Shown here: positions 1 through 64,000 of the stretch, piece by piece
Layout of the letters: the number at the start of each line of letters is the position of its first letter
Position numbering within the stretch: the first letter of the stretch is position 1
Source of the DNA: Candidatus Nomurabacteria bacterium
GTDB lineage: Bacteria > Patescibacteriota > Minisyncoccia > Phycocordibacterales > UBA918
Direction of reading: 5' to 3'
DNA length: 64,000 nt
Assembly: GCA_020632035.1 (NCBI GenBank)
Contig: JACKGG010000005.1
Location: 4,855-68,854, forward strand
The notes under the pieces: generated by a model
What the model saw: the letters and a program-made list of their open reading frames with translations, nothing else
Told to the model about the DNA's origin: nothing
The model's database searches: none
Translations under genes and position numbers: made by a program

Positions 1-201
1 CTACAACGAGAACTTTCAGATACTGAAAACAAGATTCAAGCTGCTCGTCGTTTCTTCAATGGTAATGTTCGTGATCTAAATATCGCCTTACAATCGTTTC
101 CTTCAAATATTGTTGGTAGTATGTTCAACTTTAAGGCTGAAGAATTCTTTGAACTAGAAGAGGGGAATGAACAAAGAGAACCAGTAAAAGTTGATTTTTA
201 G
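1..201 (+). CDS. lemA: LemA family protein, C-terminal fragment (5' end outside window)
   Basis: Frame 1 is open from base 1 to TAG at 199-201. The translation ...NGNVRDLNIALQSFPSNIVGSMFNFKAEEFFE... matches the conserved LemA C-terminus. It lies upstream of htpX, as in the conserved lemA-htpX pair. Confidence 0.6.
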   Translation, partial: LQRELSDTENKIQAARRFFNGNVRDLNIALQSFPSNIVGSMFNFKAEEFFELEEGNEQREPVKVDF

Positions 202-204
202 ACC

Positions 205-588
205 ATGTCAGAAATAAATCGAGTTTACTACAACAAACTAGTTCGGGACAATATTCCTGGAAAAATTGAAGCTAAGCATCAAGAATGTGAAATACGGAAA
301 ATTACTGACGTCCAGGAACTTCAACAAGAATTGTTCAAAAAAGTTCGAGAAGAGGCCGAATCTCTTTCTATGAGTCGAACCAAGGAAGATTTTCTAGAGG
401 AGTACAGTGACCTTATGGTGGTACTTGAGACGTTAATTAGACAATTAGACATAACCAAAGATGAACTGATTGCCGTGCGAAAAAATAATCTTATTACTAA
501 AGGTGGTTATAAACACGGGCACTACCTTCATTGGTCTGCTGATGTAGACTACCGTTCCAATGAAAGTGTGCAAGGAATTCCTCTATAA
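205..588 (+). CDS. MazG-like (all-alpha NTP pyrophosphohydrolase-like) small protein
   Basis: 127 aa. The N-terminal 'YNKLVRDNIP' resembles the start of MazG/HisE-like house-cleaning NTPases, and acidic 'EEAESL' and 'EEYSDL' stretches resemble the EExxE metal-binding motifs. Spacing to the flanking genes is 3 and 29 nt. Confidence 0.4.
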   Translation: MSEINRVYYNKLVRDNIPGKIEAKHQECEIRKITDVQELQQELFKKVREEAESLSMSRTKEDFLEEYSDLMVVLETLIRQLDITKDELIAVRKNNLITKGGYKHGHYLHWSADVDYRSNESVQGIPL

Positions 589-617
589 GCCGTATCTGAT
601 CAAGAAAGTCACGAAAC

Positions 618-1514
618 ATGGCGACGATATACACCCAACAATCAAATAATGTATTTAAAACTTTCGTGCTGATGGGGGTTTTCTTAGTGATGGTGATTGC
701 TATTTGCTTTGCTGTATCAGCCTACTTTGGTAATCCAATCATTTTGTACATTGGTGCTGCTTTTGCTGTATTCACCAGTATTGGTAGTTATTGGTTTTCG
801 GACAAAGTAGTTTTGAAAATGACTAGTGCCAAACAAGTAGCAAAAGAAGATGCTCCAGAGCTATATAATATTGTTGAGAATCTATCTATCACTGCTGGTC
901 TGCCTATGCCAAGAGTATTTATTGTTAATGACCCTGCACCCAACGCTTTCGCGACTGGTCGCGACCCAGAGCATGCTGTAGTAGCTGTTACTTCAGGGTT
1001 ACTACAGATCCTTGATCGAACAGAGCTTGAAGGAGTAATTGCTCATGAACTAGCTCATGTTGGCAACAGAGACATGTTAGTTATGACGGTGGCAGTTGTC
1101 TTGGCCGGTTTTGTTGCGATTGTAGCTGATATACTATCTCGTTCAATGATTTACGGTGGAGGTAATGACCGCAACCGCCACCCAGCTTTTTTGATACTCG
1201 GTATTGTAGGAATAATCTTGGCTCCTTTCGCAGCCAAACTTATTCAACTCGCAATTTCAAGAAAAAGAGAGTATCTGGCCGATGCCACCGGTGCTCTCCT
1301 TACCCGCTACCCAGAGGGTCTCGCTTCAGCGCTTGAGAAAATTAGTCAGTATGCCCAGCCAATGCGTAAGGCTTCTCACGCCACAGCCCATCTATTTATC
1401 TCAGATCCATTTCAGGATAAAAAATTAGGCATAAAACAAAAAATTAGTGGCCTCTTTCAAACCCATCCTTCAGCCGAAGACAGGATTGCGAAACTCCGAA
1501 GTATGGGAGAATAG
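618..1514 (+). CDS. htpX: HtpX-type M48 zinc metalloprotease
   Basis: 298 aa with N-terminal TM helices, the HEXXH motif 'HELAHVGNRD' and the 'FATGRDPEHAVVAVTSGLL' motif typical of HtpX. Further TM segments follow. Confidence 0.85.
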   Translation: MATIYTQQSNNVFKTFVLMGVFLVMVIAICFAVSAYFGNPIILYIGAAFAVFTSIGSYWFSDKVVLKMTSAKQVAKEDAPELYNIVENLSITAGLPMPRVFIVNDPAPNAFATGRDPEHAVVAVTSGLLQILDRTELEGVIAHELAHVGNRDMLVMTVAVVLAGFVAIVADILSRSMIYGGGNDRNRHPAFLILGIVGIILAPFAAKLIQLAISRKREYLADATGALLTRYPEGLASALEKISQYAQPMRKASHATAHLFISDPFQDKKLGIKQKISGLFQTHPSAEDRIAKLRSMGE

Positions 1515-1522
1515 TCACTGGT

Positions 1523-2599
1523 ATGGGTATCAAAGAAAAATTTCCAACCGAAGAGACCTTGCGACTTTATATTAACGAACATGCTTCTTTGTACACTAGT
1601 GAAATTTTTGCACAAATCGGTTACTTAGAGAAAGACTATAAAAAAGCAGTAAAAAATCAAATTCTTGGTATAGGACTTATTGTTATCGGATCTATTACTT
1701 TTCCTCTGCTCGAGTATTTATCCTCAGTAATTGAAGCAATATTCGCTTTAGCTATTGGTTTCTACCTAATTTTTCAAGGGCTTAAAATTATGGGTAATAG
1801 TGCAGAAGTAATTGCAAATTTTAACAATAAGTTAAATGAGTTGGCTTTTAACAAAGTTTTTAAAATTTTTTCGGTGTCAGGTATTCGAGATGTCCCTGCT
1901 GAAGCAATAGATCCTAGCTCGACTGTATATAAAATCAATAAAATAAGTTCATTATTTAGTCGACTTAACCTTAGTTCTAATAATAACAAGGTTTCTGCTG
2001 AACAAGTCACAAATCTATTAAATCAATCGGAGTTAATAACAGAAGCAAGGAATAAGATTGATGTTGATGACACCTTTAGTCTCACCTTAGACGAAAAAGA
2101 ATTAGTTGTGTCGGAATTAGATGTAAAAAATGAGACTGGAAGCGGGAAGAATCGTCATGTAAAAAACATCTTTCATGGTTATTTGTTTGCCATGAAATTA
2201 GAAAAGCAACTGGAAGGCAAGACTTTTGTATCGGCCGAGTCAGACAAAAGTGGCTTTGGCGATAAGTCATTTTTTGGTTCTAGTAAGGGAATGGAAGAAA
2301 CGATTCTGGAGTGGAATGAGTTTGAAGAAAAGCTTCATGTAATGACTTCTCATCCAGTTGAAGCAAGATATATCCTGACCACAAATTTCATGTCCGATTT
2401 ATACAATTGGTGGAAGGATCGTAAGCAAAAAATAAGATTGTCTTTTATCGGAAGTAGTTTGTACATACTTTACCCTGACACTAAAATACGTTTAAACAGA
2501 ACTGTTAGTAAGATAACTGAAGAAGAAATTGTGGAGTATTTAGAAAGCATTAGTGTTCCCTTACTTAATGTTTTGTACTTAGTAGATGATGTGAAGTAA
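1523..2599 (+). CDS. hypothetical membrane protein (two N-terminal TM helices; possibly the DUF3137-like partner of LemA/HtpX)
   Basis: 358-aa ORF starting 8 nt after the htpX stop, with two hydrophobic helices between aa 50 and 90. No catalytic motif was recognised. Confidence 0.45.
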   Translation: MGIKEKFPTEETLRLYINEHASLYTSEIFAQIGYLEKDYKKAVKNQILGIGLIVIGSITFPLLEYLSSVIEAIFALAIGFYLIFQGLKIMGNSAEVIANFNNKLNELAFNKVFKIFSVSGIRDVPAEAIDPSSTVYKINKISSLFSRLNLSSNNNKVSAEQVTNLLNQSELITEARNKIDVDDTFSLTLDEKELVVSELDVKNETGSGKNRHVKNIFHGYLFAMKLEKQLEGKTFVSAESDKSGFGDKSFFGSSKGMEETILEWNEFEEKLHVMTSHPVEARYILTTNFMSDLYNWWKDRKQKIRLSFIGSSLYILYPDTKIRLNRTVSKITEEEIVEYLESISVPLLNVLYLVDDVK

Positions 2600-2698
2600 A
2601 GCGCTGGGATTTCGTAGTTCTATACAACTCGTGGTATAACTTGTGACACTGGAGAGATGTTCACTGAGATGAGGATAATAATATCTGGTAATTATGGC

Positions 2699-2785
2699 GG
2701 AGAAGTGGCTGAGTGGTTTAAGGCGCACGCTTGGAAAGCGTGTGGGGAGCAATCCCTCGCAGGTTCAAATCCTGTCTTCTCCGCC
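2699..2785 (+). tRNA. tRNA-Ser (anticodon GGA), class II with long variable arm
   Basis: The acceptor stem GGAGAAG pairs with CTTCTCC, followed by discriminator G. The D-arm is GCTGAGTGGTTTAAGGC. The anticodon stem CACGC/GCGTG has loop TTGGAAA, giving anticodon GGA. The long variable arm is GGGGAGCAATCCCTC and the T-arm is GCAGG-TTCAAAT-CCTGT. The 3' CCA is not encoded (the sequence reads CCG). Confidence 0.75.
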
Positions 2786-2850
2786 GTAATTAGCAGGTGT
2801 TTCCTTGTAAAAAATACAAGATAATCATCATCAACTGCTATAATATATTC

Positions 2851-3357
2851 ATGAAAAAGCAGGATTTGGTTAGTATATTAATTACCTTTGCCTTTGGGGT
2901 GTTTGGTGGGGGATATCTTTACCTGACTGGCTTTGCGCCGCTTGAAAATAAAGTTTCCTTGCCTGACGTGGTGGCTTTGTCTCAGTTCGTGCTCGTTAGC
3001 GATACTTATGGTGGCTGTAGAGACAATTGTCCGTCTTTCCAAGTGGTTAACGATGGTTCGTATCGTTACTTGTATGTACCAACTGATGGCACTGGGCAAG
3101 TAGTGAGACAAGGAACATTACCTTCATCTATCCAGCGCAAACTAAAAAGTGTTCTTGATCCTGAGAAGCTTTCGGCACAGGCCGAATCGATCCAGCCAAC
3201 TTCTTGCAACTCGTTTTCGGATGGAGTTGACGTGGTCTACGACATCACTTTGGCCGGAGAGCAGTATATTTTAGATTCATGTGGTACCGCTGTAGATAGG
3301 AATAGTGAGCTTTGGTTGACTCTTCGAAGTATCTGGGAGTATTTGCAAACACTTTGA
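2851..3357 (+). CDS. hypothetical secreted/membrane-anchored protein
   Basis: The ORF track gives 2797-3357. The internal Met at 2851 (MKKQDLVSILITFAFGVFGGGYLYL...) gives a clean signal/anchor helix. Four Cys residues suggest an extracytoplasmic location. Confidence 0.45.
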   Translation: MKKQDLVSILITFAFGVFGGGYLYLTGFAPLENKVSLPDVVALSQFVLVSDTYGGCRDNCPSFQVVNDGSYRYLYVPTDGTGQVVRQGTLPSSIQRKLKSVLDPEKLSAQAESIQPTSCNSFSDGVDVVYDITLAGEQYILDSCGTAVDRNSELWLTLRSIWEYLQTL

Positions 3358-3393
3358 AATAGACCCTTGTGACTTGCGTACGTCTTTCAAAAA

Positions 3394-3424
3394 GGCGAAT
3401 TCCGTTTCGGAATTCGCCTTTTTG
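3394..3424 (+). terminator. rho-independent terminator
   Basis: GGCGAATTCCG-TTT-CGGAATTCGCC is a perfect 11-bp stem followed by TTTTTG. Confidence 0.6.
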
Positions 3425-3497
3425 AAATTAGAAAATATGCGCGCCGTAATAAGTGTGTAGGTGAGTCAGATTATCATTAAGTCACCTAGAGTTATTT

Positions 3498-4136
3498 TTG
3501 AATTATAATATGCAATCGAAATCATTACTTATTGCCATCGCCGCTTTTGCAGTTACTACAACCGGAGTTCAAGCCTATGGCGGAGTTGAAAAATTAGCAA
3601 GAGCAGGTATTAACAAAGAACAGATTCAAGCTTTTGAAGAAGCTAGAGAGCTTAGAGAGTCTGGCGACCTGAAATCAGCTCGCGACAGGCTGGTAAAGGC
3701 TGGAATAGATGAGGAGACACTAAAGAAAGTGCGAGAGGCTAAGAAAATGGTACACTCAGCCATTCAAGAGGCTGTAGAAAACAAAGATTATGAGACATTT
3801 AAAGTGGCCATAGCAGATTCACCACTCTCTGATATCGTCACAACTAAATCAGATTTTGACCTATTTGTGGAAGCTCACGAGCTCAAAATGGAAGGAGAGT
3901 GGATAGAGGCAGAAGAAATATTTTCTGAGTTAGGTATTAATAGACATGGTAAGCCTAGAAACCACTTCGGAATGAGAGGACATGTTCTTTCAGATTTAGA
4001 CGATGTACAGAGAGAGGCCTTTCAAGTTGCTAGACAATCAAATGATCGGGAGACCATGCATGCTATTTTAAAGGAAGCCGGAGTCGAATTGCACCATCGT
4101 CACCGTGAGCAAAAACCGATTAAATGGATTGAGTAA
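3498..4136 (+). CDS. hypothetical secreted protein (alpha-helical, Lys/Glu-rich)
   Basis: 212 aa. The signal peptide MQSKSLLIAIAAFAVTTTGVQA follows an alternative start at 3510. No recognisable domain. Confidence 0.5.
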   Translation: MNYNMQSKSLLIAIAAFAVTTTGVQAYGGVEKLARAGINKEQIQAFEEARELRESGDLKSARDRLVKAGIDEETLKKVREAKKMVHSAIQEAVENKDYETFKVAIADSPLSDIVTTKSDFDLFVEAHELKMEGEWIEAEEIFSELGINRHGKPRNHFGMRGHVLSDLDDVQREAFQVARQSNDRETMHAILKEAGVELHHRHREQKPIKWIE

Positions 4137-4140
4137 GCAA

Positions 4141-4168
4141 AACAGTACCTAGCGGTACTGTTTTTGTT
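4141..4168 (+). terminator. rho-independent terminator
   Basis: AACAGTACC-TAGC-GGTACTGTT followed by TTTGTTTG. Confidence 0.6.
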
Positions 4169-4183
4169 TGTTATGATAGAGGA

Positions 4184-4828
4184 ATGTACAAAGCACTTTT
4201 TTGCCTGCTAATATTTTTTTCTTCCTATGTACCAACCTTTGCTTATGATCTGTATGTAACTGAAGTCGAGAAACCCTACGATATTGTGCGAATCTCCGCC
4301 AGTGTTGAAGAAAGACAACTTCACCTCGGCACGTTGGCTGACTTTCCGGTCATGTATGAAGTTGAACTATCAGAAGCAACAGATTTCACCGCCAGTCTAC
4401 GACAGTTGTCTAATGGCAGATTAGAACCTCTTCCACTTGGAATGATTGTAGTTAAACGAGGCGAAAGGGGCGATGTAACAGAGGTGGCTCGATTTAACCC
4501 AGAAGCAGAAAAGTGGAATAAGGTGAAAGATAAAACTATTGGATTAACCTTCTGGGACAGCGAGGTCGTGGTAAAGCAACTTGAAGCCGGTACCTACGGT
4601 ATTGAGATAAGTACTCCAGATAATGTGGGTAAGTATATTTTGAGTACAGGAAGGGCTCCAGAAGGAGTTGGATATTTTGAAAAGCTAAGCAAGGCTTACC
4701 AGATACAAGATTTTTTTGGGTATTCTATATTCAGGATGCTGGTCTTACCAGCTGTCTACTACCCCTTAGGGCTTTTGTTACTACTGTTTGTTTCTAATAA
4801 AATCAGGAAATATCGACTTAACTTATAA
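4184..4828 (+). CDS. hypothetical secreted protein with C-terminal TM anchor
   Basis: 214 aa with an N-terminal signal peptide (LLIFFSSYVPTFA) and a C-terminal hydrophobic helix (VLPAVYYPLGLLLLLFV) followed by KIRKYR. Confidence 0.5.
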   Translation: MYKALFCLLIFFSSYVPTFAYDLYVTEVEKPYDIVRISASVEERQLHLGTLADFPVMYEVELSEATDFTASLRQLSNGRLEPLPLGMIVVKRGERGDVTEVARFNPEAEKWNKVKDKTIGLTFWDSEVVVKQLEAGTYGIEISTPDNVGKYILSTGRAPEGVGYFEKLSKAYQIQDFFGYSIFRMLVLPAVYYPLGLLLLLFVSNKIRKYRLNL

Positions 4829-5034
4829 TCATGCTGGCTAAATTTTTAGTAATAGTTATATGTGGAGTAATATTTGCCTATTTTGCCAACCTCGCTTTCC
4901 TTGGTGAGCTCTAGACAAAAGTAGAAAAAGCCGGTATTCTAGCGTTGTTCGTGGGTGGTCAACCCGAAAGGGCCGGCCACCTTTCTCATTTAATAGAAGA
5001 AGCCACGAAGCAGTTTTATTATTATTTATTATTT

Positions 5035-6816
5035 ATGTCACAAGAAATTAGAAATATCGCTATAATCGCTCACGTAGACCATGGTAAGACTACTCTTACT
5101 GACGGTCTCATGGAATTCACTGGTTCTCGTGAAGGCGACGCCTCAATGGATAATAATGCGCTTGAACAAGAGCGTGGTATCACTATCTACGCGAAAAATA
5201 CTTCTGTGACGTACAAAGATACTAAGATCAATATCGTTGATACTCCTGGTCACGCCGACTTTGGTTCTGAAGTAGAACGAGTGCTTCGATCGATTGATTC
5301 TGTACTTTTAGTGGTTGATGCCCAAGAAGGCCCAATGCCACAAACCCGTTTTGTACTTAAAAAGTCTCTAGAACTTGGTTTGAAGCCGATTGTGGTTATT
5401 AATAAGATAGACAAGCCAGCCGCAGACCCGGATCATTGTGAAGAGCTGGTGCTAGAACTTTTTCTAGAGCTTGGAGCCTCAGATGAGCAGTCTAGCTTTC
5501 CTGTAGTGTACGCAATTGGACGTGACGGCGTAGCTAAGCGCAAGATGGAAGATGAGTTGGTAGACTTGTCACCGGTATTGGATACTGTTCTAGAACATGT
5601 TGCACCTGCTAAGGGTTATGTGGAAGATGAAGCATTGCGGGCTCAAGTATTCAACCTTGGTTATGACAACTTTCTCGGTAGACTAGCTGTTGCTCGAATT
5701 TACGATGGTAAAATTGCAAAAGGTCAACAAGTTTTGATAAAAGCAGAAGGTGAAGAAATCAAAAAAGGTAAAGTCGTTAAACTTTCTGGTTATGAAGGTG
5801 TCCGTCAGGTAGAAATAAACGAAGCTTTTGCCGGAGACATTGTCTTGATTGCTGGATTAGAAGACATAAATATTGGTGAAACTATCACCGACAAAGAGAA
5901 TGCCGAAATTCTTCCAGCAATTTCAGTTGATGAACCTACTGTAGGAATGCAGTTTTTAGTAAACTCGTCACCATTTGCTGGTCGAGAAGGGAAGTACGTT
6001 ACCTCTCGTCAAATTGGGGAACGTCTTGAAAAAGAAATGGAAATTAACGTAGGACTTCAAGTAGAGCGCCAAGGTGACGTCTACGATGTGTACGGACGCG
6101 GGGAAATGCACATTGCAATCCTATTAGAAAATATGCGCCGAGAAGGCTATGAACTCTCTGTTTCTCAGCCGAAAGTAATTATTAAGGAAATTGATGGTGT
6201 AAAGTCAGAACCGTTTGAAGAAGTCACCATCGATATTCCTTCAGAGTTTCAGGGTCCTGTTATTGAACGTCTATCAAATCGAGGTTTCATTATGCAAAAC
6301 ATGGTACCGCACGAAAACCAAGTTCGACTATTATTTGAAGGACCAACTAGAGGACTCCTAGGTTATAAAAACCAGTTTATTATTGACACAAAAGGGGAAG
6401 GTATTCTAGCTTCACGCTTCATAGAGTTTCGAAAATACGTTGGCGAAATCAAAAAACGGCAAGTTGGTTCAATGATTTCAATGGCGACAGGAAAAGCACT
6501 TGGTTTCTCACTTTTTGGCCTACAAGACCGAGGAGAGTTATACATTGGAGCTGGAGAAGAGGTGTACGAAGGAATGGTAATTGGTAATACTAGTAAGGGT
6601 GAGGAAATGACAGTTAATCCAACCAAAGGAAAGCAACTTACAAACGTACGGGCCTCTGGTAGCGATGATGCTATAAACTTAGTGCCACACCGACCTCTTT
6701 CGATTGAAATTGGTCTCGAAATTATGCAGATTGATGAATACTTAGAAGTTTGTCCAAAATCAATCAGATTGCGGAAGCAAGGCTTAAAAGAGAGCGATAG
6801 AAAGAAAACGAAGTAA
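5035..6816 (+). CDS. typA: translational GTPase TypA/BipA
   Basis: '[19 protein letters not shown]' is the G1 motif and 'DTPGHADF' is G3. The length and C-terminal domain are TypA-like. The start was moved from the track's 4945 to the Met at 5035 to match the canonical N-terminus. Confidence 0.9.
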
Positions 6817-6830
6817 TAAACCAACAAAAG

Positions 6831-6855
6831 GCCGGCGCTAACACGTCGGCTTTTT
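6831..6855 (+). terminator. rho-independent terminator
   Basis: GCCGGCG-CTAACA-CGTCGGC is a 7-bp stem with one G-U pair, followed by TTTTT. Confidence 0.5.
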
Positions 6856-6880
6856 ATATGTATTGTTGTATTATTAAACT

Positions 6881-8116
6881 ATGAAATCTTTAACCACGTT
6901 TGTCTTATTTATTTACTTACTAGCGCAGGTGCCGCCAGTGGAAGCTAGCGAAACTGATAACGTAGTTATACCGCAGTTAACTGCGGTGGTGGAGTATCTA
7001 GAGCATATGTTACCAACTAGTTCAAATGAGCTAACAGCTGATAAGTTGAGAAATATAGTTACTGATGGTGCCGATTGGATTGTGGCTGCGCAAGAGGAGA
7101 GTGGGCACTTTGGTTATGAATATCACCCATTCGAAGGAACTTATAGTAGTGATGAAGGAATGGTGCGCCAAGCCGGTACCCTGTTTGCTTTGTCTGAAGT
7201 GTATCAACACCAAACTAAACAAAATCCAACCTACGCAAAGACAATAGAGAAGGCCATTTCATATTTTGAGAATATTAGTGGTAAAAGTGAGAAAGAAGAT
7301 GGAGATTTCTGGTGCATTAAAAATAATGGTAAGAGTAGTCGATGCGATTTAGGTAGCGTAGCACTGGCTTTGATTGGAATCCTTAATTATGTAGAAGCAG
7401 AACCAGATAAAGAAGCAAAGTACTCAGAAATTATTGATAAGTATTCTACATATTTAATATCTGCAAAATTTAAAGATCGAGGATTTAGCAACAAGTACAA
7501 CCTCGGTGATGGATTCGGTAAGGAAGAGTCTCCTTTCTACAACGGAGAATCCATGTTAGCTTTGGTAAAATACTATGAATACAGTCAGGATGAAAAAGTA
7601 AAAGTAATACTGGAAGAAACCTTCGACTATTTGAGTGCCAAAGAAGAGTACGAGACTCCATTGTATTTATGGATCATGGCAGCGTTAAAAGACATGAATC
7701 GGCTTTGGCCACATGAAAAGTACGTAAAGTATGCAAAAGACTTTACCGCTTGGCGAATTGACTTGTCGTTAATGAAGCATAGTACGAACAGTAACTACTG
7801 CGCTCCACTTGAGGGTATGACTAGTGCCTACAGTATTTTAGAAAACAATGTAAATTATGAACTTTTAAGTCGTCTAAGTAGTGAAATTAATTTTTGGCAA
7901 AACAAAACTACATATTTGCAGCTGAATAAAAACAGCCCATATCGCCTTATGAATTTAGATGGGCAACTGCAGTTACTCAAGCAAACAAATCCAAACTTGT
8001 CTCACGGTGGCTTTCTCTCGGCAGAAAATATACCCTTACAAAGAATTGATTTCACACAGCACTGCGTTAGCTCCTACTTGCAAAAACTAGTCGACATAAA
8101 TGGTGAAACGTTTTAG
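6881..8116 (+). CDS. hypothetical secreted protein (possible alpha/alpha-toroid repeat fold)
   Basis: 411 aa with a signal peptide (LFIYLLAQVPPVEA). The 'WIVAAQEESGHFGYEY' segment is reminiscent of prenyltransferase/terpene-cyclase-type repeats. This is a weak, unverified similarity. Confidence 0.45.
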   Translation: MKSLTTFVLFIYLLAQVPPVEASETDNVVIPQLTAVVEYLEHMLPTSSNELTADKLRNIVTDGADWIVAAQEESGHFGYEYHPFEGTYSSDEGMVRQAGTLFALSEVYQHQTKQNPTYAKTIEKAISYFENISGKSEKEDGDFWCIKNNGKSSRCDLGSVALALIGILNYVEAEPDKEAKYSEIIDKYSTYLISAKFKDRGFSNKYNLGDGFGKEESPFYNGESMLALVKYYEYSQDEKVKVILEETFDYLSAKEEYETPLYLWIMAALKDMNRLWPHEKYVKYAKDFTAWRIDLSLMKHSTNSNYCAPLEGMTSAYSILENNVNYELLSRLSSEINFWQNKTTYLQLNKNSPYRLMNLDGQLQLLKQTNPNLSHGGFLSAENIPLQRIDFTQHCVSSYLQKLVDINGETF

Positions 8117-8183
8117 GGACCAAGCTAATAGCTACAAAAAGGCATTTTCACCTTTATTTTTAAGCTAGGGTATAATCAAACAT

Positions 8184-8729
8184 ATGCAAATATTTGGATT
8201 AGTGGGATTACTTGTCACAGTAGTACTGGCGACCTGGTGGGTGACTAGTGCCGGACCAGTATCAAACACACTGGTAGACGAATCAGGTAATACCGTACAA
8301 GACTCGGCCTATAAAAACGCACTCGATTCCGCTCAGAAAGCGGCTGACAAAATGGAGAACCCTGTTTCTGTGTCTAGTAAAGCAATTTTCGTTTATGACG
8401 AAATAAGTGTACCTGACGATACTAGAATATTAGATTTGTCTGGTAAGAGCTTATCTGGGTCACTGAAGGCCGAAATACGGCACCTTACTAACTTAAGAGA
8501 GCTAGATATAAGTAACAACAACTTCACTGGTTTACCAGCTGAAGTCGGACAACTTAGTAGACTTGAGGTTTTAAACTTGTCTAACAATCCATTTACTGGA
8601 TTACCAAACGAGTTGGGTAATCTATCTAATCTACAAGTACTTGACTTACGTGGGACAAGTTATTCCGAACAAGATCTAAGCTTAATCAAACAAAGTCTGC
8701 CCAACACAGCCAAGGTTTTTGTTGATTAA
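8184..8729 (+). CDS. leucine-rich repeat (LRR) protein, secreted
   Basis: N-terminal TM/signal. The C-terminal repeats LxxLxLSNNxFTGLPxExGxLSxLxxLxL are canonical LRR units. Confidence 0.7.
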   Translation: MQIFGLVGLLVTVVLATWWVTSAGPVSNTLVDESGNTVQDSAYKNALDSAQKAADKMENPVSVSSKAIFVYDEISVPDDTRILDLSGKSLSGSLKAEIRHLTNLRELDISNNNFTGLPAEVGQLSRLEVLNLSNNPFTGLPNELGNLSNLQVLDLRGTSYSEQDLSLIKQSLPNTAKVFVD

Positions 8730-8738
8730 TACAAATTC

Positions 8739-9647
8739 TTACAAAAGAGTGGTCCAGTTACTTGAAGCATCTGACTGAGCTTCTAAAAGCAATTGTCGTA
8801 GCTTAGTTGTGACTGGTCCTGGCTGACCAGCATTAATCTGTCGGCCATCGATATCGATAATTGGAGAAACAAAAGCAGAAGTTCCACAAGCAAATACTTC
8901 GTCGGCCGTGTATACCTCAGTGAGTGCCACTTTTCTTTCGCTGATTCCTATATCTAATTTTTTAGCAATTTCAATAATGCTGCGTCTGGTAATACCCTCT
9001 AAAATATCTGAAGCACAGTCTGGAGTTATAAGCTCACCACGTTTGACCATGAATACGTTGGCGGCACTTAACTCACTAACATAACCATTTTGATTCAAAA
9101 AAAGACAGTCGTCGTAGCCGCAGTCAATCGCTTCTTGCTTGGCTAGGGCAGAGTTTACATAGGCCCCGTTTACTTTAGCTCTCGCAGGTATAGCCGTATC
9201 GGCAGTTCGTCGCCACAAGCTGGTTTTAAGGCGGGCTTTGTCTTGTGGAAGAATATTAACAGCGTCATACATAAATACGCTAGTAGTGAGTTCTAGGTTT
9301 GAGGTTCTTACCCCTGGAACCAACTCGGTTGCGTGAACCGTGACTCGGAAGAATTGGTCAGTGGTTGGTTGATTGATTCTTATCAACTCTTTAATTCTCT
9401 CGATGTCTAGATCTTTCGCTAGTTCTTCCTCTATGTTTGATAGGCCGATCATTTTGGCTGATTCCTTGAGCCTTTTCATGTGCTCAGGGATTCTAAAACA
9501 GAGTATTCCATCGCTGGTGTGCTTACCAAAAAAGACTGAGTAGACACTGAGTCCGTACAAGACAGCAGAGCTAGCCACCGACACTTTGGCTTCAGAAGTC
9601 TCGATCATTTCATTGCCCATAAGAGCGTATTTTCCTAATTTTGCCAT
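8739..9647 (-). CDS. ilvE: class IV (branched-chain / D-amino-acid) aminotransferase
   Basis: 302 aa. 'EVFACGTSAFVSPI', 'GITRRSIIEIAK' and the overall layout match the fold-type IV PLP aminotransferase family. Confidence 0.75.
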   Translation of the reverse strand: MAKLGKYALMGNEMIETSEAKVSVASSAVLYGLSVYSVFFGKHTSDGILCFRIPEHMKRLKESAKMIGLSNIEEELAKDLDIERIKELIRINQPTTDQFFRVTVHATELVPGVRTSNLELTTSVFMYDAVNILPQDKARLKTSLWRRTADTAIPARAKVNGAYVNSALAKQEAIDCGYDDCLFLNQNGYVSELSAANVFMVKRGELITPDCASDILEGITRRSIIEIAKKLDIGISERKVALTEVYTADEVFACGTSAFVSPIIDIDGRQINAGQPGPVTTKLRQLLLEAQSDASSNWTTLL

Positions 9648-9724
9648 TGCGAGTAATTATGACAGTAAAACCAGTCTAGCAACAGTACTAGACGGTGGAG
9701 TGTAGTGATTGGTATACTTTGATT

Positions 9725-10516
9725 ATGAAAATACTTCACGTTTTGATTACCATTACTGTAATCTTTTTAGCTGTAGCTTTATATTTATCTATGTCAAATG
9801 AAGCTAGTGCGCCAGATTTGGTGGGAGAGTTGCCGGAAGGAGTGTCTATTTATCCAATTTCTCACGCATCGTTTGTTTTGAAAATTAATGATACTACTTT
9901 TTTCAATGATCCAGTAGGAGAGACTTCACTATACGAAACCTACGGTACTCCAGACGTCATTTTGCTTAGTGATATTCACAGTGACCACCTTGATGTACAA
10001 ACCCTCACTGTAGTTGCTGGTGAAAATACTGTTATTGTTGCACCAGTTTCCATGCAAGATAAACTACCTTTAGAGCTACAGGAGAAAATAGTTGTTATGT
10101 CTAATGATGATATTCACCAGATTGATGAAATCTCTATAGAAGCAATCCCGATGTACAACCTACCACCTTCACCGGAGGCCTATCACGTGAAGGGTCGCGG
10201 TAATGGTTATGTCTTAGAGTGGAACGGTACTAAAATATACATAGCTGGAGATACGGCAGATATACCAGAAATGCGAGAACTTGAGAATATCAACATCGCT
10301 TTTGTTCCAATGAATCTCCCTTACACTATGGACGTCGATGTGGCAGCAGATGCGGTGCTAGATTTTGCGCCAAAAATTGTTTATCCATATCATTATAGAG
10401 GAACAGAAGGCTTGAGTGATATAAATGAGTTTAAAAGATTGGTGTCGGTCGGTAATCCAAACATAGAAGTCAGAACTCCAGATTGGTATTCAAATAAGGT
10501 AGAGGTAGAAGAATAA
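9725..10516 (+). CDS. MBL-fold metal-dependent hydrolase, membrane-anchored
   Basis: The His-rich 'DVILLSDIHSDHLD' resembles the metallo-beta-lactamase HxHxDH motif, and the N-terminal TM helix begins at the Met at 9725. Confidence 0.55.
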   Translation: MKILHVLITITVIFLAVALYLSMSNEASAPDLVGELPEGVSIYPISHASFVLKINDTTFFNDPVGETSLYETYGTPDVILLSDIHSDHLDVQTLTVVAGENTVIVAPVSMQDKLPLELQEKIVVMSNDDIHQIDEISIEAIPMYNLPPSPEAYHVKGRGNGYVLEWNGTKIYIAGDTADIPEMRELENINIAFVPMNLPYTMDVDVAADAVLDFAPKIVYPYHYRGTEGLSDINEFKRLVSVGNPNIEVRTPDWYSNKVEVEE

Positions 10517-10577
10517 TAAATCCTTATTGTAAATATAGGGAAGTCATGTTCTAATACTTCAAAGATTAATATAATAA

Positions 10578-11543
10578 ATGGAATACTTAATATCCTTAGT
10601 CCTTGTGCTTTTATCAGGGCTCTTCTCGGGCTTAACACTTGGACTACTCTCACTAGACACACAATCACTGGCACGAAGGGCTAAACATGGTGATAAATAC
10701 GCAGAAGTTATATACCCCATTCGAAAAAATGGTAATTTACTACTGGCCACGCTTTTGTTTGGTAATGTGGCGGTGAATACAACCTTATCGATTTTTCTTG
10801 GTAGTATTGCATCTGGCTTGGTGGCAGGCATCACTGCTACAGCTCTCATTGTAGTATTTGGAGAAATTATTCCCCAGGCAGTGATTTCACGCTATGCGCT
10901 TTGGTTTGGAGCTAAAACTATTTGGTTTACTAGAATAGCAATAGTTTTGGCTTATCCAATTGCTTGGCCGATTGCAACAATTTTAAACCGCTTTCTTGGT
11001 TCGGAGCTACCTACTACGTACTCCAAATCTGAGTTGATGGATATTATTTCTGAGCACGAAGACTCTGAACACAGCAACATTGATGCTGATGAAGAAAGAA
11101 TTGTTCATGGTGCTTTACAGTTTTCACACATGCGAGTGCGGGAGGTTATGACTCCAGTTGAAAAGGTTGTATCTTTTGATGAAAATCAACGCCTAAACGA
11201 TGATTTTTTTGAAAAAGTTAAAGAATCAGGATTTTCTAGGCTACCTATATACAAGGGTAATCCTACCAACATCACCGGAATTTTGTACGCAAAAGATCTG
11301 ATAGTTGAGGACGATCATATATCTATTGTTGAGACTGAAGAAGCTTTTGATAAGAAATTTATGACTGTCAAAAGCAGCAGCAAATTGGACTCTGTTTTGA
11401 CCAAAATGCTCCGCACCAGGCAGCACATTGCTATTGTTCGTGATAGTGATAAACACTATGTCGGAGTGGTTTCGCTAGAAGATATTATCGAAGAGATTAT
11501 TCAACAGGAGATTGAAGATGAGGATGATGAGATTGAAAATTAG
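10578..11543 (+). CDS. CNNM/HlyC-CorC family transporter (DUF21 + tandem CBS)
   Basis: The N-terminal DUF21-type TM region begins 'LISLVLVLLSGLFSGLTLGLLSLD'. Two CBS-like segments and an acidic tail follow. Confidence 0.75.
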   Translation: MEYLISLVLVLLSGLFSGLTLGLLSLDTQSLARRAKHGDKYAEVIYPIRKNGNLLLATLLFGNVAVNTTLSIFLGSIASGLVAGITATALIVVFGEIIPQAVISRYALWFGAKTIWFTRIAIVLAYPIAWPIATILNRFLGSELPTTYSKSELMDIISEHEDSEHSNIDADEERIVHGALQFSHMRVREVMTPVEKVVSFDENQRLNDDFFEKVKESGFSRLPIYKGNPTNITGILYAKDLIVEDDHISIVETEEAFDKKFMTVKSSSKLDSVLTKMLRTRQHIAIVRDSDKHYVGVVSLEDIIEEIIQQEIEDEDDEIEN

Positions 11544-11620
11544 CTATAGATAATAATACTTTTGAATAATTATTTGTTACACCAAAATACCCATATCCAA
11601 GCAGGGATAGTGGGTGGTGT

Positions 11621-12316
11621 TTATAAGCCAAGTTGTTTAAGAAAGGTTTTTAACTCATCACCTTGAATCTTTCGGTATTGGTTAGGTTTAAGTTTATCGA
11701 TTTTGATATTTCCAATTCTCACACGTTTTAAATTCTGCACTTGGTAGCCAAGAGCAGCACACATGCGACGAATTTGGTGCTTTTTTCCTTCCGTTAGAAT
11801 TATTTTGAATCTTTTGTCGTTTTTAGGATTTAAAATAGCTATAGCCGGCTTAGTTTGGTAGCCTTCTATATCTACTCCGATACCCATTGCTCTAATAAAC
11901 ATGCTGGATATTCTTTTGTCTACCAAAACTTCGTATTCTTTCTCGTGCTTAGCCTCCGGATCTAGTAGCGGTCCAGTGATACGACCATCGTTAGAAAGAA
12001 CCAGCAAACCCTCAGAGTCCTTGTCGAGACGTCCAACTGGCGATACGTTAGTTATTCCAAAATCCTTTGCTAGCCGACCAGCAATATCAGTTTCACCCTC
12101 AGCCGGGGAGTGAGTGATAATCCCGCGACCTTTGTAATAAGCTAAGTAGGTTTTAGATTTAGTTTGACCAACCACTTTAACATCATCCAATTCTTGCACT
12201 TGTTGTCCCATCTTGGCCTTTTTACCATTAATCTTGACCTTACCTTCAGTAATCAAAGTATCAGCCTCACGCCTTGAAGCCACCCCGTTGTGAGCGAGGT
12301 ATTTATTAATCCGCAT
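11621..12316 (-). CDS. rsuA: pseudouridine synthase, RsuA/RluB family (S4 domain + catalytic domain)
   Basis: The S4 RNA-binding motif is 'MRINKYLAHNGVASRREADTLITEGKVKING' and the catalytic motif is 'GRLDKDSEGLLVLSNDG'. The start was moved to the Met at 12316. Confidence 0.8.
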   Translation of the reverse strand: MRINKYLAHNGVASRREADTLITEGKVKINGKKAKMGQQVQELDDVKVVGQTKSKTYLAYYKGRGIITHSPAEGETDIAGRLAKDFGITNVSPVGRLDKDSEGLLVLSNDGRITGPLLDPEAKHEKEYEVLVDKRISSMFIRAMGIGVDIEGYQTKPAIAILNPKNDKRFKIILTEGKKHQIRRMCAALGYQVQNLKRVRIGNIKIDKLKPNQYRKIQGDELKTFLKQLGL

Positions 12317-12371
12317 TGGAAATTCCATAATGGCGTGATTATGCCACATTTACTCAATTATTTCAAGTTTA

Positions 12372-12914
12372 CTAGTCCTGGGGAGCCAAAAGAATGGATG
12401 GAGTTTTGTAATATTGTAGTTCCGAAGGGTTTAATTGTGCGGGTATTGGCGTCCCGTCCTTTACCATAGTGAACGGTAAGCTGGTTACTAAGAGTGATAA
12501 ATCTAAATCTTTAGTTTGCTCAGCCCTTGGTACGTGTAATAACGTAATGAGGGTAAATTCGGCTGATTTTTTGAGTGGTAAGTAATACTGACTGTCACGA
12601 ACTACGGCATCTTCGTCGCTGGTTAGGGCTACACTATAACTAGTACCTAAAGTACTAGTCGAGCCGTCTTGATTGATCAGCTCGTATTCGAGATGTGGAG
12701 CATTGCTGTCGGAGTGGCTCCCGCGCATGGCCATAATAGGCATGTAAAGTTCACGACCTAAAAAACCAAACTGATAGGTGATGGTGAATAGGATAGTCTC
12801 GTCATTTATTCTGGTGGCAGTTTGACCAGTGGTGAAATAAGCTTCGCTAGTTGACGGTAATAATAGTATTAGGTATACGATTCCAGCTAGGAGTTTCAAT
12901 TTATTTGTATTCAT
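12372..12914 (-). CDS. hypothetical secreted protein
   Basis: 180 aa with a clear signal peptide (LLAGIVYLILLLPSTSEA). Confidence 0.5.
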   Translation of the reverse strand: MNTNKLKLLAGIVYLILLLPSTSEAYFTTGQTATRINDETILFTITYQFGFLGRELYMPIMAMRGSHSDSNAPHLEYELINQDGSTSTLGTSYSVALTSDEDAVVRDSQYYLPLKKSAEFTLITLLHVPRAEQTKDLDLSLLVTSLPFTMVKDGTPIPAQLNPSELQYYKTPSILLAPQD

Positions 12915-12939
12915 GTCAGTATTCTACTACATCAACGAC

Positions 12940-13524
12940 ATGGAACAAATACTAAAATTACCACCAAGCGATGAAGAGCTGGTAAGAATGACTCTTAGAG
13001 ACAAGGAGCATTTTGGTGCTTTGGTTGACAGGTACCAAGCTAAGTTGACTAGGTACATAGCTAGGTTGGGTGTGCGAGACCCAGAAGACCAGATGGATGT
13101 TCTGCAGGATGTATTTCTTAAAACCTATCGTAACCTAAATGACTTTGATACTTCGTTGAAGTTTTCTTCGTGGGTTTATCGGATAGCCCACAATGAAGCG
13201 GTTAGCTGGTTCAGAAAAAGGAGCGTCAGACCGGAAGGTCACTTAATCGGCGATAGTGAAGAAATGATTTCTTTTTTGAGTTCTAAGGAAGAAACAGCTG
13301 ATGCCGAGTTTGATAAAACTATAAATTCTAAGGAAGTTAACGAGGCTATGCTAAAAATAGACGAAAAGTATCGGGAGGTACTCATACTAAGATTTTTTGA
13401 ACACAAAGAATACGATGAAATATCAGATATTCTTAAAATACCTCTTGGTTCAGTAGGAACATTACTGCATAGGGGTAAAAAACAACTTGCTTCTGCATTA
13501 AATCAAGAAGCTATACGTATATAA
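12940..13524 (+). CDS. ECF-type RNA polymerase sigma factor (sigma-70 family)
   Basis: The region-2 motif 'VYRIAHNEAVSWFRK' and the region-4 helix-turn-helix 'YREVLILRFFEHKEYDEISDILKIPLGSVGTLLHRGKKQL' are present. The start is placed at Met 12940 so that it does not overlap the divergent gene. Confidence 0.75.
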   Translation: MEQILKLPPSDEELVRMTLRDKEHFGALVDRYQAKLTRYIARLGVRDPEDQMDVLQDVFLKTYRNLNDFDTSLKFSSWVYRIAHNEAVSWFRKRSVRPEGHLIGDSEEMISFLSSKEETADAEFDKTINSKEVNEAMLKIDEKYREVLILRFFEHKEYDEISDILKIPLGSVGTLLHRGKKQLASALNQEAIRI

Positions 13525-13539
13525 GGGCATACAGATACT

Positions 13540-14460
13540 ATGGAAAAAAATGACAAACAACCAAAACAACTAAAAGAAGCTCTTTTTGAAAGAATAGAGG
13601 CTGAAAAGGTGTGTCCTAAACCCAGGCTCCTATTTCAAAGTAGGGAGTGTTTAGTTTGGTTCTTGTGGATTCTGTCAATTATAATTGGCGCTTTAGCTGT
13701 AGCGGTATCACTTTTTGTGATAATGCACCATCAATATGACTTTTATGAAGCTACCCATGAAAATTTTTTAACTTTTTTAGTTGAAGTCTTACCTTTTGCC
13801 TGGTTTTTTGTATTTGGTCTAATAGCGTATGTGTCTATCTATAATCTCCGGCACACAGCTCATGGCTATCGCTACCCAGTTTGGGTGATTATTTCCAGTA
13901 GCCTAGTACTTAGTTTTGCGGGCGGCTCAACTTTGCAGATGTTTGGCCTTGGCTTCACTGTTGATAAGATCCTTGGTGATAACATGCACATGTATATGTC
14001 TCAGGAGAAACTAGAACAAAGAGTTTGGCAAAACCCAGAGGATGGACGACTTTTGGGTAAGCAGGTACTTAGTACAACAGCTCCTACAACGACAGTAATT
14101 TTTGAAGATTCTGTTGGCAAACGCTGGCAAATGGATGTAAGTGAGCTAGAAGAACACGAAGTAGTGTTATTAAGGTCTGAAATGAAAGTTAAACTAATTG
14201 GAAAGACATCCAATCCAGACTTTAAAATATTTCATGCTTGCGGTGCCTTTCCGTGGATGATGGATAGAGAGACGACTCTGGAGGAACTAAACGAAGAACG
14301 AAAAGCGTTTGTTGAGAAGGTCTCGAGCCACGCTATAAAAGCTAGGCAGTTATTTTTTAAAGAGAAAGTTGCTTCTGGTACTGCAGAGTCACTAAAAGAA
14401 AGTATTTGCGCAGAGATCGCCCCGGTCAAAAGAATGCCGATTAGAGATCTTGATGCTTAA
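13540..14460 (+). CDS. membrane protein, putative cognate anti-sigma factor
   Basis: It begins 15 nt after the sigma-factor stop. A short cytoplasmic N-terminus is followed by several TM helices and a C-terminal soluble domain. The call rests on position only. Confidence 0.4.
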   Translation: MEKNDKQPKQLKEALFERIEAEKVCPKPRLLFQSRECLVWFLWILSIIIGALAVAVSLFVIMHHQYDFYEATHENFLTFLVEVLPFAWFFVFGLIAYVSIYNLRHTAHGYRYPVWVIISSSLVLSFAGGSTLQMFGLGFTVDKILGDNMHMYMSQEKLEQRVWQNPEDGRLLGKQVLSTTAPTTTVIFEDSVGKRWQMDVSELEEHEVVLLRSEMKVKLIGKTSNPDFKIFHACGAFPWMMDRETTLEELNEERKAFVEKVSSHAIKARQLFFKEKVASGTAESLKESICAEIAPVKRMPIRDLDA

Positions 14461-14604
14461 TAACTATTGTCACATTTAATTTTGTGTTGCAGAAACTTGC
14501 ATTTTTGTAAGATAAGAGTAAAGTTTACGTACACGATTGCTTTGGGGTGGCGTGTTTACAATTTAATAAAGATTTTAGTATTTACCTACGATTACAATAG
14601 ATTT

Positions 14605-17600
14605 ATGAATATACTTACTTATACACAACGAAACCTTTCTGCAAAATTCTTCGCAGCTATAACGATTGTTTCAATGATTCTGAGCGCCTTTCCGGTGGCT
14701 TTTTTTGTTGCGGACGCAGCAACAATTGATTTTACAGTTTATGCTGTACCTGACCCTGTTGGCACTGATGGAGATGGTGAATACGTAACTATTTCTTTTA
14801 TTGATACAGTTGATTTTGCGGGTTGGAAACTGGTTGATAATAATGGTGATGAAACAGATCTCACTTCACTTGGGATTGTAAGTGGTCCAGACGACCTGCA
14901 GATTTGTAGTAATATGGTTTTTTCAACAAATGGTGGGGTGAATTGTGATTTGACGTTCGGGACAAACTTCAATTTGGTAAATACTGCTGGTCAAGTTCAA
15001 CTAGTTTCTCCAGACCCTTCAGTGGTGGTTGATCTAACATGGGCATCTGTTACTGTAGGACAAACTGTAAGTGATTCTGGTCAATATATTGAGCCATCAG
15101 TAGCTTGTACTCCACAGCATGATGCAGCTGGAGTAACAAATATCCAAAACACTAGCACTGGAGATTACTTTGACTCTATTGAGGATGCTTTGGCTGACTG
15201 TGATACTTCAGACGGCGATATTGTGGAACTACTTGGCGATATTACCACTACTAAACAACAAAGAATTGCTCGACCAATCATACTAGACGGAAATGGTTAC
15301 ACGATTGATGCTGCTTTTGCTAAAAACGGAAATGATAACAATTCTGCTATCAATGTGTTCGGCACTTCTGACGTGACTGTTATGGACATTGTCCTTGATG
15401 GTACAAGTGGTACGGAATTACATGGTCTTAATGTCTACCGTTCTGATGATGTGGTGGTATCAAACCTAGAGGCGAAGAACTTCAGAACAGGACTATTAGT
15501 AAATGGTTCAGTTGTAGCTGCTAGTGATATCACTACTTCAGGTAATACTTGGCATGCAATAAATGTCGACAAAGGTTCAGATGACTATCCAGCAACACTG
15601 ATTATTAGCAATACTAGTAGTCATGCAGAAAACTCAGCTACACCCCCATCTGGACACATTCCAGGGGTAAACAAACCCCACATTTATGTAGATAACGCTA
15701 ATGGATTCAACACTGTTATTGATGATGATTCACAGTACGATATACATGAATTCTTTATTCCAACTGTGCCAGCAGTGCAAACTCAGCAGTTTGCAGTTGC
15801 TATTCAGGTGCCAGGAATAAAGCCACAAGTTTATACTCTAAAATCTGTTACGCCGGAACCAGTAGCAAATATACATACAAGTAAGATTGTTTGTACTGAT
15901 GAAGCTGATCTGCCTAACTGGGTTTCAGCACCAAGTACAATTACTGAAACTACTGCTACAGACTGGCTAGCTGAACACAAAGATTCGTCTTGTAGTCTAG
16001 TAAGAGGCTGGGAATTTGAATGGGCACCCAAAGGAACTTCTGATCCAGGAGATACTTTAGTTGGTACCGCTGGTCCTGACTGGACCACCTTTACTGGTTC
16101 AACTCAAGTTCCGGAATCAGCTTTTGATGGCGGAAGTTTCTGGGTGCGTGAAGTACTACAAGCTGACTATATCCCATTTACTCATGAATCTGAGGGAGAC
16201 AAAAATACTGATGATGTAACTGCAGAGATGTACTGTCATACTGATGGTCTGAATTATGATAATTACGACCGAATAGATGATCCAGAAGTAGGCGGTGATT
16301 ACTACTGTGTTGCTTGGAATGTTCCGGTTGAAAAGACTTCTGATGTAACAATCTGTAAGTATGATCAGTCAGAAGAGTCATTAGAAGGTTGGCAATTGGC
16401 TCTACTTGGAGCTGAGGTTGATTCATTATCGGTAAAACCAGACGGAACAACACAGTCAATGCTAAATGTTCCTGCTGGGTTTTACGTACTCAAAGCAGAC
16501 GGAGCGTATGAATATCGAGGTAATACAGGCTTACTAGCAGACGCTAGATTTTCTGAGAGACAAGCAGGTGACCCAGATTTTGGAACCTACCCATACCAAC
16601 CATGGCGAGAAGCCAGTGCTGGAACAGGAGGTCTTGCAGTTCAAGTTAATGGTGATTTGGGAGTATCGTGGGGAAGTACATTTAGTCCTTCTCATGTTTA
16701 CTACGGAGCTCTGTCACAAGCATCTCTAGACGATGTAGACTTCTATGTCTACGATAATGCTTACAACGACAACGTAGGAGAAATTGATGTGACTTTATAC
16801 CATGGGTACACAGGAATTACTGAAGAAGATGGTTGTGTGACGTTTGAGGACGTACCATATGGTGAGTACGAGGTTGAAGAATTACTACAACTAGATTGGA
16901 CAAATCTTTCAGGTCTTGGGCCGGTGGTAGTTGATGAAGAGTCAGAAGTGTTTGAGGTTGTAAACCAAGATCCAAATCAGGAACCAGTGACATGTACACT
17001 TAAGCTTACTAGTGATGATACAAACACAGTTGATGAAAAGGGAGGAGCGTTCGCAAAGGTTTTAAGCTTCATACACAATAATTGGACAACAACACTTAAT
17101 GATGCTGATTGGATATGGGGAGACGACGGTCCAGTAAACCCATCACAGGAAGAAACACAAACCTTCTCTAATAAATTTGGTTGGAGTGGAGCAACAGTAG
17201 TGAGCGCGACACTTTCAATTGCGGCTGACAACAGTTTCTCAGCTACTCTAGACGGAGACCTGGCAGGAGAAGATTTAGGTGAGTTCAACTTTGGCGCAAC
17301 CAAAGATTACGATGTTGCGAGTTTGATAGACGCTGGAAACAATGAACTTTCAGTAGTAGTGAAAAATATGGAGCCAAAAAATCCAAACACTGCGACTGGA
17401 AAAAGTAATCCTGCTGGACTCTATTACGAGTTAACAATCGTTGGTGAAGGAGAGGATTGTGGAGTGCCATATATTCCTGAACCAGAAGAGCCAGAATACG
17501 GAGCTTACTGTGGAGACGGTGAAATCAACCAAGATTGGGAACAATGTGATGGTGATGATGTCGAAGACGGTGAATCCTGTACAGATTACTGTACATTCGA

Positions 17601-19422
17601 TAATCAATGTTCAGTCTTGCAACTAGTTAAAGTCGAGGTGGAAGAAACAGATTCACCAAGCTTTGATTACAATACTATTTACTTAGGAAGCGATAGTAAT
17701 CCAATTCCAAACGGAACATGGTTCAACTTCGATGAACTAGGAGACACTTCAGCTCATACTGTGGCTGATGCGGTTGAAGGACTTGGCGTGAGTCGAGATC
17801 CGGGGACCGGACAACTAAGAATTGGTGCGGATGGTGCTAACAAGAAAGGTTTTGACAAAGTAGTTGGAACAGTTCAGATGTTAGGACTTGAAATCGATAG
17901 TATCAAAAGGGGGATCCCGTTTGTGCCAAGGTACAAACTAGAAGAAGAACCGCCGGCTAGACATACGGATTACGCTGATAAGATTAGTGACACAGAAGCA
18001 TTATTTGATTGGCAGGTTTATGGAGCTAGCGATGGTATGACCCTACAACTTGAAACAGGCGAAGAATATGATTGTGATGAATGTAAAGCAACAGTTGAGG
18101 CGAGAATAGTTGTTAAAGATTATGGGTCTGTTGGTGCAGGAGACATGAGTGATGAAATTATCCTTGGAGACGCTGGGTACAGCACAGTAAGCTTTGGTGA
18201 ATGGTTCCCAATTTCTGAGGCAACTAACCCAGGGGATTCGGCTGTGATGATTCAGGATCCAAATACAGTTACAGGATTTTCTACCCCAGCCGATAAGCCA
18301 GGACTGTTTGTAAGTCGAGAAAACGGTACAGTTAAGGTTGCGTTATACGGAAAACTAGAGAATGGTGGCAAGGATAATAATGAATGGATTGACGCTCGAA
18401 TCGAAGTTAGAGATGCTGGTATTACTAATTTCCAAGCATTAACTGGTCCATACAAGTTAGAAAACGGTTATGATTCTGCCTCTGCAGATGGTACTGGAGT
18501 AGACTTCAAAATGAAGGTTACTACTGCATCTGATGGATTTAGATTCGATATTGATGAGAAATCTATAGCGGTTTGTGACGAAGATACAACTGACCCTGAT
18601 CCAGAAACATACCGAATTGATGGATATAAGTATGAAGTTACAGATAACGGAGATGTGCCTAAGGCAGGTTGGAATATTTACGCAGAAAACAAAGATAACG
18701 CTACTAACAAAGCCACAGTAACTGACGAAAATGGTTACTACTACTTTGATGTGCTAGAAGGTAACTGGGAAATTACTGAAGAAGTATTAACAGATTGGAG
18801 TCAAGTAGAAGTGATAGAAAATGGTGTGACAGTAGACCATGAAGGAGACGGTGTAGAATATTGTCTCTTCGACATTCCTGAAGATGATTCAGACTACGAA
18901 TGCGACTTCTACAATGAGTACATTGGAGATGGAAATGATGGTGGAGGAAGTGATGGTGATGATGACGGTGGTTCTGGAGATACTCCAGATAAGAAAAAAT
19001 CTACTCAAACCAGCACTAGAATAAGTCGCGGTGCACCTGGACAAGTGCTCGGAGCATCTACTATTGGACAATGTCCATTCTTGCTAGAATACATGCAAAT
19101 TACTGCTGAAAACAATAGCCAAGAGGTGAGTAAGTTGCAGATTTTCCTTAACTTATTCAAAGACACGTTTGGTGGAACTGAAAACCCAGTCACTGGTTTC
19201 TTCGGACCTACTACAGACTCAAACGTCAAGGCTTTCCAGGAGTATTATCGATCAGAAGTACTAGATCCATGGTACATCAGGGGAATTGTTCCTCACACTA
19301 AGGCTACGGGGTACGTCTACAAAACAACTCTATGGAAGATTAATAGCATTGTTTGTCCAGATTACGCAGTATTACCAGTGTTTGACGGGGAAGACCTCAA
19401 CTCAAATGTAGATTTGGATTAA
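14605..19422 (+). CDS. large secreted surface protein: right-handed beta-helix region, Cys-rich repeat, Cna-B/prealbumin-like domain, C-terminal peptidoglycan-binding domain
   Basis: The signal peptide runs from Met 14605 (FFAAITIVSMILSAFPVAFFVADAA). A PbH1-like repeat stretch (GNGYTIDAAF...NVFGTSDVTVMDIVLDG...) spans about 15280-15600. 'CGDGEINQDWEQCDGDDVEDGESCTDYC' (about 17509-17595) resembles the myxo-type Cys-rich repeat. 'GWNIYAENKDN...ENGYYYFD' is Cna-B-like. 'LLEYMQITAENNSQEVSKLQIFLNLF...FFGPTTDSNVKAFQEYY' (about 19070-19250) is PG_binding_1-like. Confidence 0.7.
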   Translation: MNILTYTQRNLSAKFFAAITIVSMILSAFPVAFFVADAATIDFTVYAVPDPVGTDGDGEYVTISFIDTVDFAGWKLVDNNGDETDLTSLGIVSGPDDLQICSNMVFSTNGGVNCDLTFGTNFNLVNTAGQVQLVSPDPSVVVDLTWASVTVGQTVSDSGQYIEPSVACTPQHDAAGVTNIQNTSTGDYFDSIEDALADCDTSDGDIVELLGDITTTKQQRIARPIILDGNGYTIDAAFAKNGNDNNSAINVFGTSDVTVMDIVLDGTSGTELHGLNVYRSDDVVVSNLEAKNFRTGLLVNGSVVAASDITTSGNTWHAINVDKGSDDYPATLIISNTSSHAENSATPPSGHIPGVNKPHIYVDNANGFNTVIDDDSQYDIHEFFIPTVPAVQTQQFAVAIQVPGIKPQVYTLKSVTPEPVANIHTSKIVCTDEADLPNWVSAPSTITETTATDWLAEHKDSSCSLVRGWEFEWAPKGTSDPGDTLVGTAGPDWTTFTGSTQVPESAFDGGSFWVREVLQADYIPFTHESEGDKNTDDVTAEMYCHTDGLNYDNYDRIDDPEVGGDYYCVAWNVPVEKTSDVTICKYDQSEESLEGWQLALLGAEVDSLSVKPDGTTQSMLNVPAGFYVLKADGAYEYRGNTGLLADARFSERQAGDPDFGTYPYQPWREASAGTGGLAVQVNGDLGVSWGSTFSPSHVYYGALSQASLDDVDFYVYDNAYNDNVGEIDVTLYHGYTGITEEDGCVTFEDVPYGEYEVEELLQLDWTNLSGLGPVVVDEESEVFEVVNQDPNQEPVTCTLKLTSDDTNTVDEKGGAFAKVLSFIHNNWTTTLNDADWIWGDDGPVNPSQEETQTFSNKFGWSGATVVSATLSIAADNSFSATLDGDLAGEDLGEFNFGATKDYDVASLIDAGNNELSVVVKNMEPKNPNTATGKSNPAGLYYELTIVGEGEDCGVPYIPEPEEPEYGAYCGDGEINQDWEQCDGDDVEDGESCTDYCTFDNQCSVLQLVKVEVEETDSPSFDYNTIYLGSDSNPIPNGTWFNFDELGDTSAHTVADAVEGLGVSRDPGTGQLRIGADGANKKGFDKVVGTVQMLGLEIDSIKRGIPFVPRYKLEEEPPARHTDYADKISDTEALFDWQVYGASDGMTLQLETGEEYDCDECKATVEARIVVKDYGSVGAGDMSDEIILGDAGYSTVSFGEWFPISEATNPGDSAVMIQDPNTVTGFSTPADKPGLFVSRENGTVKVALYGKLENGGKDNNEWIDARIEVRDAGITNFQALTGPYKLENGYDSASADGTGVDFKMKVTTASDGFRFDIDEKSIAVCDEDTTDPDPETYRIDGYKYEVTDNGDVPKAGWNIYAENKDNATNKATVTDENGYYYFDVLEGNWEITEEVLTDWSQVEVIENGVTVDHEGDGVEYCLFDIPEDDSDYECDFYNEYIGDGNDGGGSDGDDDGGSGDTPDKKKSTQTSTRISRGAPGQVLGASTIGQCPFLLEYMQITAENNSQEVSKLQIFLNLFKDTFGGTENPVTGFFGPTTDSNVKAFQEYYRSEVLDPWYIRGIVPHTKATGYVYKTTLWKINSIVCPDYAVLPVFDGEDLNSNVDLD

Positions 19423-19440
19423 TCTCTGAGTTTATACAAA

Positions 19441-19466
19441 AAGACCCTTATCCACAGGGTCTTTTT
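19441..19466 (+). terminator. rho-independent terminator
   Basis: AAGACCC-TTATCCACA-GGGTCTT followed by TTTGTAT. Confidence 0.55.
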
Positions 19467-19514
19467 GTATCTATTGACAAATCATGAAAAAGGCATCATA
19501 ATACACGGACAAAT

Positions 19515-20636
19515 ATGAGTCCAAAACTTAAAGGATTAGACATTCTGCAAAAGATATCAATGTCTCTGATGGGTGTGCTGGTGCTTATTACTTTTATTGG
19601 TGCCAATCTACAAGCTCTAACATGGCAGTCTTCAGACTGGCTAGTTTCAACAGTTTTGCCAGCCGTTGTCGTTGAACTTACTAATGAAGAACGTACCGAC
19701 AACTTGGCTCAGCCATTACAGCGTAATGTCACTCTTGACGCTGCAGCAAAAATGAAAGCTCAACACATGGCCAAAAATCAATACTTTGCACACTTTAGTC
19801 CTGATGGTGTTTCACCCTGGTACTGGTTTGATGAAGCTGGTTATGTTTACGCCCACGCTGGAGAAAATCTGGCAATTCACTTCACAGATTCTTCCGAAGT
19901 GGTTGAAGCTTGGATGAACTCTCCAACTCACCGTCAAAACATTGTAAATGGTCTGTATACTGAAATCGGTGTCGGTACTGCTAAAGGTAAATTTGAGGGT
20001 TATGACACTGTATATGTCGTCCAACTTTTTGGTACACCAGCTATACCGCCAGCACCAGTACAGCCAAAATCACTAGCCGTAGCAACTCAACCTCAACCTC
20101 CAGTAGTTGTGCCTGAACCTGAAATAGTACCTGAAATCATCCCCGAAGTAACTGTTGAACCAGCCGAGACAGTCCTTGCTCAGTCTGAAACTGCTGTTTC
20201 TGGACCAGAACCTGAACGTATCTCAGAGGAACTATTTTCTGATAATTCTAAAACTGAACTAACTGAACTAACTGTCGAGCCGGAGCAGACAGTGCCAGAA
20301 AGTATGGCTGTGGCAGAAAGCGAACCTGAGGTCGTAGTCATTGAATCACCAGTTATATCTACTTCATCTGGCCTAGCGGTGGCGCAGATCGATACTTATT
20401 CACCAACTCATGCAGGAGCGACGATTGCTTCAGTGGTAACTCAACCTAATGTTTTATTGCAAATTATCTACTTTGTACTGGCCGTTGCAGTTGTGTTGAT
20501 GCTTGGAACCTCAATCGTACTAGAGGCCCGCCGAATGCGACTCCAGCAAGTTGCTTATGGTCTCTTATTGTTATTTGGTATGGGAGGCTTGTGGTTTATA
20601 AATTCACTGCTCACCACCGGAGCAGTAGTGGTATAA
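19515..20636 (+). CDS. CAP/SCP (PR-1-like, YkwD-type) domain protein with Pro/Glu-rich linker and C-terminal TM anchor
   Basis: The CAP motifs 'HFSPDGVSPWYW...GENLA...WMNSPTHRQNI' are present. A repetitive PEPE/ELTELT linker precedes two C-terminal hydrophobic helices. Confidence 0.7.
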   Translation: MSPKLKGLDILQKISMSLMGVLVLITFIGANLQALTWQSSDWLVSTVLPAVVVELTNEERTDNLAQPLQRNVTLDAAAKMKAQHMAKNQYFAHFSPDGVSPWYWFDEAGYVYAHAGENLAIHFTDSSEVVEAWMNSPTHRQNIVNGLYTEIGVGTAKGKFEGYDTVYVVQLFGTPAIPPAPVQPKSLAVATQPQPPVVVPEPEIVPEIIPEVTVEPAETVLAQSETAVSGPEPERISEELFSDNSKTELTELTVEPEQTVPESMAVAESEPEVVVIESPVISTSSGLAVAQIDTYSPTHAGATIASVVTQPNVLLQIIYFVLAVAVVLMLGTSIVLEARRMRLQQVAYGLLLLFGMGGLWFINSLLTTGAVVV

Positions 20637-20722
20637 GGCGTAGACTACAAATATGATGAGACACAGGGTGCGAGCCAGGTTTGTTGATTTACCTAATAAA
20701 GACAATAGACTATACTTGGTAA

Positions 20723-21169
20723 ATGAAAGAAAAAACCACTACTGTATTATCTGTATTCCCTGCCACACACTCAAAAAAACTTCACTCACAACCACTTTAC
20801 GTTAGTCAACCAGCGGCTGGTTTTCCTTCCCCAGGCGATGATTTAGTAGAAAAAGCCTTGGATCTAAACGATTTACTGGTCGAGAATGAAAGCGCGACAT
20901 TTTTTGTGCGAGTGAGCGGTGATTCTATGGAGGGTGCCAAAATCTTTGATGGAGATATTTTGGTGGTAGACCGCTCCGTGGAAGCCCGGTCCGGACACAT
21001 CGTAGTCGCGGCTGTCTATGGCGAACTAGTAGTTAAACGTCTTTTGAGCAAGGGCAACAAACTTTTTTTAATATCTGAAAACGATCAATATAAACCTATT
21101 CAGATAGATGAAACCGAAGGATGCTTCATCTGGGGCGTAGTAACTGGTAGTGCTAGGGTAATTTTGTAA
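20723..21169 (+). CDS. umuD: UmuD-like S24 peptidase (LexA/UmuD family, no HTH)
   Basis: 148 aa with a candidate autocleavage site A-G in 'QPAAGFPSPGDD', catalytic Ser in 'SGDSMEG' and Lys in 'LVVKRL'. There is no N-terminal DNA-binding domain. Confidence 0.7.
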   Translation: MKEKTTTVLSVFPATHSKKLHSQPLYVSQPAAGFPSPGDDLVEKALDLNDLLVENESATFFVRVSGDSMEGAKIFDGDILVVDRSVEARSGHIVVAAVYGELVVKRLLSKGNKLFLISENDQYKPIQIDETEGCFIWGVVTGSARVIL

Positions 21170-21173
21170 GAGT

Positions 21174-22397
21174 ATGACTGTCCCAGCGTCTACGATGAAT
21201 ATGGTATTAAACAAATCGGCTTTTTTTCTCAACTTTTATATTGCAATTATCCTGTTAGGGTTCTTTTTTGTGCCAGCAGTAGCTCAAGGTGCCAGCCAGG
21301 ATGTGGGTGTCTGGATTCCTTGGTGGACAGAAGAAGCTGGTACAGAAAGTGCTTTAGAGCATATTAAAGATATAGATATAATTTACCCATTTGTGTTTGA
21401 AGTTAATTCAGATGGTTCACTAAAGAATAGGGTAAATTTTAAAGATGATCACTGGGAAGAGCTGTTTGATAAAGCCGACGACGATCGAGTAGACATTATC
21501 CCTACGGTTGCTTGGTTTGATGGTGACGCTATACACAAAATCTTGAGTAGTAAAAGTTCACGCAAGAAACATGTAGATGAGATCGTTAAAATGGTTAATA
21601 AGTATCGCTTTGATGGAGTAAACATCGATTATGAGTCTAAGTTAGGAGAGACTATCGATTATTATTCTGATTTTCTTAAAGAGCTAGAAGACGCGCTTGG
21701 TCGCAAAGATTTGACTTGTACTATTGAAGCTCGTACTCCGCCAGACTCACGTTGGAAGGAAGTGCCTGAGGTGATCAAATATGCCAATGACTACAAAGAA
21801 ATGAACAAGTACTGTGATTGGGTCGAAATAATGGCCTATGACCAACAACGTGCAGATTTGAAGCTAAACGACAAGCGAAAGGGAGTGCCATATATGCCGG
21901 TGGCTGATACTGAGTGGGTAGAAAAGGTGGTTGAACTAGCCTTAGAGGATTTTGATAAAGATAAAGTAATGCTTGGAGTGGCTACTTATGGACGCGCCTG
22001 GGACGTTACTGTTGCTCCAGAATGGTACAGAGACTATAAGCAAGTAGCAGCTATAAATCATCCTAGAATCTTAGAGCTTTCAGAAAAATACAATTCCCCT
22101 ATCGGTCGCACCGAAGGAGGAGAGGCTGTAATAAGCTATTTCCCTGAAGATTCGGTTTGGAAGATATTTAATGCGCTGCCAACACCTGTCGGTACACCAA
22201 AGGGATTCGAAGCAGCTGCAAAAGCGCTCTTAGTGGCTACGTATGCAAAGGTGGAGGTGCCAGTTAGAGTCATTATCTGGAGTGATGCCGAGGCGATAGA
22301 AGAAAAACTAGATCTAGTTAAGAAATACGACCTCAGAGGCGTTGCCGTATTTAAGGTAGATGGTGAAGAAGATTCTAAAATGTGGAAGCTATTTTAA
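21174..22397 (+). CDS. secreted glycoside hydrolase family 18-like protein
   Basis: A signal/anchor helix is followed by the GH18 catalytic motif DxxDxDxE as 'FDGVNIDYE', with Tyr where the usual DxDWE has Trp. The start codon lies 5 nt after the umuD stop. Confidence 0.6.
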   Translation: MTVPASTMNMVLNKSAFFLNFYIAIILLGFFFVPAVAQGASQDVGVWIPWWTEEAGTESALEHIKDIDIIYPFVFEVNSDGSLKNRVNFKDDHWEELFDKADDDRVDIIPTVAWFDGDAIHKILSSKSSRKKHVDEIVKMVNKYRFDGVNIDYESKLGETIDYYSDFLKELEDALGRKDLTCTIEARTPPDSRWKEVPEVIKYANDYKEMNKYCDWVEIMAYDQQRADLKLNDKRKGVPYMPVADTEWVEKVVELALEDFDKDKVMLGVATYGRAWDVTVAPEWYRDYKQVAAINHPRILELSEKYNSPIGRTEGGEAVISYFPEDSVWKIFNALPTPVGTPKGFEAAAKALLVATYAKVEVPVRVIIWSDAEAIEEKLDLVKKYDLRGVAVFKVDGEEDSKMWKLF

Positions 22398-22448
22398 GTA
22401 ACCAAGAAATCAACAATCATTATCTCCTTGTTTTATCTTAGAAAACTT

Positions 22449-22472
22449 TAAGTTCGAATCCTGCCACCGGAG
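22449..22472 (+). repeat. copy A of a 24-27-bp direct-repeat family (AAGTTCGAATCCTGCCACCGGAG)
   Basis: Intergenic, 52 nt after the GH18 stop. It shares AAGTTCGAA..TCC..CACC..GGAG with copies B and C. Confidence 0.5.
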
Positions 22473-22602
22473 AATTTAAGTTTTAGCCGCCAAAGAGGCA
22501 CGAATTTTATTATGTTACTTTGCTTACTATACAACAGGATAGTTATAGAGTATAACTTCCGCATGTTCTTTTTAGTAATTTTCAGACATGAAGGGGTGTG
22601 AA

Positions 22603-23088
22603 ATGCAAAAATTAAACATTAAATACAACTCAGAGGATTGGAGGGGCGCTGTTTTGTCTAATTTGGCCACCACCCCTTTCTCTGTCGCAGGTTTTGACTT
22701 TCTGTCTGTGGAAAGTGCTATTCAGGGCATAAAGTTCCACAGTAAGAACGAAAGAGAGTCGGTATTTAGAATGACCGGCATGGATGCCCTTAAGGCTGGA
22801 CGCCCAATAACAAACTCAATAAGTGAAAGGGTAGAGTCTTTCGTGTACTGGGAAGGGCAGGAGTTTCCTTATAACTCAATGGATCATCGTCTGCTTCTCG
22901 CCATGTTTATTGGCGAGAAAGTCAGACAGAATCCAAACGTACAAGAAGCTCTCTTGGCAACTGACGGGACCTTTATTTACCACGATGTGGGGGAAGAGAA
23001 CCCCAACACTTCTTTGCCGGAGAAATTCTATATCCAAATACTACTTGCTCAAAGAAGCTTGCTGGCTCGACTTAGGAATATTTCCTAG
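22603..23088 (+). CDS. NADAR-like (YbiA-type) domain protein
   Basis: 'FSVAGFDFLSVESAIQGIKF' can be compared with E. coli YbiA 'FSNF...TSEHYFQAQKF', and 'LLATDGTFIYHDVGEENPN' with YbiA 'LLATAPAKLVEHTENDAYWGDG'. The SD AAGGGG sits 7 nt upstream of the ATG at 22603. Confidence 0.45.
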   Translation: MQKLNIKYNSEDWRGAVLSNLATTPFSVAGFDFLSVESAIQGIKFHSKNERESVFRMTGMDALKAGRPITNSISERVESFVYWEGQEFPYNSMDHRLLLAMFIGEKVRQNPNVQEALLATDGTFIYHDVGEENPNTSLPEKFYIQILLAQRSLLARLRNIS

Positions 23089-23112
23089 TTTGCTAATTTC
23101 TCACCAAGATAG

Positions 23113-23145
23113 ACAAGGCTGTCCGTAAGGACGGCCTTTCTTTTT
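23113..23145 (+). terminator. rho-independent terminator
   Basis: GGCTGTCCG-TAA-GGACGGCC followed by TTTCTTTTT. Confidence 0.55.
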
Positions 23146-23183
23146 ATACAAAGTTGACACCTTTAGAGGTGAGTTTGAAACTT

Positions 23184-23224
23184 TGTAGTGTTGTATTGAC
23201 ATTGTCACTACATAACTTATTATA
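23184..23224 (+). promoter_or_regulatory. promoter with overlapping inverted-repeat operator upstream of the relB/dinJ-yafQ pair
   Basis: The inverted repeat TGTAGTG (23184-23190) / CACTACA (23206-23212) brackets -35 TTGACA (23196-23201). The -10-like ATTATA (23219-23224) lies 7 nt before the ATG, implying a near-leaderless transcript. Confidence 0.4.
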
Positions 23225-23231
23225 GATACAT

Positions 23232-23507
23232 ATGAATTCACAAGAAACAATTCAAATTAGGATTGATGCCAAAACTAAGAAAGCAGCTAGGAAGACTCTA
23301 GATGAGCTAGGATTAGATATGTCTAGTGCTGTTAAGCTATTTTTAACTAATGTGGTAAACAGAAAAGGTATACCTTTTGATCTGCGGACTGAGAATGGGT
23401 TCACCTTGGCTCAAGAGCAGGCTTTAATAGCTGAGACAGAGGTAGCAAAGAAGACCGGTAAGAGTTTTAGTGATCTTGATGAACTTTTTTCAGATTTAAA
23501 ATTGTAG
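23232..23507 (+). CDS. relB: RelB/DinJ family antitoxin
   Basis: 91 aa. 'IQIRIDAKTKKAARKTLDELGLDMSSAVKLFL' is a ribbon-helix-helix DinJ/RelB signature. Confidence 0.75.
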   Translation: MNSQETIQIRIDAKTKKAARKTLDELGLDMSSAVKLFLTNVVNRKGIPFDLRTENGFTLAQEQALIAETEVAKKTGKSFSDLDELFSDLKL

Positions 23508-23509
23508 TC

Positions 23510-23791
23510 GTGAAGTATTCAGTACACTACACTACACGCTTTAAAAAATCCCTTAAGCGTGCAAAACAACTGCCTGCTTTCAAGTCAGAAAAACTTAAGG
23601 AGGCTATTTCAATTTTGGCACATGGTAATAGTCTTCCTCCAGAATTTAAAGACCACCGACTTACTGGAAACATGAAAAAGTTTAGAGAGTGTCATTTAGC
23701 TCCGGATATTATTCTTATCTATGAGACAGACGATGGAATTCTAATCCTTACTCTTGTTAATATCGGTAACCATTCTCAGTTGTTTAAATAA
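23510..23791 (+). CDS. yafQ: YafQ/RelE-family mRNA interferase toxin
   Basis: 93 aa with a GTG start 3 nt after the antitoxin stop. 'YTTRFKKSLKRAKQ' and 'KDHRLTGNMKKFRECHLAPDIILIY' match the YafQ/RelE fold signature. Confidence 0.75.
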   Translation: MKYSVHYTTRFKKSLKRAKQLPAFKSEKLKEAISILAHGNSLPPEFKDHRLTGNMKKFRECHLAPDIILIYETDDGILILTLVNIGNHSQLFK

Positions 23792-23792
23792 G

Positions 23793-23819
23793 TTCGAACA
23801 TCCTTCACCCAGCGGAGCC
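23793..23819 (+). repeat. copy B of the direct-repeat family (TTCGAACATCCTTCACCCAGCGGAGCC)
   Basis: It begins 2 nt after the yafQ stop. It differs from copy C at only 2-3 of 27 positions. Confidence 0.55.
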
Positions 23820-23904
23820 AATTGAAATACCCGTATTTTACAGGGATGTTTTTTATTACCTGAAATCGATATCGAACTTTTTGTGACTATTGTAATAAAA
23901 ATAT

Positions 23905-23932
23905 TTGACTTCTTATTTTTAGTATCTATAAT
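23905..23932 (+). promoter_or_regulatory. sigma-70-like promoter (-35 TTGACT, 16-bp spacer, -10 TATAAT)
   Basis: TTGACT is at 23905-23910 and TATAAT at 23927-23932. The predicted TSS at about 23939-23940 coincides with the uORF ATG. Confidence 0.45.
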
Positions 23933-23939
23933 CAAGTAA

Positions 23940-24011
23940 ATGACTAATAAATATCAATTCAACACTTGGTGGACTGCTTGGAGAAACGGGCAGTGGTGTT
24001 TTTGTATTTAA
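23940..24011 (+). CDS. candidate leader peptide MTNKYQFNTWWTAWRNGQWCFCI (23 aa; 4 Trp including a WW pair)
   Basis: The ATG at the predicted TSS indicates a leaderless mRNA. Four TGG codons fall in a 30-nt stretch of an AT-rich genome. GGGCAGT (23988-23994) inside the uORF can pair with ACTGCCC of the downstream terminator's 5' arm. Confidence 0.3.
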   Translation: MTNKYQFNTWWTAWRNGQWCFCI

Positions 24012-24040
24012 TAGTGATTATTCTCCATTAAGTGAAAAAT

Positions 24041-24064
24041 AACTGCCCTCAAGGCAGTTTTTTC
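24041..24064 (+). terminator. intrinsic terminator / attenuator 27 nt upstream of the oxidoreductase start
   Basis: AACTGCC-CTCAA-GGCAGTT followed by TTTTC. The upstream GGGCAGT can form an alternative, mutually exclusive helix with the 5' arm. Confidence 0.5.
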
Positions 24065-24090
24065 TTATAAATCTAAAAATTAATTAAAAT

Positions 24091-25071
24091 ATGAAAACAA
24101 TTAAAAAAACGGACGTGGTAATTATTGGAGCGGGATTCTCAGGGCTTTATTTGGCACATCATTTAGTAAAGGTTGGTAAACGTGATTTCCTCATTGTTGC
24201 GCCCGATATGCAAGCTGTGAGTGACAAGTCATACTTCAATATCAGGTCTAGGGGGGTAAAGCAGACTTCGTTAAAAGAATCTATGAATGTCGCAAGTTAC
24301 GGTATGAGCAACAGACAGTTAGTTAATGTGCTCGTTAACAATATTGATGATGAACTTACATACTTAAGTCATATAACGAAAATGAAACCATCTTTCCTTG
24401 GTGCAATTGTAGCAAGGCCTAAATCGTTGATGAACAAGATACGTAAGGAATCAATCCACAACAGGGTATATGCGGAGGTGTCTTCAGTTAAAAAAAGACA
24501 TGGATACGTAGAAGTCATAACAACTGAAGGTAAGATTCATTGCAAGAAGGTTGTATTTTGCTTCGGTGGTTTAAGAGCGAGATTGTCAGAAAAGTTTGTT
24601 GATGAGAAGGTTAAGAATAACCTTTTTAAGGCTGCTAAAGATGTTGGTTGTGATGTTTTGTATCAAGACCTGGTTATGAAGCATCCTTTCTACTCAAAAG
24701 GTGTCTGCATTCCTAGTGATGATTTGTATAACTTTGATTTCGTTGATGATAAGGAAAAACGTCTTGAGTTAACACATCACTTAGTTAGGGCACATAATGC
24801 CCATCATAGGTTTGATGATATTTGCAAAGAATATCAGAGGACAATAAAGCGCTACGCAATAAATAGAGATAAAATAATTGAATTGGATATAGAGCCTCAT
24901 TTTGTCTTGGGTGGAATAAAGATAAACAGAAGAGGAGAGACAAAGGTAAAAAATGTTTATGCTTTAGGAGAATGCGCTTATGGCATGCATGGCAAAGGTA
25001 GATTAGGAGGTGGTTCCATCGCAGAAATTCTCGTTATGTCTAGAGTGGTTGCAAAACAGATTATTGGTTAG
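24091..25071 (+). CDS. FAD-dependent oxidoreductase (short NadB/FrdA-like flavoprotein)
   Basis: The N-terminal Rossmann motif is 'DVVIIGAGFSGLYLA'. The C-terminal 'ALGECAYGMHGKGRLGGGSIAEILV' resembles the C-terminal FAD-binding motif of L-aspartate oxidase and succinate dehydrogenase flavoproteins. Confidence 0.6.
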   Translation: MKTIKKTDVVIIGAGFSGLYLAHHLVKVGKRDFLIVAPDMQAVSDKSYFNIRSRGVKQTSLKESMNVASYGMSNRQLVNVLVNNIDDELTYLSHITKMKPSFLGAIVARPKSLMNKIRKESIHNRVYAEVSSVKKRHGYVEVITTEGKIHCKKVVFCFGGLRARLSEKFVDEKVKNNLFKAAKDVGCDVLYQDLVMKHPFYSKGVCIPSDDLYNFDFVDDKEKRLELTHHLVRAHNAHHRFDDICKEYQRTIKRYAINRDKIIELDIEPHFVLGGIKINRRGETKVKNVYALGECAYGMHGKGRLGGGSIAEILVMSRVVAKQIIG

Positions 25072-25086
25072 TGCCTACGATATAAG

Positions 25087-25113
25087 TCCGAACATCCACC
25101 ACCCAGCGGAGCC
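25087..25113 (+). repeat. copy C of the direct-repeat family (TCCGAACATCCACCACCCAGCGGAGCC)
   Basis: It lies between the oxidoreductase stop (25071) and the umuC start (25139). Confidence 0.55.
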
Positions 25114-25138
25114 TAAGTTAGCTTGCTATAATACTTTT

Positions 25139-26389
25139 ATGAACCCTTCCTTGATTGGACTTTTGGATTGCAACAATTTTTTTGTATCGTGTGAAAGACT
25201 GTTCCGACCGGATCTAATAGGGAAGCCAGTGGTAGTGCTGTCCAGTAATGATGGTTGTGTAGTAGCTCGATCGAAAGAGATAAAGGACATGGGTATACCA
25301 ATGGGTGTCCCTTACTTTCAGATAAAGGACATTTTAAAAAAAGCTGATGCCGTAACGTTTTCTTCGCACTTTTCTTTGTATCGAGACATCTCAAAAAGAG
25401 TGTTTTCTGTCATGCACAAAGAACTTGGTTTTATTGAGCAATATTCGATAGATGAAGCTTTCTTTACTGTAAGTTCAGGAGCAGAAGAAGTCGCACATAA
25501 CTTAAAAAGAGTGATTGAAAAACAAGTAGGTATCCCAGTTTCAATTGGCTTGGCACAAACAAAAACTCAAGCAAAATATGCTAATTCAATAGCTAAAAAG
25601 GGCACAGGGGTCTGTGCCCTAAGGTTGTCTGATTGGCAGGCTATAGCTAAAGATATTCCCCTAGCTAGTATCTGGGGCGTCGGCGGAAAAACGGAGCTTT
25701 TATATAAAAAACACGGTCTTGAAACCGTTGCGGATTTTATTGTGTTGGATCAATCTAGAGTGGCTAGTTTATTTGGACTGTCTGGCATTAGACTACAACA
25801 AGAATTGATCGGTAATCCAGTGTTTTCGGTTGAACATAAAGTATCTACCCAACAAAGTATTTTGAGCTCAAGATCTTTTTCTGAGACGGCTACAGATTTG
25901 TCTGTTTTGGCTGATGCAGTGGCTTACCATGTGCGTCACGCCACTGCTAATTTGAGATCCTTGGGATTGGAGGCAGGTAAGATCAGAGTCTCGATTCGGC
26001 CGAGTAGACACAGTGATTTTATGCTTCGTGGGGGCTCTAAAGAAGCCTTTATGATTGCTCCTACTGCTGATTCTATATCATTGCTCAGAGTAGCAAACGA
26101 TCTCTTAAAAGATCTGCATGAACCGGGCGTACCCTACAAAAAAGTGGGTGTCGTGTTGTCTCTATTCAGCCCAGTAAACCAAGGACAAACTACGCTTTTT
26201 CCAGACGATACTAAAGTCAAACATGACACGCTGATGTCATTGGTGGACAGCCTTAATACTAAGATAAAAAAAGAATCAGTGTTACTAGGGTCGAGATTGT
26301 TAAGTTCGGCTTGGCAAGCAAAGAGTGAAGTGTGTTCACCGAGCTATACGACTAACTGGTCAGAGGTGGTAATAACTAAAGCTCAATAA
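25139..26389 (+). CDS. umuC: Y-family DNA polymerase, UmuC-like (Pol V catalytic subunit)
   Basis: 'GLLDCNNFFVSCERLFRPDLIGKPVVVLSSNDGCVVARSKEIKDMGI' matches the Y-family N-terminal palm motif. The 417-aa length is UmuC-like. The start was moved to the Met at 25139. Confidence 0.85.
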   Translation: MNPSLIGLLDCNNFFVSCERLFRPDLIGKPVVVLSSNDGCVVARSKEIKDMGIPMGVPYFQIKDILKKADAVTFSSHFSLYRDISKRVFSVMHKELGFIEQYSIDEAFFTVSSGAEEVAHNLKRVIEKQVGIPVSIGLAQTKTQAKYANSIAKKGTGVCALRLSDWQAIAKDIPLASIWGVGGKTELLYKKHGLETVADFIVLDQSRVASLFGLSGIRLQQELIGNPVFSVEHKVSTQQSILSSRSFSETATDLSVLADAVAYHVRHATANLRSLGLEAGKIRVSIRPSRHSDFMLRGGSKEAFMIAPTADSISLLRVANDLLKDLHEPGVPYKKVGVVLSLFSPVNQGQTTLFPDDTKVKHDTLMSLVDSLNTKIKKESVLLGSRLLSSAWQAKSEVCSPSYTTNWSEVVITKAQ

Positions 26390-26695
26390 TATAACCGACA
26401 CATGTACCAGATAGACCTTAAGGGTCATGTCCGTTGAAACGTAATAATATCTCTAAACTTAAAGATTATTTAAAGGATAAAAGGGCAGTCTTTTTGGGTT
26501 ATCAACAGCGCGTTTCGGACAAGTTGTTAAAGACTTAGTACAATGTTGTTAGATCAATCGAAGGGATGAGTTTCATAAAGGCTGAGTTTTTCTCAAATAA
26601 ATTGAACCCCTCATCTTCTCCACAGAAACTTCGATTGAGCTTGCTTCCACTACAGCGTAGAAGTAATTGTTATTTAAAATAATATATAAATAAAT

Positions 26696-27829
26696 ATGTT
26701 CGCAAAAGCAACAAACGTTGGCTTTGCGCAACGGGTGGTCGCGACACTTGTTGCCTGTTCATTAGTACTTTGGTCAATCGGAGTCTACTCAACAGCACAA
26801 GCAGCCAACCTAACATTATTCAGTGATACTTTGTCAGACTCAGACTTAAGTGTTACATCGTCTCATACTATTGAGTTCGATTTGCCAGCTGGATCACCAG
26901 GTATCCTGGCAGGAGATGACATTGTCATTACATGGGACAGCCAGGACGATGGAGCCGGTGGTCAAGACTTCGGTGGTATTGCCGCTATTGTCGACAACTC
27001 TGATTTAACTTACCAAGTTAACTTGGGCGGTCCGGCAGCACCAAACTATGTTGCATCAGACGGAAACTCACTAACAATTGACGGCATAGTAGCCTCAGCG
27101 GGAGACACTGTAGAAATCGTAGTCGCGGATGGAGTAATTACTAACCCAGCTGTGAGTGGCTCATTCGAAATTGAGGTCGCAATCGCAAACGTTGATAATG
27201 ACCTTGGTCGTACTCGTGTCGCTATTGTTGACAATGTAACTGTGACAGCAATAGTAGATACAAGTTTTGACTTTACTATTACTGGACTAGCCACTTCTTC
27301 TGCAGTTAATGGATCAGTTACTACTGGTTCAACATCTCCAGTTCTAATTGACTTCGGTAAGCTAGTAGCTGATACACCAGAGATTCTTGCTCAAGAACTA
27401 ACTGTTGTAACCAACTCTAGAAACGGGTTCGTAGTAACTGTTAATACTGACGGAGATCTTCAGTCTTCAAACGGCGCTATCATTGATAACTTTGATGAAG
27501 GCACAGATGTGTCTGACACAGGTACAGCCTGGAACTCACCAGCTCCAGACGTCAATGACGAAACCACTTGGGGACACTGGGGAATGACATCTACAGATGG
27601 TGACCTGAACTCACTAGGTGGATACTACACAGGAGAGTTTGGAGCCAATGATTACATTGCTGCTTCAACCACTCCACGAGCAGTGTTCCATCACGATGGT
27701 CCATCTGATGGTCTAACACAGAATATTGGAACAACAACAGTTGGATACCAGATAGAAATCACCTCGCTTCAAGAAGCGGCCGATGACTACACTGCAACTC
27801 TAACTTACGTAGCGACCCCTACTTTCTAA
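26696..27829 (+). CDS. secreted protein with WxL-like C-terminal domain
   Basis: Signal peptide (LVACSLVLWSIGVYSTAQA). The C-terminal end '...DDYTATLTYVATPTF' resembles the terminal LTWxLxDxP motif of WxL surface domains. An internal 'NIG..T' block is shared with the C-termini of the giant ORF and the 61694 gene. Confidence 0.45.
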   Translation: MFAKATNVGFAQRVVATLVACSLVLWSIGVYSTAQAANLTLFSDTLSDSDLSVTSSHTIEFDLPAGSPGILAGDDIVITWDSQDDGAGGQDFGGIAAIVDNSDLTYQVNLGGPAAPNYVASDGNSLTIDGIVASAGDTVEIVVADGVITNPAVSGSFEIEVAIANVDNDLGRTRVAIVDNVTVTAIVDTSFDFTITGLATSSAVNGSVTTGSTSPVLIDFGKLVADTPEILAQELTVVTNSRNGFVVTVNTDGDLQSSNGAIIDNFDEGTDVSDTGTAWNSPAPDVNDETTWGHWGMTSTDGDLNSLGGYYTGEFGANDYIAASTTPRAVFHHDGPSDGLTQNIGTTTVGYQIEITSLQEAADDYTATLTYVATPTF

Positions 27830-27844
27830 GTAAACGCTAAATCA

Positions 27845-27871
27845 AAAAACCTCCTAAATAGGAGGTTTTTT
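27845..27871 (+). terminator. rho-independent terminator
   Basis: AAAAACCTCCTA-AA-TAGGAGGTTTTTT. Confidence 0.6.
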
Positions 27872-27950
27872 GTGTATATAAGTTATAAACAAAATTATGG
27901 GAGGTGTTATTATTAGTCTTATTCCAAAATGTACAACAATTAACTAATCT

Positions 27951-29039
27951 ATGGCTATTTTACGCTTGTCCAATATTAAACTGAGAGCAGGAGCATTTAT
28001 GCTAGCGCTGATAGCTGTTATAATTTTTTTGATTACTCCTCATCAGGCAGGAGCTCAGCAGGTTGGTGTTAGTATAACTCCTGCTACAATTGAAGAAACT
28101 TTAGATCCTAGTCAAGAACAGACCTACACACTAACAATTGAAAACCTAAACAGTTCAGACCAAAAATACTATTTGTTTACTAAAAATATTTCTGGAGTTG
28201 AAAATGGAGGGGTGCCAATATTTGCAAAAAGTGATCAAGAAGTCACAGGTTATGAACTCACTGATTGGATAGATCTTCCACTAAATGAAGTCGACGTCAG
28301 TGCTGGGGAAGAATATAGTTTTCAGTTTAAGATTTCTGTTCCTGAAAATGCTACGCCGGGCAGCCACTTTGGAGGGATATTTATCTCAGTTGACCCACCA
28401 GAAATAGAGAAAAGTGGAGCAGCTGTGGGTTACCAGGTAGCTAATATAATTAGTATACGGGTGTCAGGTAAGGCCAAAGATGAAGCAACTATAAGACAGT
28501 TTTCGACTACTAAATTTTTTTACGGATCACAGAATGTAGATTTTTTGGCTCGTATAGAAAATACCGGTAACGTATTGATACGCCCAGTTGGTTTATTAGA
28601 AGTTTACAACATGCTGGGTAAAAAAGTTGGTGATGTAGGATTTAATACAGAAAGATCAGCAGTCTTCCCAAATGATACTCGAGAGTTCAATAAGATTTCT
28701 TGGCAAGGAAACTCGATTGGTTTTGGTCGATATGAGGCCCAGTTAAGTGCTAATTACGGTGATTCAGGAGCCAAAAAAAGCATGTATAGTACTGTTTCAT
28801 TTTGGATATTGCCAATGAACATAATTGGCCCGGCGCTTGCGGTTTTGGCAGTCTTGTTCCTAATTATATTTATATTTGTTAGAGTCTATATAAAGCGGTC
28901 ATTGTCTCACATAAACTATGGACGAAGGATTGTAAAAAAACGAAGGAACAACAGCTCTTCAACAACGTTGCTGGTTATAGTGGTTACTCTTACGGTTACG
29001 GCTTTATTCCTCATTGTAATGCTGGCACTTTTTGCATAG
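27951..29039 (+). CDS. DUF916-like cell-surface protein with C-terminal TM anchor and basic tail
   Basis: Signal peptide. The N-terminal beta-rich region 'VGVSITPATIEETLDPSQEQTYTLTIENL' is like DUF916 (CscB-type). A C-terminal TM helix is followed by 'KRRNNSSS' and a second hydrophobic segment. Confidence 0.45.
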   Translation: MAILRLSNIKLRAGAFMLALIAVIIFLITPHQAGAQQVGVSITPATIEETLDPSQEQTYTLTIENLNSSDQKYYLFTKNISGVENGGVPIFAKSDQEVTGYELTDWIDLPLNEVDVSAGEEYSFQFKISVPENATPGSHFGGIFISVDPPEIEKSGAAVGYQVANIISIRVSGKAKDEATIRQFSTTKFFYGSQNVDFLARIENTGNVLIRPVGLLEVYNMLGKKVGDVGFNTERSAVFPNDTREFNKISWQGNSIGFGRYEAQLSANYGDSGAKKSMYSTVSFWILPMNIIGPALAVLAVLFLIIFIFVRVYIKRSLSHINYGRRIVKKRRNNSSSTTLLVIVVTLTVTALFLIVMLALFA

Positions 29040-29059
29040 GCGAGTAAAATAGAAATACT

Positions 29060-29464
29060 GTGACACACAACTCTACCTATCATAGAATCTTAAGGATTTC
29101 TGCCCTCGTCTGTGCAGTGGTTCTTCTATTTGAGAGTGGATTGTTAAGCCAAACTTCAGCAAAAATGGCTCATGATACTAGTGTGTATCTGGCCAATGCA
29201 ATTGGTATGTCAGCCTCAGTTCAGCCAACAGAGCTAAATACCTATACTGCAGCTTTGACGCAAAAGGAACGTGAGCTTGATTCTAGGGAAGCAGCTTTAA
29301 GAGAAAGAGAAGTTGCAGTAAATCTTTCAACTGATAGTAATTCATCAGATACTGTAACTTATATTTTGGCTAGCATTCTTTTTGTCCTACTAGTGCTTAT
29401 ACTTCTAAACTACACACTTGACTATATAAGAGCAAAAGAAGCGAGAATGTCGCAAACTGTGTAG
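29060..29464 (+). CDS. small bitopic membrane protein with coiled-coil segment
   Basis: 134 aa with N- and C-terminal hydrophobic helices flanking 'KERELDSREAALREREVAV'. Confidence 0.4.
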   Translation: MTHNSTYHRILRISALVCAVVLLFESGLLSQTSAKMAHDTSVYLANAIGMSASVQPTELNTYTAALTQKERELDSREAALREREVAVNLSTDSNSSDTVTYILASILFVLLVLILLNYTLDYIRAKEARMSQTV

Positions 29465-29507
29465 TGCTAAGAAAAAATATCTTTTTGCAGGTTACAATAT
29501 ATATTGT

Positions 29508-31412
29508 ATGGATTTCGTGATAAAACAACGAGCGCTGTTTTATGCTTTGCTCCTAGCTTTTTTAGGAAGTCTATTTTTTGTCAACTCAGATTTTGCTGAA
29601 GCTGTGAATGTTGTTGAGTACAAAGACGTTATATCTGATTCCGGTCCATCAGAGCAATCCAATCATAGTCTATCGTTTGTCTTGAATACTAATCTTTCGC
29701 CTGGAAGTACATTTGAGGTCACTCCACCAGATGGGTTTAGCGTTATTTCTGCTGCCACTTTTGCAGAAAGAAACGTAGAGTTAGTTATCGATGGTATACC
29801 AAGAGTAGCCAGTGATGCGCTTGCTCCTGGAGTCGATATGGTAGAAATTACTCCAGGTTCACCTGGCTTTATTAAGTACACCCTAGCGCCAGATGCTTCT
29901 GTGAGTTCTGGCAGTCAAATCGAATTCAAGATCGGTAACCATACTTCTAATTCTCAGCAAATAGGAACAGCCTACAGTTCGACAACTGGTACGACCACTG
30001 TACCAGCAGACATAGAGCCAATTATTAACTCATCAGATTTAGGGAAACACGATGTCCAGTTAGAGATATATGACGGTAGCTTAGTTGCCAACGCTGACTT
30101 TGTAGTTTTCTTAGTTGAAAAAGTGCAAATGCCAGGTATTGATACTACTGAAGAAATTCCTCCATTTCGTTTTAATCCGGCTCCAACTAGTACAGTAGGA
30201 GGAACTACGCTCAGTGTAGAAATATCTCTGGAAACAGATGAGTTTGCAATTTGTCGGTATAGCACTAGTCCAGATGTTGCTTACGTTGCAATGACCAATA
30301 CTTTCAGTAATACTGGTTTAATCTACCACTCAACTGTGGTGACGGTCACTCCAAGTACAGTCGCTTCATATTATGTAAGATGTATCGATGATGAAGGCAA
30401 CTTCAACATAGACGACTTCTTAATACAGTTTACTGTTAATGATACTCCAACCGGGACTTCAAACGAAGAGGGTGACGTAGACGGAGATGGTACTGGTACT
30501 GGGAATTCTGGTAGTGGGGATGGTTCTGGTGGAGGAGGTACATCTGGTGCTTCAGATGGTGTAGAACCATTGGCAGGGGGTAGTACTGGTTCTGGTGGTT
30601 CTGGCGGTGGCGGGGGAGGCGGCTCAGGCGGTAGTTCTGGTAGTTCAGGAGGAGGAGGTTTTGAGAGTACTGATGCTCCATACAGAAGTGGTGACGGTCG
30701 GGTAGAAATCTCTGGCTACGCTTATCCAAACAGTTCGGTCACGATTTTGGTTGACGGTAACATTTTTTCGACAGTGAAAGCAAATAGCTCTGGCTCTTAC
30801 TCTGAGACTCTAGATGAAATTGCTAGAGGTGTATACACCTTTGGTGTGTACGCCGACGATTCTAATAGAGTACGGTCTTCTACTTTTAGCACCTCGTTCA
30901 CTGTCACAGGAGCGCGGACCTCTGCTTTGAGTAACATCAATGTCTCACCATCAATCTCAGTAGACCCAGACCCGGTTAATCCTGGCCAGACGCTAACCTT
31001 GTCTGGTTACGCATTACCAAATTCAGTTGTCACTATAGAAAACGGTCGACTAAATCGAGCTAGTAGTCAAACATTGTCTGCAAATTCTGATTCAAGTGGT
31101 AAGTGGAGTACAATCATACCAACCAATGGATTTACAGTTGATACATATCAAGTTAGAGCCAAATCACAGCAGGACGGAGGCCAAACAACTCAGTTTTCGA
31201 AGTATACTTTTTATGGAGTCGGCAAGTCAGCTGATGTCCCACTAAACGCCGACTTAAATAGAGATGGTAAGGTTAACCTTATAGACTTTTCTATCTTGCT
31301 ATTCTGGTGGGGTGGAACTGGTGGTGACTCAGACCCGCCTGCCGATATAAACCTAGATGGTAACGTGAGTCTAACCGACTTCTCGATCCTTCTCTTCAAC
31401 TGGACTGGATAA
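29508..31412 (+). CDS. secreted multi-domain protein with Gly/Ser-rich linker, Ig-like repeats and C-terminal dockerin
   Basis: Signal peptide. An about 60-aa Gly/Ser linker sits near 30470-30670. The C-terminal tandem calcium-binding repeats 'ADLNRDGKVNLIDFSILL' and 'ADINLDGNVSLTDFSILL' (about 31231-31409) form a type-I dockerin signature. Confidence 0.65.
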   Translation: MDFVIKQRALFYALLLAFLGSLFFVNSDFAEAVNVVEYKDVISDSGPSEQSNHSLSFVLNTNLSPGSTFEVTPPDGFSVISAATFAERNVELVIDGIPRVASDALAPGVDMVEITPGSPGFIKYTLAPDASVSSGSQIEFKIGNHTSNSQQIGTAYSSTTGTTTVPADIEPIINSSDLGKHDVQLEIYDGSLVANADFVVFLVEKVQMPGIDTTEEIPPFRFNPAPTSTVGGTTLSVEISLETDEFAICRYSTSPDVAYVAMTNTFSNTGLIYHSTVVTVTPSTVASYYVRCIDDEGNFNIDDFLIQFTVNDTPTGTSNEEGDVDGDGTGTGNSGSGDGSGGGGTSGASDGVEPLAGGSTGSGGSGGGGGGGSGGSSGSSGGGGFESTDAPYRSGDGRVEISGYAYPNSSVTILVDGNIFSTVKANSSGSYSETLDEIARGVYTFGVYADDSNRVRSSTFSTSFTVTGARTSALSNINVSPSISVDPDPVNPGQTLTLSGYALPNSVVTIENGRLNRASSQTLSANSDSSGKWSTIIPTNGFTVDTYQVRAKSQQDGGQTTQFSKYTFYGVGKSADVPLNADLNRDGKVNLIDFSILLFWWGGTGGDSDPPADINLDGNVSLTDFSILLFNWTG

Positions 31413-31436
31413 AACCTGACTAGTGTCAGGTTTTAT
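31412..31436 (+). terminator. rho-independent terminator
   Basis: AAACCTGAC-TAGT-GTCAGGTTT followed by TAT. Its 3' half is the first bases of the tandem repeat unit. Confidence 0.55.
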
Positions 31437-31708
31437 CTGGTGCCGACGAGAGTCGGCAATCACCGTTGTGAGGCTTAATGCCGAACAGGTGATAGGAGGG
31501 CACCAACTCTGTCCTCGGCACTTACGCTGCGAATTGGCTATGTTCGTCCAGATTGACTAGTGTCAGGTTTTATCTGGTGCCGACGAGAGTCGGCAATCAC
31601 CGTTGTGAGGCTTAATGCCGAACAGGTGATAGGAGGGCACCAACTCTGTCCTCGGCACTTACGCTGCGAATTGGCTATGTTCGTCCAGATTGACTAGTGT
31701 CAGGTTTT
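31418..31708 (+). repeat. 137-bp GC-rich unit in exact tandem, 2.1 copies
   Basis: Unit starts are at 31418, 31555 and 31692, and the third copy ends after about 17 bp. The first two full units look identical by eye. The unit has no ORF longer than 6 codons and contains several internal helices (see findings). Confidence 0.8.
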
Positions 31709-31733
31709 ATCATAATTTTAGTTCTGCGTAATC

Positions 31734-31748
31734 TGTGGGTAACCCACA
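31734..31748 (+). promoter_or_regulatory. perfect palindrome TGTGGGTAACCCACA upstream of hsp20
   Basis: The 6-bp arms are TGTGGG/CCCACA. It lies 21 nt upstream of the TATAAT at 31769-31774. Confidence 0.3.
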
Positions 31749-31782
31749 ATTAAACTTAAGCTTCTAAGTATAATGTTAAGGT

Positions 31783-32265
31783 ATGTCGTTCTTGCAAAGA
31801 TTGAAAGGTCGGGGAGTTAGGAGTGGCGAAGCTTCTCTTTTGTCAGACGCCGAAGAAACGGCGGTAGATAAAGTAGCTCAATTGCACGTTGATGTTTTTC
31901 AAACTGAACGCATGATTGTTGTGTATGCACAATCAGCTGGAGCTGATATGAATGACGTTCATGTCTCGATTGAAGGAGATGCAGATATTGTTCTTATCGA
32001 AGGTAAAAGAATCAGGCCAGAATATATTGTTTTCCCTAAAAAGAAAGTCAGTGGATCTTTCGTGGCAGAAGAATGTATTTGGGGAGATTTTTACCGAAGG
32101 ATTATCTTGCCTGAAAGTGTAAATATAGATAAAGCTGAAGCAAAAATAAAAAATGGTGTTCTGATCCTCGTCCTGCCACTTTTGAAGCCAAGTGAAAAAG
32201 AAAAAGTTCAGTTAAAAGTTATGGGAGGTAAAGGCATTACTAAGCCTAGGCAGAAGCCAAATTAG
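31783..32265 (+). CDS. Hsp20/alpha-crystallin family small heat-shock protein
   Basis: 160 aa. The alpha-crystallin domain motifs are 'VHVSIEGDADIVLIEGKR' and 'GSFVAEECIWGDFYRRIILPESVNIDKAEAKIKNGVLILVLPL'. Confidence 0.8.
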   Translation: MSFLQRLKGRGVRSGEASLLSDAEETAVDKVAQLHVDVFQTERMIVVYAQSAGADMNDVHVSIEGDADIVLIEGKRIRPEYIVFPKKKVSGSFVAEECIWGDFYRRIILPESVNIDKAEAKIKNGVLILVLPLLKPSEKEKVQLKVMGGKGITKPRQKPN

Positions 32266-32286
32266 TTTGAATCAGATCTTGTTCCT

Positions 32287-33816
32287 ATGTTGTACCTTTT
32301 AAATAAAATTTCAAAACTAACACTAGCAGTCGGATTTACTGTAGCTTTGTTTCTGTCTCTATTTTCTTATACATATGCAGCGGATTTATCAATTTCTCCA
32401 AGCACAGGCTCTTACACTGTAGGTCAAACTTTCACTGCTACCATACGAGCAATCCCAAATGGTGACAGTGTAAACGCAGTTGAGGCAACTTTATCTTACA
32501 ACCCTGCCGTTTTGTCGGTAGTGAGTGTTAGTAAGACTGGTTCAGCTTTCTCGCTTTGGACTACAGAACCAACGTTTTCAAACTCGGCTGGCACTATTCA
32601 GTTCGGAGGTGGTAGTCCGACACCATTTACATCTTCCTCAAACTTGTTGAGCGTCACTTTCAGAACAGTTGCAGAAGGTACAGGATCAATAAAGTTTACA
32701 GAAGCATCAGTTTTAGCCGCAGATGGTAGAGGAACTGATGTATATAAAGCAGCAACAGACGGATCTTTTACGGTTACAGCCGGCACCGCTCCAACACCAA
32801 CTCCAACACCAACTCCTACTCCGACAGACACTGCAGAAGAATCAGATAATGAAGAAGCAATTATCTTTGGTGATCCTCCAAGGCAACCAGAAGTAGGTTC
32901 CCAGACTTTCCTTGATCCCGAAATTTGGTACAACCGAACAGATGGTGTCTTTACTTGGACCCTACCGTTTGATGTTAGTGCCGTAGCAGTGGAAATCTCA
33001 GATGACCCTAATAACATTCCTCAAGACCATGAAGATTCGATTATTGATCCACCGGTTGAAGAATTTTCTGTCAGTAAAGAAACTGTTAAGGATGGAGTAC
33101 AGTACATCAGTGTTAACTTTCAAAACCAAGTCGGTTGGGGAGCAGTTACAAACAGAAAAGTTCAAATCGATACAACTCCACCCGAACCTTTTGCAATAAA
33201 TGTTCAGGCTGGAAATTCGCCAACCTCATTCCCGCTACTAAAGTTTGAAGCTACTGACAAAACTTCAGGTATCGAGTATTACGACATGACGATTGCTGAT
33301 AAGGAACCATTACGGGTTACACCAGATGAGGCTAGATTGGGTTACTTACTAAAAGAACTTGAAGATGGTACTTATACTGTCAAAGTCATTGCTACTGACA
33401 GGGCAGGAAACGTTAGAGAAAGTAGTGTGGCTGTCCTTATAACTGCTGGTTGGATTAAGCCAGTTGAAAATCTAGACGAAGGTTCATTCTGGGACTTTAT
33501 CACAGCTGTCAACCTGTTTATTTTCTTCCTAGTTGTTATAATCTTATTGCAGATAGTATACTTCTGGTATGAGCATAAACGTCTAAAAGAAAAAGATGAA
33601 AAGTTGAGAAGAGAGACTCGAGAAATTCAAGATCAGATGGAAAAGATATTCTCTGCTTTAAGGGACGAAATATACGACCAGATAAACACAATAACAAAAA
33701 GGAAAAGAATGTCAGTCAAAGAAAAGGAGGCGGTTGAACAACTTACACAAGCGCTTGAAGTGTCAGAGACCTTGATTGAGAAGGAAATCAATGACGTAAA
33801 GACAATTTTGAAGTAA
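32287..33816 (+). CDS. membrane-anchored cohesin-domain protein (scaffoldin-like) with TP-repeat linker and cytoplasmic coiled-coil tail
   Basis: Signal peptide. The cohesin-like beta-sandwich is 'ADLSISPSTGSYTVGQTFTATIRAIPNGDSVNAVEATLSYNPAVLSVVSV...IKFTEASVLAADG' (about 32380-32785). A (TP)n linker follows. The TM helix is 'FITAVNLFIFFLVVIILLQIVYFWY', and a charged coiled coil (KEKDEKLRRETREIQDQMEK...) follows it. Confidence 0.6.
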   Translation: MLYLLNKISKLTLAVGFTVALFLSLFSYTYAADLSISPSTGSYTVGQTFTATIRAIPNGDSVNAVEATLSYNPAVLSVVSVSKTGSAFSLWTTEPTFSNSAGTIQFGGGSPTPFTSSSNLLSVTFRTVAEGTGSIKFTEASVLAADGRGTDVYKAATDGSFTVTAGTAPTPTPTPTPTPTDTAEESDNEEAIIFGDPPRQPEVGSQTFLDPEIWYNRTDGVFTWTLPFDVSAVAVEISDDPNNIPQDHEDSIIDPPVEEFSVSKETVKDGVQYISVNFQNQVGWGAVTNRKVQIDTTPPEPFAINVQAGNSPTSFPLLKFEATDKTSGIEYYDMTIADKEPLRVTPDEARLGYLLKELEDGTYTVKVIATDRAGNVRESSVAVLITAGWIKPVENLDEGSFWDFITAVNLFIFFLVVIILLQIVYFWYEHKRLKEKDEKLRRETREIQDQMEKIFSALRDEIYDQINTITKRKRMSVKEKEAVEQLTQALEVSETLIEKEINDVKTILK

Positions 33817-33848
33817 AATAAAGAAGTAATCCACATATAATTAACGAT

Positions 33849-33882
33849 ACCGCGCCACTCACATCGAGTGGCGCGGTATACT
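33849..33882 (+). terminator. strong GC hairpin (ACCGCGCCACTC-ACAT-CGAGTGGCGCGGT), possible terminator
   Basis: A perfect 12-bp stem. The downstream tract is TATACTTATAA, which is T/A-rich but not a clean U-run. Confidence 0.4.
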
Positions 33883-33931
33883 TATAATTGGCCCCTATTC
33901 TAAATTAGCGGGGTGGGGCTTACGTGTACTG

Positions 33932-36900
33932 GTGAATAAAAAACAATTTCACAACACAATAAAAAATCGAATAAAAGCATTGTTTAAAGCGCCAGATGGG
34001 AGAAAGCGGGTTTTTGATGTGCTTAAATTTAATACTAAACAAGTTCCTTTCCTCATTTTGGCTGTCTTTGTAACTTGCGCTCTACCTTACGTACATGCCC
34101 AGTTTTACGCGAATGCTGTTATTGTTCGCACTGTTAATGTTTTCCCAGCGAAAATCACTGCACCTGGATGGAAGAATGCAGAAACTTTAAATTTTCAAAA
34201 TCTCGATGAATATGCGTTGCTCCAAGAGTTTAATTCGATAAACTCAGCAACGATAGACAAAGGTTGGTCTTTACAGCCTGGAGAAACAAAACTTCCTGCG
34301 GATAAACCTGAGGCGATTAATACTCAGAAAAATGCCCAGTCTGCTTCTTCTTTAGATTCTTCAACTTCAACACCAGAAAGTGAAGTGGAAGTGACCGGAG
34401 CGTCTACCACAACAGTCCAGTTTGATGTAATTGAAAACGATGTTACCGAATCAGCTTTTGATGAAATTATTTCTAGTCAAGATACCTCGACTCAGGAAGT
34501 TATTGAGCCAGAAATTATTATAGATAAAGATGTTCCTGACGAAGCAACAACTACAGTAATGAGAAGAGTAGAATCGTTATTTGCTCTAGCTGTATCCAGC
34601 GTTACGTCTTTCTTTGATTCTTCGGCTACTACCGATGAACAACCGCCTAAAGAAGAAGTTGTTGATTCAACCGAGTTAGAGAATCCAGAAGTACTAGTTA
34701 ATGAATTAGATTTTAGTACACTAAACTCATCGACTATAACTACTGAGGAAGTCTTTGAGGAAAATCTATCTCCCGCTACACCAAATACTCAGGAAGTAGA
34801 AATAGTTGCCACTAGTACGGAAGTAAGTACTGAAATAGAGGCTTTCAACACTAGCAGTGAAACAGCTACAGGAATAGTAGAAGAGACACTTAATATCGCT
34901 TCTACCACTAATCAGCCAGTAGAAAAAATAGCAGACCAGGTAAATCAAGAACTTAAATTAGAAACAGAGGATAAAATCGAATGTCTAGAGAATTGTATTC
35001 CATATGTAATATCTCTATCTGACTTTGGTTTTCCTTTAGATGAAAAAGTCGAAATAACCGGTGCCCAATTAAGACTATCCTTTGCGGCTCGTAAAAAAGA
35101 AACCCGTAATCATATCCCAGAATTTTCAATCCGCTATTCATTAGATGGTGCTAAGTCTTGGACGGAGGCTGGATCGGTAGTGATTGATGATGAATCTTCT
35201 AATAGTGTAAACGGGGGTTATTATCTTTTTGCTTTACCAGAGGTTGTCGATCAAGAAGCTCTGAACAACTTACAAGTAGAATTGGTTTACTTAGATAATC
35301 CTGAAGTGCTAGATAATTTATATGTAGAAAGCGCTTGGTTAGAATTATTTACCCTAGAAACTTCAACCGATCAACCACTTGTCGATTTTGAAGAGTTGTT
35401 AAGAGATGATGGCTTTGATGAAGAGTTGTTGTCTGGTGACAACCTAGTCCTTCCAGACGGTAAAGAATTAAAGTTTGAGTTTACTGACAACAATAAAGAT
35501 GAAACTCTCATTATCAAAACTAACGAAGTAACATACGCAGGTCTGTCAGAAGCGACTACCTACTTTAGTGTCACTAACACATCAAATAGCTCTGATGAAT
35601 TCTCAGTTAAAACCTATTTCCCAGCTGGTGTCGGTGAAGTAACTTCTCTTGAAGTTTTTAATCAAAACAAGCCAAGACAAGCTGTTATTCCTGAATATCG
35701 ACCTTATGTTTATCATTGTGAGGGTGGTTGGGAGTATGCTGGGGAAGTTCTTCCACAAACTCTACAAGAATTATCAGAAAGCCTGTCTGGTGGAGGTGCA
35801 CTGTCTCCAGAAGACTCTTCAGTCACCACAACGCCAGAAATAACTGAATTTATTGAATCCATAGAGACTAAAGATAATAGTGAAGCAGTGGAGGAAACAA
35901 ACGTAGATTTCTCTTTACCAACCAGCACTGAAGAGAACGTTATAGAGTTCAATTTGCCTACATCTAGTAATACGACCACTGTTTTACGCCAATTAAACAC
36001 CCTTTCACAGTTGCTGCAGTTTTCTACAGTTACGACTAATACTGTCGACTTCGCACAAACACTAGACCAGATTGACTCAGCATCATCAACCGCTGTGTCT
36101 GGTGAAGACCTGGTCCAATCGTACAGTTGTCGAAACACCAACGTGGTTAGAGTATGCGATGAATTAGATGGCTCTAATACAGCGTGCAAGATGAGCCAGG
36201 TTAAGGTTCAGGATCATCAGATTACAAAGTATGCTCCTGGTTGGGATACTTCAACCATAAAAGAAGGATCTGCACCAAGACCGAGCTTCTTACGGCGAGT
36301 AGCTGAATTCATCGGCTTTGGTCCAAACCGTAAAGAGATCCCAGAAGACTTTGAAGTCCGAGTTCATACTCCTGATACATACGCTATAGAACCAGGTGAA
36401 ACGAAGTACTTCAAGATGGACATTTCTTTTCCTCCATTTTCAAGAGGTGAATATTGGATCGAAGCAGTTGGTAATAGTGAATATGGACTATTGGATCCAT
36501 TCTGGTCATCTGAGTGGCAATATCGTATACCGGTAAAAGTATCTAACCCAACTGATGAACCTCAGTCTGAATATCAAGTATTATTTGAGTTGGATTCGTC
36601 ATTGGCTGATTTCTGGAGTAACGTAAATAGTGACGGTTCAGATATTCGTTTTGTACAAGAGACGAGATTAGGTAATTTGTATGATAGTACTGGACCAGAA
36701 TTTGGTAATTTATTTGGTGAAGCATGGGGTGGACGTATTGCTCTGGTGATAGCCTCTACCAGCGTAAGTACAGGCGTTACTGATTTCCCTGTGTTTGTTG
36801 ATTTATCCACTCTTGGTTCAGTCTTTTGGAGTGGAGTCGCTTCAGATGGTTCAGATATTCGTATAACGAAACAGGACGGTTTTTCAGAATTACCATATGA

Positions 36901-39900
36901 TTTAGTTGAAATTGATGCTGTTGCACAAACAGGCGAATTACACTTCTTGGCTGATTCCTTGAGTAGTGTTTCAGACAATATTTTCCACATATATTTTGAT
37001 AATTCTAGTGCCACTGCTTATGCACCAACTGATCCATACGGCTCACAAGCCGTCTGGACTAACTATGAAGCCGTATACCACTTTTCTGACGACCCAACTA
37101 CAGTTACTAGTGTGATTACTGATGAAACTGGAAACGGACAAGAAATTGAAGTAGAAGGGGCTGGATTAGCTACCACGACTGGAGCGATGGGTACTGCTCT
37201 TGATATGATTGGCTCAGCTGGAATTTTGCGTGATGTCGGTGATGATTGGGCTTGGATAGGAGGTGATGACTTAGTGTCTACAGGTCTTTACTACCAGACG
37301 ACTTCTTCTGGAGAAGCTATTTGGGAATTTGGTAGTAGTGCAAACCCAAACTGGGCTGCCTACATGCCTTGGTACTCAAACGCCTCTACAACTGGTCGTG
37401 GGTACCTGTACTTTGGTTCAAACCAAAGTGGGACATGGGCACGAGACATAGATGTATGGCATCACTTTACTACTATTGCACCAGCTACCACAGGTCAATT
37501 GCATGGGATTTATGACAATGCTGTACTCGAACTGAGTAATACCCAAAGCACGGCTGCTCCATCAAACTTAGGTGGCTTACAAATAGGGCGATGGACAACT
37601 GCTGGTTCATATAATGGAATGATTGACGAACTTCGTTTTGCATCAAATGATGACGCTTTTAGTTCTGGCTGGGTTGCAACCGAACACCTTAATCAGACAG
37701 ATCCAACAAATTTCTATTCGACTAGTACAAGTATATTGGTAGGTGGAGAGAATGTATCTGGTTGGTTTTCTACTAGTTGGGATAATCGTGTTAAATTCAC
37801 TCTGGCCCAAGCAGAAGACAATATTTCTGATTTTCCAGTTTATTTGGACTTATCTACTTTAGGTGATGATTTTTTCACTAATGTGGCAAGTGACGGTAGA
37901 GATATTCGTGTAACGACTGGTGATAGTAGAACAGAGTTACCTTTTGAACTAGTGTCTATAGACACTAGTGCTAAAACCGGTGAGCTCTACTTTAAAACTG
38001 ATTTGACTCAAGATTCAACTACTGATTATTACATTTATTACAATAATAGCGACGCGGCAGCTTATTCGCCAACTGCAACATATGGTTCAGAGAATGTTTG
38101 GACTAATGGTTTCCAAGCGGTTTACCACCTTGAGGAAAGTGCTGCTGGTACAAGTAATCCTGATGTATATAAAGATTCTACTAGTAACCATTATCATGGA
38201 GATGATGAAAATGCTTCGGTTGGAAAGTACGGCTTGTTTGGAAAAGGACAGCAATTTGGATTAGATTCATCGGATTACTTAAGCTTACCTTATCAAGCAA
38301 TGGATGGATTAACCGATAATTCTGTGTCTTGGTGGCACATATCTTCATCATCCGATGATCAAACAATTCTTAGTGGCGCAAATGCTGTTCAGTTTAATGA
38401 ATTTTGGGAGCGTCTAGACAACAACAATTCGTTGATAATTTACTCACAAGGAGGTGGTAGGACTTTTAACTTATCTGATACTGTTGTTAATTATGCAGAT
38501 AATACCTGGCAGTATTATTTAACTACTTCAGAGGATGCGATCGATGAGGTGAATGCTTATATAAACGGGGTGGGAGACAGTGCCAATCCTGATCCTTTGA
38601 CCATATCAGCTTTGGATATTGATAGTGGTGGATTAATTGTTGGACAAGATCAAGATGCTCTTGGTGGAGGGTTTAGCACTGCTGAAAACTTTGAAGGTTT
38701 TCTAGATGAACTACGTATTGCTAGTGTGGTTAGATCTGCTGCTTGGGCAGCGGCTGAGTACGAAAACATGGCCAATCAGAATAGTTTTATTTCTGTCTCT
38801 GACAGTGAAACATTAACTGAGACAAATTTTGTAGAGTTAGATTTTTGGATACAGCATTTCGATGATACTGCAGAAGAAGCAGACATTTGGGTCCAGGTCG
38901 AGGATCTAGCTGTCGGTGACGATACAATTATCTACCTATATTACGGAAGTCCAGGGGCTTCGACAGCAAGTGACGAAATGGCCACATTTACATATAGCAC
39001 CTCTACAGATATCTTCTATGTGGTCGATGATCATGGAGCCACTAGTATTTCAATACAAAGTCTAGTTGATAACAACGAGGTTTCGCTTGATGGAGGAACT
39101 CCAATTCCTTTGAATCAGGGAGAGTCAACTATTTTCACTTCTGGTACATTCGATGGAGATTCTGTAATTAGTATTCTTGGTCCTATTTCAGGAACTGTAA
39201 CAGGAGCTGGTAATGATGGTGGGGACATGCTCGCTCCAATATCATTTGCGACTTCAAGTTTTGCTATACCGACCAGTCGTAGCACTGATCAATGGTTTGT
39301 TTATGCACCGTTTGCTAGTACAACAGCAAGGATATATAAAGGATCTTCCGGAACAGCCTTAGGCACGGCTAATATTGCTACCAGTACATCACATACGTTT
39401 AGTGTCAACATAACAAATACAAACCAAGGTGTTGATGGTGATGGAGCTGTAGTAGAAGCTTCCTCTCCAGTTCTTTTGACACACCGTCATACTACTCAAG
39501 GAGACGGTATGGTTGTGTATCCTCCTACTATTAGAGATATTTTTGGTTTCAATAACCAGTATATGCATTTCTCTGCATTAGCTTCAAACTCAGACCCACT
39601 ACTGAGCTGTTCGGCTGGAGCAGGCGGAACTCTCACTGGTATTACTCGAGGTGATCAAGAAGCAGATGCGTCTTGTACAGCTGGTGGTGAAGGTAGTGGG
39701 TCTGCGGTAAGGGCCAGTGGTCAAGCAGGTCCTATTGCTGCTCTTAGTCAGGCTGATGGAGATGGTAATGAATCAACAATATTTTGGCCTCAACATGAAT
39801 TTGGGACAAGGTACGCTATGACAAATGATAGTGCTTACGCTGCAGTAGTCTGTTCACCAAGATTTGGAGCTACTACACTAGAGATACAAGATAGTGCAGG

Positions 39901-42900
39901 TAATACTGTCGATACCGGTACTTGTACACCAGGAGCAACAACCCCAGGCAAGGCCTTTTTCAATAATGGAAATGGAACTGATGGTGACGCAGTTAATTAT
40001 GTTGCCGGTCACCAAGTTGTGTCTACAAATGGAGTTCCGTTCAAGGTAATTTATGAAGATGTCAAAGTAGAGCAAGACGAAAAAAATATCTCAGGATCAG
40101 TTCAAGCTAGAAAATTTGCTGGAGAATACACCACCTTTATATTTGGCGAACAAGAAATTGCAAACGATGCAGAATATGAACAACTTTCGTTTCGTTGGTA
40201 TCAAAACAATGGACTTCTTGCACCTGCTACAGCTTGGGCACTTAATGATACAGAATTCGTTTCTGAAGGTGGTGCAATAATAGGGGCTGGAGCCGTAGCT
40301 GACACTGATGTATTACGATTAAGAATGAACCTAAGAGCTAGTAATGCAACTGGAACTGAGAATTCTGCTGCCTTTAATCTACAATATGCAGTCGGTACCG
40401 CAGGACAATGTGATCTAGTGTCTGACTGGTTTGATATTGGTGAACAGGGTAGTACCACGGCTGCATTCTCTGGTTATGATAATCCAAGTGTAGGTGACGG
40501 AAAGACTTTATCTACTACCAAGTTAGCGGCATCTACAGTACTTGGAACTTACGAAGAACGTAATCACTCTGACTTTTTACCAAATGACGTACCAGTGAAT
40601 GGTGTTGTGGAATTCGATTGGGTAATTGAAGCTACCAACGTTGATGTTAACACTAACTATTGCTTCAGGATGACGCGTGTAAGTGGGGTCGAACTAGTTA
40701 CTTATACTCTGTATCCAGAACTTGAAACTGTTGGTCCCCCAAATACTCCCACTAACGTTGTATTCTTTGATAATGAAAAAACTAATGTTCTGACACCTGT
40801 TCTTGAGTTTTATACGATCGATATCGCTGGTGATGATGTTCATTATCGAGTTCAGATAGACGATGATTACGACTTTACCTCAGTTGTATTAGATAGAAAT
40901 TCTGATAGTCACTTCTCAGAATTCGAAAATCTAGATTTACCATCAGATAAGGCTCCATTTACATCAGGTAATAGAATCAGGTTTACTTCTAGTTCAGGAT
41001 TATCTCCAACTACTACTTATTGGTATAGGGTACGAGCTAGTGATCCTGATGGTTCTGCAACTAGTAGCGATTGGTCGGTTCCAACTAGCTTTACTACTGA
41101 TACTGTTATAACTGTTTCTGAGTGGTTACAAACTACCACTGAACAATTTCAAACTAATTCACTGTCGGGTGTAACAGTAAGTGGTAATCAGGTGTCTGTC
41201 TCTGTCAACCCAGGTACTATGACAAGTACTCCAATTGATTTTGATGATGCTGTTGTTGGTAATGCTTGGGGTGAGGTATCCTGGAACGACACCGAGACTT
41301 CCGGGGCAATAACTATTCAGGTACAATACAATAATAATGGAAATTGGACTTTAATACCTGATTCACAAATCACCGGAAATAGTGTTGGTATTTCTACTTC
41401 TCCAATTAATATTCTTTCTCTCGACACTAGTATTTATAATGAGATTAGATTAGTGGCCACTTTCACTGGGACTACACTCTCTCTGCAGGATTGGTCAGTC
41501 AAGTGGGGTCTACGAGTAGAAACTCCAGTTCAGGGTGACCTATTTGATAATCAAAAAGTCAATACAACTGTTCCTCATTTTGATTTTCTTTCGAACGACC
41601 CGCAAGGAGATGATTTAGAGTACGAAATTTCGTTTAGTACAGATATTAACTTTATTTTAAGTTCATCAACCTATAATTCTAGTACTAGTCCAGGCTTCGC
41701 AAGTCAACTCTATACATCTGGTGATACTGCTGTTTACATTACCCAACCTGGCGATGCCTTCACCAACGGTCTTACTTACTGGTGGCGTACAAGAGCTAGG
41801 GATACTCTCGGTGGTAATTCTTGGTCTTCATGGGCTGAGCCAGATTCTTTCACTGTCGATACAGGTATATCACTTTCAACCTGGTTTCAAACAACAAAAG
41901 AACAGTTTGAGCAAGGATTTACAGAGGGTACAATTGCTTCGACATCTAATTCAGTGATTATGTCTGATGACGTTGGTGAGTATGGCACGGTTGCATTGAC
42001 AGACAACAATGAAGTCACTATTACAACTCAACGAACTTACGAAAATATGGTGGTGGTCGCTTCACCAGAATATTCTAGTACCATCTTTACTGATGCGAGA
42101 ACCCCGCGTGTCTACGATAAGACATCCAACTCCTTTAAAATTAAAGTTGATAATTATACCGGTGGTTTTGTTGGTTCTACGGCTGTTGACTATATCGTCA
42201 TGGAAGCTGGAGATTGGACTATTGCTGATGGAGCCACTGGCTTTAGAGTACTAGCAGGAACGGAATCTGTCACAGCTGTTCAAAATCAACCTTATTTAAA
42301 TGGTGTAGGAAGCCTAATTACATTTAGTCCAGCCTTTTCAACTGCTCCAGTCCCGCTCGCAACACTAGCAAGTAATAATGATAGTACTTGGGCCGGTATT
42401 GCGATAGATGACCGGGTAGGATATTTGAACGAAGTAACAACATCTCAGATGGGATTGTCTTTATCTAAGAGTCGCTCACTTTTGTCTCATTCTGAAGCTG
42501 AAGATGTAGATTACATAGTTTTTGCTCCTAAGATTGGTACTAATAATGGAGTTAAATTTAGGAGTTTTAACTCGTCAGATAATGTCGATGATTATCCTAC
42601 AAATGGAGGATATGGTCAGGCACTTGGCGCCGGCTTTACCTCAACACCAGGGGTAACACTTACAGCGAACAATGGTACAGACGGAAGTGACGGAGCATTT
42701 ATTTTTAAGAACTTATCTGGAACTCAATCTAACTCTTCGCTGTTCTTGTCTGCCCATGAAATGGGAGCTACAGCAGACGCTCACACCCAGGAAATCTCAT
42801 CAATTGTGGCCTTTGAAAGTAGCTCTGGAATGATCGCAAGACAAAATTCAGGTAATTTGAGTGGGACTTTTGCAGGTGAGGATATCGTCTTTAGTGATGG

Positions 42901-45900
42901 AGCTGGTCCGAAATTTGATAATTTCTCTTGGAGTGCAACTACACCTGGTGCTAGTACCGTCTCTGTCCAAATACAATATCAGGTAAGTGAAGGAGTGTAT
43001 GCACTGATTCCAAATTCACAAATTCCTGGAAATAGTGTCGGTACAACAACTTCACCAATTGATTTAACAGGAGTCGATATAGATTTGTATCCAGTCATCC
43101 GAGCCTTTGCAACTTTGTCTTGCAATAGTGGTAATTGTCCTTCTCTGGATGATTGGAAGCTTGAGTGGAGTGAGGGTGTAAATATGTCTGGTACTTTAAA
43201 GGAGTATGACCGACTGACTAATGTAGCAACCGGGACCATTATGGCTGCTGTGAATGGTATACCTGTAGCTAGTTCTGCTACAGCTTCATCTGGAGTATGG
43301 ACTATCAGTAATGTGACTGCTTTCGCTGGTGACATTGTTACTGTATGGGTTGATGGAGCGACCGAATCTGAAGAAGCTGTAGCGGCTTTTGTATATGATG
43401 GCATTGGTGATATCAGTGGGGTTGAACTTTTTGAACAACACCTTTCTATCTCTTCCAATGAAGAAGAGACCGTTACAAATACTTTGCTTGGAATGTATGA
43501 CAATCTAGCTTCTGGCGATGAGGATATATTTTTTGACGTAGATGGGTCAAACAATCTAGTGCTTTGTAGTGTTGGAACCTGTTCAGATGCAAATATATAT
43601 ATTGGTCTTGGCAATACATATATTCCAGCTTCTACAGGAGGAGTCAGTGTGTCGACTCACGATTTTGTAAATGATGGATTTATTGAGTTAGACTCGAACA
43701 CATTTAATGTCTCTGGCTCGTGGAAGAATTATGCGACCTCATCTACTGATACATCAGTCTTAAATATGACCGCTGCAACTGGGACAGAATCTATTAGTAG
43801 TACTGAGAGTCCTCTAAATTTCCATACTGTTAGTTTTGGAAGCGGTATTGGTGATGCAACATTCTTAATTCCAGATAATCTGGATTTATCTGGAAGTCTG
43901 ACAGTAGCTAGTGGTACCCTGAGTCGTGATGGATTGATGTTGTCTGTGGCCGGTAATATAACAACTGGAACTGCAGGCTTTTGGTTAGGAACAGGTACTA
44001 CAACATTTGATGGAGCTGGTTCAAAAACTTGGCGTGATGATAATCCTGTAACCCAAATAATAGGTGATGTATTGATCGATGGTGCATCAACTATAGTTAC
44101 AGCGTTAACAGATGTTGGTGCATATGATATTCGTATTGGTACAAATGATCGCTTAAATGGTTCTTCAGGAAACACTATTTTTGTGGCTGGGGACTGGAAG
44201 AATAGTGGTACTTATAGTGCACAAAATGGGACTGTTGAAATCATCAATGATAACAGATCATATCCACCGATAGTTCCTGGTTCACAGGACTGGTACGTTG
44301 ACAGTAGTTTCGATAGTCGAATAATGTTGGAACTTAATCATGCAGAAGTGCCTGGAGATTTAAGTGACTTCCCACTTTATGTTGACTTATCGACACTTGG
44401 TAACTCGTTCTGGTCTGAGGTAGCTAATGATGGTCATGATATTCGTGTCACGAGTGGTGATGGCCAAACTGAATTACCGTACGACTTAGTAAGAATTAAT
44501 ACCACCACAAAAAATGGAGAGTTACATTTCTTAGCTGATAATGTTGAAAGTTCAACATCAACCTACTTCTTTATTTACTTTAATAATCCAACAGCTACTA
44601 CTTATCAAACCTATGATACATATGGAAGTGAAGCAGTATGGACAGACTACGAAGCGGTATATCACTTTAATGATGACCCAACAGCAGTAGACAACTATGT
44701 ACTTGATTCTACTACTAATCAACGTCACTTGTTGGTAGAAGCAGCTGCTCTTGCAACATCTACAGGTAAACTAGGTTTGGGCATTAATTTAATTGGCTCG
44801 ACTGGTATTCTTCGGAATGCTGGCTTTACATGGCAGTCTGGAAATCCTTTAATAACTTCAGGTTGGTACAAGATGCCGGCAGCTAGTAATGAATCTTTGT
44901 GGCAATGGGGGACTGGTGCTTCACCAGACAACCTGGAATATCGTCCTTGGTATAGTGGTGTAACCGGGCTCCATTACTTTGGTGTTACTAGTGGTGCTAC
45001 TTACAGTCAGACTCCTAGAGATACTACAAACTGGGTGCACTTCACGACAGTTGGTGCAACTTCAACAAGTCAGGATAACGTCGTGTATCAGAACTCTCTA
45101 GAAGTCGAGAGGATTACTCAGACAGTTGCAAATCCTTACAATAACGGTGCTACTGGTTTGCAAGTTGGTAGAAACGGGACAACAAATTCGCTACAAGCTC
45201 AGCTTGATGAATTTCGTATTACAACAATTACCAGAAATCAATCCTGGGTTCAGGCTGAATACAATAACCAGCACTCACCGACTATCTTCTATAGTACAAC
45301 AACTGTACAGTCGTACACCCCTGACTTAGTAATTGATGAACCGACTCACAACATCAGTACTGGAGGTTCATCCTTCTACAATTTGATAATTAATGATGCT
45401 ACTACTTCACCGGCGTTTATCAATCCATCAGTCTCGGTACTAGGGACCTTTACTGTTGCTACTGGTACAATAGCTCTTCCGACTGGGACACTTACTGTGG
45501 GTCGTTCGTTCATTAATAATGGTTACTTCATGCATAATAATGGTGAAGTTAAGTTCACCAGTACAGTACCTGCCACAATTACGCTCAATGGTACTCAGTT
45601 TTTCAATGCTCTCTACAATGTTACTTTTAGCGGTACTGGCAGCTGGACTTTCTCCGATTTAAATGCAACTTCTAGTAACGATGTCATTATTAATAATGGC
45701 TCTGTAGTATTTCCAACTGGCGTCATGACCATTGGTGGAACACTAGATGTAAATGCTGGAAGCTTCAATGCTAATAATGGTACTGTAAAATTCACTTCAT
45801 CAGAAAATGAAGACGTAACAACTAAGGGATCTTCATTTAATAATGTTATTTTTGGACTAAATGATAGCACTGTTGGTTGGTACAACTCGGATTGGGCTAG

Positions 45901-48900
45901 ACGTTCTGTTATAACAATTGCTTCGACTTCGGTGGCTGGAGCCGTCACTGGTTTTCCAGTGTATATTGATCTCAGTATGCTCGGGGATGAGTTCTGGAGT
46001 AACGTACAGTCAGATGGAGATGGTATCAGAATCACTAGTGCAAATGGAAAGACGGAGTTGCCTTACGACTTAGTTGAATTTAGTGCTGGTCTAAGAACAG
46101 GAGAGCTACATTTTCTAGCTCCGTCTCTGTCTTCAATTTCTGACACAAACTTTTATTTATACTACGATAATCCAGAAGCTACAGCATATGAGAGCGGAGA
46201 CACCTATGGAAGCGAAGCAGTATGGGTAGAGTACGAAGCGGTCTACCACTTTAATGAAGATCCGGTCGGCGGTATCACAGATGCCTCCGGTAACGGTAAA
46301 GATCTTGTTCCAACTGTAGGAACACCTTTAACTACAGCTGGTGTCTTGGGTACTGCGCTAGATACCACTCCTTCTAGTGTAATGCTTGAAGATTCTGACT
46401 GGACCTGGACTTCAGGAGAAGACTTAGTTTCTTCTGGTCTATATTTCCAGAGTGCAGTCGACACAGGAGCATTATGGGAATGGGGTAGCTCATGTTCAAC
46501 AGACGATTGTCTGGCTTATATGCCATGGTACGACAGTGGAGATAGGGGGTACAATAGATTTGGAGAAACTTCTGGAAATGATTTCAGGTTTACGCGAGAT
46601 AATAGTAAATGGCATCACTTTACAACAAATGGTCGAGCTACTGACGGAGAACCAGTTCAGATTTTTGAAGATAGTATTTTACGCGGTAGTTATCTACAGT
46701 CTTCAACAGGGGAAAATCCATCCCAAACCGGACTTCAAATTGGACGTTATGTCACTAACACTTATATGGATATAGATATAGATGAACTTCGTTTCGCTAC
46801 AACTACCAGGAGTCAACAATGGATAACTACTGAATACAATAACCTTACAAACGTCGATGATTTCTATAGTACCTCAACAGAACTTTATCTGGAGGTTGTC
46901 CCATCTTTTACTCTAGATGAAGTAACCACAGATGTAAATGGAGATGTAACTATATACTATGCTAATTTAGTAGCTCCAAGCAATAATTTGAAAATTGGAG
47001 GATCAGCCTTAAATGTTGGTGGGTCATATGATCCAAATAATGCCACAACAACTTTTGATAGCAATGACATTGGTGAGACTGTCGAGTTTGGAGATGGAGC
47101 TTTTTACAACTTAAGCTTCAATGGAATTGGCGGCGGTTGGACAATTTCAACTACAACAGTAGCAAATAATACATCATTAGTAGCAGGAGCTGATTTTACA
47201 TTGTCTCCAGGAAATACCTTATTTGTAGGAGGAATATTTAGCAATGCTTTTAGTGCGGTTTCCACGACTTGGACGGGTAGTACCCTGGCTCTATCAGGAG
47301 GTGATTATACCGTCACTGGACGACTCGACTCTGGAGATGATTATGCTCGATTGATTGTCTCAGGAGATTCTGACTTAGTTATTTGGAATTCAAGTGTCAG
47401 CACCTCTACTATTCGTGACACTTCATCTCTATATATGCCAGACTACGACACTGTAGATGGCCAACTCCGAATTTATGGTGACTACACAAGAGCGAGTGGA
47501 GTTGAGTACTGGAGTTACGATACTGATTTTGATGGTACTAACCTATCTGGGGGCGGTGAACGACCTGTCGCTGTTTCAATCGGTAGAGGTTCAGCTATTC
47601 TATTTGCCACTAGCACATCTCTGGAGGTAATTGGAACTATTGGTGCAACTACTACAGTCCAAGCAATAACTGGTATTTATTCACTAAAGGTAAATGCTGG
47701 AACATTTGACGGTCAGTATGCTTCATTCTCTAATATTGGACCACTTGGATTGCAACTATCTAATGGTACGGTCATTAATAATTTCTCAAATAGTGAGTTT
47801 TCTGTAGCAGGTGGCCGAACTGGTATAACGGCAGATGCTACTACCATCAATGCCCAGCCTTCCGCTGAATATGTCGGTATAATATTTAGTACTTCTTCAG
47901 CTAATAGTATTTATGAACCGGCATGGATTGATCAAGTGGTTGTCAAAATATTTTCTGGTACTGTCAACGAAGATTTGATTGATTATCCTGTTTATATTGA
48001 TTTATCTACCCTCGGTAGTAGTTTTTGGTCTGGTGTCCAAAGTGATGGTAGGGATATTAGAATAACGACCAACAATGGGCTTGAATTACCTTTTGATCTG
48101 GTGGAAATTAATACTATTACAAAAACAGGAGAACTTCATTTCTTGGCACCACTAGTCTCTTCGGGTCAGGATACTGCTTTCTATGTACACTTTAATAATC
48201 CAGCTGCAACATCTTATTTGGCAACAGATGAATACGGTGCAAATGCAGTTTGGAGTAATTACGAAGCGGTCTACCACTTTAATGAAGATCCGACATTATC
48301 AATAACTGATATGACAGGGAATGGTCGCGACTTGTATCCAACAGTAGGATCAATGGCAACTACTTCTGGTCTACTTGGTACTGCACTAGATACCACCGCG
48401 AGTAACGCTAGGATTGAGAATGTCGCTTGGACATGGACCCCTGGCGATGATTTGATTTCTTCCGGCCTCTATTATATGAGCAATTTCGATACTGGTGCTT
48501 TATGGCAATTTGGTGCTGGAAATGGCTCAAATAATGGTACCTACCTTGCTTATTTACCTTGGTATAACAGCGCGACTAGGGGTTATCACTTCTTTGGTAT
48601 AACTTCAGGAGGTGATTACGACTTTGCTAGAAATAATGCTATATGGCATCACTTCACAACCATAGGTCGAGCAGCTGATGGTGCTACTAGTGAATTTTAT
48701 GAAGACAATCTCTTGCGTGACAGCGTTACTCAGATTACATCATCTGCTAATCCTTCGAACACTGGTTTGCGTATCGGTGCCTATCAAAACTCCACATACT
48801 TGGATGTTGATGTAGACGAGCTTCGCTTTGCTACTGTCGTACCGTCGACAAATAGAATTGATGCAGAACACTTAAACTTTACAGACCCTTCTTCTTTCTA

Positions 48901-51900
48901 TTCGACTAGTTCTGCTGAAGTTTTGACCTATAACGTTACCGCTGATGGGGTTCCTTCGACTTTCTGGTTGTTTTCTGCTGGTTCAGGAAATATCTACGGG
49001 GAATCTTTTGATAATGATGATGGGGATCCAGGATCAATCCAGTGGGATGACAGTAATTTTGCTGTAACTATATCCGGTGTTGTATATAGTGATGATGGAG
49101 TGACTCCAGAAGGCTTTCCTGTATGTAATGGTTCGACAGAGGTGGTAACTATCGTGCTTGATGGGGTTACTACATACACCGCTCCTTGTAATCCAATCGA
49201 TGGTACTTATAGAGTTGAAGGTATAGCTTATGTAGGAGAGCCAATAATAACTGCTTATATTGAAAGCAGTGCAACAGAAAACCAAACAAATGTAACTATT
49301 TATGATGAGACCACTGGGGTGGGGACTGTGGCAAGTAACATAATGACAGTAGCAAGGCCTAGTGTCGTGGACGATTCAGTTCTTGTTTTAATCGCTGGTA
49401 AGGATGATGATATTAATTTCGGAACGGCATCAGGTTGGACTTCTGTGGATATTCAAGGAGTCAACTCAGACGATCAAATTGCTGTTGGTATCTGGTACAA
49501 AGTTGTTTCAGATGCTGGTACGGAACCTGCAACATATGATTTTCCTATTGTTGACGGTGGTGAAGAATATAATTACTGGATGGGTTCATTACTAAATGTG
49601 GACACTGTTACACCAGTTGATGTTGCAAGTACATGGACGAAACTGATAAACAGTATTGCACCAAATGCACCTCAAATCACTACTGTAACAAATGGAGCAT
49701 TGGTACTTTCTGCCTGGTACGTAGATTCTGAAGTGGAAGTCACACCACCAGTTTATGGTTGGGATGATCGGGCTAGAAATGTCGTTGGAGCTGGTCTTAA
49801 TAACCTAACGGTTTCATCTCAACTCTTTGAAACAGCTGGTCCGACCGGTAGCTCTACATTAACCGGGGCAACTCTAAACAGCGATCCTTATGTTGGTCAG
49901 TTCGCCTTCAGGCCAGCTGCTAACCCGACTGCAACTGGAAGTATGGTTGCTGCGGTAGTGACAAAAACGCCACTTGGTAATTCTGGATCACCTTATGAAG
50001 ACATTGAATTACGTGATACTCGGGCAGGAACTGGATTGGTGGACTTCGCTACTAACATCACTGTCAATCGACCAGTGGTTGAAAACGGTGACGTTTTAGT
50101 AATGTTTATTGCCAGAGAAGATGATTTTAGTATTGCTGGTCCGCCTGGTTGGGTGGCTGCACAAGAAAGAATTGAAGGCACAGGAAATGATATGTACTCT
50201 GGTATATGGTATAAGGTTGTCACTAATGCTGGAGCGGAACCGGCCACTTATGATTTCTTAAATAATGATACTGCTGGTACAGAAGAGTATTCATATTGGA
50301 TAGGTTCATTTGATGGTGTTGATACAGGTAATGTATTTGATACTTCTGATTCATGGTCAAATCTCCAAAACACCTCTACTCCAGCTGCACCAAGTATTAC
50401 TACTGTAACCAATGGATCTTATGTGCTAGCTGGTTGGTATGTAATTGATGATGCTTCTTTGGATATGCCGGGTGCCCCATGGACCACCTTAGCTGATGAT
50501 ATCCAAACTGGTAGTAGACTACTAGCTGTTGCTGGACGATCATTTGCTACGGCTGGAGCAACTGGAGCAGTCACTCTTACAAACGGAAGTACAGATGATG
50601 TAAACGTCGGTCAGTTTGCTCTACGTCCAGCTCAAGTCTCTGTAGCAAGCAAGATTAAAGACATGGACTTGTATCAGAATCGGGTAATAGTAAGGCATGA
50701 AAACATTGACCCACTGACTATTGCCGATATGGACATATTCGACAATGGTAACGAATCAGACTTGCCATTTACGGTCACAATTGGATCACCAGACCAACTA
50801 AATGTATTATCAGGATCAGGTTTGTTTGTGTGGGGAGGTAAAACCTTTGCTCCAACTGGAGAAATTAATTTACAAGGAAACGGCTCAACTGTAGCAGATG
50901 GTTCCTTGAACTTAGGGACAGGAAGTACTTTCACGAGTGTTGGAACGAATCCAATTACCATTGGTGGTTCGCTCTACACTGGTACAGGAGCTACTTTTAC
51001 AGGTGCGTCTAGCCTGGTCACATTCACGGCAACAAATGCTGGGCAGCAGATTGGTTCAGCTGCCAGTTCAACGCTTACTTTTAACAGCTTAGCGTTTAAT
51101 GGTGTTGGTGGTAACTGGGCAGTAAAAACACCAATCTTGTCGCAAACAGGTATCTCAGTTGCAACAGGAACAGTTAGTGGTATTGCAAATATCACCGTAG
51201 ATACAGGTTCATTTTCAGGAAATGGTACTGTTGATATGACGGGAGGATTAACTACTATTAGGCGTACAAATACTCTTGGTGGTGCTAGAGCTTGGACATT
51301 CAATAGTTTGACACTCGGTAATGGATCTACTGCTGGAGTAACTACACCAGCAGGAATAGCTACCACATCAGTCCGTAGTGTGTTAACGATTGCAGCTGCT
51401 CACTTTTTGGATGCTAATAATTCACTGTGGGATTTAAGAGGAAACGGAAATGCATTTGTCGAAACAGGAACTTTGCTTGAAGATACAAGTACAATTCGCT
51501 TTAGTGGTATCACGCCAAACGTCAAGCAAACTCCTTATTACAACCTAACAATTGATACAGATCGAGGTGGAAGTGTGGTAGCGACAGCACCAGTAACTGG
51601 ATTACAGGTTCTGAATAATTTAAGGATTGGAGCGATCAGTACCTCTACGTTGAATGCAAATATCAATGATCCAGTATTAGCCGTTGGAAAGAATCTCTAT
51701 ATTGGCTCACGAGGTACGCTTGAAGCAAGTAACGTTCAGACTTTAACTGTAAACGGTAATTGGGATAATGACGGTGTCTTTAATGCGAATGGTGGAACTG
51801 TCACTTTCTCTAAGACAGGCGGAAGCGCAACGGTTGCAGCTGGTAATTCATCTTTTGCAAAATTAAATATCTTAGGTACAGCTGGATATATATTTACTGA

Positions 51901-54900
51901 AAATGCCACTACAACCAATAATATGGTTATTCAAACGGGTACCTTTACTCTTAATCCTGGACTAACACTGGCTGTCGGTGGCTCGTTTACTAACACCATG
52001 AACGACATAAATACTACCTGGACGGGGACCACTTTAAGTTTATATAGTGGAACAGCCTTTCAAGTAAATACTAAGGCAACAGGTGAGAAATATAACAATA
52101 TCGTTACTGCCAATGATACCCATCCTCGTCTTTGGAACTCTACTACTACCTCAGTAACTACACACGGCATTAGTTCAGTTTATTCGATGGATCACCAGAG
52201 GGTAGATGGAAGTCTTTATATTTTCGGTGATTATGTAAATGAAGGATATAACGATTATTGGAATTATGCAGAAGATTTTGACGGTGCTGTCTTAGGAACA
52301 AAGCGACAAGCCAAAGTTCGAGTTGAGGCTGGTGGATCAATAAAGTATCCAAGTGGTTCATTATATATTGTGGGTTCTTCCACGGCTTCAACTACTGTTT
52401 CTGTGCAGACTGCTGGCACTTATCAATTATTGATTGGTGGAGATACTGATGTAGAAATGAATCATTATGTGATACGTGACACTACTGCTGACGGCCTAAT
52501 CTTCACTGGAGCGCCAGATATCATTGATTTGTCTTACGGTGATCTTGAAGTTCAGATTGCTGAAGGGACAGCAATGACTGTAGGTGGAACAGTAATCAAT
52601 GCTAATCCCGCAATGGAATTCAATCGAGTAGGATTAGCTACGACTACAGCGATTAATGCCTACAATGTCACAGCGACTGGTACTAGTGCCAGTGCTTGGC
52701 GGTTTGTGAATGTAGTTGGAAACCTCGGTGGAGAAGCTAAAGACGTTGATCCGGGCGGAGACCCAGGTTACGTAACCTGGCAAGATTCAGCTGCGATCAT
52801 CAATATTTCCGGTACTGTTTATAGTGACGAAGCATCAAATGTATCCGCCGCTTGTGACAGCACAACCGGTAATATTTACTTAAGTATTAATGGAACAACT
52901 TTTGCTACCACAACCTGTAACGGGGATGGTCTCGGAGGAGGAACAGGAGCCTACACCTTTACTGGCATTAATTATGGACTTGGCAACACCCTGACAGTCT
53001 ATATAAACAACGAGGCAGAAAAAGCTGTTACAGTGACTCAAGATCCGATTTCTTCAATAACAAATCTAGATTTGTATGAAAATAGAGTCGTTGTGCGACA
53101 CGAGAGTGGGGCCGCCATGACTATTGCAGATATGGGAACCTGGGATAGTGATGATGATCCAGATGTACTTTTTGATGTAGAAACAGTAGGCGCAGATACT
53201 TTAACTCTACCAGCTGATACTAAACTAATAGTCACTAGTAACAAGAAGTTCACACCTGCTGGAAGCATCATAGTGCCGGGAGGAGGAAGTGGTTCAACTT
53301 ATGACGGTACGGTTGAGCTAAAAGCTGGAGCAATATTTACTGGAGGTAGCAATCAGTCACATGTCATTGGTGGAAGTCTGATTTCAGGTGCTGGAGCATC
53401 GTTTGTCTCTGGACAATCTACCACTACCTTTACCTCTGTGGTGACTGGACGCACGATCGACACTAATGAAGCTGGTTTCTATAATTTGACTTTAAACGGT
53501 GCTGGAGACTGGACAGTTTCAGATACAGAATTAAGCATTGGCAACGACTTAGTAATTACTTCAGGAGATCTAACTTTGCCGGCTGCCACCACAACCATAT
53601 CGGGATCGTTGGAAAACACTGGAGGAACCTTTGATAATAATGGGGGAATTCTTTTGTTTGATTCTGGTAGCGGAGGGAACACTGTTGAGCTTGGTGGTTC
53701 AGATGCAAATCGAATTGAGTTTAGTGGGGCAGGCAGTTGGTCATTCGCAGACGTAAATGCAACGGCCACCGATTCATTTATTGTTGATACTGGTACAGTT
53801 ACGCTACCGTCTGGTACTCTAACTATAGGAGAAGATTTTATAGTAACCGACACAGTAGCTCACGCTGGCGGAACAGTTAAACTAATTGCTACTGATGCTG
53901 GTAACTTTATTACATTATCTGGAAATGATTTGGCTGATTTGCGTGTGGTGGCTGGTGCAGGTGATTACACCCTTACTGACGCATCGGCTGCCCTAACTGG
54001 TAATCTGTTTATTGAAAGTGGAACGTTTAAATCCGGAGCAGGGACTCTATCTATTGCTGGATCCTTCGATGCGACTGGCGGTGTTTTCCTAAATAACTCT
54101 GGAACAATATTGTTCAATTCTGGAGATACTGGTGAGTTTGTCGATCCGGGTATAAATAATTTTTATAACCTGCAGTTTGCTGGAGCTGGTGGAGGATGGA
54201 CTATTCTAAATAATGCTACTACAACACATAACTTCACTTTAAGTACTGGTTCTTTATTTACTATGAGTTCTGGGACAGTGCTCTACGTCGGTGGAGTATT
54301 TACCAACACTCTAGGAGGCTCTGCGACTGAGTGGCTCGGTTCAAATATTGTGTTAGATTCTGGTACAGAATATGAAACAAACTTAAAAAATACTCCAGCT
54401 GAGCGCTATAACATATTAACTCTAGGTGAAAATACAGACATAAGTAGTTGGAATTCAAGTGCTACCAGCACATCTATACCATCCAATTCATCTTGGTACT
54501 CACAAGATCATAGTGCTGTCGATGGTAGCTTGTATATTTATGGTGATTATCATATTACTACCACTACAGAATATTGGAGCAGATCAACTGACTTTGATGG
54601 TGTCGCTCTTGGCTCACCAAGAGCAGTCAGTGTTGCGATCGCAAGTAGTTCAGTCATTTATGTAGACGGCGGATCGTTGAACATGGTTGGTGCTACAAAC
54701 GCCACTACTACAGTAACGAACCAGGGAACAGGAAGATACTCTTTCTTTGCTACTAGCGGAACCATCAATGGTAGTTATTACTCATTTAGAAATCTTGATA
54801 CTAGTGGGCTACAGATGATCGGAAACATCAATGTAACGTCATTAAGTAATGGTGATTTTGAGATTGCTCAGGATGATTCAGTAGCTATTACAATCAACTC

Positions 54901-57382
54901 TAATACTGTTAACAATAATGCCTCACTAATTATTACTAGTACTAGATTTGCCGATAATGGTTTTGCTGGTGGGGTAAACGTATCTTTGGACGCAACAACC
55001 ACCAATAGTTGGTTATTTACTGGACAGATTGGAAATATGTGGGGTGAAGGATTTGATATAGACGGAACAGATGATTGTAGTTCGATCCGTTGGGATAATA
55101 GTTCTTGTTTGTTAACAGAGCAAGCAACATATAGATGGAGAAACGATGACGGTGGTGAAGGTGCGCCATCCGGAACTTGGTATAATTCTGACTTCACAGC
55201 TCGTAAAAGGGTGAGAGTTGTTAATGATGATTCGGTAACTTATACAAACGTACCTGTTAAATTTGAGGTTCAGTATGATGCAGATATGCAGGCAGACTTT
55301 GACGACATTAGATTTACGGACGCTACTGGAGTAAATGTTCTTGAGTATTGGCGTGAACGGTATACTAGTGCCACTGATGCAGATTTCTGGGTAAAAATAC
55401 CAACTCTTGCGACTAGTAGCGTAACCGAGATTTACATGTACTACGGAGATGTTAGTACTACAACTACTAGTGAAATTAGCAACATCTTCAATGCTTACGA
55501 TGACTTTGATGATAATAATATAACTGAATATTCAGGTGAAGTTGCAAAATTTGCTACTGCCGGAACTTTTGCATTTGGTGGAGGATACGGTCTCGATTCA
55601 TCACCTAATGCAAACGCAAAAGCACTTGATGGTATTGGAAGAACTGATTTTACTGTTTCTCAGGGTGAGATAATTAGATATATGCAGTATGTAGATACTG
55701 CAGCAGGTAGTGGTGATGAAGTCTGTACACTATTCGGTATGCAATCTCCTGTTACGATAAACCAAAATTATGCTGTCTGTCTTGAACAATTTGGTATCGA
55801 CCGTGTCTCATTGGTAAAAAATGCTCAAAATACTGATTCTTCTGGTACGAAAATTGGTACCACAACTATTACTTACAGTACTGGTTGGTACGAAATTGAA
55901 GTTGATTGGCAGACAAATAATCGCATTGACGTGTCTGTATACAATAACGCTGGTACTTTAGTAGCCACAACTTCAGCCATTGATAGTACTTACACTACAG
56001 GTGGATTTGGTTTCACTTTCTGGGGACAACATGGAGGTTGGGATAGTTTTGTATCATGGCCAAGAACTGAATCAAAACCAACGGTCTACTTTGGTGCTGA
56101 ACAAGTTGATGGTGGTGCTAGTTGGGCTGCGTTGCAGAATACTCCGGTTGGTGGGTTTAATATAAGTCAAACTGCAAGACTTCGAATCGGAATTGAGAAC
56201 ACTGGATTGCCAATAACTAATCAAAACTTCCGACTTGAATTTGCACCAAAGTTGACTGCTCCGAGCTGTCAAGCTGTATCATCTGGATCGTTTGTTCAAG
56301 TGCCAGTCCTAGCTAGTTGTGGTTCATCTGAAATATGTATGACTACTTCGTCATTTACTTCAAACGGAGATACTACTACTGATCACTTAGTAACTGTAAA
56401 CGGTGAGTTTTCCCCTGGAAAAATAGTGGCCAATACAGCAAATCAAACTACTGCTATGGATGTTGATCAGAATAAGTATACAGAACTAGAATACTCTCTA
56501 AAACTTACAGTCAATGCTGTAAATGATGCTTATTGCTTCCGTGTGACTGATGGAGGATCACTACTAGACTCATATGCATCGCTGCCAGAACTGACACTAG
56601 CTTTTGATCCGTTTTTGGATACTCTCACACTAAATAATGGATTCGATATTTCATTGAATCCAGGTGCTACAACTACTGTAATAGCTTCAACTACGGTTAC
56701 TGACTACAATGGTGTCGCAGATTTATTTTCAGCAACTACAACTTTCTATAAAACGTCAGTTGGAGCAGCTTGTACACCGGACAATAACAATTGTTATGTA
56801 GCCTCAGGCACTGCTTGTTCGTTTACTGACTGTACTGCTAACTCATGTACACTTAGTTGTTCAGTAGATATGCAATTCCACGCTGACCCAACAGACTCAG
56901 ATGGTGGAGAACAATGGTTCGCCTTTATGGAGGTTGAAGATTTGTCTGGTGGTAATGACTTTGGTACTTCTCCAGCAGTAGAGTTGCTAACACTAAGGGC
57001 ACTAGATGTTCAAAACTCAATCGGATATGGAACAGTAGACATAAATCAAAACACTGGTTCATACAATCCTGATACAGAGATACTTAACATTGGTAATGAG
57101 TCAATTGATGTACAGATCTCCGGAACAGATATGACGGACGGTGTCACTTCTGTGATTCCAGCTACCCAACAAGTCTTTGCAACAACTACTTTTGATTACT
57201 CTACATGCGTCTCTTGTAACTCGCTTTCTGTGACCGGAACAAATGTAGAGGTAGATTTAACCAAACCAGTAGTAGATGATCCGTTAGTGTCAGATGATAT
57301 CTACTGGGGAATTGAAGTACCTTTCGGAACTGCCAGTAACCCACACAGCGGAGTTAACACGTTTACAGCGATTGCTGATTAG
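33932..57382 (+). CDS. giant secreted protein (7,816 aa) with seven DUF2341-like + LamG/ConA-like modules and a WxL-like C-terminal domain
   Basis: A single uninterrupted frame begins with GTG at 33932. The N-terminal signal anchor is 'FLILAVFVTCALPYVHAQ'. Repeated module starts fall near 36515 (partial), 36725, 37778, 44290, 45893, 47924 and 55190. Each contains ...DFPVY(I/V/L)DLSTLG..FW..V.SDG.DIR(V/I)T...G.TELPY(D/E)LV... and is followed by a LamG_3-like block (VYHF.(D/E)DP...(T/S)GNG...DE(L/F)R(F/I)A). The C-terminal 150 aa is homologous to the C-terminus of the 61694-63598 product. Confidence 0.8.
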   Translation: MNKKQFHNTIKNRIKALFKAPDGRKRVFDVLKFNTKQVPFLILAVFVTCALPYVHAQFYANAVIVRTVNVFPAKITAPGWKNAETLNFQNLDEYALLQEFNSINSATIDKGWSLQPGETKLPADKPEAINTQKNAQSASSLDSSTSTPESEVEVTGASTTTVQFDVIENDVTESAFDEIISSQDTSTQEVIEPEIIIDKDVPDEATTTVMRRVESLFALAVSSVTSFFDSSATTDEQPPKEEVVDSTELENPEVLVNELDFSTLNSSTITTEEVFEENLSPATPNTQEVEIVATSTEVSTEIEAFNTSSETATGIVEETLNIASTTNQPVEKIADQVNQELKLETEDKIECLENCIPYVISLSDFGFPLDEKVEITGAQLRLSFAARKKETRNHIPEFSIRYSLDGAKSWTEAGSVVIDDESSNSVNGGYYLFALPEVVDQEALNNLQVELVYLDNPEVLDNLYVESAWLELFTLETSTDQPLVDFEELLRDDGFDEELLSGDNLVLPDGKELKFEFTDNNKDETLIIKTNEVTYAGLSEATTYFSVTNTSNSSDEFSVKTYFPAGVGEVTSLEVFNQNKPRQAVIPEYRPYVYHCEGGWEYAGEVLPQTLQELSESLSGGGALSPEDSSVTTTPEITEFIESIETKDNSEAVEETNVDFSLPTSTEENVIEFNLPTSSNTTTVLRQLNTLSQLLQFSTVTTNTVDFAQTLDQIDSASSTAVSGEDLVQSYSCRNTNVVRVCDELDGSNTACKMSQVKVQDHQITKYAPGWDTSTIKEGSAPRPSFLRRVAEFIGFGPNRKEIPEDFEVRVHTPDTYAIEPGETKYFKMDISFPPFSRGEYWIEAVGNSEYGLLDPFWSSEWQYRIPVKVSNPTDEPQSEYQVLFELDSSLADFWSNVNSDGSDIRFVQETRLGNLYDSTGPEFGNLFGEAWGGRIALVIASTSVSTGVTDFPVFVDLSTLGSVFWSGVASDGSDIRITKQDGFSELPYDLVEIDAVAQTGELHFLADSLSSVSDNIFHIYFDNSSATAYAPTDPYGSQAVWTNYEAVYHFSDDPTTVTSVITDETGNGQEIEVEGAGLATTTGAMGTALDMIGSAGILRDVGDDWAWIGGDDLVSTGLYYQTTSSGEAIWEFGSSANPNWAAYMPWYSNASTTGRGYLYFGSNQSGTWARDIDVWHHFTTIAPATTGQLHGIYDNAVLELSNTQSTAAPSNLGGLQIGRWTTAGSYNGMIDELRFASNDDAFSSGWVATEHLNQTDPTNFYSTSTSILVGGENVSGWFSTSWDNRVKFTLAQAEDNISDFPVYLDLSTLGDDFFTNVASDGRDIRVTTGDSRTELPFELVSIDTSAKTGELYFKTDLTQDSTTDYYIYYNNSDAAAYSPTATYGSENVWTNGFQAVYHLEESAAGTSNPDVYKDSTSNHYHGDDENASVGKYGLFGKGQQFGLDSSDYLSLPYQAMDGLTDNSVSWWHISSSSDDQTILSGANAVQFNEFWERLDNNNSLIIYSQGGGRTFNLSDTVVNYADNTWQYYLTTSEDAIDEVNAYINGVGDSANPDPLTISALDIDSGGLIVGQDQDALGGGFSTAENFEGFLDELRIASVVRSAAWAAAEYENMANQNSFISVSDSETLTETNFVELDFWIQHFDDTAEEADIWVQVEDLAVGDDTIIYLYYGSPGASTASDEMATFTYSTSTDIFYVVDDHGATSISIQSLVDNNEVSLDGGTPIPLNQGESTIFTSGTFDGDSVISILGPISGTVTGAGNDGGDMLAPISFATSSFAIPTSRSTDQWFVYAPFASTTARIYKGSSGTALGTANIATSTSHTFSVNITNTNQGVDGDGAVVEASSPVLLTHRHTTQGDGMVVYPPTIRDIFGFNNQYMHFSALASNSDPLLSCSAGAGGTLTGITRGDQEADASCTAGGEGSGSAVRASGQAGPIAALSQADGDGNESTIFWPQHEFGTRYAMTNDSAYAAVVCSPRFGATTLEIQDSAGNTVDTGTCTPGATTPGKAFFNNGNGTDGDAVNYVAGHQVVSTNGVPFKVIYEDVKVEQDEKNISGSVQARKFAGEYTTFIFGEQEIANDAEYEQLSFRWYQNNGLLAPATAWALNDTEFVSEGGAIIGAGAVADTDVLRLRMNLRASNATGTENSAAFNLQYAVGTAGQCDLVSDWFDIGEQGSTTAAFSGYDNPSVGDGKTLSTTKLAASTVLGTYEERNHSDFLPNDVPVNGVVEFDWVIEATNVDVNTNYCFRMTRVSGVELVTYTLYPELETVGPPNTPTNVVFFDNEKTNVLTPVLEFYTIDIAGDDVHYRVQIDDDYDFTSVVLDRNSDSHFSEFENLDLPSDKAPFTSGNRIRFTSSSGLSPTTTYWYRVRASDPDGSATSSDWSVPTSFTTDTVITVSEWLQTTTEQFQTNSLSGVTVSGNQVSVSVNPGTMTSTPIDFDDAVVGNAWGEVSWNDTETSGAITIQVQYNNNGNWTLIPDSQITGNSVGISTSPINILSLDTSIYNEIRLVATFTGTTLSLQDWSVKWGLRVETPVQGDLFDNQKVNTTVPHFDFLSNDPQGDDLEYEISFSTDINFILSSSTYNSSTSPGFASQLYTSGDTAVYITQPGDAFTNGLTYWWRTRARDTLGGNSWSSWAEPDSFTVDTGISLSTWFQTTKEQFEQGFTEGTIASTSNSVIMSDDVGEYGTVALTDNNEVTITTQRTYENMVVVASPEYSSTIFTDARTPRVYDKTSNSFKIKVDNYTGGFVGSTAVDYIVMEAGDWTIADGATGFRVLAGTESVTAVQNQPYLNGVGSLITFSPAFSTAPVPLATLASNNDSTWAGIAIDDRVGYLNEVTTSQMGLSLSKSRSLLSHSEAEDVDYIVFAPKIGTNNGVKFRSFNSSDNVDDYPTNGGYGQALGAGFTSTPGVTLTANNGTDGSDGAFIFKNLSGTQSNSSLFLSAHEMGATADAHTQEISSIVAFESSSGMIARQNSGNLSGTFAGEDIVFSDGAGPKFDNFSWSATTPGASTVSVQIQYQVSEGVYALIPNSQIPGNSVGTTTSPIDLTGVDIDLYPVIRAFATLSCNSGNCPSLDDWKLEWSEGVNMSGTLKEYDRLTNVATGTIMAAVNGIPVASSATASSGVWTISNVTAFAGDIVTVWVDGATESEEAVAAFVYDGIGDISGVELFEQHLSISSNEEETVTNTLLGMYDNLASGDEDIFFDVDGSNNLVLCSVGTCSDANIYIGLGNTYIPASTGGVSVSTHDFVNDGFIELDSNTFNVSGSWKNYATSSTDTSVLNMTAATGTESISSTESPLNFHTVSFGSGIGDATFLIPDNLDLSGSLTVASGTLSRDGLMLSVAGNITTGTAGFWLGTGTTTFDGAGSKTWRDDNPVTQIIGDVLIDGASTIVTALTDVGAYDIRIGTNDRLNGSSGNTIFVAGDWKNSGTYSAQNGTVEIINDNRSYPPIVPGSQDWYVDSSFDSRIMLELNHAEVPGDLSDFPLYVDLSTLGNSFWSEVANDGHDIRVTSGDGQTELPYDLVRINTTTKNGELHFLADNVESSTSTYFFIYFNNPTATTYQTYDTYGSEAVWTDYEAVYHFNDDPTAVDNYVLDSTTNQRHLLVEAAALATSTGKLGLGINLIGSTGILRNAGFTWQSGNPLITSGWYKMPAASNESLWQWGTGASPDNLEYRPWYSGVTGLHYFGVTSGATYSQTPRDTTNWVHFTTVGATSTSQDNVVYQNSLEVERITQTVANPYNNGATGLQVGRNGTTNSLQAQLDEFRITTITRNQSWVQAEYNNQHSPTIFYSTTTVQSYTPDLVIDEPTHNISTGGSSFYNLIINDATTSPAFINPSVSVLGTFTVATGTIALPTGTLTVGRSFINNGYFMHNNGEVKFTSTVPATITLNGTQFFNALYNVTFSGTGSWTFSDLNATSSNDVIINNGSVVFPTGVMTIGGTLDVNAGSFNANNGTVKFTSSENEDVTTKGSSFNNVIFGLNDSTVGWYNSDWARRSVITIASTSVAGAVTGFPVYIDLSMLGDEFWSNVQSDGDGIRITSANGKTELPYDLVEFSAGLRTGELHFLAPSLSSISDTNFYLYYDNPEATAYESGDTYGSEAVWVEYEAVYHFNEDPVGGITDASGNGKDLVPTVGTPLTTAGVLGTALDTTPSSVMLEDSDWTWTSGEDLVSSGLYFQSAVDTGALWEWGSSCSTDDCLAYMPWYDSGDRGYNRFGETSGNDFRFTRDNSKWHHFTTNGRATDGEPVQIFEDSILRGSYLQSSTGENPSQTGLQIGRYVTNTYMDIDIDELRFATTTRSQQWITTEYNNLTNVDDFYSTSTELYLEVVPSFTLDEVTTDVNGDVTIYYANLVAPSNNLKIGGSALNVGGSYDPNNATTTFDSNDIGETVEFGDGAFYNLSFNGIGGGWTISTTTVANNTSLVAGADFTLSPGNTLFVGGIFSNAFSAVSTTWTGSTLALSGGDYTVTGRLDSGDDYARLIVSGDSDLVIWNSSVSTSTIRDTSSLYMPDYDTVDGQLRIYGDYTRASGVEYWSYDTDFDGTNLSGGGERPVAVSIGRGSAILFATSTSLEVIGTIGATTTVQAITGIYSLKVNAGTFDGQYASFSNIGPLGLQLSNGTVINNFSNSEFSVAGGRTGITADATTINAQPSAEYVGIIFSTSSANSIYEPAWIDQVVVKIFSGTVNEDLIDYPVYIDLSTLGSSFWSGVQSDGRDIRITTNNGLELPFDLVEINTITKTGELHFLAPLVSSGQDTAFYVHFNNPAATSYLATDEYGANAVWSNYEAVYHFNEDPTLSITDMTGNGRDLYPTVGSMATTSGLLGTALDTTASNARIENVAWTWTPGDDLISSGLYYMSNFDTGALWQFGAGNGSNNGTYLAYLPWYNSATRGYHFFGITSGGDYDFARNNAIWHHFTTIGRAADGATSEFYEDNLLRDSVTQITSSANPSNTGLRIGAYQNSTYLDVDVDELRFATVVPSTNRIDAEHLNFTDPSSFYSTSSAEVLTYNVTADGVPSTFWLFSAGSGNIYGESFDNDDGDPGSIQWDDSNFAVTISGVVYSDDGVTPEGFPVCNGSTEVVTIVLDGVTTYTAPCNPIDGTYRVEGIAYVGEPIITAYIESSATENQTNVTIYDETTGVGTVASNIMTVARPSVVDDSVLVLIAGKDDDINFGTASGWTSVDIQGVNSDDQIAVGIWYKVVSDAGTEPATYDFPIVDGGEEYNYWMGSLLNVDTVTPVDVASTWTKLINSIAPNAPQITTVTNGALVLSAWYVDSEVEVTPPVYGWDDRARNVVGAGLNNLTVSSQLFETAGPTGSSTLTGATLNSDPYVGQFAFRPAANPTATGSMVAAVVTKTPLGNSGSPYEDIELRDTRAGTGLVDFATNITVNRPVVENGDVLVMFIAREDDFSIAGPPGWVAAQERIEGTGNDMYSGIWYKVVTNAGAEPATYDFLNNDTAGTEEYSYWIGSFDGVDTGNVFDTSDSWSNLQNTSTPAAPSITTVTNGSYVLAGWYVIDDASLDMPGAPWTTLADDIQTGSRLLAVAGRSFATAGATGAVTLTNGSTDDVNVGQFALRPAQVSVASKIKDMDLYQNRVIVRHENIDPLTIADMDIFDNGNESDLPFTVTIGSPDQLNVLSGSGLFVWGGKTFAPTGEINLQGNGSTVADGSLNLGTGSTFTSVGTNPITIGGSLYTGTGATFTGASSLVTFTATNAGQQIGSAASSTLTFNSLAFNGVGGNWAVKTPILSQTGISVATGTVSGIANITVDTGSFSGNGTVDMTGGLTTIRRTNTLGGARAWTFNSLTLGNGSTAGVTTPAGIATTSVRSVLTIAAAHFLDANNSLWDLRGNGNAFVETGTLLEDTSTIRFSGITPNVKQTPYYNLTIDTDRGGSVVATAPVTGLQVLNNLRIGAISTSTLNANINDPVLAVGKNLYIGSRGTLEASNVQTLTVNGNWDNDGVFNANGGTVTFSKTGGSATVAAGNSSFAKLNILGTAGYIFTENATTTNNMVIQTGTFTLNPGLTLAVGGSFTNTMNDINTTWTGTTLSLYSGTAFQVNTKATGEKYNNIVTANDTHPRLWNSTTTSVTTHGISSVYSMDHQRVDGSLYIFGDYVNEGYNDYWNYAEDFDGAVLGTKRQAKVRVEAGGSIKYPSGSLYIVGSSTASTTVSVQTAGTYQLLIGGDTDVEMNHYVIRDTTADGLIFTGAPDIIDLSYGDLEVQIAEGTAMTVGGTVINANPAMEFNRVGLATTTAINAYNVTATGTSASAWRFVNVVGNLGGEAKDVDPGGDPGYVTWQDSAAIINISGTVYSDEASNVSAACDSTTGNIYLSINGTTFATTTCNGDGLGGGTGAYTFTGINYGLGNTLTVYINNEAEKAVTVTQDPISSITNLDLYENRVVVRHESGAAMTIADMGTWDSDDDPDVLFDVETVGADTLTLPADTKLIVTSNKKFTPAGSIIVPGGGSGSTYDGTVELKAGAIFTGGSNQSHVIGGSLISGAGASFVSGQSTTTFTSVVTGRTIDTNEAGFYNLTLNGAGDWTVSDTELSIGNDLVITSGDLTLPAATTTISGSLENTGGTFDNNGGILLFDSGSGGNTVELGGSDANRIEFSGAGSWSFADVNATATDSFIVDTGTVTLPSGTLTIGEDFIVTDTVAHAGGTVKLIATDAGNFITLSGNDLADLRVVAGAGDYTLTDASAALTGNLFIESGTFKSGAGTLSIAGSFDATGGVFLNNSGTILFNSGDTGEFVDPGINNFYNLQFAGAGGGWTILNNATTTHNFTLSTGSLFTMSSGTVLYVGGVFTNTLGGSATEWLGSNIVLDSGTEYETNLKNTPAERYNILTLGENTDISSWNSSATSTSIPSNSSWYSQDHSAVDGSLYIYGDYHITTTTEYWSRSTDFDGVALGSPRAVSVAIASSSVIYVDGGSLNMVGATNATTTVTNQGTGRYSFFATSGTINGSYYSFRNLDTSGLQMIGNINVTSLSNGDFEIAQDDSVAITINSNTVNNNASLIITSTRFADNGFAGGVNVSLDATTTNSWLFTGQIGNMWGEGFDIDGTDDCSSIRWDNSSCLLTEQATYRWRNDDGGEGAPSGTWYNSDFTARKRVRVVNDDSVTYTNVPVKFEVQYDADMQADFDDIRFTDATGVNVLEYWRERYTSATDADFWVKIPTLATSSVTEIYMYYGDVSTTTTSEISNIFNAYDDFDDNNITEYSGEVAKFATAGTFAFGGGYGLDSSPNANAKALDGIGRTDFTVSQGEIIRYMQYVDTAAGSGDEVCTLFGMQSPVTINQNYAVCLEQFGIDRVSLVKNAQNTDSSGTKIGTTTITYSTGWYEIEVDWQTNNRIDVSVYNNAGTLVATTSAIDSTYTTGGFGFTFWGQHGGWDSFVSWPRTESKPTVYFGAEQVDGGASWAALQNTPVGGFNISQTARLRIGIENTGLPITNQNFRLEFAPKLTAPSCQAVSSGSFVQVPVLASCGSSEICMTTSSFTSNGDTTTDHLVTVNGEFSPGKIVANTANQTTAMDVDQNKYTELEYSLKLTVNAVNDAYCFRVTDGGSLLDSYASLPELTLAFDPFLDTLTLNNGFDISLNPGATTTVIASTTVTDYNGVADLFSATTTFYKTSVGAACTPDNNNCYVASGTACSFTDCTANSCTLSCSVDMQFHADPTDSDGGEQWFAFMEVEDLSGGNDFGTSPAVELLTLRALDVQNSIGYGTVDINQNTGSYNPDTEILNIGNESIDVQISGTDMTDGVTSVIPATQQVFATTTFDYSTCVSCNSLSVTGTNVEVDLTKPVVDDPLVSDDIYWGIEVPFGTASNPHSGVNTFTAIAD

Positions 57383-57431
57383 TCTTAGTATGTATACTTT
57401 TATCAGAATGTTGCATGCTACACTTAAGGTA

Positions 57432-58985
57432 ATGAATCGTACTTCTGTCGTATTTTTGAGTTCAGTATTGATTTTTGTTGTTGCTTTTCCGGCAACTTCT
57501 TTCTCTCAATCTAATGATCAAACAGCACCTGAAATCTCAGCTGTTGAAATTTCTGAGGTAAGCAATAATAGTGTAACTATAACTTGGGAAACCGATGAAG
57601 ACGCTGACTCTTTGGTTAACTATGGCCTACAACCAGACTACGGTATTGTTAGAATCCCAGTGGCTGATCGTACTTCACACTCAATTACTCTAGATGACCT
57701 TGAGCCAGGACGAATCTATTACTTCAGAGTTGTTTCGGCCGACGAGGAAGGAAACCAGGGAATCTCAGCCGATTATCGTGTACAGACTTCTGGTTCTGCC
57801 CAAGCAGGTGAAGGTTTAGGTGCTGGCAATGAAGATGGTCTTGGTGACGGACAGGATGTTCAAGTAGGAGATGGACCAAATCGCGATCAAGAGTCACAAA
57901 TAACAACTGATACGATTTCTGATTCGACTGCCACTTTAAGAATTATCGAACAGATTAATCAAATTACTAATCCAGAGCAACTACAAGAGATTGTTAACGA
58001 AACTGTCAAAGCCATTCAAGGTATTACAGAAGACTTGACTATCGTTGGCCCACCAACAGTTATACCGGAAACTAACACAGCAGTAATAAAATGGACAACT
58101 GACCGCGAAGCTTCATCTGAGGTCATCTTTTCCCCAACGGCTTCATTTGACGGCTCAAATTATGCTTATTCTCAGCAGTCTACTGGCGGAAACACGACAG
58201 ATCATGAAATTCAAGTCATCGGTTTGGATGCTTTTACAGGTTATTCGTTTAAGGTTTTGTCTACTGATACGTTTGGAATAACTGGAGAAAGTCGTAATTA
58301 CACCTTTAAAACAAAAGCCACGGCTCCAAATATCCGTAATCTTAGAGTGGTTAAAGTTGAGGAAAATGCTGCCACTCTGGCCTGGGATACTAATGTCCCC
58401 GCTAAGGCTTTGGTTGAGTATCAAGATCAAACCACTGGTGCTCAAAATTCAGTTGGTCGTCCAACTTTGTCGACTACACACCAGATGCGCTTAGCGGATC
58501 TTACGCTTGGTACAAGATATGTTGCTTTTGTAACAGCTGAAAACTCAGGTGGTGATAGAATTAAGAGTCAACCAATCCAGTTTATTACAGTCAAAGATAT
58601 TGCTGCTCCAATAATTACTAATGTTACAAATGAGTCTACTTTGTTTCCAGGGAGTGAGTCTAGAATTCAGACTATTATCGAATGGGATACGGATGAGCCC
58701 TCATCTTGTCTTATGACATATCAAGAAGGAGTGGCTGGAGGAACTGACTCGTTTACGATTGAAAAAGAACAGGTGGAATATAAATCAAAACACGTGGAAG
58801 TAGTAATCGACTTTGCACCAGCAACTGTTTACCAGTTTTATCTTGAATGTGTCGACGAAGCAGGCAATGAAGTAAAGTCTGAAAACTTTGTCCTCTTTAC
58901 TCCTATTCAGGAGAAAAACATTATTGATTTGATTCTTGAAAACTTCCAGTCAACCTTTGGTTGGGTCAAGAATATTGGAGGTTAA
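57432..58985 (+). CDS. secreted protein with four fibronectin type III-like repeats
   Basis: The start is placed at Met 57432, which has an AAGG 6 nt upstream and a clean signal peptide (VVFLSSVLIFVVAFPATSFSQ). Four repeats follow of the form 'AP.I......V..T...W.T.......V.YG....Y.......T.H...L..L...T.Y.F.V.S.D..GN'. Confidence 0.6.
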   Translation: MNRTSVVFLSSVLIFVVAFPATSFSQSNDQTAPEISAVEISEVSNNSVTITWETDEDADSLVNYGLQPDYGIVRIPVADRTSHSITLDDLEPGRIYYFRVVSADEEGNQGISADYRVQTSGSAQAGEGLGAGNEDGLGDGQDVQVGDGPNRDQESQITTDTISDSTATLRIIEQINQITNPEQLQEIVNETVKAIQGITEDLTIVGPPTVIPETNTAVIKWTTDREASSEVIFSPTASFDGSNYAYSQQSTGGNTTDHEIQVIGLDAFTGYSFKVLSTDTFGITGESRNYTFKTKATAPNIRNLRVVKVEENAATLAWDTNVPAKALVEYQDQTTGAQNSVGRPTLSTTHQMRLADLTLGTRYVAFVTAENSGGDRIKSQPIQFITVKDIAAPIITNVTNESTLFPGSESRIQTIIEWDTDEPSSCLMTYQEGVAGGTDSFTIEKEQVEYKSKHVEVVIDFAPATVYQFYLECVDEAGNEVKSENFVLFTPIQEKNIIDLILENFQSTFGWVKNIGG

Positions 58986-59051
58986 GTTTGCTAAAACTAT
59001 ATTGGGGATATATATAACTAGTTTTTGGTAAAGCAGTGTCATAATACATAA

Positions 59052-60374
59052 ATGGCAAAACCGCTCATTGTAGCTCGGGATCTTTCGATTATTTATAATA
59101 AAGGAAAATCCAACGAATTTAAGGCTCTCCAGGGTGTTAACACGGACATCTTTGAAGGAGAGTACATTATTTTGTTTGGCCCTTCTGGTTGTGGAAAGTC
59201 AACGCTCATGTACTCAATCCAGGGATCTCTTCCGCCTGGAGAAGGTACTTTGCTAATTAAAGGCGATGATGTTTATTCTTACCCACCCTCAGAACGCGTT
59301 TATTTCCAACGCCACGTTATGGGTATTATTTTTCAATCTTTTAACCTGATCGGGTCACTATCGGTACTCGACAACGTGGCATTACCAATGATCTTTTGTG
59401 ATGCCGACCGCACTACGCGTGAAAGACGAGCTCAGTCCTTGCTTGACCGTTTTGGAGTTGGTCACGTATCACACAAAATCCCTGCTATGCTTTCAGGAGG
59501 ACAGCAACAAAGAGTTTCAGTAGCTCGGTCAATGGTTAATGACCCCAAGATTCTTTTGGCTGACGAACCAACTGGTAACCTAGACTCAATCTCAACCCAA
59601 CAAGTTATGGATAAGATCGATGAGATTAACACCTTCGATCGAAGAACTATTATTATGGTTTCCCATAATGCAGCGCACCTGAGTTATGCTCATAGGGTTT
59701 ACTATCTTAGAGATGGTAGAATCGTGCGTGAGGTTGTTAACCCACAGCGAAAGCAAATAAAACCAGTAAGAGAAGGAGAGACTATTGTAACTGAGCTGGA
59801 ACAGTTAGCCAGGTTATTTCCGTACGACTCAGTAGAAACCCTAAGGGTAAAAAGTTTAGTCAACTACCTTACTCAAGACTATAGCTTTGACCAGATAATA
59901 AAGCTCGAACGGGCCACCTCACTTTTTATTCAAGGAAAAATTGACAGAGCCTCTTATATAAAAAGTTTAATCCTACCAACTGAAAGGGGCGGGGTACAAA
60001 TTGACGAGAAAGAGGCTCGCCGTATGGCCAACATTTCAGAAAAAATGATAAAAAACGCTGATGATATACGTAGATTTAGAGCCAGAAAAGACAATAACGA
60101 TATATTTTTTAGCCAGCATATTTTAGCTGAAAGAATGCAGGAACATTTACTCCAAACCTACCGAATAAAGTTGGACAAAAAACAAGCTAGTAACATGACT
60201 GAAGTTATAGCTGATAGAGTAACTGGCGTTATTGAGGAAGAAGAACTAAATCAAAGATTAATGAAAAGTGTTCGCTCGCATGGTTTGGGGCTGAGCGAGA
60301 AGGAGGCAGATGATTTAACTAGATACTTCGAAAAAATAATTGCTCAAGGAGTTGATGTAAACTATAAGAACTAG
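59052..60374 (+). CDS. ABC transporter ATP-binding protein (MacB/LolD/FtsE-like) with about 210-aa C-terminal extension
   Basis: Walker A is 'GPSGCGKST', the signature is '[15 protein letters not shown]' and Walker B is '[12 protein letters not shown]'. After about aa 230 there is a charged helical domain with no recognised homology. Confidence 0.85.
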
Positions 60375-60376
60375 AT

Positions 60377-61591
60377 ATGAGAATCCAAGACTTGGCACAA
60401 CTTTCGACTAGAATGTTCAAGACAAATCCACTTCGAACCTGGCTTACTATTTTGGGTATGGGAGTGGGTACTGGTGCAGTAGTGGTCTTGGTTGGTCTTG
60501 GCTTTGGGTTGCAGCAAATTATTTTGGAACAGATTGTTTTTGGCGAGACCCTGCTTTCGCTTGGAGTATCATCAACCGGCTCGCAAGGATTACGACTCAC
60601 CCCAGAAACAGTTTTAGATTTTGAAAAAAATGAAGCTGTGCTCGATGCTGCGCCACTGGCTAGATTTCCGGCCTTGGTTACCTACAAAGGTCTTACAGGA
60701 AATGTGTTTGTACAAGGTGTAGAACCGCCATATCTTCGCTATGCCGGAGTCACGGCCGTAGCGGGAGACGTTTTTCTAGAAGAAGATTTAGGCGACACCA
60801 ACTCAATTATGATTTCCCCGGCAACCTTGAAATTGTTCGGAATTCCAGATGAAGAGATGGACAATTTTATTGGTGAAAAAGTATCAATCCGTCTATTGGT
60901 GCCAGCAGATGACGGAACAGAAAATGTGAATGAAATCGTAATTGATAAAGAATACCGAGTGCGCGGTATCTCCAAAGAAGAAGGGGTGTTAAACATTATG
61001 ATGATGCTACCTGAACTTAGAAATTATGTCGGTATCGAAGAATATGAACGTATACAGGTAAGAGTTGATTCTAACGAGAATCTACCTTTGGTAGAAACCA
61101 AGCTGATTGAGGAAGGGTATCGAGTGACAGCTCTTTCAAAAACAGTTGAGCAAGCTTCAAAAATCTTTCAAGGTATCCAGGCCGTATTGGCTACTTTTGG
61201 TGGTATCGCACTTATTGTGTCTGCTATCGGAATGTTTAATACCATGACAGTGACCTTGCTAGAAAGAACAAAAGAAATTGGAATCATGCGTACGATTGGA
61301 GCCTCTCCAAACGATGTAAAATATTTGTTCGTCTCGGAGTCAGTGGTAGTAGGTTTTCTTGGTGGAGTAAGCGGAATCTTGATGGGTGTAACTCTGGGAG
61401 TGACAGTAAATCTTTTCTTAAATATCGTGGCCGGTCAGTTTGGTGGACAAGCAGTTAAACTATTTGCTTTTCCTTTCAATTTCCTAGCTTTTATTACCAT
61501 TTTTTCTGCAGCTGTCGGCTACTTAACTGGTATCTTCCCAGCAAGAAGAGCTTCCACTCTTAATCCACTAGACGCTATCAGGTACGAGTAA
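60377..61591 (+). CDS. ABC transporter permease, FtsX/MacB-type (4 TM, large extracytoplasmic domain)
   Basis: It starts 2 nt after the ATPase stop. An N-terminal TM helix is followed by an extracytoplasmic domain of about 220 aa, and the C-terminal three TM helices contain the FtsX-like 'TKEIGIMRTIGASPNDV' motif. Confidence 0.8.
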   Translation: MRIQDLAQLSTRMFKTNPLRTWLTILGMGVGTGAVVVLVGLGFGLQQIILEQIVFGETLLSLGVSSTGSQGLRLTPETVLDFEKNEAVLDAAPLARFPALVTYKGLTGNVFVQGVEPPYLRYAGVTAVAGDVFLEEDLGDTNSIMISPATLKLFGIPDEEMDNFIGEKVSIRLLVPADDGTENVNEIVIDKEYRVRGISKEEGVLNIMMMLPELRNYVGIEEYERIQVRVDSNENLPLVETKLIEEGYRVTALSKTVEQASKIFQGIQAVLATFGGIALIVSAIGMFNTMTVTLLERTKEIGIMRTIGASPNDVKYLFVSESVVVGFLGGVSGILMGVTLGVTVNLFLNIVAGQFGGQAVKLFAFPFNFLAFITIFSAAVGYLTGIFPARRASTLNPLDAIRYE

Positions 61592-61693
61592 ATAAGAGTT
61601 GTCCACAGTTTAGCTTGCGCTGTGTATAACTCACTCAAATAATTACTTAAAACAAGTACAATAAAGAAAAAGTTATTTATTTATTATATTATT

Positions 61694-63598
61694 ATGATGT
61701 ACAACAAGGAAAATTTACCAAACTACGTTCGAACAGCAGGGAAGATCACAGTCGTAACGGCTTTATCTGGACTGCTAGTTTTTATAGTTGCTTTCATTTT
61801 CGATTTTGGTGCACAAGAGCTCAACAAGGCTTCCGCTGCTGCAAACGGAGTTGCTACTACAACTCTTATTGTGCTTAACACCCCTCCGTCCTTCACTGTA
61901 CCTGCTTATGAAGTCATTGAGTCTTCAACTTCAACTCCAACAAACTCCGGTGACGTAATTCAGTGGTCTGCAGTTGCAAACGATAGTAACAGTGCACCAT
62001 ATTTTCTTTTGATATGTAGTACTAATGCGTCTCCAACACCGAATAATGCATCAGGGCCGGGCTTCCTTGGAACAGCTCCACCAGTTTGTGGTGGTGGAAC
62101 CCAGTGGGGAGTCTCTGCAAGTACACCAAGTGATGCTACTGCGACTGTCTCTACAACTACAACAGAACTAGCTCCTTTTCTAGAAGCAAATCACTGGTTT
62201 GCCTGGGTATGTGACGATGATCCAAACACTCCACGTTGCAACTCAATTCCTGTTCAGGGGTACAGTGCAACCAACACTTCTCCTTTCCATGTCAATAATC
62301 GTCCTGTGTTTGACCCAATCATGACCAACAATGGTCCAGTTGATCCCAGCGGAACGGTCACCTTTAACTCAACTTCTTCAGACCCGGACGTAGTTGGAGG
62401 ATCAGACCAGATCTACTTGATTATTTGTAGTACAAACACTGATTACGATACAAACACAAATACTTGCCCTAATGATTTCTTAGCTTCTACTACTTTGGCT
62501 GGTATTCTAACAGATGCTGCTGCAACCTACACGGTCCCTTCAGTCCAAAGAGATCAGAGCTATGATGCCTTCGGCTACTTAGTCGACGAACATGGACATG
62601 AAGCTCTAAACAACGGACAACAAGCCAACTTCTATGTAAACAACGTAGCACCTTATGTGCTGGGAGCTGAGATTTCACTTAATGGAGGAGGGGACATGAC
62701 TCTCTCTAACGCAGATGCTGGAGAAACTCAAGGCTTTAGTTTGACTTTTGAAATTCACGACTCAAACAGTTGTCTAAATGCAGCTTCCTCTAGTGAAATT
62801 TCGCTTGACTCTGATGATCATCTTGTGTCAGTTTTCCGAAGTAATAACAGTACAACTACTTGCACTGGTGCGGCTGGGGACTATGATCCTAACGATTGTT
62901 ACGTAAACGGCGTAGCTACTACTACATGGAATTTGGTTTGTACTGCGGACAATACATGTGATAGTCCACTTCAAGATAGTATTAACTATACGTGTAGCTT
63001 CCCACTCTGGTTCTTGACAGACCCTACTGACGCAGCTGGAACTACCCCTCTTTCGTTTGCTAACACCAACTGGACCGCTGGTATCGCGGGAGTTGACGAC
63101 GATTATGCTACTGGAACAATGGCTACTACGACTAACCCTGTAGAAGTAATAAGTGCCACTTTCATTGAAATTGCAGCTAACGAAATTGTCTATGGTTCAA
63201 TTGCTCCTGGTGACTTCACAGCAAATCTAACCTCGACTTCAACAGCCTTCAATATTGGTAACACAGGGTTAGACCAAAGCGTACTCGGAGAGTCTATGTG
63301 TGGTACTTTCACACCTTCAACAGAATGTGCTATATCTTCAACCTCAACTATAAATGAAAATGAACAAAGATTTTCCGCAACCTCATCACTATCCTTTACT
63401 AGTCCGTTTGCACTCGTTTTATCATCATCAACACCTAGTGAAGTTGAGTTAAACGTCAAGAAGTCAACTTCTACTTCAGTTTACCAAGAAGGTGATACTT
63501 ACTGGGGAATCAATGTACCGATTTCTATCTCACTATCTGGTAGCTACTCTGGACTCAACAGTTTCATGGCTGTGACAGCCGAGGCTGAGGATTGGTAG
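61694..63598 (+). CDS. secreted/anchored protein paralogous to the C-terminal ~400 aa of the giant protein (WxL-like C-terminal domain)
   Basis: N-terminal TM/signal. Segments alignable to the giant protein include 'ANHWFAWVCDDD' versus 'GEQWFAFMEVED', 'FNIGNTGLDQSVLGESM' versus 'LNIGNESIDVQISGTDM', and the terminal 'GDTYWGINVP...GLNSFMAV' versus 'DDIYWGIEVP...GVNTFTAI'. Confidence 0.6.
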   Translation: MMYNKENLPNYVRTAGKITVVTALSGLLVFIVAFIFDFGAQELNKASAAANGVATTTLIVLNTPPSFTVPAYEVIESSTSTPTNSGDVIQWSAVANDSNSAPYFLLICSTNASPTPNNASGPGFLGTAPPVCGGGTQWGVSASTPSDATATVSTTTTELAPFLEANHWFAWVCDDDPNTPRCNSIPVQGYSATNTSPFHVNNRPVFDPIMTNNGPVDPSGTVTFNSTSSDPDVVGGSDQIYLIICSTNTDYDTNTNTCPNDFLASTTLAGILTDAAATYTVPSVQRDQSYDAFGYLVDEHGHEALNNGQQANFYVNNVAPYVLGAEISLNGGGDMTLSNADAGETQGFSLTFEIHDSNSCLNAASSSEISLDSDDHLVSVFRSNNSTTTCTGAAGDYDPNDCYVNGVATTTWNLVCTADNTCDSPLQDSINYTCSFPLWFLTDPTDAAGTTPLSFANTNWTAGIAGVDDDYATGTMATTTNPVEVISATFIEIAANEIVYGSIAPGDFTANLTSTSTAFNIGNTGLDQSVLGESMCGTFTPSTECAISSTSTINENEQRFSATSSLSFTSPFALVLSSSTPSEVELNVKKSTSTSVYQEGDTYWGINVPISISLSGSYSGLNSFMAVTAEAEDW

Positions 63599-63619
63599 AA
63601 TCTCTAATCCTATATAGTT

Positions 63620-63658
63620 GCAACAGCCATTGTTATCCAACAATGGCTGTTGCTTTTT
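63620..63658 (+). terminator. rho-independent terminator
   Basis: GCAACAGCCATTGTT-ATCCA-ACAATGGCTGTTGC followed by TTTTT. Confidence 0.65.
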
Positions 63659-63689
63659 AGGTGTTTTTTTCCGATAATGTAACGACTAC

Positions 63690-64000
63690 ATGAATTTATT
63701 TTCGCGAACGTTTTTTCTAGTTCTCTTTGTGCCTGTGCTTTTTGTAAGTACTGGTTTAAATAAAGCTGAAGCAGGTTTTGGGATTACTCCACCCTACGTA
63801 AGAAATGTTAGCTTGACTCGAAACTCTACTTATGAACAACAAATTTTGCTGGTGAGAGGAGATCCAAACGTGGCACAAAAGGCAGAAATAATCGTTGACG
63901 CTCCTGAAATACAAGATTGGATAGAAGTACTAGAAGGAGATGAGATAAAAATGCCAGTTGGTACTACTAAGGTCCCGATGACTGTAAGGGTTACCGTTCC
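63690..64000 (+). CDS. DUF916-like secreted protein, N-terminal fragment (3' end outside window)
   Basis: ATG at 63690 with signal peptide 'FFLVLFVPVLFVSTGLNKAEA'. The N-terminal 'GITPPYVRNVSLTRNSTYEQQILLVRG' parallels the N-terminus of the 27951 product. The ORF is absent from the track because it runs off the window. Confidence 0.4.
   Translation, partial: MNLFSRTFFLVLFVPVLFVSTGLNKAEAGFGITPPYVRNVSLTRNSTYEQQILLVRGDPNVAQKAEIIVDAPEIQDWIEVLEGDEIKMPVGTTKVPMTVRVTV

Follow-up and report, generated by a model that had tools for sequence, protein, structure and literature searches.

A conserved CPR gene island joining pilin-like proteins to DUF916-type partners: a probable Pam-like pilus and adhesin-display system

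Introduction

The lifestyle of CPR bacteria is thought to involve attachment to host cells. The organelles that serve this purpose are only beginning to be identified, and one of them, the Pam pilus, was described in 2026 (bioRxiv 10.64898/2026.03.03.709456). This pilus of Candidatus Mycosynbacter amalyticus (CPR, Saccharimonadia) involves the pilins PamA and PamB and the chaperones PamC and PamD, which are two-domain, C-terminally membrane-anchored, PapD-like proteins (bioRxiv 10.64898/2026.03.03.709456). The Pam pilins consist of a beta-sandwich N-terminal domain, a single linker strand and a truncated Ig-like C-terminal domain, the donated linker and the groove of the C-domain being their most conserved parts; they were reported predominantly in Saccharimonadia and Microgenomatia, not in the class of the locus described here (bioRxiv 10.64898/2026.03.03.709456).

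In the WxL/csc clusters of Firmicutes, CscA and CscC are WxL proteins, CscB is the WxLIP protein, composed of DUF916, DUF3324 and a transmembrane (TM) helix, and CscD is an LPXTG protein (PMC1534035, PMC10599100). WxLIP proteins carry the conserved N-terminal segment NQIDKxxxYFDLK (PMC10599100), and AF2 predicts that they bind WxL by inserting a strand that completes the beta-sandwich of the client (PMC1534035, PMC10599100). The role of the DUF916/WxLIP family in these clusters has been unclear. No paper connecting DUF916 to CPR, or WxL to assembly by donor strands, came up in our literature search.

Results

The window analysed here is a 64,000-nucleotide stretch of contig JACKGG010000005.1 from a Candidatus Nomurabacteria bacterium; positions count from its first letter, and all features given below lie on the + strand. 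In an initial annotation, two gene pairs of the window, 26696-27829 with 27951-29039 and 61694-63598 with the partial 63690-64000, had been read as csc-like, each with a WxL-like gene followed, after a terminator, by a DUF916-like gene. The ORF coordinates are correct and terminator-like hairpins do follow both first genes. The hairpin at 27843-27872 (A6-CCUCC-loop-GGAGG-U6, z-score -2.9), which resembles an intrinsic terminator and lies between the pilin and chaperone-like genes, was found by reading and folding the sequence, a consensus terminator scan making no call at this position; the one after the 61694 gene, at 63620-63653, has a 15-bp stem followed by a T run. Recurrence of the pairs in related genomes proved to be widespread: the GTDB species-representative genomes contain 164 matching loci, and the gene order is kept across dozens of species. 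The DUF916-type gene lies directly 3' of the pilin-type gene in 66 of the 77 cases that could be evaluated in these genomes (median gap, 125 nt), and the gene for the second chaperone-like protein lies directly 3' of the 61694-type gene in 48/48 evaluable loci. Downstream of the latter, a dockerin protein is encoded and then, in every locus with enough sequence (21/21), a second pilin. There are two pilin paralogues per genome; the genes for the second dockerin protein and second pilin lie just outside the window, past the 63690 gene. We consider it probable that both gene pairs form the core of one conserved island of ~40 kb, which in this ultra-small, Kaiserbacteria-like CPR host would specify a surface appendage working in a Pam-pilus-like mode. 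The island is probably not a true WxL/csc cluster.

The product of 26696-27829 (377 aa) is a secreted, abundant-looking and highly conserved protein with a pilin-like architecture; the match to a Pam pilin model described below, the AF2 architecture and the conservation of the family mark it as the major pilin-like protein. It consists of a signal peptide (aa 1-36), a variable beta-sandwich N-terminal domain (aa 37-178, 26804-27229), a conserved linker that is a candidate donor strand (aa 179-214, 27230-27337) and a conserved C-terminal domain (aa 215-377, 27338-27826). More than 1200 CPR homologues (protein clusters) were found, every one named hypothetical. In the AF2 monomer the N-terminal domain is predicted with confidence (pLDDT 83-94), and the beta-rich C-terminal domain with moderate confidence (65-84). 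The linker, ~35 residues with alternating hydrophobics, cannot be placed in the monomer (pLDDT 31-49), yet it ranks with the best-conserved parts of the family (conservation 0.80-0.82), a pattern also reported for the Pam pilins.

The sole NCBIfam model matched recurrently by this family is NF058581, CPR_Pam_pilin_C. Residues 218-377 of the 26696 product align with positions 6-148 of the 148 in the model (E 1.1e-3), and 28 of 34 family members are matched (best E 1.5e-6), mostly in a colinear fashion (model positions 3-148 of 148 in most members) and ending at the protein C-terminus. All scores of the family (15-28 bits) are far below the curated cutoff of 55 bits, an observation that weighs against calling the island Pam-like. 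Because the matches are below the cutoff but recurrent and colinear, we read the C-terminal domain as distantly related to the Pam pilin C-domain, that is, as a probable remote homologue rather than a member of the family. When the PDB was searched by Foldseek with the AF2 model, CfaE, FimH and CupB6, which are tip adhesins of chaperone-usher systems, appeared in the top matches; these are generic two-Ig-domain proteins matched with low TM-scores, and the top 50 contained no WxL, WxLIP or Pam entries. The family profile found no match among PDB sequences.

The gene that follows, 27951-29039, had been described as DUF916-like with a C-terminal TM anchor, and this description holds: PF06030 scores 34.1 bits (gathering cutoff, 27.3) and the anchor is present. 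Its 362-residue product, a membrane-anchored protein of the WxLIP/DUF916 type and a putative pilin chaperone or anchor, has a signal peptide, DUF916 (aa 51-145), a second Ig-like domain, a TM helix at ~287-312, a basic loop and another TM helix at ~338-362. PF06030 matches 24/24 members of the family (best E 3.2e-9), whose orthologues are already named 'DUF916 domain-containing protein' by NCBI; the product also matches EfmWxLIP1 in the PDB (9i25_C, 9i1y_A; E 3e-4). When compared by hhalign with seven genuine Firmicute WxLIP proteins, it aligns at 97.1% (E 4.8e-11, 276 columns) across DUF916, the position of DUF3324 and the TM helix. It is thus homologous to WxLIP over the full length, with a similar size (362 aa vs 337-365), a signal peptide and an aligned TM helix. 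PF11797 (DUF3324/WxLIP_HBD) has no match in the 24 family members, although the hhalign alignment still crosses that domain, and the NQIDKxxxYFDLK segment is missing, with an 11-residue gap exactly there. The lack of a PF11797 match and of this segment, and the presence of two C-terminal TM helices, the extra one and the basic loop before it not being described for WxLIP, set the protein apart from the Firmicute WxLIP proteins and count against the Pam-like reading of the island.

Only the first 103 codons of the second chaperone-like gene (63690-64000) lie in the window. The full product (318 aa) was read from L012, a contig with an identical copy of the 61694 gene; in it, a signal peptide is followed by two beta domains and a TM helix at the C-terminus. 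By hhalign it aligns with the 27951 family at 95.6% (E 1.3e-8), and family against family at 96.9% (E 1.3e-10). The two partner proteins are therefore paralogues of the DUF916/WxLIP family, each with two Ig-like domains and a membrane anchor. This kinship is visible only at the profile level and with the full-length gene: BLASTP of the 27951 product against the 103-aa fragment returned nothing, and PF06030 does not match even the full-length product from L012. The reading of the partial gene as DUF916-like thus stands as regards its relationship to 27951 but not as regards a direct Pfam match. Among the three Pfam families brought forward in the initial annotation, PF06030 is found in 27951-29039, but neither PF13731 (WxL) nor PF11797 is found.

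The giant surface protein encoded at 33932-57382 (7816 aa, with an N-terminal signal peptide) and the 634-aa secreted product of 61694-63598 end in a common, widespread and unannotated C-terminal module, here called GCT. It occupies aa 7627-7815 of the giant (56810-57376; GCT HMM, E 1.7e-61) and aa 421-634 of the 61694 product (62954-63595; E 6.4e-60), and BLASTP aligns the 61694 product with the C-terminus of the giant at E 9e-13 (28% identity over 240 aa). Orthologues of the giant, found at the same position, have 7413-7738 aa with DUF2341 and pentaxin-like repeats; the 61694 product carries a conserved 'ATTTLxVLNTPP' strand after its signal anchor. The GCT family comprises at least 1460 clusters (50% identity) at E<=1e-3, and in nearly all of the 150 best of these the module is at the extreme C-terminus, in proteins of 145 to 7622 aa. 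Pfam and NCBIfam yielded no consistent family for its members, and an AF2 model from an 8-sequence alignment reached a pLDDT of 33. A C-terminal domain common to the giant, the 61694 product and the 26696 product had been proposed. For the first two the proposal is borne out, the motif pairs noted at the time aligning as well, but the 26696 product has to be set aside. In BLASTP the latter gave no match to either of the other two. With small and enlarged alignments and in local, low-mact and global modes, hhalign of its C-terminal domain against GCT and against WxL gave 0.2-5%; for the two GCT proteins the values were 0.4-5% even with 200- and 145-sequence alignments. Because of these values we claim no homology between the pilin C-domain and GCT or WxL. 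Between the 26696 product and the GCT proteins, nothing but short colinear motifs can be matched: IxFGxL and, as a terminal strand, xxYxxxLT[YF]xA.

A WxL identity had been suggested for the 26696 product, the 61694 product and the C-terminus of the giant; it is not supported by HMM, profile or motif. PF13731 finds no match in the three window proteins at E<=1, at E<=10 in 24 sequences of the 26696 family and 8 of GCT, or in 70 GCT members at E<=1. An HMM of 11 genuine WxL domains gave no match in the window, and an hhalign profile of the same domains gives at most 1%. The W-x-L motif is absent from the 26696 product and the giant C-terminus, and in the 61694 product it occurs as WNL and WFL only in a Cys-rich region upstream of the shared core. 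As for other known families, the 26696 C-domain matches the Pam pilin C model, below its cutoff, and GCT matches none. The small protein encoded at 29060-29464, once taken as a possible CscD-like partner, has N- and C-terminal hydrophobic helices around a coiled coil and no LPXTG-like motif; since there is no LPXTG protein in the cluster, we do not regard it as CscD-like. It gave no family match above threshold.

These results bear on a csc/WxL-type complex, in which divergent WxL C-termini would bind peptidoglycan non-covalently, the DUF916 protein (CscB/WxLIP) would stabilise them, and proteins including the giant adhesin would be displayed with no filament. Such a complex, which we judge unlikely, would fit the genuine full-length WxLIP homology of the 27951 product. 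It would also fit the presence of a C-terminal module on clients that range from small to giant, as WxL proteins do, next to a WxLIP-type gene, and weak motif echoes (NGFVVTV vs GWxLxV, and a terminal strand xYxxxLT[WYF]x[LA]). However, the 24, 8 and 70 sequences searched hold no WxL signal by HMM or profile (hhalign <=1%), the W-x-L dyad is missing from 26696 and the giant C-terminus, a CscD-like LPXTG protein is lacking, and the 26696 C-domain matches the Pam pilin model instead. Moreover, one of the clients in the island is pilin-like and carries a candidate donor strand, and csc clusters have no counterpart to its conserved linker, which AF2 leaves unplaced, or to the protein encoded at 29508, which has the pilin N-terminal domain only. 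The conserved docking of surface proteins put forward for this locus is plausible, but chaperone-type strand complementation, a mode of binding also predicted between WxLIP and WxL, describes it better than peptidoglycan binding of the WxL type.

The two GCT genes are separated by a block (57294-61591) that encodes, by Pfam, an FN3-repeat secreted protein (from 57294, the real start probably being near 57432), an ABC ATPase (59052-60374) and a MacB/FtsX-type permease (60377-61591). In 12 metagenome loci, ~4.2 kb separate the end of the giant gene from the 61694-type gene downstream of it, and in L012, too, the permease lies directly upstream of the 61694-type gene. GCT might be imagined as a C-terminal sorting or retention signal, for instance for a MacB/FtsX-type ABC transporter, with the chaperone-like neighbour serving the pilins only. 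The transporter genes and their recurring spacing agree with this idea, as do the strictly C-terminal position of GCT in nearly all of the 150 best of 1460 clusters, reminiscent of sorting domains, and its dissimilarity to pilin domains. We nevertheless hold it to be quite improbable: ~190 conserved residues are many for a mere signal, and the 61694-type gene has a chaperone paralogue of its own on its 3' side in 48/48 loci, an adjacency that argues for a direct partnership. Finally, it is very improbable that the 26696 product is a surface-layer or matrix protein (like S-layer proteins, BslA or TasA) that does not polymerise, and that its adjacency to the DUF916 gene reflects co-expression of envelope proteins only. 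Its very high conservation and the terminator after its gene do suggest an abundant structural protein, and 3/24 family members have weak BslA matches. These are sporadic, however (best E 0.0044), compared with 28/34 for the Pam pilin model, and the strict adjacency and two parallel clusters argue for a functional pair.

Two further genes of the island, both conserved in synteny, encode a dockerin and a cohesin protein. The 634-aa dockerin protein (29508-31412; hhalign and Dockerin_1) is a candidate chain terminator or anchor subunit. It has the pilin-type signal peptide, N-terminal domain and linker start, followed by a Gly-rich spacer, Ig-like domains and a C-terminal dockerin (Dockerin_1, 28.2 bits; gathering cutoff, 22.9), and it is devoid of the pilin C-domain. 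Its likeness to the pilin family (hhalign, 99.5%, E 1.5e-22; pilin residues 7-226 on 9-247) is limited to the N-domain and the linker start. The dockerin proteins of the island bear either this pilin N-domain or a DUF4215 module rich in Cys. The membrane-anchored cohesin protein (32287-33816, 509 aa) is composed of a signal peptide, a cohesin domain at aa 42-163 (PF00963, 34.6 bits; gathering cutoff, 24.1), a PT linker, an Ig-like domain, a TM helix at ~420-445 and a cytoplasmic coiled-coil tail. As in cellulosome scaffoldins, dockerin-bearing secreted and cohesin-bearing membrane-anchored proteins, both above the Pfam thresholds, are thus encoded in one operon; unlike in cellulosomes, no glycoside hydrolases are attached, and the dockerin proteins sit in a pilus-like island.

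Discussion

Our best reading of the sequence data is that the island probably encodes a Pam-like, chaperone-assisted donor-strand pilus combined with an adhesin-display system. As in Pam, the bacterium belongs to the CPR and lacks an outer membrane. Its pilin, exported through Sec, combines a beta-sandwich N-domain with a conserved linker and C-domain, the latter with its colinear, sub-threshold NF058581 match. Two pilin paralogues are present (compare PamA and PamB), and there is no sign of an usher or of another machine spanning the envelope. The adjoining chaperone-like protein has the two-domain, C-terminally anchored architecture described for PamC and PamD (WP_260763277.1, WP_260763284.1). 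In contrast to Pam, the island belongs to a Paceibacteria/Kaiserbacteria lineage rather than to the classes reported, a point against the Pam-like reading, and its partner is demonstrably of the DUF916/WxLIP family, a link of which the Pam paper makes no mention. Neither a single-domain PamT-type tip nor a PamR-type FnIII anchor was found in the island; it has, instead, the pilin N-domain-dockerin protein, the membrane-bound cohesin, the 7816-aa adhesin and the GCT module.

Chaperones of the PapD/FimC type, and likewise PamC and PamD, are described as capping incomplete subunits with a donated strand. We infer donor-strand exchange in the island from the architecture that its genes specify. 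After Sec export, the membrane-anchored DUF916 protein would donate a strand and so cap the pilin's incomplete C-domain; the next pilin would then displace the chaperone strand with its own linker strand, and this exchange would build the filament. The 29508 product, with a pilin N-domain and linker start and no acceptor domain, would end the chain, and its dockerin may fasten the filament base to the cohesin protein in the membrane, encoded at 32287-33816. GCT could act as a handle: through it, the second chaperone-like protein might hold the giant adhesin and the 61694 product, or both might be linked to the appendage. This part of the system would be completed by the products of the second dockerin and pilin genes, beyond the window. 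That GCT is a strand acceptor is a guess from context. GCT has no significant similarity to the pilin C-domain, WxL or any library family, which weighs against that guess.

Read in this way, the island would be similar to chaperone-usher (Pap/Fim) systems in its two-Ig-domain chaperone, its incomplete Ig-like subunits, an acceptor-only tip adhesin and a donor-only terminator like PapH. Further likenesses are the attenuating terminator after the major subunit gene and the presence of CfaE, FimH and CupB6 among the top Foldseek matches. It differs in having no usher and no outer membrane, in the membrane anchor of its chaperone and in the candidate donor strand, which is an inter-domain linker instead of an N-terminal extension; no sequence-level relationship to chaperone-usher systems was detected.

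A broader but doubtful reading is that Firmicute WxL/WxLIP clusters and CPR Pam-type pili are two branches of one ancient, usher-free strand-complementation system of bacteria without an outer membrane, with the membrane-anchored DUF916 protein as the shared chaperone. In the lineage studied here the system would have become modular and had its base fastened by a cohesin-dockerin joint. The 7816-aa adhesin would be an acceptor-only subunit by virtue of GCT, the pilins and, through its N-terminal ATTTLxVLNTPP strand, the 61694-type protein would be both donors and acceptors, and the two dockerin proteins would be donor-only terminators.

Our preferred reading, a Pam-like pilus and adhesin-display island, suggests that systems of this kind reach the Kaiserbacteria/Nomurabacteria branch of the Paceibacteria and are strongly conserved there. 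By tying Pam-like pilins to the DUF916/WxLIP family, the island makes one hypothesis directly testable, namely that WxLIP proteins are PapD-like chaperones anchored in the membrane. It also draws attention to GCT as a large unannotated C-terminal module found on giant adhesins, and to an unusual cohesin-dockerin pair as a candidate anchor. Smaller genes of the island are kept in place as well. Counterparts of the 29060-29464 product are encoded at the same position, with 135-144 aa in loci L001-L003 and 98 aa in L004, and an HSP20 small heat-shock gene within the island (31783-32265; PF00011, E 7.9e-10) retains its position in L001-L004.

Two recurrent gene pairs in one island

The window has a GC content of ~40%, and one strand carries nearly all of its genes. 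The ORFs of the initial annotation were located at their coordinates, including two pairs described as a surface-protein gene followed, after a terminator, by a DUF916-type gene. The first pair encodes a pilin-like protein of 377 aa (26696-27829, +) and a 362-aa partner (27951-29039, +); the second encodes a 634-aa protein (61694-63598, +) and a partner, here called chaperone 2, whose gene starts at 63690 and is cut off by the window end. Terminator-like hairpins were found after both first genes, at 27843-27872 and 63620-63653. Both pairs are real and recur in homologous loci. A scan of GTDB species representatives for the pilin gave 164 loci, 80 of which were fetched; a 27951-type gene came next after the pilin gene in 66/77 evaluable cases, with a median gap of 125 nt. 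The exceptions were mostly a second pilin paralogue in a separate cluster, ordered 61694-type gene, chaperone 2, dockerin protein 2, pilin 2. In a metagenome scan for the 61694 type (49 loci), chaperone 2 came next in all 48 evaluable loci, pilin 2 lay downstream in all 21 with enough sequence, and in 12 the end of the giant gene was found ~4.2 kb upstream. The first cluster has the order DinB, pilin, DUF916 protein, small protein, dockerin protein, HSP20, cohesin protein and giant protein, common to the four contigs with close homologues. The synteny of both clusters indicates that the window holds most of one island of ~40 kb, running beyond position 64000. Expanded systems occur in some genomes (loci L079 and L082), with two tandem DUF916-type genes upstream; in L082, two tandem pilin genes precede the usual chaperone gene.

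The partner genes encode WxLIP-type proteins

The assignment of the 27951 product to DUF916 was right: it scored 34.1 bits on PF06030 (WxLIP_PGBD, formerly DUF916), where the cutoff is 27.3; 24/24 sampled members of its family also matched this model, and some orthologues are already labelled 'DUF916 domain-containing protein' by NCBI. The product also matches the solved EfmWxLIP1 chains 9i25_C and 9i1y_A. We aligned the WxLIP proteins of seven annotated WxL loci from plasmids of Enterococcus, Lactococcus, Lactiplantibacillus and Listeria; against this alignment, the 27951 family reached a probability of 97.1% in hhalign (E 4.8e-11) over 276 columns, spanning the signal peptide, DUF916, the DUF3324 position and the TM helix. 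PF11797 was matched by none of the 24 family members scanned. The two groups differ in that the conserved NQIDKxxxYFDLK segment of WxLIP (PMC10599100) is deleted in the 27951 family and that, in these CPR proteins, a conserved basic loop is added, followed by a second TM helix; only one C-terminal helix is present in Firmicute WxLIP and in the Pam pilus chaperones PamC/D as described. In the 27951 product, this conserved C-terminal end, with the basic loop between its two TM helices, spans aa 287-362 (28809-29039).

The second partner could be completed from L012, a Logan contig retrieved by exact-sequence look-up of the 61694 product, which carries an identical 61694 gene and runs on beyond the end of the window. 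At full length, chaperone 2 has 318 aa; a signal peptide is followed by two domains rich in beta structure, and the C-terminus carries a TM helix. It has no Pfam match of its own. Compared with the 27951 product in hhalign, it scored 95.6% (E 1.3e-8) as a single sequence and 96.9% (E 1.3e-10) as a 7-sequence family alignment; judged by sequence, chaperone 2 is a paralogue of the 27951 product. Chaperone 2 is followed on L012 by a gene for a protein that combines DUF4215 with a dockerin.

The 26696 product is a pilin-like rather than a WxL protein

The first genes of both pairs and the giant protein, a 7816-aa ORF (33932-57382, +), had been taken for members of the WxL family, which proved wrong. 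WxL Pfam models matched none of the window proteins, none of 24 members of the 26696 family, and none of 8 and 70 members of the family of GCT, the C-terminal domain common to the giant protein and the 61694 product. No window ORF was matched by an HMM that we derived from 11 genuine WxL domains, and the W-x-L motif is absent from the 26696 product and the giant C-terminus. Nor was an LPXTG motif found in any protein of the cluster; the small protein with two hydrophobic helices (29060-29464) is therefore not the CscD-like partner that had been suggested.

The sole library match of the 26696 product was to NCBIfam NF058581, 'CPR_Pam_pilin_C' (E 1.1e-3, residues 218-377 against model positions 6-148 of 148). 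This model was matched by 19/24 family members (best E 1.5e-6) and by 9/10 further divergent members, the second pilin paralogue included; scores in the family were all 15-28 bits, below the curated cutoff of 55 bits. NF058581 derives from the Pam pilus of Ca. Mycosynbacter amalyticus. In the pilins of this system, PamA and PamB, an N-domain built as a nine-strand beta-sandwich is joined by a single linker strand to an Ig-like C-domain, which is truncated and takes up the linker of the neighbouring subunit; the chaperones PamC and PamD resemble PapD/FimC and have two domains and a C-terminal TM helix, and Pam pilins are reported predominantly from Saccharimonadia and Microgenomatia (bioRxiv 10.64898/2026.03.03.709456). 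The AF2 model of the 26696 product (pLDDT 83-94 in the N-domain, 65-84 in the beta-rich C-domain and <50 at residues 181-214) fits this plan. The linker (VTVTAIVDTSFDFTITG..., with alternating hydrophobic residues) is one of the family's best-conserved stretches and the N-domain is its most variable part, a linker conservation pattern also reported for Pam pilins (the same 2026 preprint). Foldseek against the PDB returned only generic two-Ig-domain matches, including the chaperone-usher tip adhesins CfaE, FimH and CupB6.

A partial 'hypothetical protein' from a MAG of Candidatus Kaiserbacteria matches the 26696 product with 100% identity. Homologues of the 26696 product form >1200 clusters, every one of them metagenomic and from CPR/Patescibacteria (Kaiserbacteria, Nomurabacteria, Paceibacteria), and none has a Pfam domain or functional name. 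Given this confinement, what had been called a Gram-positive-like reduced genome is that of a CPR bacterium.

The pilin signal peptide (26696-26803) is nearly as conserved as the C-domain, with many invariant residues (MFAKxTxVGFAQRVVATLVA...AQA, then ANLT), and the mature N-terminus ANLTxxSDTLSDS is common to the pilin, the 29508 family and pilin 2. This may reflect processing or recognition in a dedicated step.

A C-terminal module is shared by the giant protein and the 61694 product

The initial annotation had assigned one C-terminal domain to the giant protein and the 61694 and 26696 products. This was correct for the first two: their C-terminal 240 residues are homologous (BLASTP E 9e-13, 28% identity), and the motif pairs originally quoted, NIGNESIDVQISGTDM / NIGNTGLDQSVLGESM and IYWGIEVP...GVNTFTAI / TYWGINVP...GLNSFMAV, align with each other. 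It was incorrect for the 26696 product, which showed no BLASTP similarity to either protein; profile-profile comparison of its family with GCT gave a probability of only 0.4-5%, with 200 pilin-family and 145 C-terminal-domain sequences. Two short colinear echoes are left, IxFGxL near the domain start and the terminal strand xxYxxxLT[YF]xA, which would agree with a beta-sandwich of similar type without being proof of one. When 1.84 billion cluster representatives were scanned in full with HMMER, 1460 GCT proteins were found at E<=1e-3, 381 of these at E<=1e-30. The best 150 of the 1460 matches are proteins of 145 to 7622 residues, and in nearly all of them GCT forms the very C-terminal end. It matched no Pfam or NCBIfam family. 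GCT is a real, widespread and unannotated C-terminal module. The giant ORF also contains at least 6 copies of a ~250-300 aa module with 'FPVY(V/L)DLSTLG..FWS.V..DG.DIR(I/V)T', DUF2341-like in orthologues and interleaved with beta-helix-like Gly/Thr/Ser-rich stretches.

A probable Pam-type system with a WxLIP-type partner

The system is probably a variant of the Pam-type pilus of CPR bacteria in which the partner protein is of WxLIP type. The homologies, architectures and synteny were observed here; the reading they support best is a Pam-like, usher-free system in which chaperones assist strand complementation. The DUF916 proteins would act as chaperones, donor-strand exchange would proceed through the pilin linker, and GCT would be the handle linking adhesins to the system. 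The 29508 product may be a donor-only terminator subunit, tied to the membrane by a cohesin-dockerin joint; its role would resemble in logic that of PapH or PamR. In PapD, two domains stand at right angles. The two WxLIP domains are predicted to do so as well, and a WxLIP strand to make the beta-sandwich of WxL whole (PMC10599100). Neither WxL nor DUF916 is mentioned in the Pam paper (bioRxiv 10.64898/2026.03.03.709456), and our literature search returned no work linking DUF916 to CPR, or WxL to donor-strand assembly; the link between WxLIP and Pam that the island would provide, built on a sub-threshold pilin match and the assumption that PamC/PamD are DUF916-like, therefore appears not to have been drawn before. 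This bridge, and the unannotated GCT module carried by giant adhesins, are the main value of the analysis.

Dockerin, cohesin and other accessory genes

The 29508 product shares its signal peptide, N-domain and linker start with the pilin (hhalign 99.5%, E 1.5e-22), lacks the pilin C-domain and ends in a dockerin; in the 32287 product, an above-threshold cohesin occurs together with a TM helix, and a coiled coil lies on the cytoplasmic side. The island contains a cohesin-dockerin pair (29508-31412 and 32287-33816), with a second dockerin protein at L012:5532-6683. The two dockerin proteins are distinct, one having a pilin N-domain and the other a Cys-rich DUF4215 module, and the membrane-anchored cohesin protein is single. 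All three dockerin/cohesin domains exceed Pfam thresholds; none is attached to a glycoside hydrolase.

A short, conserved beta-strand-like motif, ATTTLxVLNTPP, stands right after the signal peptide in 61694-type proteins (aa ~53-66 in the 61694 product itself); in the second dockerin proteins (L093-L141), ATTTLxLSICGN takes the same place. Among GCT-family representatives, the ATTTL motif occurs in 21/65 proteins of 400-700 aa and 1/25 longer ones, against a background rate of 2% per 120-aa window; it is absent from the giant protein. It may be an N-terminal donor strand.

A DinB/UmuC-type polymerase gene (25010-26389) lies directly upstream of the pilin gene, with an intergenic region of ~300 nt. 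An S24 peptidase (UmuD/LexA-like) gene precedes it in three of the homologous contigs (L001, L003, L004); the fourth, L002, begins at the polymerase gene. In every syntenic contig examined, the genes for the dockerin and cohesin proteins are separated by an HSP20 small heat-shock gene (31783-32265), an odd cytoplasmic passenger within a surface-protein operon. Between the giant and 61694 genes, 59052-61591 encodes an ABC ATPase whose C-terminal extension is long, together with a MacB/FtsX-type permease, the latter also directly upstream of the 61694-type gene in L012; they may have a role in adhesin export or release. Finally, the mechanically listed start of an FN3-repeat gene (57294) overlaps the giant ORF end by 89 nt. 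Met47 opens a typical signal peptide (MNRTSVVFLSS...), and the true start is therefore probably near 57432.

Follow-up and report, generated by a model that had tools for sequence, protein, structure and literature searches.

A conserved cohesin–dockerin gene pair of Patescibacteria and its probable role in tethering a surface fibre

Why does a Candidatus Nomurabacteria bacterium, one of the ultra-small CPR bacteria or Patescibacteria, encode a dockerin-bearing and a cohesin-bearing surface protein almost side by side? The two genes lie in a 64-kb stretch of DNA (64,000 nucleotides, here called the window), and an earlier note made from the sequence had proposed that they form a minimal cellulosome-style docking system. 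Both modules are genuine, but the pair does not stand alone and belongs to a larger conserved gene cluster of pilus or surface-fibre type. We propose that its most likely role is to fasten a pilus of a newly described kind to the cell membrane, and that it is unrelated to cellulose digestion. Nor is it a curiosity of one genome: the cohesin-bearing anchor is present in at least 110 species-level Patescibacteria genomes.

Domain organization of the two proteins

Both open reading frames are present as the earlier note described them, and every feature quoted there is found in their products, namely the dockerin repeats, the YAYPNSSVTI and YALPNSVVTI motifs, the (TP)6 linker, the C-terminal transmembrane helix and the helical tail. 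The upstream frame encodes a 634-aa protein identical to NCBI entry H6785_03680 (Candidatus Nomurabacteria bacterium), with the following parts:

29508..31412, +, dockerin-bearing pilin paralogue (by sequence), whole gene, 634 aa
29601..30122, +, pilin-like N-terminal beta-sandwich domain, aa 32-205 (hhalign, HMM, AlphaFold)
30123..30209, +, conserved linker, aa 206-234, containing DTTEEIPPFRFNPAPTSTVGGT, candidate donor strand
30210..30437, +, small five-strand beta domain, aa 235-310, two invariant cysteines (secondary structure, pLDDT ~70-80)
30438..30677, +, Gly/Ser-rich flexible linker, aa 311-390 (pLDDT <40)
30678..31232, +, two Ig-like domains, aa 391-575, with the YAYPNSSVTI and YALPNSVVTI motifs
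31233..31409, +, C-terminal type I dockerin, aa 576-634, two Ca-loop/helix segments

The C-terminus, with the repeats ADLNRDGKVNLIDFSILL and ADINLDGNVSLTDFSILL, is confirmed as a type I dockerin by profile searches. Pfam PF00404 matches aa 581-628 with 28.2 bits against a curated cut-off of 22.9 and is recorded in 116 of 120 listed homologues. In the PDB, type I dockerins are the closest matches by sequence (2y3n_B, E 2.3e-4; 1daq, 1.4e-3), with calmodulin-type EF-hand chains ranking below them as weak matches (E 0.008-0.04). AlphaFold leaves aa 578-634 at pLDDT <40 and does not build the two-helix dockerin fold, so the support for this module comes entirely from sequence profiles. A six-frame scan of the 64-kb window detects a single dockerin pair, located in this frame, which therefore does not belong to a background of calcium-loop motifs.

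The remainder of the protein had been described as Ig-like repeats and a Gly/Ser linker, lacking a glycoside hydrolase domain. Pfam and NCBIfam indeed find no glycoside hydrolase, and Foldseek retrieves for the 634-aa model only strings of Ig-like domains, led by an archaeal S-layer glycoprotein (7ptp, E 1.7e-8), Bap and SiiE, at TM scores of only 0.13-0.15 that mark them as generic multi-Ig alignments. AlphaFold places the beta domains of the Ig region at 394-467 and 484-571, homologues carry PF17936/PF19077 matches, and glycine positions within the Gly/Ser-rich linker are kept across the family. This description is correct but incomplete, as the protein is also a paralogue of a Pam-type pilin (see below). 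Its N-domain is modelled at a pLDDT of ~90 or above, the linker that follows is disordered in the monomer model (pLDDT <50, aa 208-234), and the small beta domain at aa 235-310 has two cysteines, C249 and C292, that are invariant in the family.

The downstream frame encodes the 509-aa anchor:

32287..33816, +, cohesin-bearing type I membrane anchor, whole gene, 509 aa
32380..32781, +, cohesin domain, aa 32-165, membrane-distal end (Pfam, AlphaFold, Foldseek)
32782..32871, +, (TP)6/acidic disordered linker, aa 166-195 (pLDDT <50 over 174-191)
32872..33450, +, stalk of two FnIII/Ig-like domains, aa 196-388 (AlphaFold beta domains)
33505..33573, +, transmembrane helix, about aa 407-429 (hydrophobic stretch, then KRLKEK)
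33577..33813, +, cytoplasmic helical-hairpin tail, aa 431-509 (conservation)

Its N-terminal domain is confirmed as a cohesin by both profile and predicted structure. PF00963 matches aa 42-163 with 34.6 bits (cut-off 24.1) and is recorded in 107 of 120 listed homologues. The AlphaFold model (overall pLDDT 83) has a beta-sandwich at 32-164 with pLDDT ~90, whose top Foldseek matches are solved type I cohesins at TM 0.70-0.77 and probability 1.00. These include 6kgf_C (E 4.8e-10, TM 0.74), 4dh2, 1g1k, 2vn6 and 2xdh of Archaeoglobus fulgidus, several of them solved in complex with dockerins. The stalk is matched by Pfam Big_13 (29.4 against 27) and paired by Foldseek with tandem FnIII structures, and the transmembrane segment forms the start of a continuous helix spanning 407-470 in the model.

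Neighbouring genes and conservation across Patescibacteria

Upstream of the dockerin gene, between the two genes and downstream of the anchor gene lie the following features:

26696..27829, +, secreted protein, distant Pam-type pilin by sequence (N-domain, linker, C-domain), 377 aa
27951..29039, +, WxLIP/DUF916-type protein, 362 aa, with signal peptide, beta domains and C-terminal TM segment
29060..29464, +, small membrane protein, 134 aa, conserved cluster member (ORF reading)
31417-31711, tandem repeat, perfect 137-bp unit, 2.2 copies
31783..32265, +, hsp20, small heat-shock protein, 160 aa (Pfam HSP20, 39.2 bits)
33847..33879, strong GC-rich hairpin, 14-15 bp stem, between the anchor gene and a giant ORF (terminator scan)

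The 377-aa protein, encoded three genes upstream of the dockerin gene and syntenic in related loci, is a distant relative of Pam pilins as judged by profile comparison. NCBIfam CPR_Pam_pilin_C aligns aa 218-377 with positions 6-148 of its 148 (E 1.1e-3, 19 bits) and matches 32 of 43 orthologues (best E 2.4e-7), although every Pam-pilin match here falls below the curated cut-off of 55 bits. In this family the linker and C-domain are better conserved than the N-domain. Family-against-family hhalign pairs pilin aa 32-267 with aa 28-305 of the dockerin-bearing protein (98.95%, E 1e-17), the linker at aa 206-234 falling on the linker between the pilin's N- and C-domains, and the pilin-family HMM finds the 634-aa frame at E 1.5e-13. 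The first ~280 residues of the 634-aa protein are thus homologous to the pilin, the two being paralogues on this evidence. Since the 634-aa protein is a paralogue of its Pam-type neighbour, the pair is part of a larger pilus or surface-fibre operon. The homology does not extend to the pilin acceptor C-domain of ~160 aa: the 75-aa domain at aa 235-310 stands in its place, CPR_Pam_pilin_C matches none of 56 members of the dockerin-protein family, and this second domain might be a reduced acceptor domain.

The 362-aa protein matches Pfam WxLIP_PGBD (34.1 bits; cut-off 27.3), as do 43 of 45 orthologues, and its family profile finds the solved EfmWxLIP1 (9i25/9i1y) at E 6.4e-5. We consider it a candidate membrane-anchored pilin chaperone, PamC/PamD-like by architecture. 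The 134-aa protein, which has no significant family match in Pfam or NCBIfam, consists of an N-terminal hydrophobic segment, a coiled-coil-like middle and a C-terminal TM, with complete orthologues in 57 related loci.

Between the two genes, the earlier note had placed a terminator, a tandem repeat and hsp20 as separators. The repeat is real but occurs only in this genome and has no bearing on the system; it opens with a hairpin just past the stop codon of the 634-aa frame, but the terminator scan gave this hairpin no score. Likewise, hsp20 does lie between the genes but is no mere spacer. It ends 22 bp upstream of the anchor gene, with which it is probably co-transcribed, and precedes it directly in 74 of 75 loci at 22-25 bp. 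It also precedes the anchor gene in the divergent locus L088 (1-bp gap) and a cohesin-less anchor in L085, and is absent beside the cohesin-less anchor of L090. The hsp20-anchor transcription unit likely ends at the hairpin at 33847..33879. A GH18 gene at 21174-22397, 8 kb upstream, encodes a product lacking a dockerin.

The order of the two genes is conserved: that of the dockerin protein is the upstream one in 61 of 62 informative species-level loci. Counted over +-10 kb per genome, the close family has exactly one cohesin per locus (83 loci) and one dockerin per locus (69 loci). The linkage is kept where an FG-GAP gene is inserted between the two genes (L003). It is also kept in L088, where the anchor is 38% identical over cohesin and stalk but its gene still clusters with hsp20 and a pilin-like gene that carries a dockerin. 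In a lineage with such a 38%-identical anchor, the dockerin is ~75% identical as estimated by eye. In divergent lineages a single locus can encode two to three cohesin proteins as well as a cohesin+dockerin adaptor. Part of the synteny inside one family-level clade may stem from common descent, since housekeeping genes upstream are syntenic as well. The one-to-one pairing, retained in at least 61 of 62 species-level loci, supports a docking pair.

Invariant columns peak in the presumed interaction modules. In the 634-aa protein the dockerin is the best-conserved domain (46%), and the candidate donor linker reaches 31% against 13% for the N-domain; in the anchor the cohesin has 31% and the tail 47%. 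The cytoplasmic tail noticed earlier is real and, with the run Q448-E461, is the most conserved module of the anchor. It is retained in relatives of 33-38% identity and occurs as a stand-alone 103-aa TM-plus-tail protein in locus L089. Such conservation is compatible with an intracellular partner.

The proposed fibre and its alternatives

Our best explanation, held with slightly more confidence than doubt, is that the two genes are part of an operon, conserved in Patescibacteria, that builds a surface fibre of Pam/WxL type and uses the cohesin–dockerin joint as its membrane tether. The pilin, the 634-aa protein and the anchor would be exported by the Sec pathway, and the pilin, chaperoned by the membrane-anchored WxLIP-like protein, would polymerise through donor-strand exchange as in Pam pili. 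With a pilin N-domain and linker and no acceptor C-domain, the 634-aa protein would donate a strand to the last pilin and accept none. A subunit that donates but does not accept a strand ends a fibre at its cell-proximal side, as in the logic of PapH, and the donor-only 634-aa protein is accordingly predicted at this end. The donor role of its linker is suggested by analogy, and the proline-rich composition of the segment counts against it. From there, the Gly-rich linker, the two Ig domains and the C-terminal dockerin would extend to the cohesin, which would be kept off the membrane by the two FnIII-like domains of the anchor, and Ca-dependent cohesin–dockerin binding would fasten the fibre to the cell. 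On the inside, the nearly invariant helical hairpin may engage an intracellular partner, for which the co-transcribed Hsp20 is the obvious candidate.

The same cohesin and dockerin evidence would apply equally to a simple surface-display pair, with the 634-aa protein as a monomeric adhesin of Ig-like type or an S-layer-like wall protein, derived from a pilin and hung on the anchor unpolymerised. Its S-layer, Bap and SiiE matches, the missing acceptor domain and its identity of 62-74% among relatives, unusually high for a surface protein and expected of a structural envelope component, all fit this arrangement. However, the structural matches are generic, the same operon encodes, beside a chaperone-like gene, a Pam-type pilin to which the N-domain and linker are homologous, and a linker that is better conserved than the N-domain though disordered in the monomer points to an intermolecular strand. 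We regard unpolymerised display as possible but rather unlikely.

Less probable still is that the two modules have other partners: the dockerin would bind a cohesin elsewhere in the genome or a host-cell ligand, the cohesin would bind another dockerin protein, and their adjacency would reflect common regulation of envelope genes. To our knowledge, dockerin binding is the sole established function of cohesins in cellulosome biology, and this speaks for partnership, as do the functional A. fulgidus pair, the single cohesin and single dockerin per close-family locus, and a linkage that outlasts both gene insertion and large divergence. Yet the loci with several cohesins and an adaptor show that networks exist, the pairing counts cover +-10 kb per genome, and the dockerin is far better conserved than the cohesin and stalk in the divergent lineage. 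Moreover, an essential dockerin protein with no reported cohesin occurs in a Saccharibacterium (PMC10633639). The two modules and the nearby GH18 gene could speak for a minimal cellulosome, or another complex in which enzymes docked on a scaffoldin degrade glycans, but we consider this highly improbable: it is already contradicted by the lone cohesin, the absence of a CBM, a GH18 protein without a dockerin and the location of the only dockerin in 64 kb on a non-enzymatic protein. The earlier note was right that the system is not cellulolytic. It is least credible that generic EF-hand or RTX-like calcium loops and an unrelated beta-sandwich resemble the two modules by chance. The missing AlphaFold dockerin fold and the calmodulin-derived chains among the weak PDB matches would allow it, but the scores of both Pfam models exceed the gathering cut-offs, both models recur across the listed homologues, and the top matches are dockerins and solved cohesins.

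Comparison with known systems

A close parallel to the proposed tethered fibre is the Pam pilus system described in CPR bacteria in 2026, with PamA/B pilins, PamC/D chaperones that are PapD-like with a C-terminal TM helix, and PamR, the proposed terminator or anchor, whose own N-terminal strand goes into the last pilin (bioRxiv 10.64898/2026.03.03.709456). The strand that Pam pilins donate is their linker; linker and C-domain are better conserved than the N-domain, and the pilins are reported mainly in Saccharimonadia and Microgenomatia (bioRxiv 10.64898/2026.03.03.709456). The present locus likewise belongs to a CPR bacterium and combines in one operon a pilin-like secreted protein of ~38 kDa, whose C-domain matches the Pam pilin model and which shows the same order of conservation, a protein of two Ig-like domains with a TM segment at its C-terminus, and a TM-anchored protein carrying two FnIII-like domains; the last two resemble PamC/D and PamR by described architecture. 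In contrast to Pam, the pilin-model matches all lie below the curated cut-off, the lineage is of Nomurabacteria/Paceibacteria type, outside the classes emphasised for Pam, and the job of PamR appears to be split between a donor-only dockerin pilin and a cohesin anchor. The Pam preprint describes no cohesin, dockerin, hsp20 or conserved cytoplasmic tail (bioRxiv 10.64898/2026.03.03.709456).

WxLIPs have two Ig-like domains and a TM helix and insert a beta-hairpin into their partner (PMC10599100). The WxL/Csc clusters of Firmicutes (WxLIP = DUF916-DUF3324-TM) share with this locus a DUF916/WxLIP_PGBD protein with C-terminal TM beside secreted partners; they lack cohesin and dockerin, whereas the Pfam WxL domain is not detected in the partner proteins here and an LPXTG protein is absent. 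PapH, the chaperone-usher terminator and anchor with which the Pam preprint draws an analogy (bioRxiv 10.64898/2026.03.03.709456), shares the proposed donor-only termination, but here there is no usher and no outer membrane, and a separate cohesin–dockerin joint would lead to a cytoplasmic-membrane protein.

Cohesins and dockerins on non-cellulolytic proteins and without a cellulosome are also found in A. fulgidus (2xdh), where they form a working binding pair, and in the glycosidase complexes of Clostridium perfringens (2vo8), and both cohesins are among the anchor's Foldseek matches. The present pair differs from those in that its cohesin belongs to a type I membrane protein whose cytoplasmic tail is conserved, rather than to an SLH, sortase or soluble protein, and its dockerin to a pilin paralogue. 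It is also part of a pilus-type operon and is kept one-to-one across at least 110 species. Anchoring scaffoldins of cellulosomes (C. thermocellum OlpC/OlpA/SdbA; R. flavefaciens ScaE) similarly present an N-terminal cohesin on an envelope stalk that captures a C-terminal dockerin, OlpC (4dh2) being among the anchor cohesin's top structural matches; the present anchor differs in having a TM helix and cytoplasmic hairpin in place of SLH repeats or LPXTG, and in its single cohesin without enzymes or a CBM. Cohesin-less relatives of 345-370 aa cover exactly the stalk, TM helix and tail of the anchor and show exactly the stalk-plus-TM design described for PamR; one of them has a Pam-type pilin (E 1e-108) and an adaptor with both cohesin and dockerin as neighbours.

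Dockerin and cohesin modules flanking hsp20

All of the peptide strings quoted in an earlier note on this DNA are found in the window sequence, and the two genes that it placed around hsp20 have been recovered with hsp20 itself on the + strand, as part of the following cluster.

Genes of the cluster (window coordinates, strand, product)
26696-27829, +, pilin-like protein of 377 aa
27951-29039, +, WxLIP-like protein of 362 aa, directly after the pilin gene; Pfam WxLIP_PGBD above cut-off
29060-29464, +, conserved membrane protein of 134 aa with no assigned role
29508-31412, +, dockerin-bearing protein of 634 aa
31783-32265, +, hsp20
32287-33816, +, cohesin-bearing anchor of 509 aa

That the two genes encode a dockerin-bearing and a cohesin-bearing protein, as the earlier note observed, is confirmed. 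Residues 581-628 of the 634-aa protein score 28.2 bits against Pfam PF00404 (Dockerin_1; cut-off 22.9), a domain that is also recorded in 116 of 120 homologues among the matches listed. Type I dockerins are defined by two tandem segments of ~22 residues, each with a calcium-binding loop followed by a helix, and by sequence the C-terminus of the 634-aa protein has both: the loops D582-L-N-R-D-G-K-V-N-L-I-D593 and D613-I-N-L-D-G-N-V-S-L-T-D624 start 31 residues apart and carry Asp or Asn at positions 1, 3, 5 and 12. D582, D586, D593, D613, N615 and D624 are invariant in 56 sequences, and N584 and D617 are kept in at least 90%. The possibility that the repeats are EF-hands instead is not borne out, as the C-terminal 62 residues are closest to type I dockerins among PDB sequences (2y3n_B, E 2.3e-4; 1daq, E 1.4e-3), with calmodulin-type EF-hands behind. 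Because AlphaFold left residues 578-634 without helices and at a pLDDT below 40 (27-38), the dockerin fold is assigned from sequence evidence. A six-frame motif scan of the 64-kb window found no other dockerin.

The cohesin of the 509-aa anchor scores 34.6 bits against Pfam PF00963 over residues 42-163 (cut-off 24.1); the protein also matches Pfam Big_13, and PF00963 is recorded in 107 of 120 anchor homologues among the matches listed. In an AlphaFold model built on a 61-sequence alignment (pLDDT 83), a signal peptide is followed by a beta-sandwich (residues 32-164, pLDDT ~90), a disordered TP/acidic linker, a stalk of two beta domains at about 200-385, a TM helix and a cytoplasmic helical hairpin. 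The beta-sandwich models as a cohesin and not as an unrelated fold, with the nine-stranded jelly-roll superimposable on solved cohesins, which lead the Foldseek search of the PDB (6kgf_C, E 4.8e-10, TM 0.74, rmsd 2.6 A; further matches are 4dh2 from OlpC, 1g1k, 2vn6 and the non-cellulosomal 2xdh from A. fulgidus). An exhaustive profile search recovered 11,874 representatives of the anchor family at E<=1e-3 and 1,655 at E<=1e-30, and these include full-length proteins, cohesin-less forms of 345-370 aa that consist of stalk, TM helix and tail only, and longer proteins with one additional domain. The cytoplasmic tail (residues 431-509) is the best-conserved module of the anchor, with 47% invariant columns, and can be recognised in a distant relative at 33% identity. 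The loop joining its helices (residues 470-475, window 33694-33711) reads TKRKRMS, with the family consensus KRKRLS, and is nearly invariant, R472 and R474 being fully so. As this loop is basic and contains a serine, it could be a site of modification or binding.

In MAGs of Patescibacteria, full-length relatives of the anchor and of the dockerin protein each number in the hundreds, at 60-80% identity. Among species-representative genomes, 110 anchor loci were identified by a scan, and 80 of them were fetched; all carry Patescibacteria labels except one Legionellaceae, taken to be a bin-labelling error, and a few without a lineage name, and the 'Saccharibacteria' labels are probably errors of the same kind. 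Within +-10 kb per genome, and with much of the sample from one family-level clade, hsp20 lies immediately 5' of the cohesin gene in 74/75 loci, the dockerin gene upstream of it in 61/62 and a giant DUF2341 gene downstream in 67/70. The complete genome L003 has kept the linkage although a 1,956-aa FG-GAP gene separates the dockerin gene from hsp20.

The FG-GAP insertion sits where the window has a perfect tandem duplication of a 137-bp unit (31417-31711, 2.2 copies, 100% identity), each unit opening with the hairpin AAAACCTGAC-TAGT-GTCAGGTTTT. Since the repeat has no Rfam match and no counterpart in the 80 related loci, it was dropped as an RNA or regulatory element of the system; it has either arisen by duplication very recently or is an artefact of assembly.

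Pilin homology and comparison with known systems

The secreted pilins of the Pam pilus of CPR bacteria begin with a beta-sandwich and end in an open Ig-like domain that acts as acceptor, and the linker between the two is the strand that is donated (10.64898/2026.03.03.709456). The 377-aa protein, encoded three genes upstream of the dockerin gene, shows a weak full-length match to the NCBIfam model CPR_Pam_pilin_C (NF058581) at 19 bits, below the curated cut-off of 55, and 32/43 of its orthologues match at E<=0.01 (best 2.4e-7), all sub-threshold and with the full model covered. As these scores are sub-cut-off, the protein is not certified as a Pam pilin, and from its sequence we treat it as a distant relative of that family. 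A PDB profile search with the pilin family gave no significant match and found no Pam pilin sequence. The linker and C-domain of Pam pilins are conserved above the N-domain (10.64898/2026.03.03.709456), and the same order is seen in the pilin family here, in which the N-domain is less conserved than linker and C-domain.

The dockerin protein is a paralogue of this pilin. Its residues 28-305 are homologous to pilin residues 32-267 in profile-profile comparison (probability 98.95%, E 1e-17), and an HMM-to-sequence search gives the same relation (E 1.5e-13). The acceptor domain is absent: the pilin C-domain model matches 0/56 members of the dockerin-protein family, and its place is taken by a 75-aa five-strand domain with two invariant cysteines. 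The protein is identical to NCBI H6785_03680 of a Candidatus Nomurabacteria bacterium.

Like the WxLIP-like protein encoded next to the pilin, 43/45 of its orthologues match Pfam WxLIP_PGBD; the protein has a C-terminal TM segment, its second beta domain is fn3_5 in 24/45 orthologues, and the family profile matches solved EfmWxLIP1 (9i25/9i1y, E 6.4e-5). WxLIPs carry two Ig-like domains on a TM helix and, by prediction, place a beta-hairpin in the partner protein (PMC10599100). The design of two beta domains and a C-terminal TM helix likens the protein, by architecture, to PamC and PamD, PapD-like chaperones that are held at the membrane by a C-terminal TM helix (10.64898/2026.03.03.709456). 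A WxLIP domain is shared with WxL/Csc clusters, whereas WxL-domain proteins were not found (no WxL domain in the 377-aa and 634-aa proteins at E<=1 with Pfam), and we do not assign the genes to that class. Likewise by architecture, the anchor, with its two FnIII/Ig-like domains and C-terminal TM helix, resembles PamR, a TM-anchored tandem-FnIII protein proposed to act as terminator and anchor (10.64898/2026.03.03.709456), and the cohesin-less anchor relatives of 345-370 aa have exactly the design described for PamR.

Proposed anchoring of a surface fibre

We consider it slightly on the probable side that these genes encode the means by which a Pam/WxL-type surface fibre is tethered. Being a pilin paralogue that could donate a strand and not accept one, the 634-aa protein would end the polymerised fibre at its cell-proximal side, and its C-terminal dockerin would fasten it to the cohesin, which the 509-aa anchor would present above the membrane. 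The conserved tail of the anchor would in turn engage a cytoplasmic partner, for which the probably co-transcribed Hsp20 is the obvious candidate. The most plausible view is that the system functions in the manner of a Pam pilus whose anchor is a cohesin-dockerin joint. Module identities, cohesin fold, pilin homology, missing acceptor domain, gene order and conservation are findings; binding, strand donation, polymerisation, the basal position and contact of the tail with Hsp20 are inferred.

Donor-strand polymerisation gains indirect support from a linker that is conserved yet disordered in the monomer model: residues 206-234 of the dockerin protein, which align to the pilin linker, have 31% invariant columns vs 13% in the N-domain. 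We regard it as rather unlikely that the anchor just displays the 634-aa protein as a monomer, whether an adhesin or an S-layer-like protein; this alternative would agree with the Foldseek matches of the 634-aa model, all of them rows of Ig-like domains (S-layer 7ptp, Bap, SiiE), and would leave the pilin homology and the conserved linker to be accounted for. No enzyme was found among these matches. This bears on a cellulosome, which calls for a multi-cohesin scaffoldin with a CBM and for dockerin-bearing glycoside hydrolases; one cohesin, no CBM and, within 64 kb, a single dockerin on a non-enzymatic pilin-like protein speak against it, and despite the two shared modules we hold this explanation to be very improbable. 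Non-cellulosomal cohesin-dockerin pairs are an established category, and two of its representatives, from A. fulgidus and C. perfringens, are among the Foldseek matches of the anchor. That the dockerin and cohesin are not each other's partners also seems improbable, given that each +-10 kb locus of the close family has a single cohesin ORF and a single dockerin ORF; more divergent loci do carry additional cohesins. The dockerin is nearly invariant, and the 54 pairs, being phylogenetically related, have no power for a covariation or mirror-tree analysis. Chance resemblance, for which the low model confidence of the dockerin segment might be cited, is scarcely credible beside two Pfam matches above cut-off.

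A further and distinctly unlikely extension of the tether reading is that the cohesin-dockerin joint, the TM anchor with its near-invariant hairpin and the probably co-transcribed sHSP form a transmembrane coupling device between pilus and cytoplasmic partner. If so, a host-contact pilus would be linked mechanically or by signalling to the cytoplasm in bacteria without an outer membrane, an usher or known retraction motors, which would be a new mode of pilus anchoring and load sensing. The TM-tail module, found with other heads, headless and as a stand-alone 103-aa protein, would then be a general CPR envelope-to-cytoplasm adaptor.

CPR bacteria (Patescibacteria) account for a large part of bacterial diversity and have a host-attached way of life, and to our knowledge their surface machinery is almost unknown. 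Should a fibre tether be correct, Pam-type fibres would reach Paceibacteria-type lineages, and their anchoring would have a concrete and easily testable mechanism in the cohesin-dockerin joint. Cohesin-dockerin interactions are known for high affinity and mechanical strength. The conserved cytoplasmic tail and a dedicated sHSP would form the intracellular side of the anchor, and the pair would be a clear natural case of cohesin and dockerin modules used for organelle anchoring and not for enzyme assembly. The two modules are small (about 135 and 60 residues), so in-vitro tests are possible without a culture of the organism. It was only in 2026 that a preprint described the Pam pilus, and its fixation to the cell is still a prediction (10.64898/2026.03.03.709456). 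In the literature searched on cohesins or dockerins of Patescibacteria, Parcubacteria or CPR, we found no description of this pair, nor of a pilin paralogue that bears a dockerin, a PamR-like TM anchor that combines a cohesin with a conserved cytoplasmic tail, an hsp20 partnership with the anchor or a Pam-like kit in this lineage. In public annotation some family proteins are already named 'cohesin domain-containing' or 'dockerin type I domain-containing'.

Divergent loci and wider surroundings

In more divergent loci the same parts recur in other arrangements. For instance, L088 has genes for a pilin-like protein with a dockerin, a small protein that has only a cohesin, hsp20 (1 bp from the next gene), a cohesin anchor and another cohesin protein. 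In L085, hsp20 is accompanied by an anchor that lacks the cohesin, by a Pam-type pilin (E 1e-108) and by a 248-aa protein that combines cohesin and dockerin. L090 has an anchor without a cohesin after a SpaA-type pilin, a sortase and a CAP protein, and hsp20 is missing there. From these contexts it follows that pilins, cohesin and dockerin modules and the anchor stay together, usually along with hsp20, though the combination varies. The 248-aa protein (L085:2788-3534), with a cohesin (E 8e-17) and a C-terminal dockerin, adjoins the Pam-type pilin gene and, by its sequence, would be an adaptor-scaffoldin-like module. In L089, a stand-alone 103-aa protein (2884-3195) corresponds to the anchor-family TM helix and tail only (E 7.6e-13) and lies downstream of two tandem cohesin anchors, the first with a short tail only. 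The cohesin-less member comes immediately after the SpaA-type pilin, sortase and CAP protein in both L090 (5448-11053) and L091, a hint that the anchor module may not be restricted to a single type of fibre. In the window, a 1,651-aa SpaA-domain/PG-binding protein and a CAP-domain protein are encoded ~10 kb upstream (14467-20636).

Directly downstream of the anchor gene lies a giant ORF of 7,816 aa (33932-57382) with an N-terminal membrane anchor and repeated DUF2341 and pentaxin/LamG-like modules; its counterparts, syntenic in 67/70 related loci, have 5,500-7,800 aa. A search of this ORF for cohesin, dockerin or pilin-like segments found none. It is followed (57294-61591) by genes for a 563-aa FnIII protein, an ABC ATPase and a MacB/FtsX-type permease, which in L080 lie close behind the anchor. 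The called FnIII ORF shares 89 bp with the end of the giant ORF, and residues ~459-533 of the FnIII protein weakly resemble domain 2 (residues 235-310) of the dockerin protein (window-sized search, E 2.5e-4). A second 634-aa protein (61694-63598) is secreted-looking and without a family match, and no relation to the dockerin protein was found when it was considered as a paralogue. The truncated ORF that follows at the window edge (63678-63998) has a weak match to the WxLIP-like N-terminus (E 0.0064), and judging by these sequences 61694-63998 may be the start of a second fibre-type cluster.

On the other side, a CNNM/CBS (CorB-like) transporter gene (10578-11543) lies ~15 kb upstream of the pilin gene; a CorB-like gene is a conserved neighbour of the pam operon in relatives of M. 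amalyticus (10.64898/2026.03.03.709456). Just upstream of the cluster (20723-26389) are genes for a LexA-like S24 peptidase, a GH18 glycosidase, a phage Gp30.3-domain protein, an FAD oxidoreductase and a UmuC/DinB-type (IMS) polymerase. The LexA-like, GH18 and IMS genes keep their synteny in related loci, and within the same genomes the IMS polymerase has a lower identity (40-49%) than the anchor (57-69%) and hsp20 (65-88%).

Follow-up and report, generated by a model that had tools for sequence, protein, structure and literature searches.

Small hairpin-rich repeats, usually in tandem, directly after dockerin-type genes in a few Paceibacteria

The spacer between a dockerin-type surface-protein gene and hsp20 in the 64,000-nt stretch of DNA analysed here (the window) carries a 137-nt unit from a previously uncatalogued repeat family. 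The family consists of small hairpin-rich non-coding elements, usually in tandem, that lie directly after dockerin-type genes in a few Paceibacteria. Two helices of the unit, H1 and H2, are maintained through compensatory changes across five species. Our preferred reading, which we judge about equally apt to prove right or wrong, is that the 137-nt unit is a member of a small, structured, terminator-associated intergenic repeat family, with gene-end-linked spread and activity as + strand RNA.

The unit is present 2.15 times at 100% identity, at 31417-31711 of the window. Tandem Repeats Finder reported a period of 137, 2.2 copies, 100% matches and zero indels over this interval (score 590). Direct comparison showed that copy 1 (31417-31553) equals copy 2 (31554-31690) base for base, and that the periodic identity continues for a further 21 bases to 31711. 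The initial annotation had described an exact tandem repeat of a 137-bp unit, and both methods agree with it; direct comparison moves the start of the array from 31418 to 31417 and lengthens the third, partial copy from about 17 bp to 21 nt. The array, on the + strand, is laid out as three 21-nt direct repeats around two identical 116-nt cores. Direct repeat copy 1 (31417..31437; TGACTAGTGTCAGGTTTTATC) comprises the top, right arm and T-run of a hairpin, and was defined, like copy 2 (31554..31574), from the sequence, Tandem Repeats Finder and direct comparison; copy 3 (31691..31711), delimited by direct comparison, is the end of the array. The core of unit 1 (31438..31553) is supported by its fold, by family covariation and by a covariance-model match of 63 bits, and its variable 3' part finishes in CCAGAT. 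The core of unit 2 (31575..31690) is the same according to Tandem Repeats Finder, direct comparison and the covariance model. Copy 3 is followed by ATAATTTT…, a flank that sits where element-free relatives (L014 and others) have a short spacer. A CRISPR array was rejected, since the two segments between the 21-nt repeats are identical and so are not differing spacers. The GC content of the unit is 52.6%, compared with 40.8% for the window, in line with the GC richness reported initially.

Immediately upstream lies the dockerin-type surface-protein gene of locus A (634 aa, 29508..31412, + strand), recognised by its open reading frame, by its translation, in which duplicated DxNxDGxVxxxDFSILLF repeats are seen, and by a faint Pfam Dockerin_1 match on an identical protein. 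A terminator-like hairpin spans its stop codon (31404..31441, + strand), with left arm ACTGGATAAAACCTGAC, loop TAGT and right arm GTCAGGTTTTATCTGGT. The last codons of the gene (…NWTG*) are the left arm, and each 21-nt direct repeat is the loop plus right arm; the first copy and the upstream gene share this hairpin, as had been proposed. When both strands were folded, the + strand formed 17 pairs, including two G·U, and the - strand only 13. The hairpin was not flagged by a simple terminator scan. An equivalent stop-codon hairpin is found in three homologous loci from other species (L065, L086 and L057), where the right arm covaries with the gene end, for example GGATAA/TTATCC versus GGGTTAA/TTAACCC.

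The local helices listed in the initial annotation are all present on the + strand of the unit. H1 (31442-31457) is GCCGAC-GAGA-GTCGGC with a GAGA loop, and H2 (31460-31492) has the outer stem TCACC/GGTGA; both are supported by the fold and by family covariation. A purine tract, TAGGAGGG (31493-31500), follows and runs into H3 (31496-31516), a helix GAGGGCA/TGTCCTC seen in the fold, in which 31496-31502 pairs with 31510-31516. When a single unit was folded on the + strand together with its leading direct repeat, it was more stable than shuffles (z = -3.8); the other two + strand framings gave z from -3.0 to -3.1, and the - strand gave -3.1 and -2.9. The L065 unit, taken as a whole, was no more stable than its shuffles (z about 0).

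Diverged homologues were found in the dockerin-to-hsp20 spacer of four other Paceibacteria species (L065, L086, L057 and L088); their nhmmer profile E-values range from 1e-12 to 1e-18. When only the window unit was used to build a covariance model, the model recovered, among others, L088 at 39.7 bits, L065 at 27.6 and the second L057 unit at 18.1. At least three of these four species carry two or more tandem units: L065 has two, with 52 nt in common before they diverge; the second unit of L057 is present in degenerate form; and L086 has at least 3, with a scaffold gap inside its array. The identical copies in the window had been read as a single recent local duplication, a view that fails against this recurrence of the tandem arrangement and the divergence of some of the units.

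Across the family, a unit is about 115-140 nt long and starts right after the T-run and ATC(C) of the stop-codon hairpin of a dockerin-type gene; the L057 units begin after a T-run and AACCC. H1 is 6-7 bp long. H2 has a 5-bp outer stem, with a conserved GAUGU on its 5' side, ACCA or ACGA on its 3' side; its tip varies. Next comes a purine tract that resembles a Shine-Dalgarno sequence (AGGAGG or AGGUGG), and finally a variable 3' part, closed in the window, L065 and L086 by a small hairpin or a T-run and ATC(C). The short motifs GAUGU, ACCAGG and AGGAGG/AGGUGG persist between species with Hsp20 identities of only 67-80%.

RNAalifold, applied to three units aligned with MAFFT, found a poor consensus, with the helices mis-registered by MAFFT, and a hand alignment and a model-guided alignment were used instead. 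In the hand alignment, 53 of the 55 alignment cells were paired, compared with 16-26 when the partner strand was slid, and columns held up to 4 pair types. In the model-guided alignment, whose fitting to the model biases it toward pairing, 94.1% of cells were paired versus 69.5±3.3% in shuffles, none of 500 shuffles equalling the observed value; slid controls were 25-42% paired, and 9 pairs were altered on both sides. The set comprises five species and eight units, a thin basis for defining a family. The structure that had been claimed for the unit is evolutionarily maintained in two of its helices. All H1 and H2 pairs in the family alignment are Watson-Crick, so these helices do not separate RNA from single-stranded DNA, or the + strand from the - strand.

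The distribution of the family is narrow and patchy. The nearest relatives of each carrier, whose hsp20 is 82-95% identical, have a short, empty spacer. The family covariance model found no further site in 939 kb from about 80 species (about 800 other spacers), and checks of locus B with the same model in three further species revealed no unit in the spacers. Sites numbered one or two per genome, the source species having two loci. A relaxed structural descriptor performed at noise level, with 41 matches in real loci versus 13 in shuffled ones, about two-thirds of the 41 being repeat reports of known units, and yielded no new members. L075, which has a hairpin-hairpin-purine layout after a terminator, was considered as a member and set aside as unsupported (covariance-model E about 4-5). 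In other species the same spacer holds other small repeat families, and the L075/L090 family is flanked by a duplicated gene 3' end. These cases show the spacer after dockerin-type genes to be a hotspot for several small repeat families.

Each unit contains a GTG-initiated open frame of 45 codons (31423-31560 and 31560-31697), where the initial annotation had seen no ORF longer than 6 codons. Its conclusion that the unit is non-coding stands, because the 45-aa product, looked up as a called gene, is not on record and because the frame is closed by a TGA in the L065 homologue. The suggested comparison of the unit with Rfam covariance models was made, and no family matched at or near its gathering score. 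At gathering thresholds, the sole match of Rfam 15 in the whole window was a tRNA at 2699; at E<=10, the interval 31300-31850 gave noise only, at 11-17 bits compared with cut-offs of 49-95, and nothing matched in the loci with homologues. ARAGORN found neither a tRNA nor a tmRNA over the array region, and the array had no BLAST match in phage or plasmid collections. Motif scans, exact and degenerate, turned up little: viral contigs, scanned twice, returned 0 matches both times. A motif scan of GTDB genomes likewise returned 0, indicating that the representative genome of the source species is either absent or without the unit; in JGI/ENA metagenomes the only match was L013. A scan with the sigma-70 consensus detected no promoter-like site within or ahead of the unit. 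Literature searches on CPR intergenic repeats and MITEs, and on the dockerin/Parcubacteria context, found nothing relevant, and the group IIC intron literature supplied general background only, on insertion after terminators.

A search for extra copies, as had been suggested, revealed a second locus in the source species in addition to the homologues in four other species. At this locus B, placed by synteny about 2 kb past the end of the window, the same unit lies behind a paralogous dockerin-type gene. In L013, the gene end is again of the dockerin type but is a different one; it is 83% identical to the locus-B gene of the relative JACKGI, and after it come the same hairpin, one full unit and the start of a second. 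Three contigs from other samples and assemblers (L094, L095 and L098) carry the 3' end of the unit, the direct repeat, 16 nt and then a different sequence that runs into a 390-aa surface-protein gene that is unrelated to hsp20. The identity between loci A and B extends into the last 36 nt of the coding sequence.

The junction between two units was also found in independent assemblies from other samples (L010/L012 and L013), indicating that it is not an artefact of the source assembly. The copy numbers are drawn from short-read assemblies and are uncertain: such assemblies break at the repeat, at two loci, and the locus-B unit confuses their graphs. One of them, L002 (MEGAHIT, k141), has one unit at locus A versus two in the window and in L010. 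The comparison of copy number across strains that had been proposed thus produced an apparent one-copy allele; the accompanying idea that a single copy would leave a trivial duplication does not follow, the element being non-trivial regardless. Break points of Logan k=31 contigs were withdrawn as proof of tandem copies at locus A, since the locus-B unit yields the same branch. The L012 scaffold joins the left side of A to the right side of B and was probably made chimeric by the repeat.

Downstream of the array at locus A is hsp20 (160 aa, PF00011, 31783..32265, + strand), known from domain annotation and translation, and a neighbour of the array at this locus only. A putative hsp20 control region lies outside the element, at 31734..31774 on the + strand, and consists of the palindrome TGTGGGT-A-ACCCACA (31734-31748) and a TATAAT box (31769-31774), 8 nt ahead of the ATG. 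This site went unflagged in the sigma-70 consensus scan. Of about 35 upstream regions from relatives, most contain the TGTGGGTAA and TATAAT motifs, including those of relatives that have no element. The initial annotation had placed the best hsp20 promoter downstream of the repeat, and the putative operator and TATAAT box are indeed between the array and the ATG. The array adjoins a small heat-shock gene, has several hairpins and holds a Shine-Dalgarno-like AGGAGG paired inside a helix, all of which it has in common with ROSE and fourU thermometers and which could point to an RNA thermometer or leader controlling hsp20. We nevertheless reject this role as extremely improbable, because the putative promoter and operator are downstream of the array, which is therefore not in the 5' UTR; the distance of 8 nt from TATAAT to ATG in fact implies a leaderless hsp20 mRNA. 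From the start codon to the paired AGGAGG the distance is about 280 nt for unit 1 and about 145 nt for unit 2; unlike the paired tract of a ROSE or fourU element, this AGGAGG is not the hsp20 ribosome-binding site. Moreover, an identical unit precedes the unrelated 390-aa gene at locus B, and the hsp20 of most relatives is without any such element.

Several steps could produce the observed arrangement under the terminator-associated repeat reading that we prefer. The sequences show that a unit ending in a T-run and ATC(C) re-creates the sequence that precedes it, so units stack head to tail. Unequal recombination or slippage during replication, involving either whole units or the 21-nt direct repeats, would then shift the copy number; the apparent one- and two-copy alleles, and the identity of the units in the window compared with their divergence elsewhere, suggest this step. 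Within a species, the conserved dockerin-module end may let the unit pass between sites by gene conversion or homologous recombination, as suggested by the last 36 nt of coding sequence that the locus-B copy shares; alternatively, an enzyme may drive the spread. The patchy distribution implies that the element is dispensable, being gained and lost, and in this it resembles REP/BIME, ERIC, BOX and MIRU-type repeats. Any function of the units is probably at the RNA level, on the + strand, and we count toward this strand the G·U pairs that lengthen its stop-codon hairpin. Transcripts reading through from the dockerin-type gene would fold into H1, H2 and H3 and meet a further hairpin and U-tract at each unit end. 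We conjecture that the array might serve as a structured 3' end and a back-up terminator or insulator ahead of the promoter of the next gene. Against the preferred reading, transcription may end efficiently at the first hairpin and not reach the units, and a pure terminator or insulator role leaves the conserved GAUGU and purine tract unexplained.

The main alternative, which we regard as possible though on balance unlikely, is an enzyme-driven, non-autonomous, site-specific mobile DNA element (REP/PATE, IS200/IS605 HUH-like, or another hairpin-recognising system). Its recognition hairpins would be H1 and H2 in single-stranded DNA, insertion would occur just 3' of ...TTTTATC(C) after the stop-codon hairpin, and the element's own end, being the same motif, would allow repeated insertion behind itself and hence tandem arrays. 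Strict site restriction combined with a patchy phylogenetic distribution fits such an element too. The empty sites in the nearest relatives, the identical copies at two loci of one species, the fixed start of units after a T-run and ATC(C) (window, L065 and L086) or AACCC (L057), the repetition of the target motif at the right end in the first three of these, the Watson-Crick-only hairpin changes and the presence of other small repeat families in the same spacer, one of them (L075/L090) with a duplicated gene 3' end, all favour it. However, the 20 window ORFs scanned (618-26389) yielded no transposase, integrase or reverse-transcriptase domain, and the surface-protein genes flanking the repeat are without such domains as far as annotated. 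The end hairpins are dissimilar, H1 and TGAC-TAGT-GTCA sharing only GAC/GTC, and in L086 and L065 the ends are unrelated. The terminal inverted repeat is only 6 nt (ATCTGG…CCAGAT closing the core), there are only one or two sites per genome with none in the roughly 800 other spacers, and the identity of A and B 36 nt into the coding sequence suits gene conversion better than transposition. A MITE was rejected on the 6-nt inverted repeats and on flanking direct repeats of 21 nt (window), about 20 (L065) and about 10 (L086), compared with a target-site duplication of 2-10 bp. The units could also be the footprint of a site-specific element homing to the stop-codon hairpin of CPR dockerin-type genes, or the A and B arrays could be recombination sites, but we think either improbable. 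Homing could recognise its target by base pairing, since changes in the gene end are matched in the right arm of the hairpin. As recombination sites, the two arrays, about 35 kb apart in direct orientation, may delete or amplify a block holding hsp20, a cohesin-domain protein and a giant surface protein of 7816 aa. The L012 scaffold has the join of A to B that such recombination would give.

We are similarly doubtful that the unit is a stand-alone sRNA gene or a 3' UTR-derived trans-acting RNA, duplicated for dosage and acting, for example, by protein or ribosome titration through an AGGAGG tract that is exposed or sequestered. The conservation of the structure and of GAUGU, ACCAGG and AGGAGG/AGGUGG while Hsp20 has diverged speaks for such an RNA, the ends of the units in the window, L065 and L086 resemble sRNA terminators (hairpin and U-run), and the + strand fold is somewhat more stable than that of the - strand. 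Against it are the lack of a promoter-like site in or before the unit in the scan, the zero Rfam family matches and the absence of the element from most relatives, the closest included, a pattern uncommon among functional sRNAs. If the repeat were no more than meaningless spacer DNA, trivially and recently duplicated on the spot, or an artefact of assembly, this would account for the 100% identity of the copies, for the apparent one-copy allele in L002 and for the breaks of short-read assemblies at the repeat. Such a reading is scarcely credible given the unit-to-unit junction in independent assemblies, the unit at a second locus, and the diverged homologues in four other species, with their compensatory changes and tandem arrays of their own.

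Usual accounts of the small CPR/Patescibacteria genomes have them poor in repeats and mobile DNA, and to our knowledge almost nothing is known of their non-coding RNAs. The present work defines a family of structured elements by compensatory base changes, a strict positional rule and a variable tandem copy number. If transcribed, these elements would give Rfam a new RNA family and open a way into the 3'-end biology of an uncultured phylum; if mobile, they would be of unusual site specificity. The array may also mediate rearrangement of the 35-kb surface-protein region.

Several known systems share parts of this description. Type III toxin-antitoxin (ToxI-like) arrays also place a structured RNA-like unit in tandem upstream of a gene, but their units are about 36 nt rather than 137 nt, and the genes downstream of the present array encode Hsp20 (PF00011) and a cohesin-domain protein, not a ToxN/AbiE-type toxin. 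Group IIC introns insert just after intrinsic terminator hairpins, and the units in the window, L065, L086 and L057 are likewise directly 3' of a terminator-like hairpin. Unlike these introns, with their length of about 400 nt or more, the unit measures 116-137 nt, starts with TGGTGCC and has no GUGYG, no domain V/VI, no reverse transcriptase and no Rfam intron match. REP/BIME, ERIC and REP/PATE elements (RAYT or IS200/IS605 TnpA) are also hairpin repeats near terminators, with compensatory changes, patchy occurrence and sometimes arrays, and those derived from IS200/IS605 insert 3' of a fixed short motif that the right end of the element repeats, as in the window, L065 and L086. However, REPs are about 35 nt and very numerous, an ERIC consists of one imperfect palindrome, about 127 nt long, and in contrast to RAYT- or TnpA-mobilised elements the present unit has differing end hairpins; a scan of 20 window ORFs revealed no RAYT or TnpA gene. 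BOX elements of Streptococcus pneumoniae and MIRU/VNTR loci of Mycobacterium are small intergenic repeats with tandem modules. The present family is like them in a size of tens to about 150 nt, co-directional spacers, a tandem arrangement whose copy number apparently differs between strains, a stable predicted RNA fold, no protein and no transposase of its own, and the head-to-tail units within the spacer in the window, L065 and L086 are a VNTR-type feature. It has no sequence similarity to either, and MIRUs carry translation-coupling small ORFs whereas the present units do not. BOX and MIRU repeats are also dispersed at tens to hundreds of sites, whereas a genome with the present family has it at one site or two, in every case directly after the stop-codon hairpin of a dockerin-type gene.

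The array occupies positions 31417–31711 on the + strand and was reported as one array by Tandem Repeats Finder (period 137, 2.2 copies, 100% matches, zero indels, score 590). By direct comparison, 31417–31553 and 31554–31690 are the same base for base, bearing out the two identical 137-bp copies described in the initial annotation, and the periodic identity continues for 21 bases rightward to 31711, with no leftward extension. The array thus starts at 31417 rather than 31418, and the third partial copy is 21 nt long, not about 17 bp. The unit is richer in G+C than its surroundings, as had been noted (52.6%, against 40.8% for the window), but it is not free of open frames longer than six codons: each copy contains a 45-codon GTG frame. 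A look-up of its product among recorded genes gave no match, and the frame is not conserved in homologues. The array is best read as three 21-nt direct repeats (TGACTAGTGTCAGGTTTTATC, + strand, starting at 31417, 31554 and 31691) around two identical 116-nt cores. The top, right arm and T-run of a terminator-like hairpin (31404–31441) make up the first direct repeat; this hairpin overlaps the stop codon of the upstream gene, whose end supplies the left arm (…ACT GGA TAA AACCTGAC). When both strands were folded, this stop-codon hairpin had 17 pairs on the + strand, two of them G·U, and 13 on the − strand. A single unit was more stable than shuffled sequences on the + strand (z = −3.8 when the leading direct repeat was included, −3.0 to −3.1 for the two other framings); z was −3.1 and −2.9 on the − strand.

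At this locus (locus A), the array is flanked upstream by the gene for a 634-aa dockerin-type surface protein (29508–31412) and downstream by hsp20 (PF00011, 31783–32265). Beyond hsp20 lie a gene for a cohesin-domain protein and a giant ORF of 7816 aa (33932–57382, + strand), which has an 8128-aa orthologue at the same position in the relative JACKGI. The 509-aa cohesin-domain gene itself contains a perfect short tandem repeat (32789–32826, CTCCAACACCAA, 2.3 copies), which encodes a Pro-Thr linker (…TPTPTPTPTPTPT…). Elsewhere in the window, a 166-aa ORF at 22588–23088 matches Pfam Phage_30_3 (bacteriophage protein GP30.3, E = 2e−18) among otherwise cellular genes.

Judged by the relatives of its Hsp20, the organism belongs to the class Paceibacteria of the Patescibacteria. 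The dockerin-type gene and hsp20 are directly adjacent in most of about 80 related species, and in about a third of these the spacer is only 50–100 nt. The short spacer carries a conserved TGTGGGTAA motif, which recurs upstream of hsp20 in most of the related species' regions read, and a TATAAT box 8–9 nt before the ATG. In the window, TGTGGGTAA is the left half of a perfect palindrome, TGTGGGT-A-ACCCACA (31734–31748), and TATAAT (31769–31774) lies only 8 nt ahead of the hsp20 ATG. These positions suggest that hsp20 may be transcribed as an operator-controlled, leaderless mRNA. The array lies upstream of both signals.

Copy number and location were followed in contigs of the same species, chosen by an exactly identical encoded Hsp20 or dockerin protein. 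These assemblies show one unit between gene end and hsp20 in one contig (L002) and two in the L010/L012 scaffold; many same-species contigs end inside the repeat or at its edge. In L012, two units, the direct repeat and 16 nt are followed by different DNA (GAGACAGTC…, segment V), leading to a 390-aa gene absent from the window. A look-up of the 390-aa protein returned L094, which carries 53 nt of the unit's 3′ end, the direct repeat, TGGTGCCGACGAGAGT and V, so that the unit-to-V junction recurs in a second sample, processed by a different assembler. The closest sequenced relative has the 390-aa gene after a 369-aa dockerin-type paralogue, some 35 kb downstream from hsp20, with a giant gene, an ABC transporter and a 620-aa gene in between. 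The last gene of the window is the orthologue of this 620-aa gene (59% identity), which would put this second site (locus B) about 2 kb beyond the end of the window.

The only metagenome match to a unit motif, L013, carries the 3′ end of a dockerin-type paralogue 83% identical to the relative's locus-B gene, followed by the stop-codon hairpin as at locus A, one complete unit and the beginning of a further one. The search for extra copies suggested in the initial annotation has thus found one: the unit is present at two loci in the source species (locus B in L013 and L094). Identity between the loci begins abruptly 36 nt before the stop codon, the genes upstream being only about 75–85% alike; the corresponding 36 nt of the relative's two paralogues differ at about 7 positions. 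The identical tract takes in the last 12 codons, which points to a putative gene conversion. In L012 (3708–4360; compare L094, 1–430) the left side of locus A (634-aa gene and two units) runs straight on into the right side of locus B (V and 390-aa gene), most simply because the repeat gave rise to a chimeric assembly; a real variant without some 35 kb (hsp20, cohesin-domain protein, giant ORF, ABC transporter and more) is possible. Two Logan contigs encoding the 390-aa protein (L095, L098) break exactly 30 nt ahead of the divergence point. Logan break points do not prove tandem copies at locus A, because locus B yields an identical branch. Outside the window, L010/L012 and L013 show directly one unit joined to the next.

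A related element occupies the same spacer in four other species, whose Hsp20 is 67–73% identical to that of the window. In L065 the stop codon is followed by a hairpin (AAAAAAGCCC-CTGC-GGGCTTTTTT), ATCC, a 136-nt unit, and a second unit that shares its first 52 nt with unit 1 and then differs. L086 has a hairpin and at least three units (short ones of about 128 nt and one long, 219 nt, with an extra module), with a scaffold gap within the array; L057 has one unit and a degenerate second. L088 begins in the T-run and has one unit; any upstream hairpin would lie beyond the contig end. In the other three contigs the unit directly follows the hairpin's T-run and ATCC (AACCC in L057), and the hairpin's right arm forms the complement of the final coding bases (in L057, gene end GGG TTAA and arm TTAACCC). 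An nhmmer profile gave E values of 1e−12 to 1e−18 for these members and no match beyond them. A covariance model built from the window unit alone and our H1/H2 hairpin structure recovered all homologues: L088 scored 39.7 bits (E = 9e−9), L065 27.6 and the second L057 unit 18.1, with the second L065 unit, the L086 units and the first L057 unit at 8–12 bits. These eight units together served to build a second model, which found no further member in 939 kb from 85 sources (best other match V, 17.5 bits), nor any in the locus-B spacers of three additional species. In the species closest to each carrier by Hsp20 (82–95% identity), the spacer is short and empty or holds a different insert, so the element has a patchy phylogenetic distribution.

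Counted from the T-run, helix positions are fixed in all five species, with H1 at nucleotides 11–12 and H2 at 28–30. H1 reads GCCGAC/GTCGGC, CCGAAC/GTGAGG (tandem G·A), CGCTGC/GCAGCG, CCAGTC/GACTGG and CTTTGC/GCAAAG, and the outer stem of H2 TCACC/GGTGA, CGCCC/GGGCG, CGGCC/GGCCG (two species) and TTTCC/GGAAA. In a hand alignment 53 of 55 cells were paired, against 16–26 when the 3′ partner was slid by 1–3 nt. In a model-guided alignment, which was fitted to the structure and is a small sample of eight units, 94.1% of cells were paired (shuffles 69.5 ± 3.3%, 0/500 reaching the observed value; slid controls 25–42%), both sides had changed at nine pairs covering 24 cells, and the covariation score was 0.46 (0.12 in shuffles). 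Conserved single-stranded features are GAUGU 5′ and ACCA/ACGA 3′ in the H2 interior, and an AGGAGG- or AGGUGG-like tract just past H2. In the window this purine tract pairs with the following pyrimidine stretch (H3); inspection and single-sequence folds indicate that it plausibly does so in L065, L086 and L088. The 3′ halves of units are poorly conserved, and the stability of the whole L065 unit is not unusual. All H1 and H2 pairs are Watson–Crick and hence uninformative as to strand; G·U pairing in the stop-codon hairpin and H3 favours the + strand.

At least three other small repeat families fill the dockerin-to-hsp20 spacer in other species (L022, L048, L059, L067, L072, L082 and L061; L038, L042, L045, L056, L075, L090, L030, L049 and L047; L070, L071, L073, L074, L077, L078 and L083). 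One carries GAGCAAACGAGCGTAGCGACTATTGCGAATTTTCGC and another GTTCCAGCGATTTTCCC…GGGAAAATCGGGAAC TAAATTCAGAATAGTC; sequence similar to the 3′ part of this second family is also present in the locus-B spacer of L107 (1914–2260). Miniature elements appear to have a hotspot in the spacer after dockerin-type genes. In L075 (~2870–3040) and L090 (~5740–5880), an insert of about 95 nt between imperfect 27-nt duplicates of the dockerin gene 3′ end (ATCATGATCTTTAATTGGACTGGATAA … ATCATGATCTTCAACTGGACGGGCTAA) looks like an element that may have integrated into the gene end, bringing a replacement end. A 35-nt module, GAGACAGTC-N5-GACTGTCGCAAGACCTTGCC, without an Rfam match, occurs in three contexts: segment V at locus B of the source species (L012, 4017–4053), inside the long unit of L086 (5705–5741; 92% identical to the former) and after an ABC-transporter gene in L082 (3440–3476), there with a compensatory C-G to A-U change and a C to U change preserving a G·U pair. 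At locus B the 390-aa surface-protein gene, outside the window, is preceded by TGTG(C/T)ATAAGT, akin to the motif upstream of hsp20, and by a leader, about 250 nt long and highly conserved between species (…CATCGTACAATGA…AAAGGAGGTAATCA…CACTTCAGCCGGGTGT…GGAGTGGAGACC…TAATACAACGTAGAGT; L012 4110–4358, L100 9760–10000, L103 90–330, L107 2270–2500). An Rfam search of the leader in L012 gave no match; it could be a cis-regulatory RNA or carry a small ORF.

Several known classes were weighed as identities for the unit. The Rfam check proposed initially came back empty for the unit and its homologues, and the array region contains no tRNA or tmRNA; a dedicated small RNA is improbable. A group IIC intron shares the position after a terminator hairpin, but the unit, much too short for one, has no GUGYG start or domain V. 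A type III antitoxin array was rejected as the downstream gene encodes Hsp20, and a CRISPR array as the 'spacers' between direct repeats are identical. An RNA thermometer for hsp20 is very unlikely: the array lies upstream of the palindrome and TATAAT, and the initial annotation was therefore right to drop it. We give as little credit to a trivial duplication or assembly artefact, which would account for the two identical copies; the junction recurs in other contigs and related units stand in other species.

Mobility driven by a site-specific enzyme deserves more weight, yet we consider it unlikely. The unit lacks the terminal inverted repeats and short target-site duplication of a classical MITE, and no similar sequence was found in phages, plasmids or viral contigs. 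An IS200/IS605-type miniature is possible, given that the same motif precedes the unit and ends it; however, the two end hairpins are dissimilar, and a Pfam scan of 20 window ORFs (618–26389) found no transposase, integrase or reverse-transcriptase domain.

The best explanation is a new family of small, structured, terminator-associated intergenic repeats, a package, including recombination or slippage, gene conversion and an RNA-level role, to which we give an even chance as a whole. In the window, L065 and L086, the unit's end repeats the hairpin top, T-run and ATC(C) that precede it, and units therefore stack head to tail. Copy number would then shift by unequal recombination or slippage; two copies are identical in the window, one allele is single, and the diverged tandem pairs of other species would be older. 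Within the species, the final 36 nt of coding sequence would have travelled with the element from one paralogous gene end to the other, which fits gene conversion. The scattered distribution and the other repeat families mark the spacer as a tolerant landing zone and the element as dispensable. An RNA-level role is, we conjecture, the array's most likely activity: it would give the dockerin-type transcript a structured 3′ end and back-up terminators ahead of the next promoter. The significance would be greater if the element homes by base pairing or mediates rearrangement of the 35-kb giant-protein block.

The family is not in Rfam and no description was found in the literature searched; it is a new family of a known kind of element. 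It is distinguished by unit helices backed by compensatory changes, by being confined strictly to the site after the stop-codon hairpin of dockerin-type genes, and by its occurrence in a phylum whose repeats and non-coding RNAs are barely charted; in general character, it resembles the REP/BIME, ERIC, BOX and MIRU elements.
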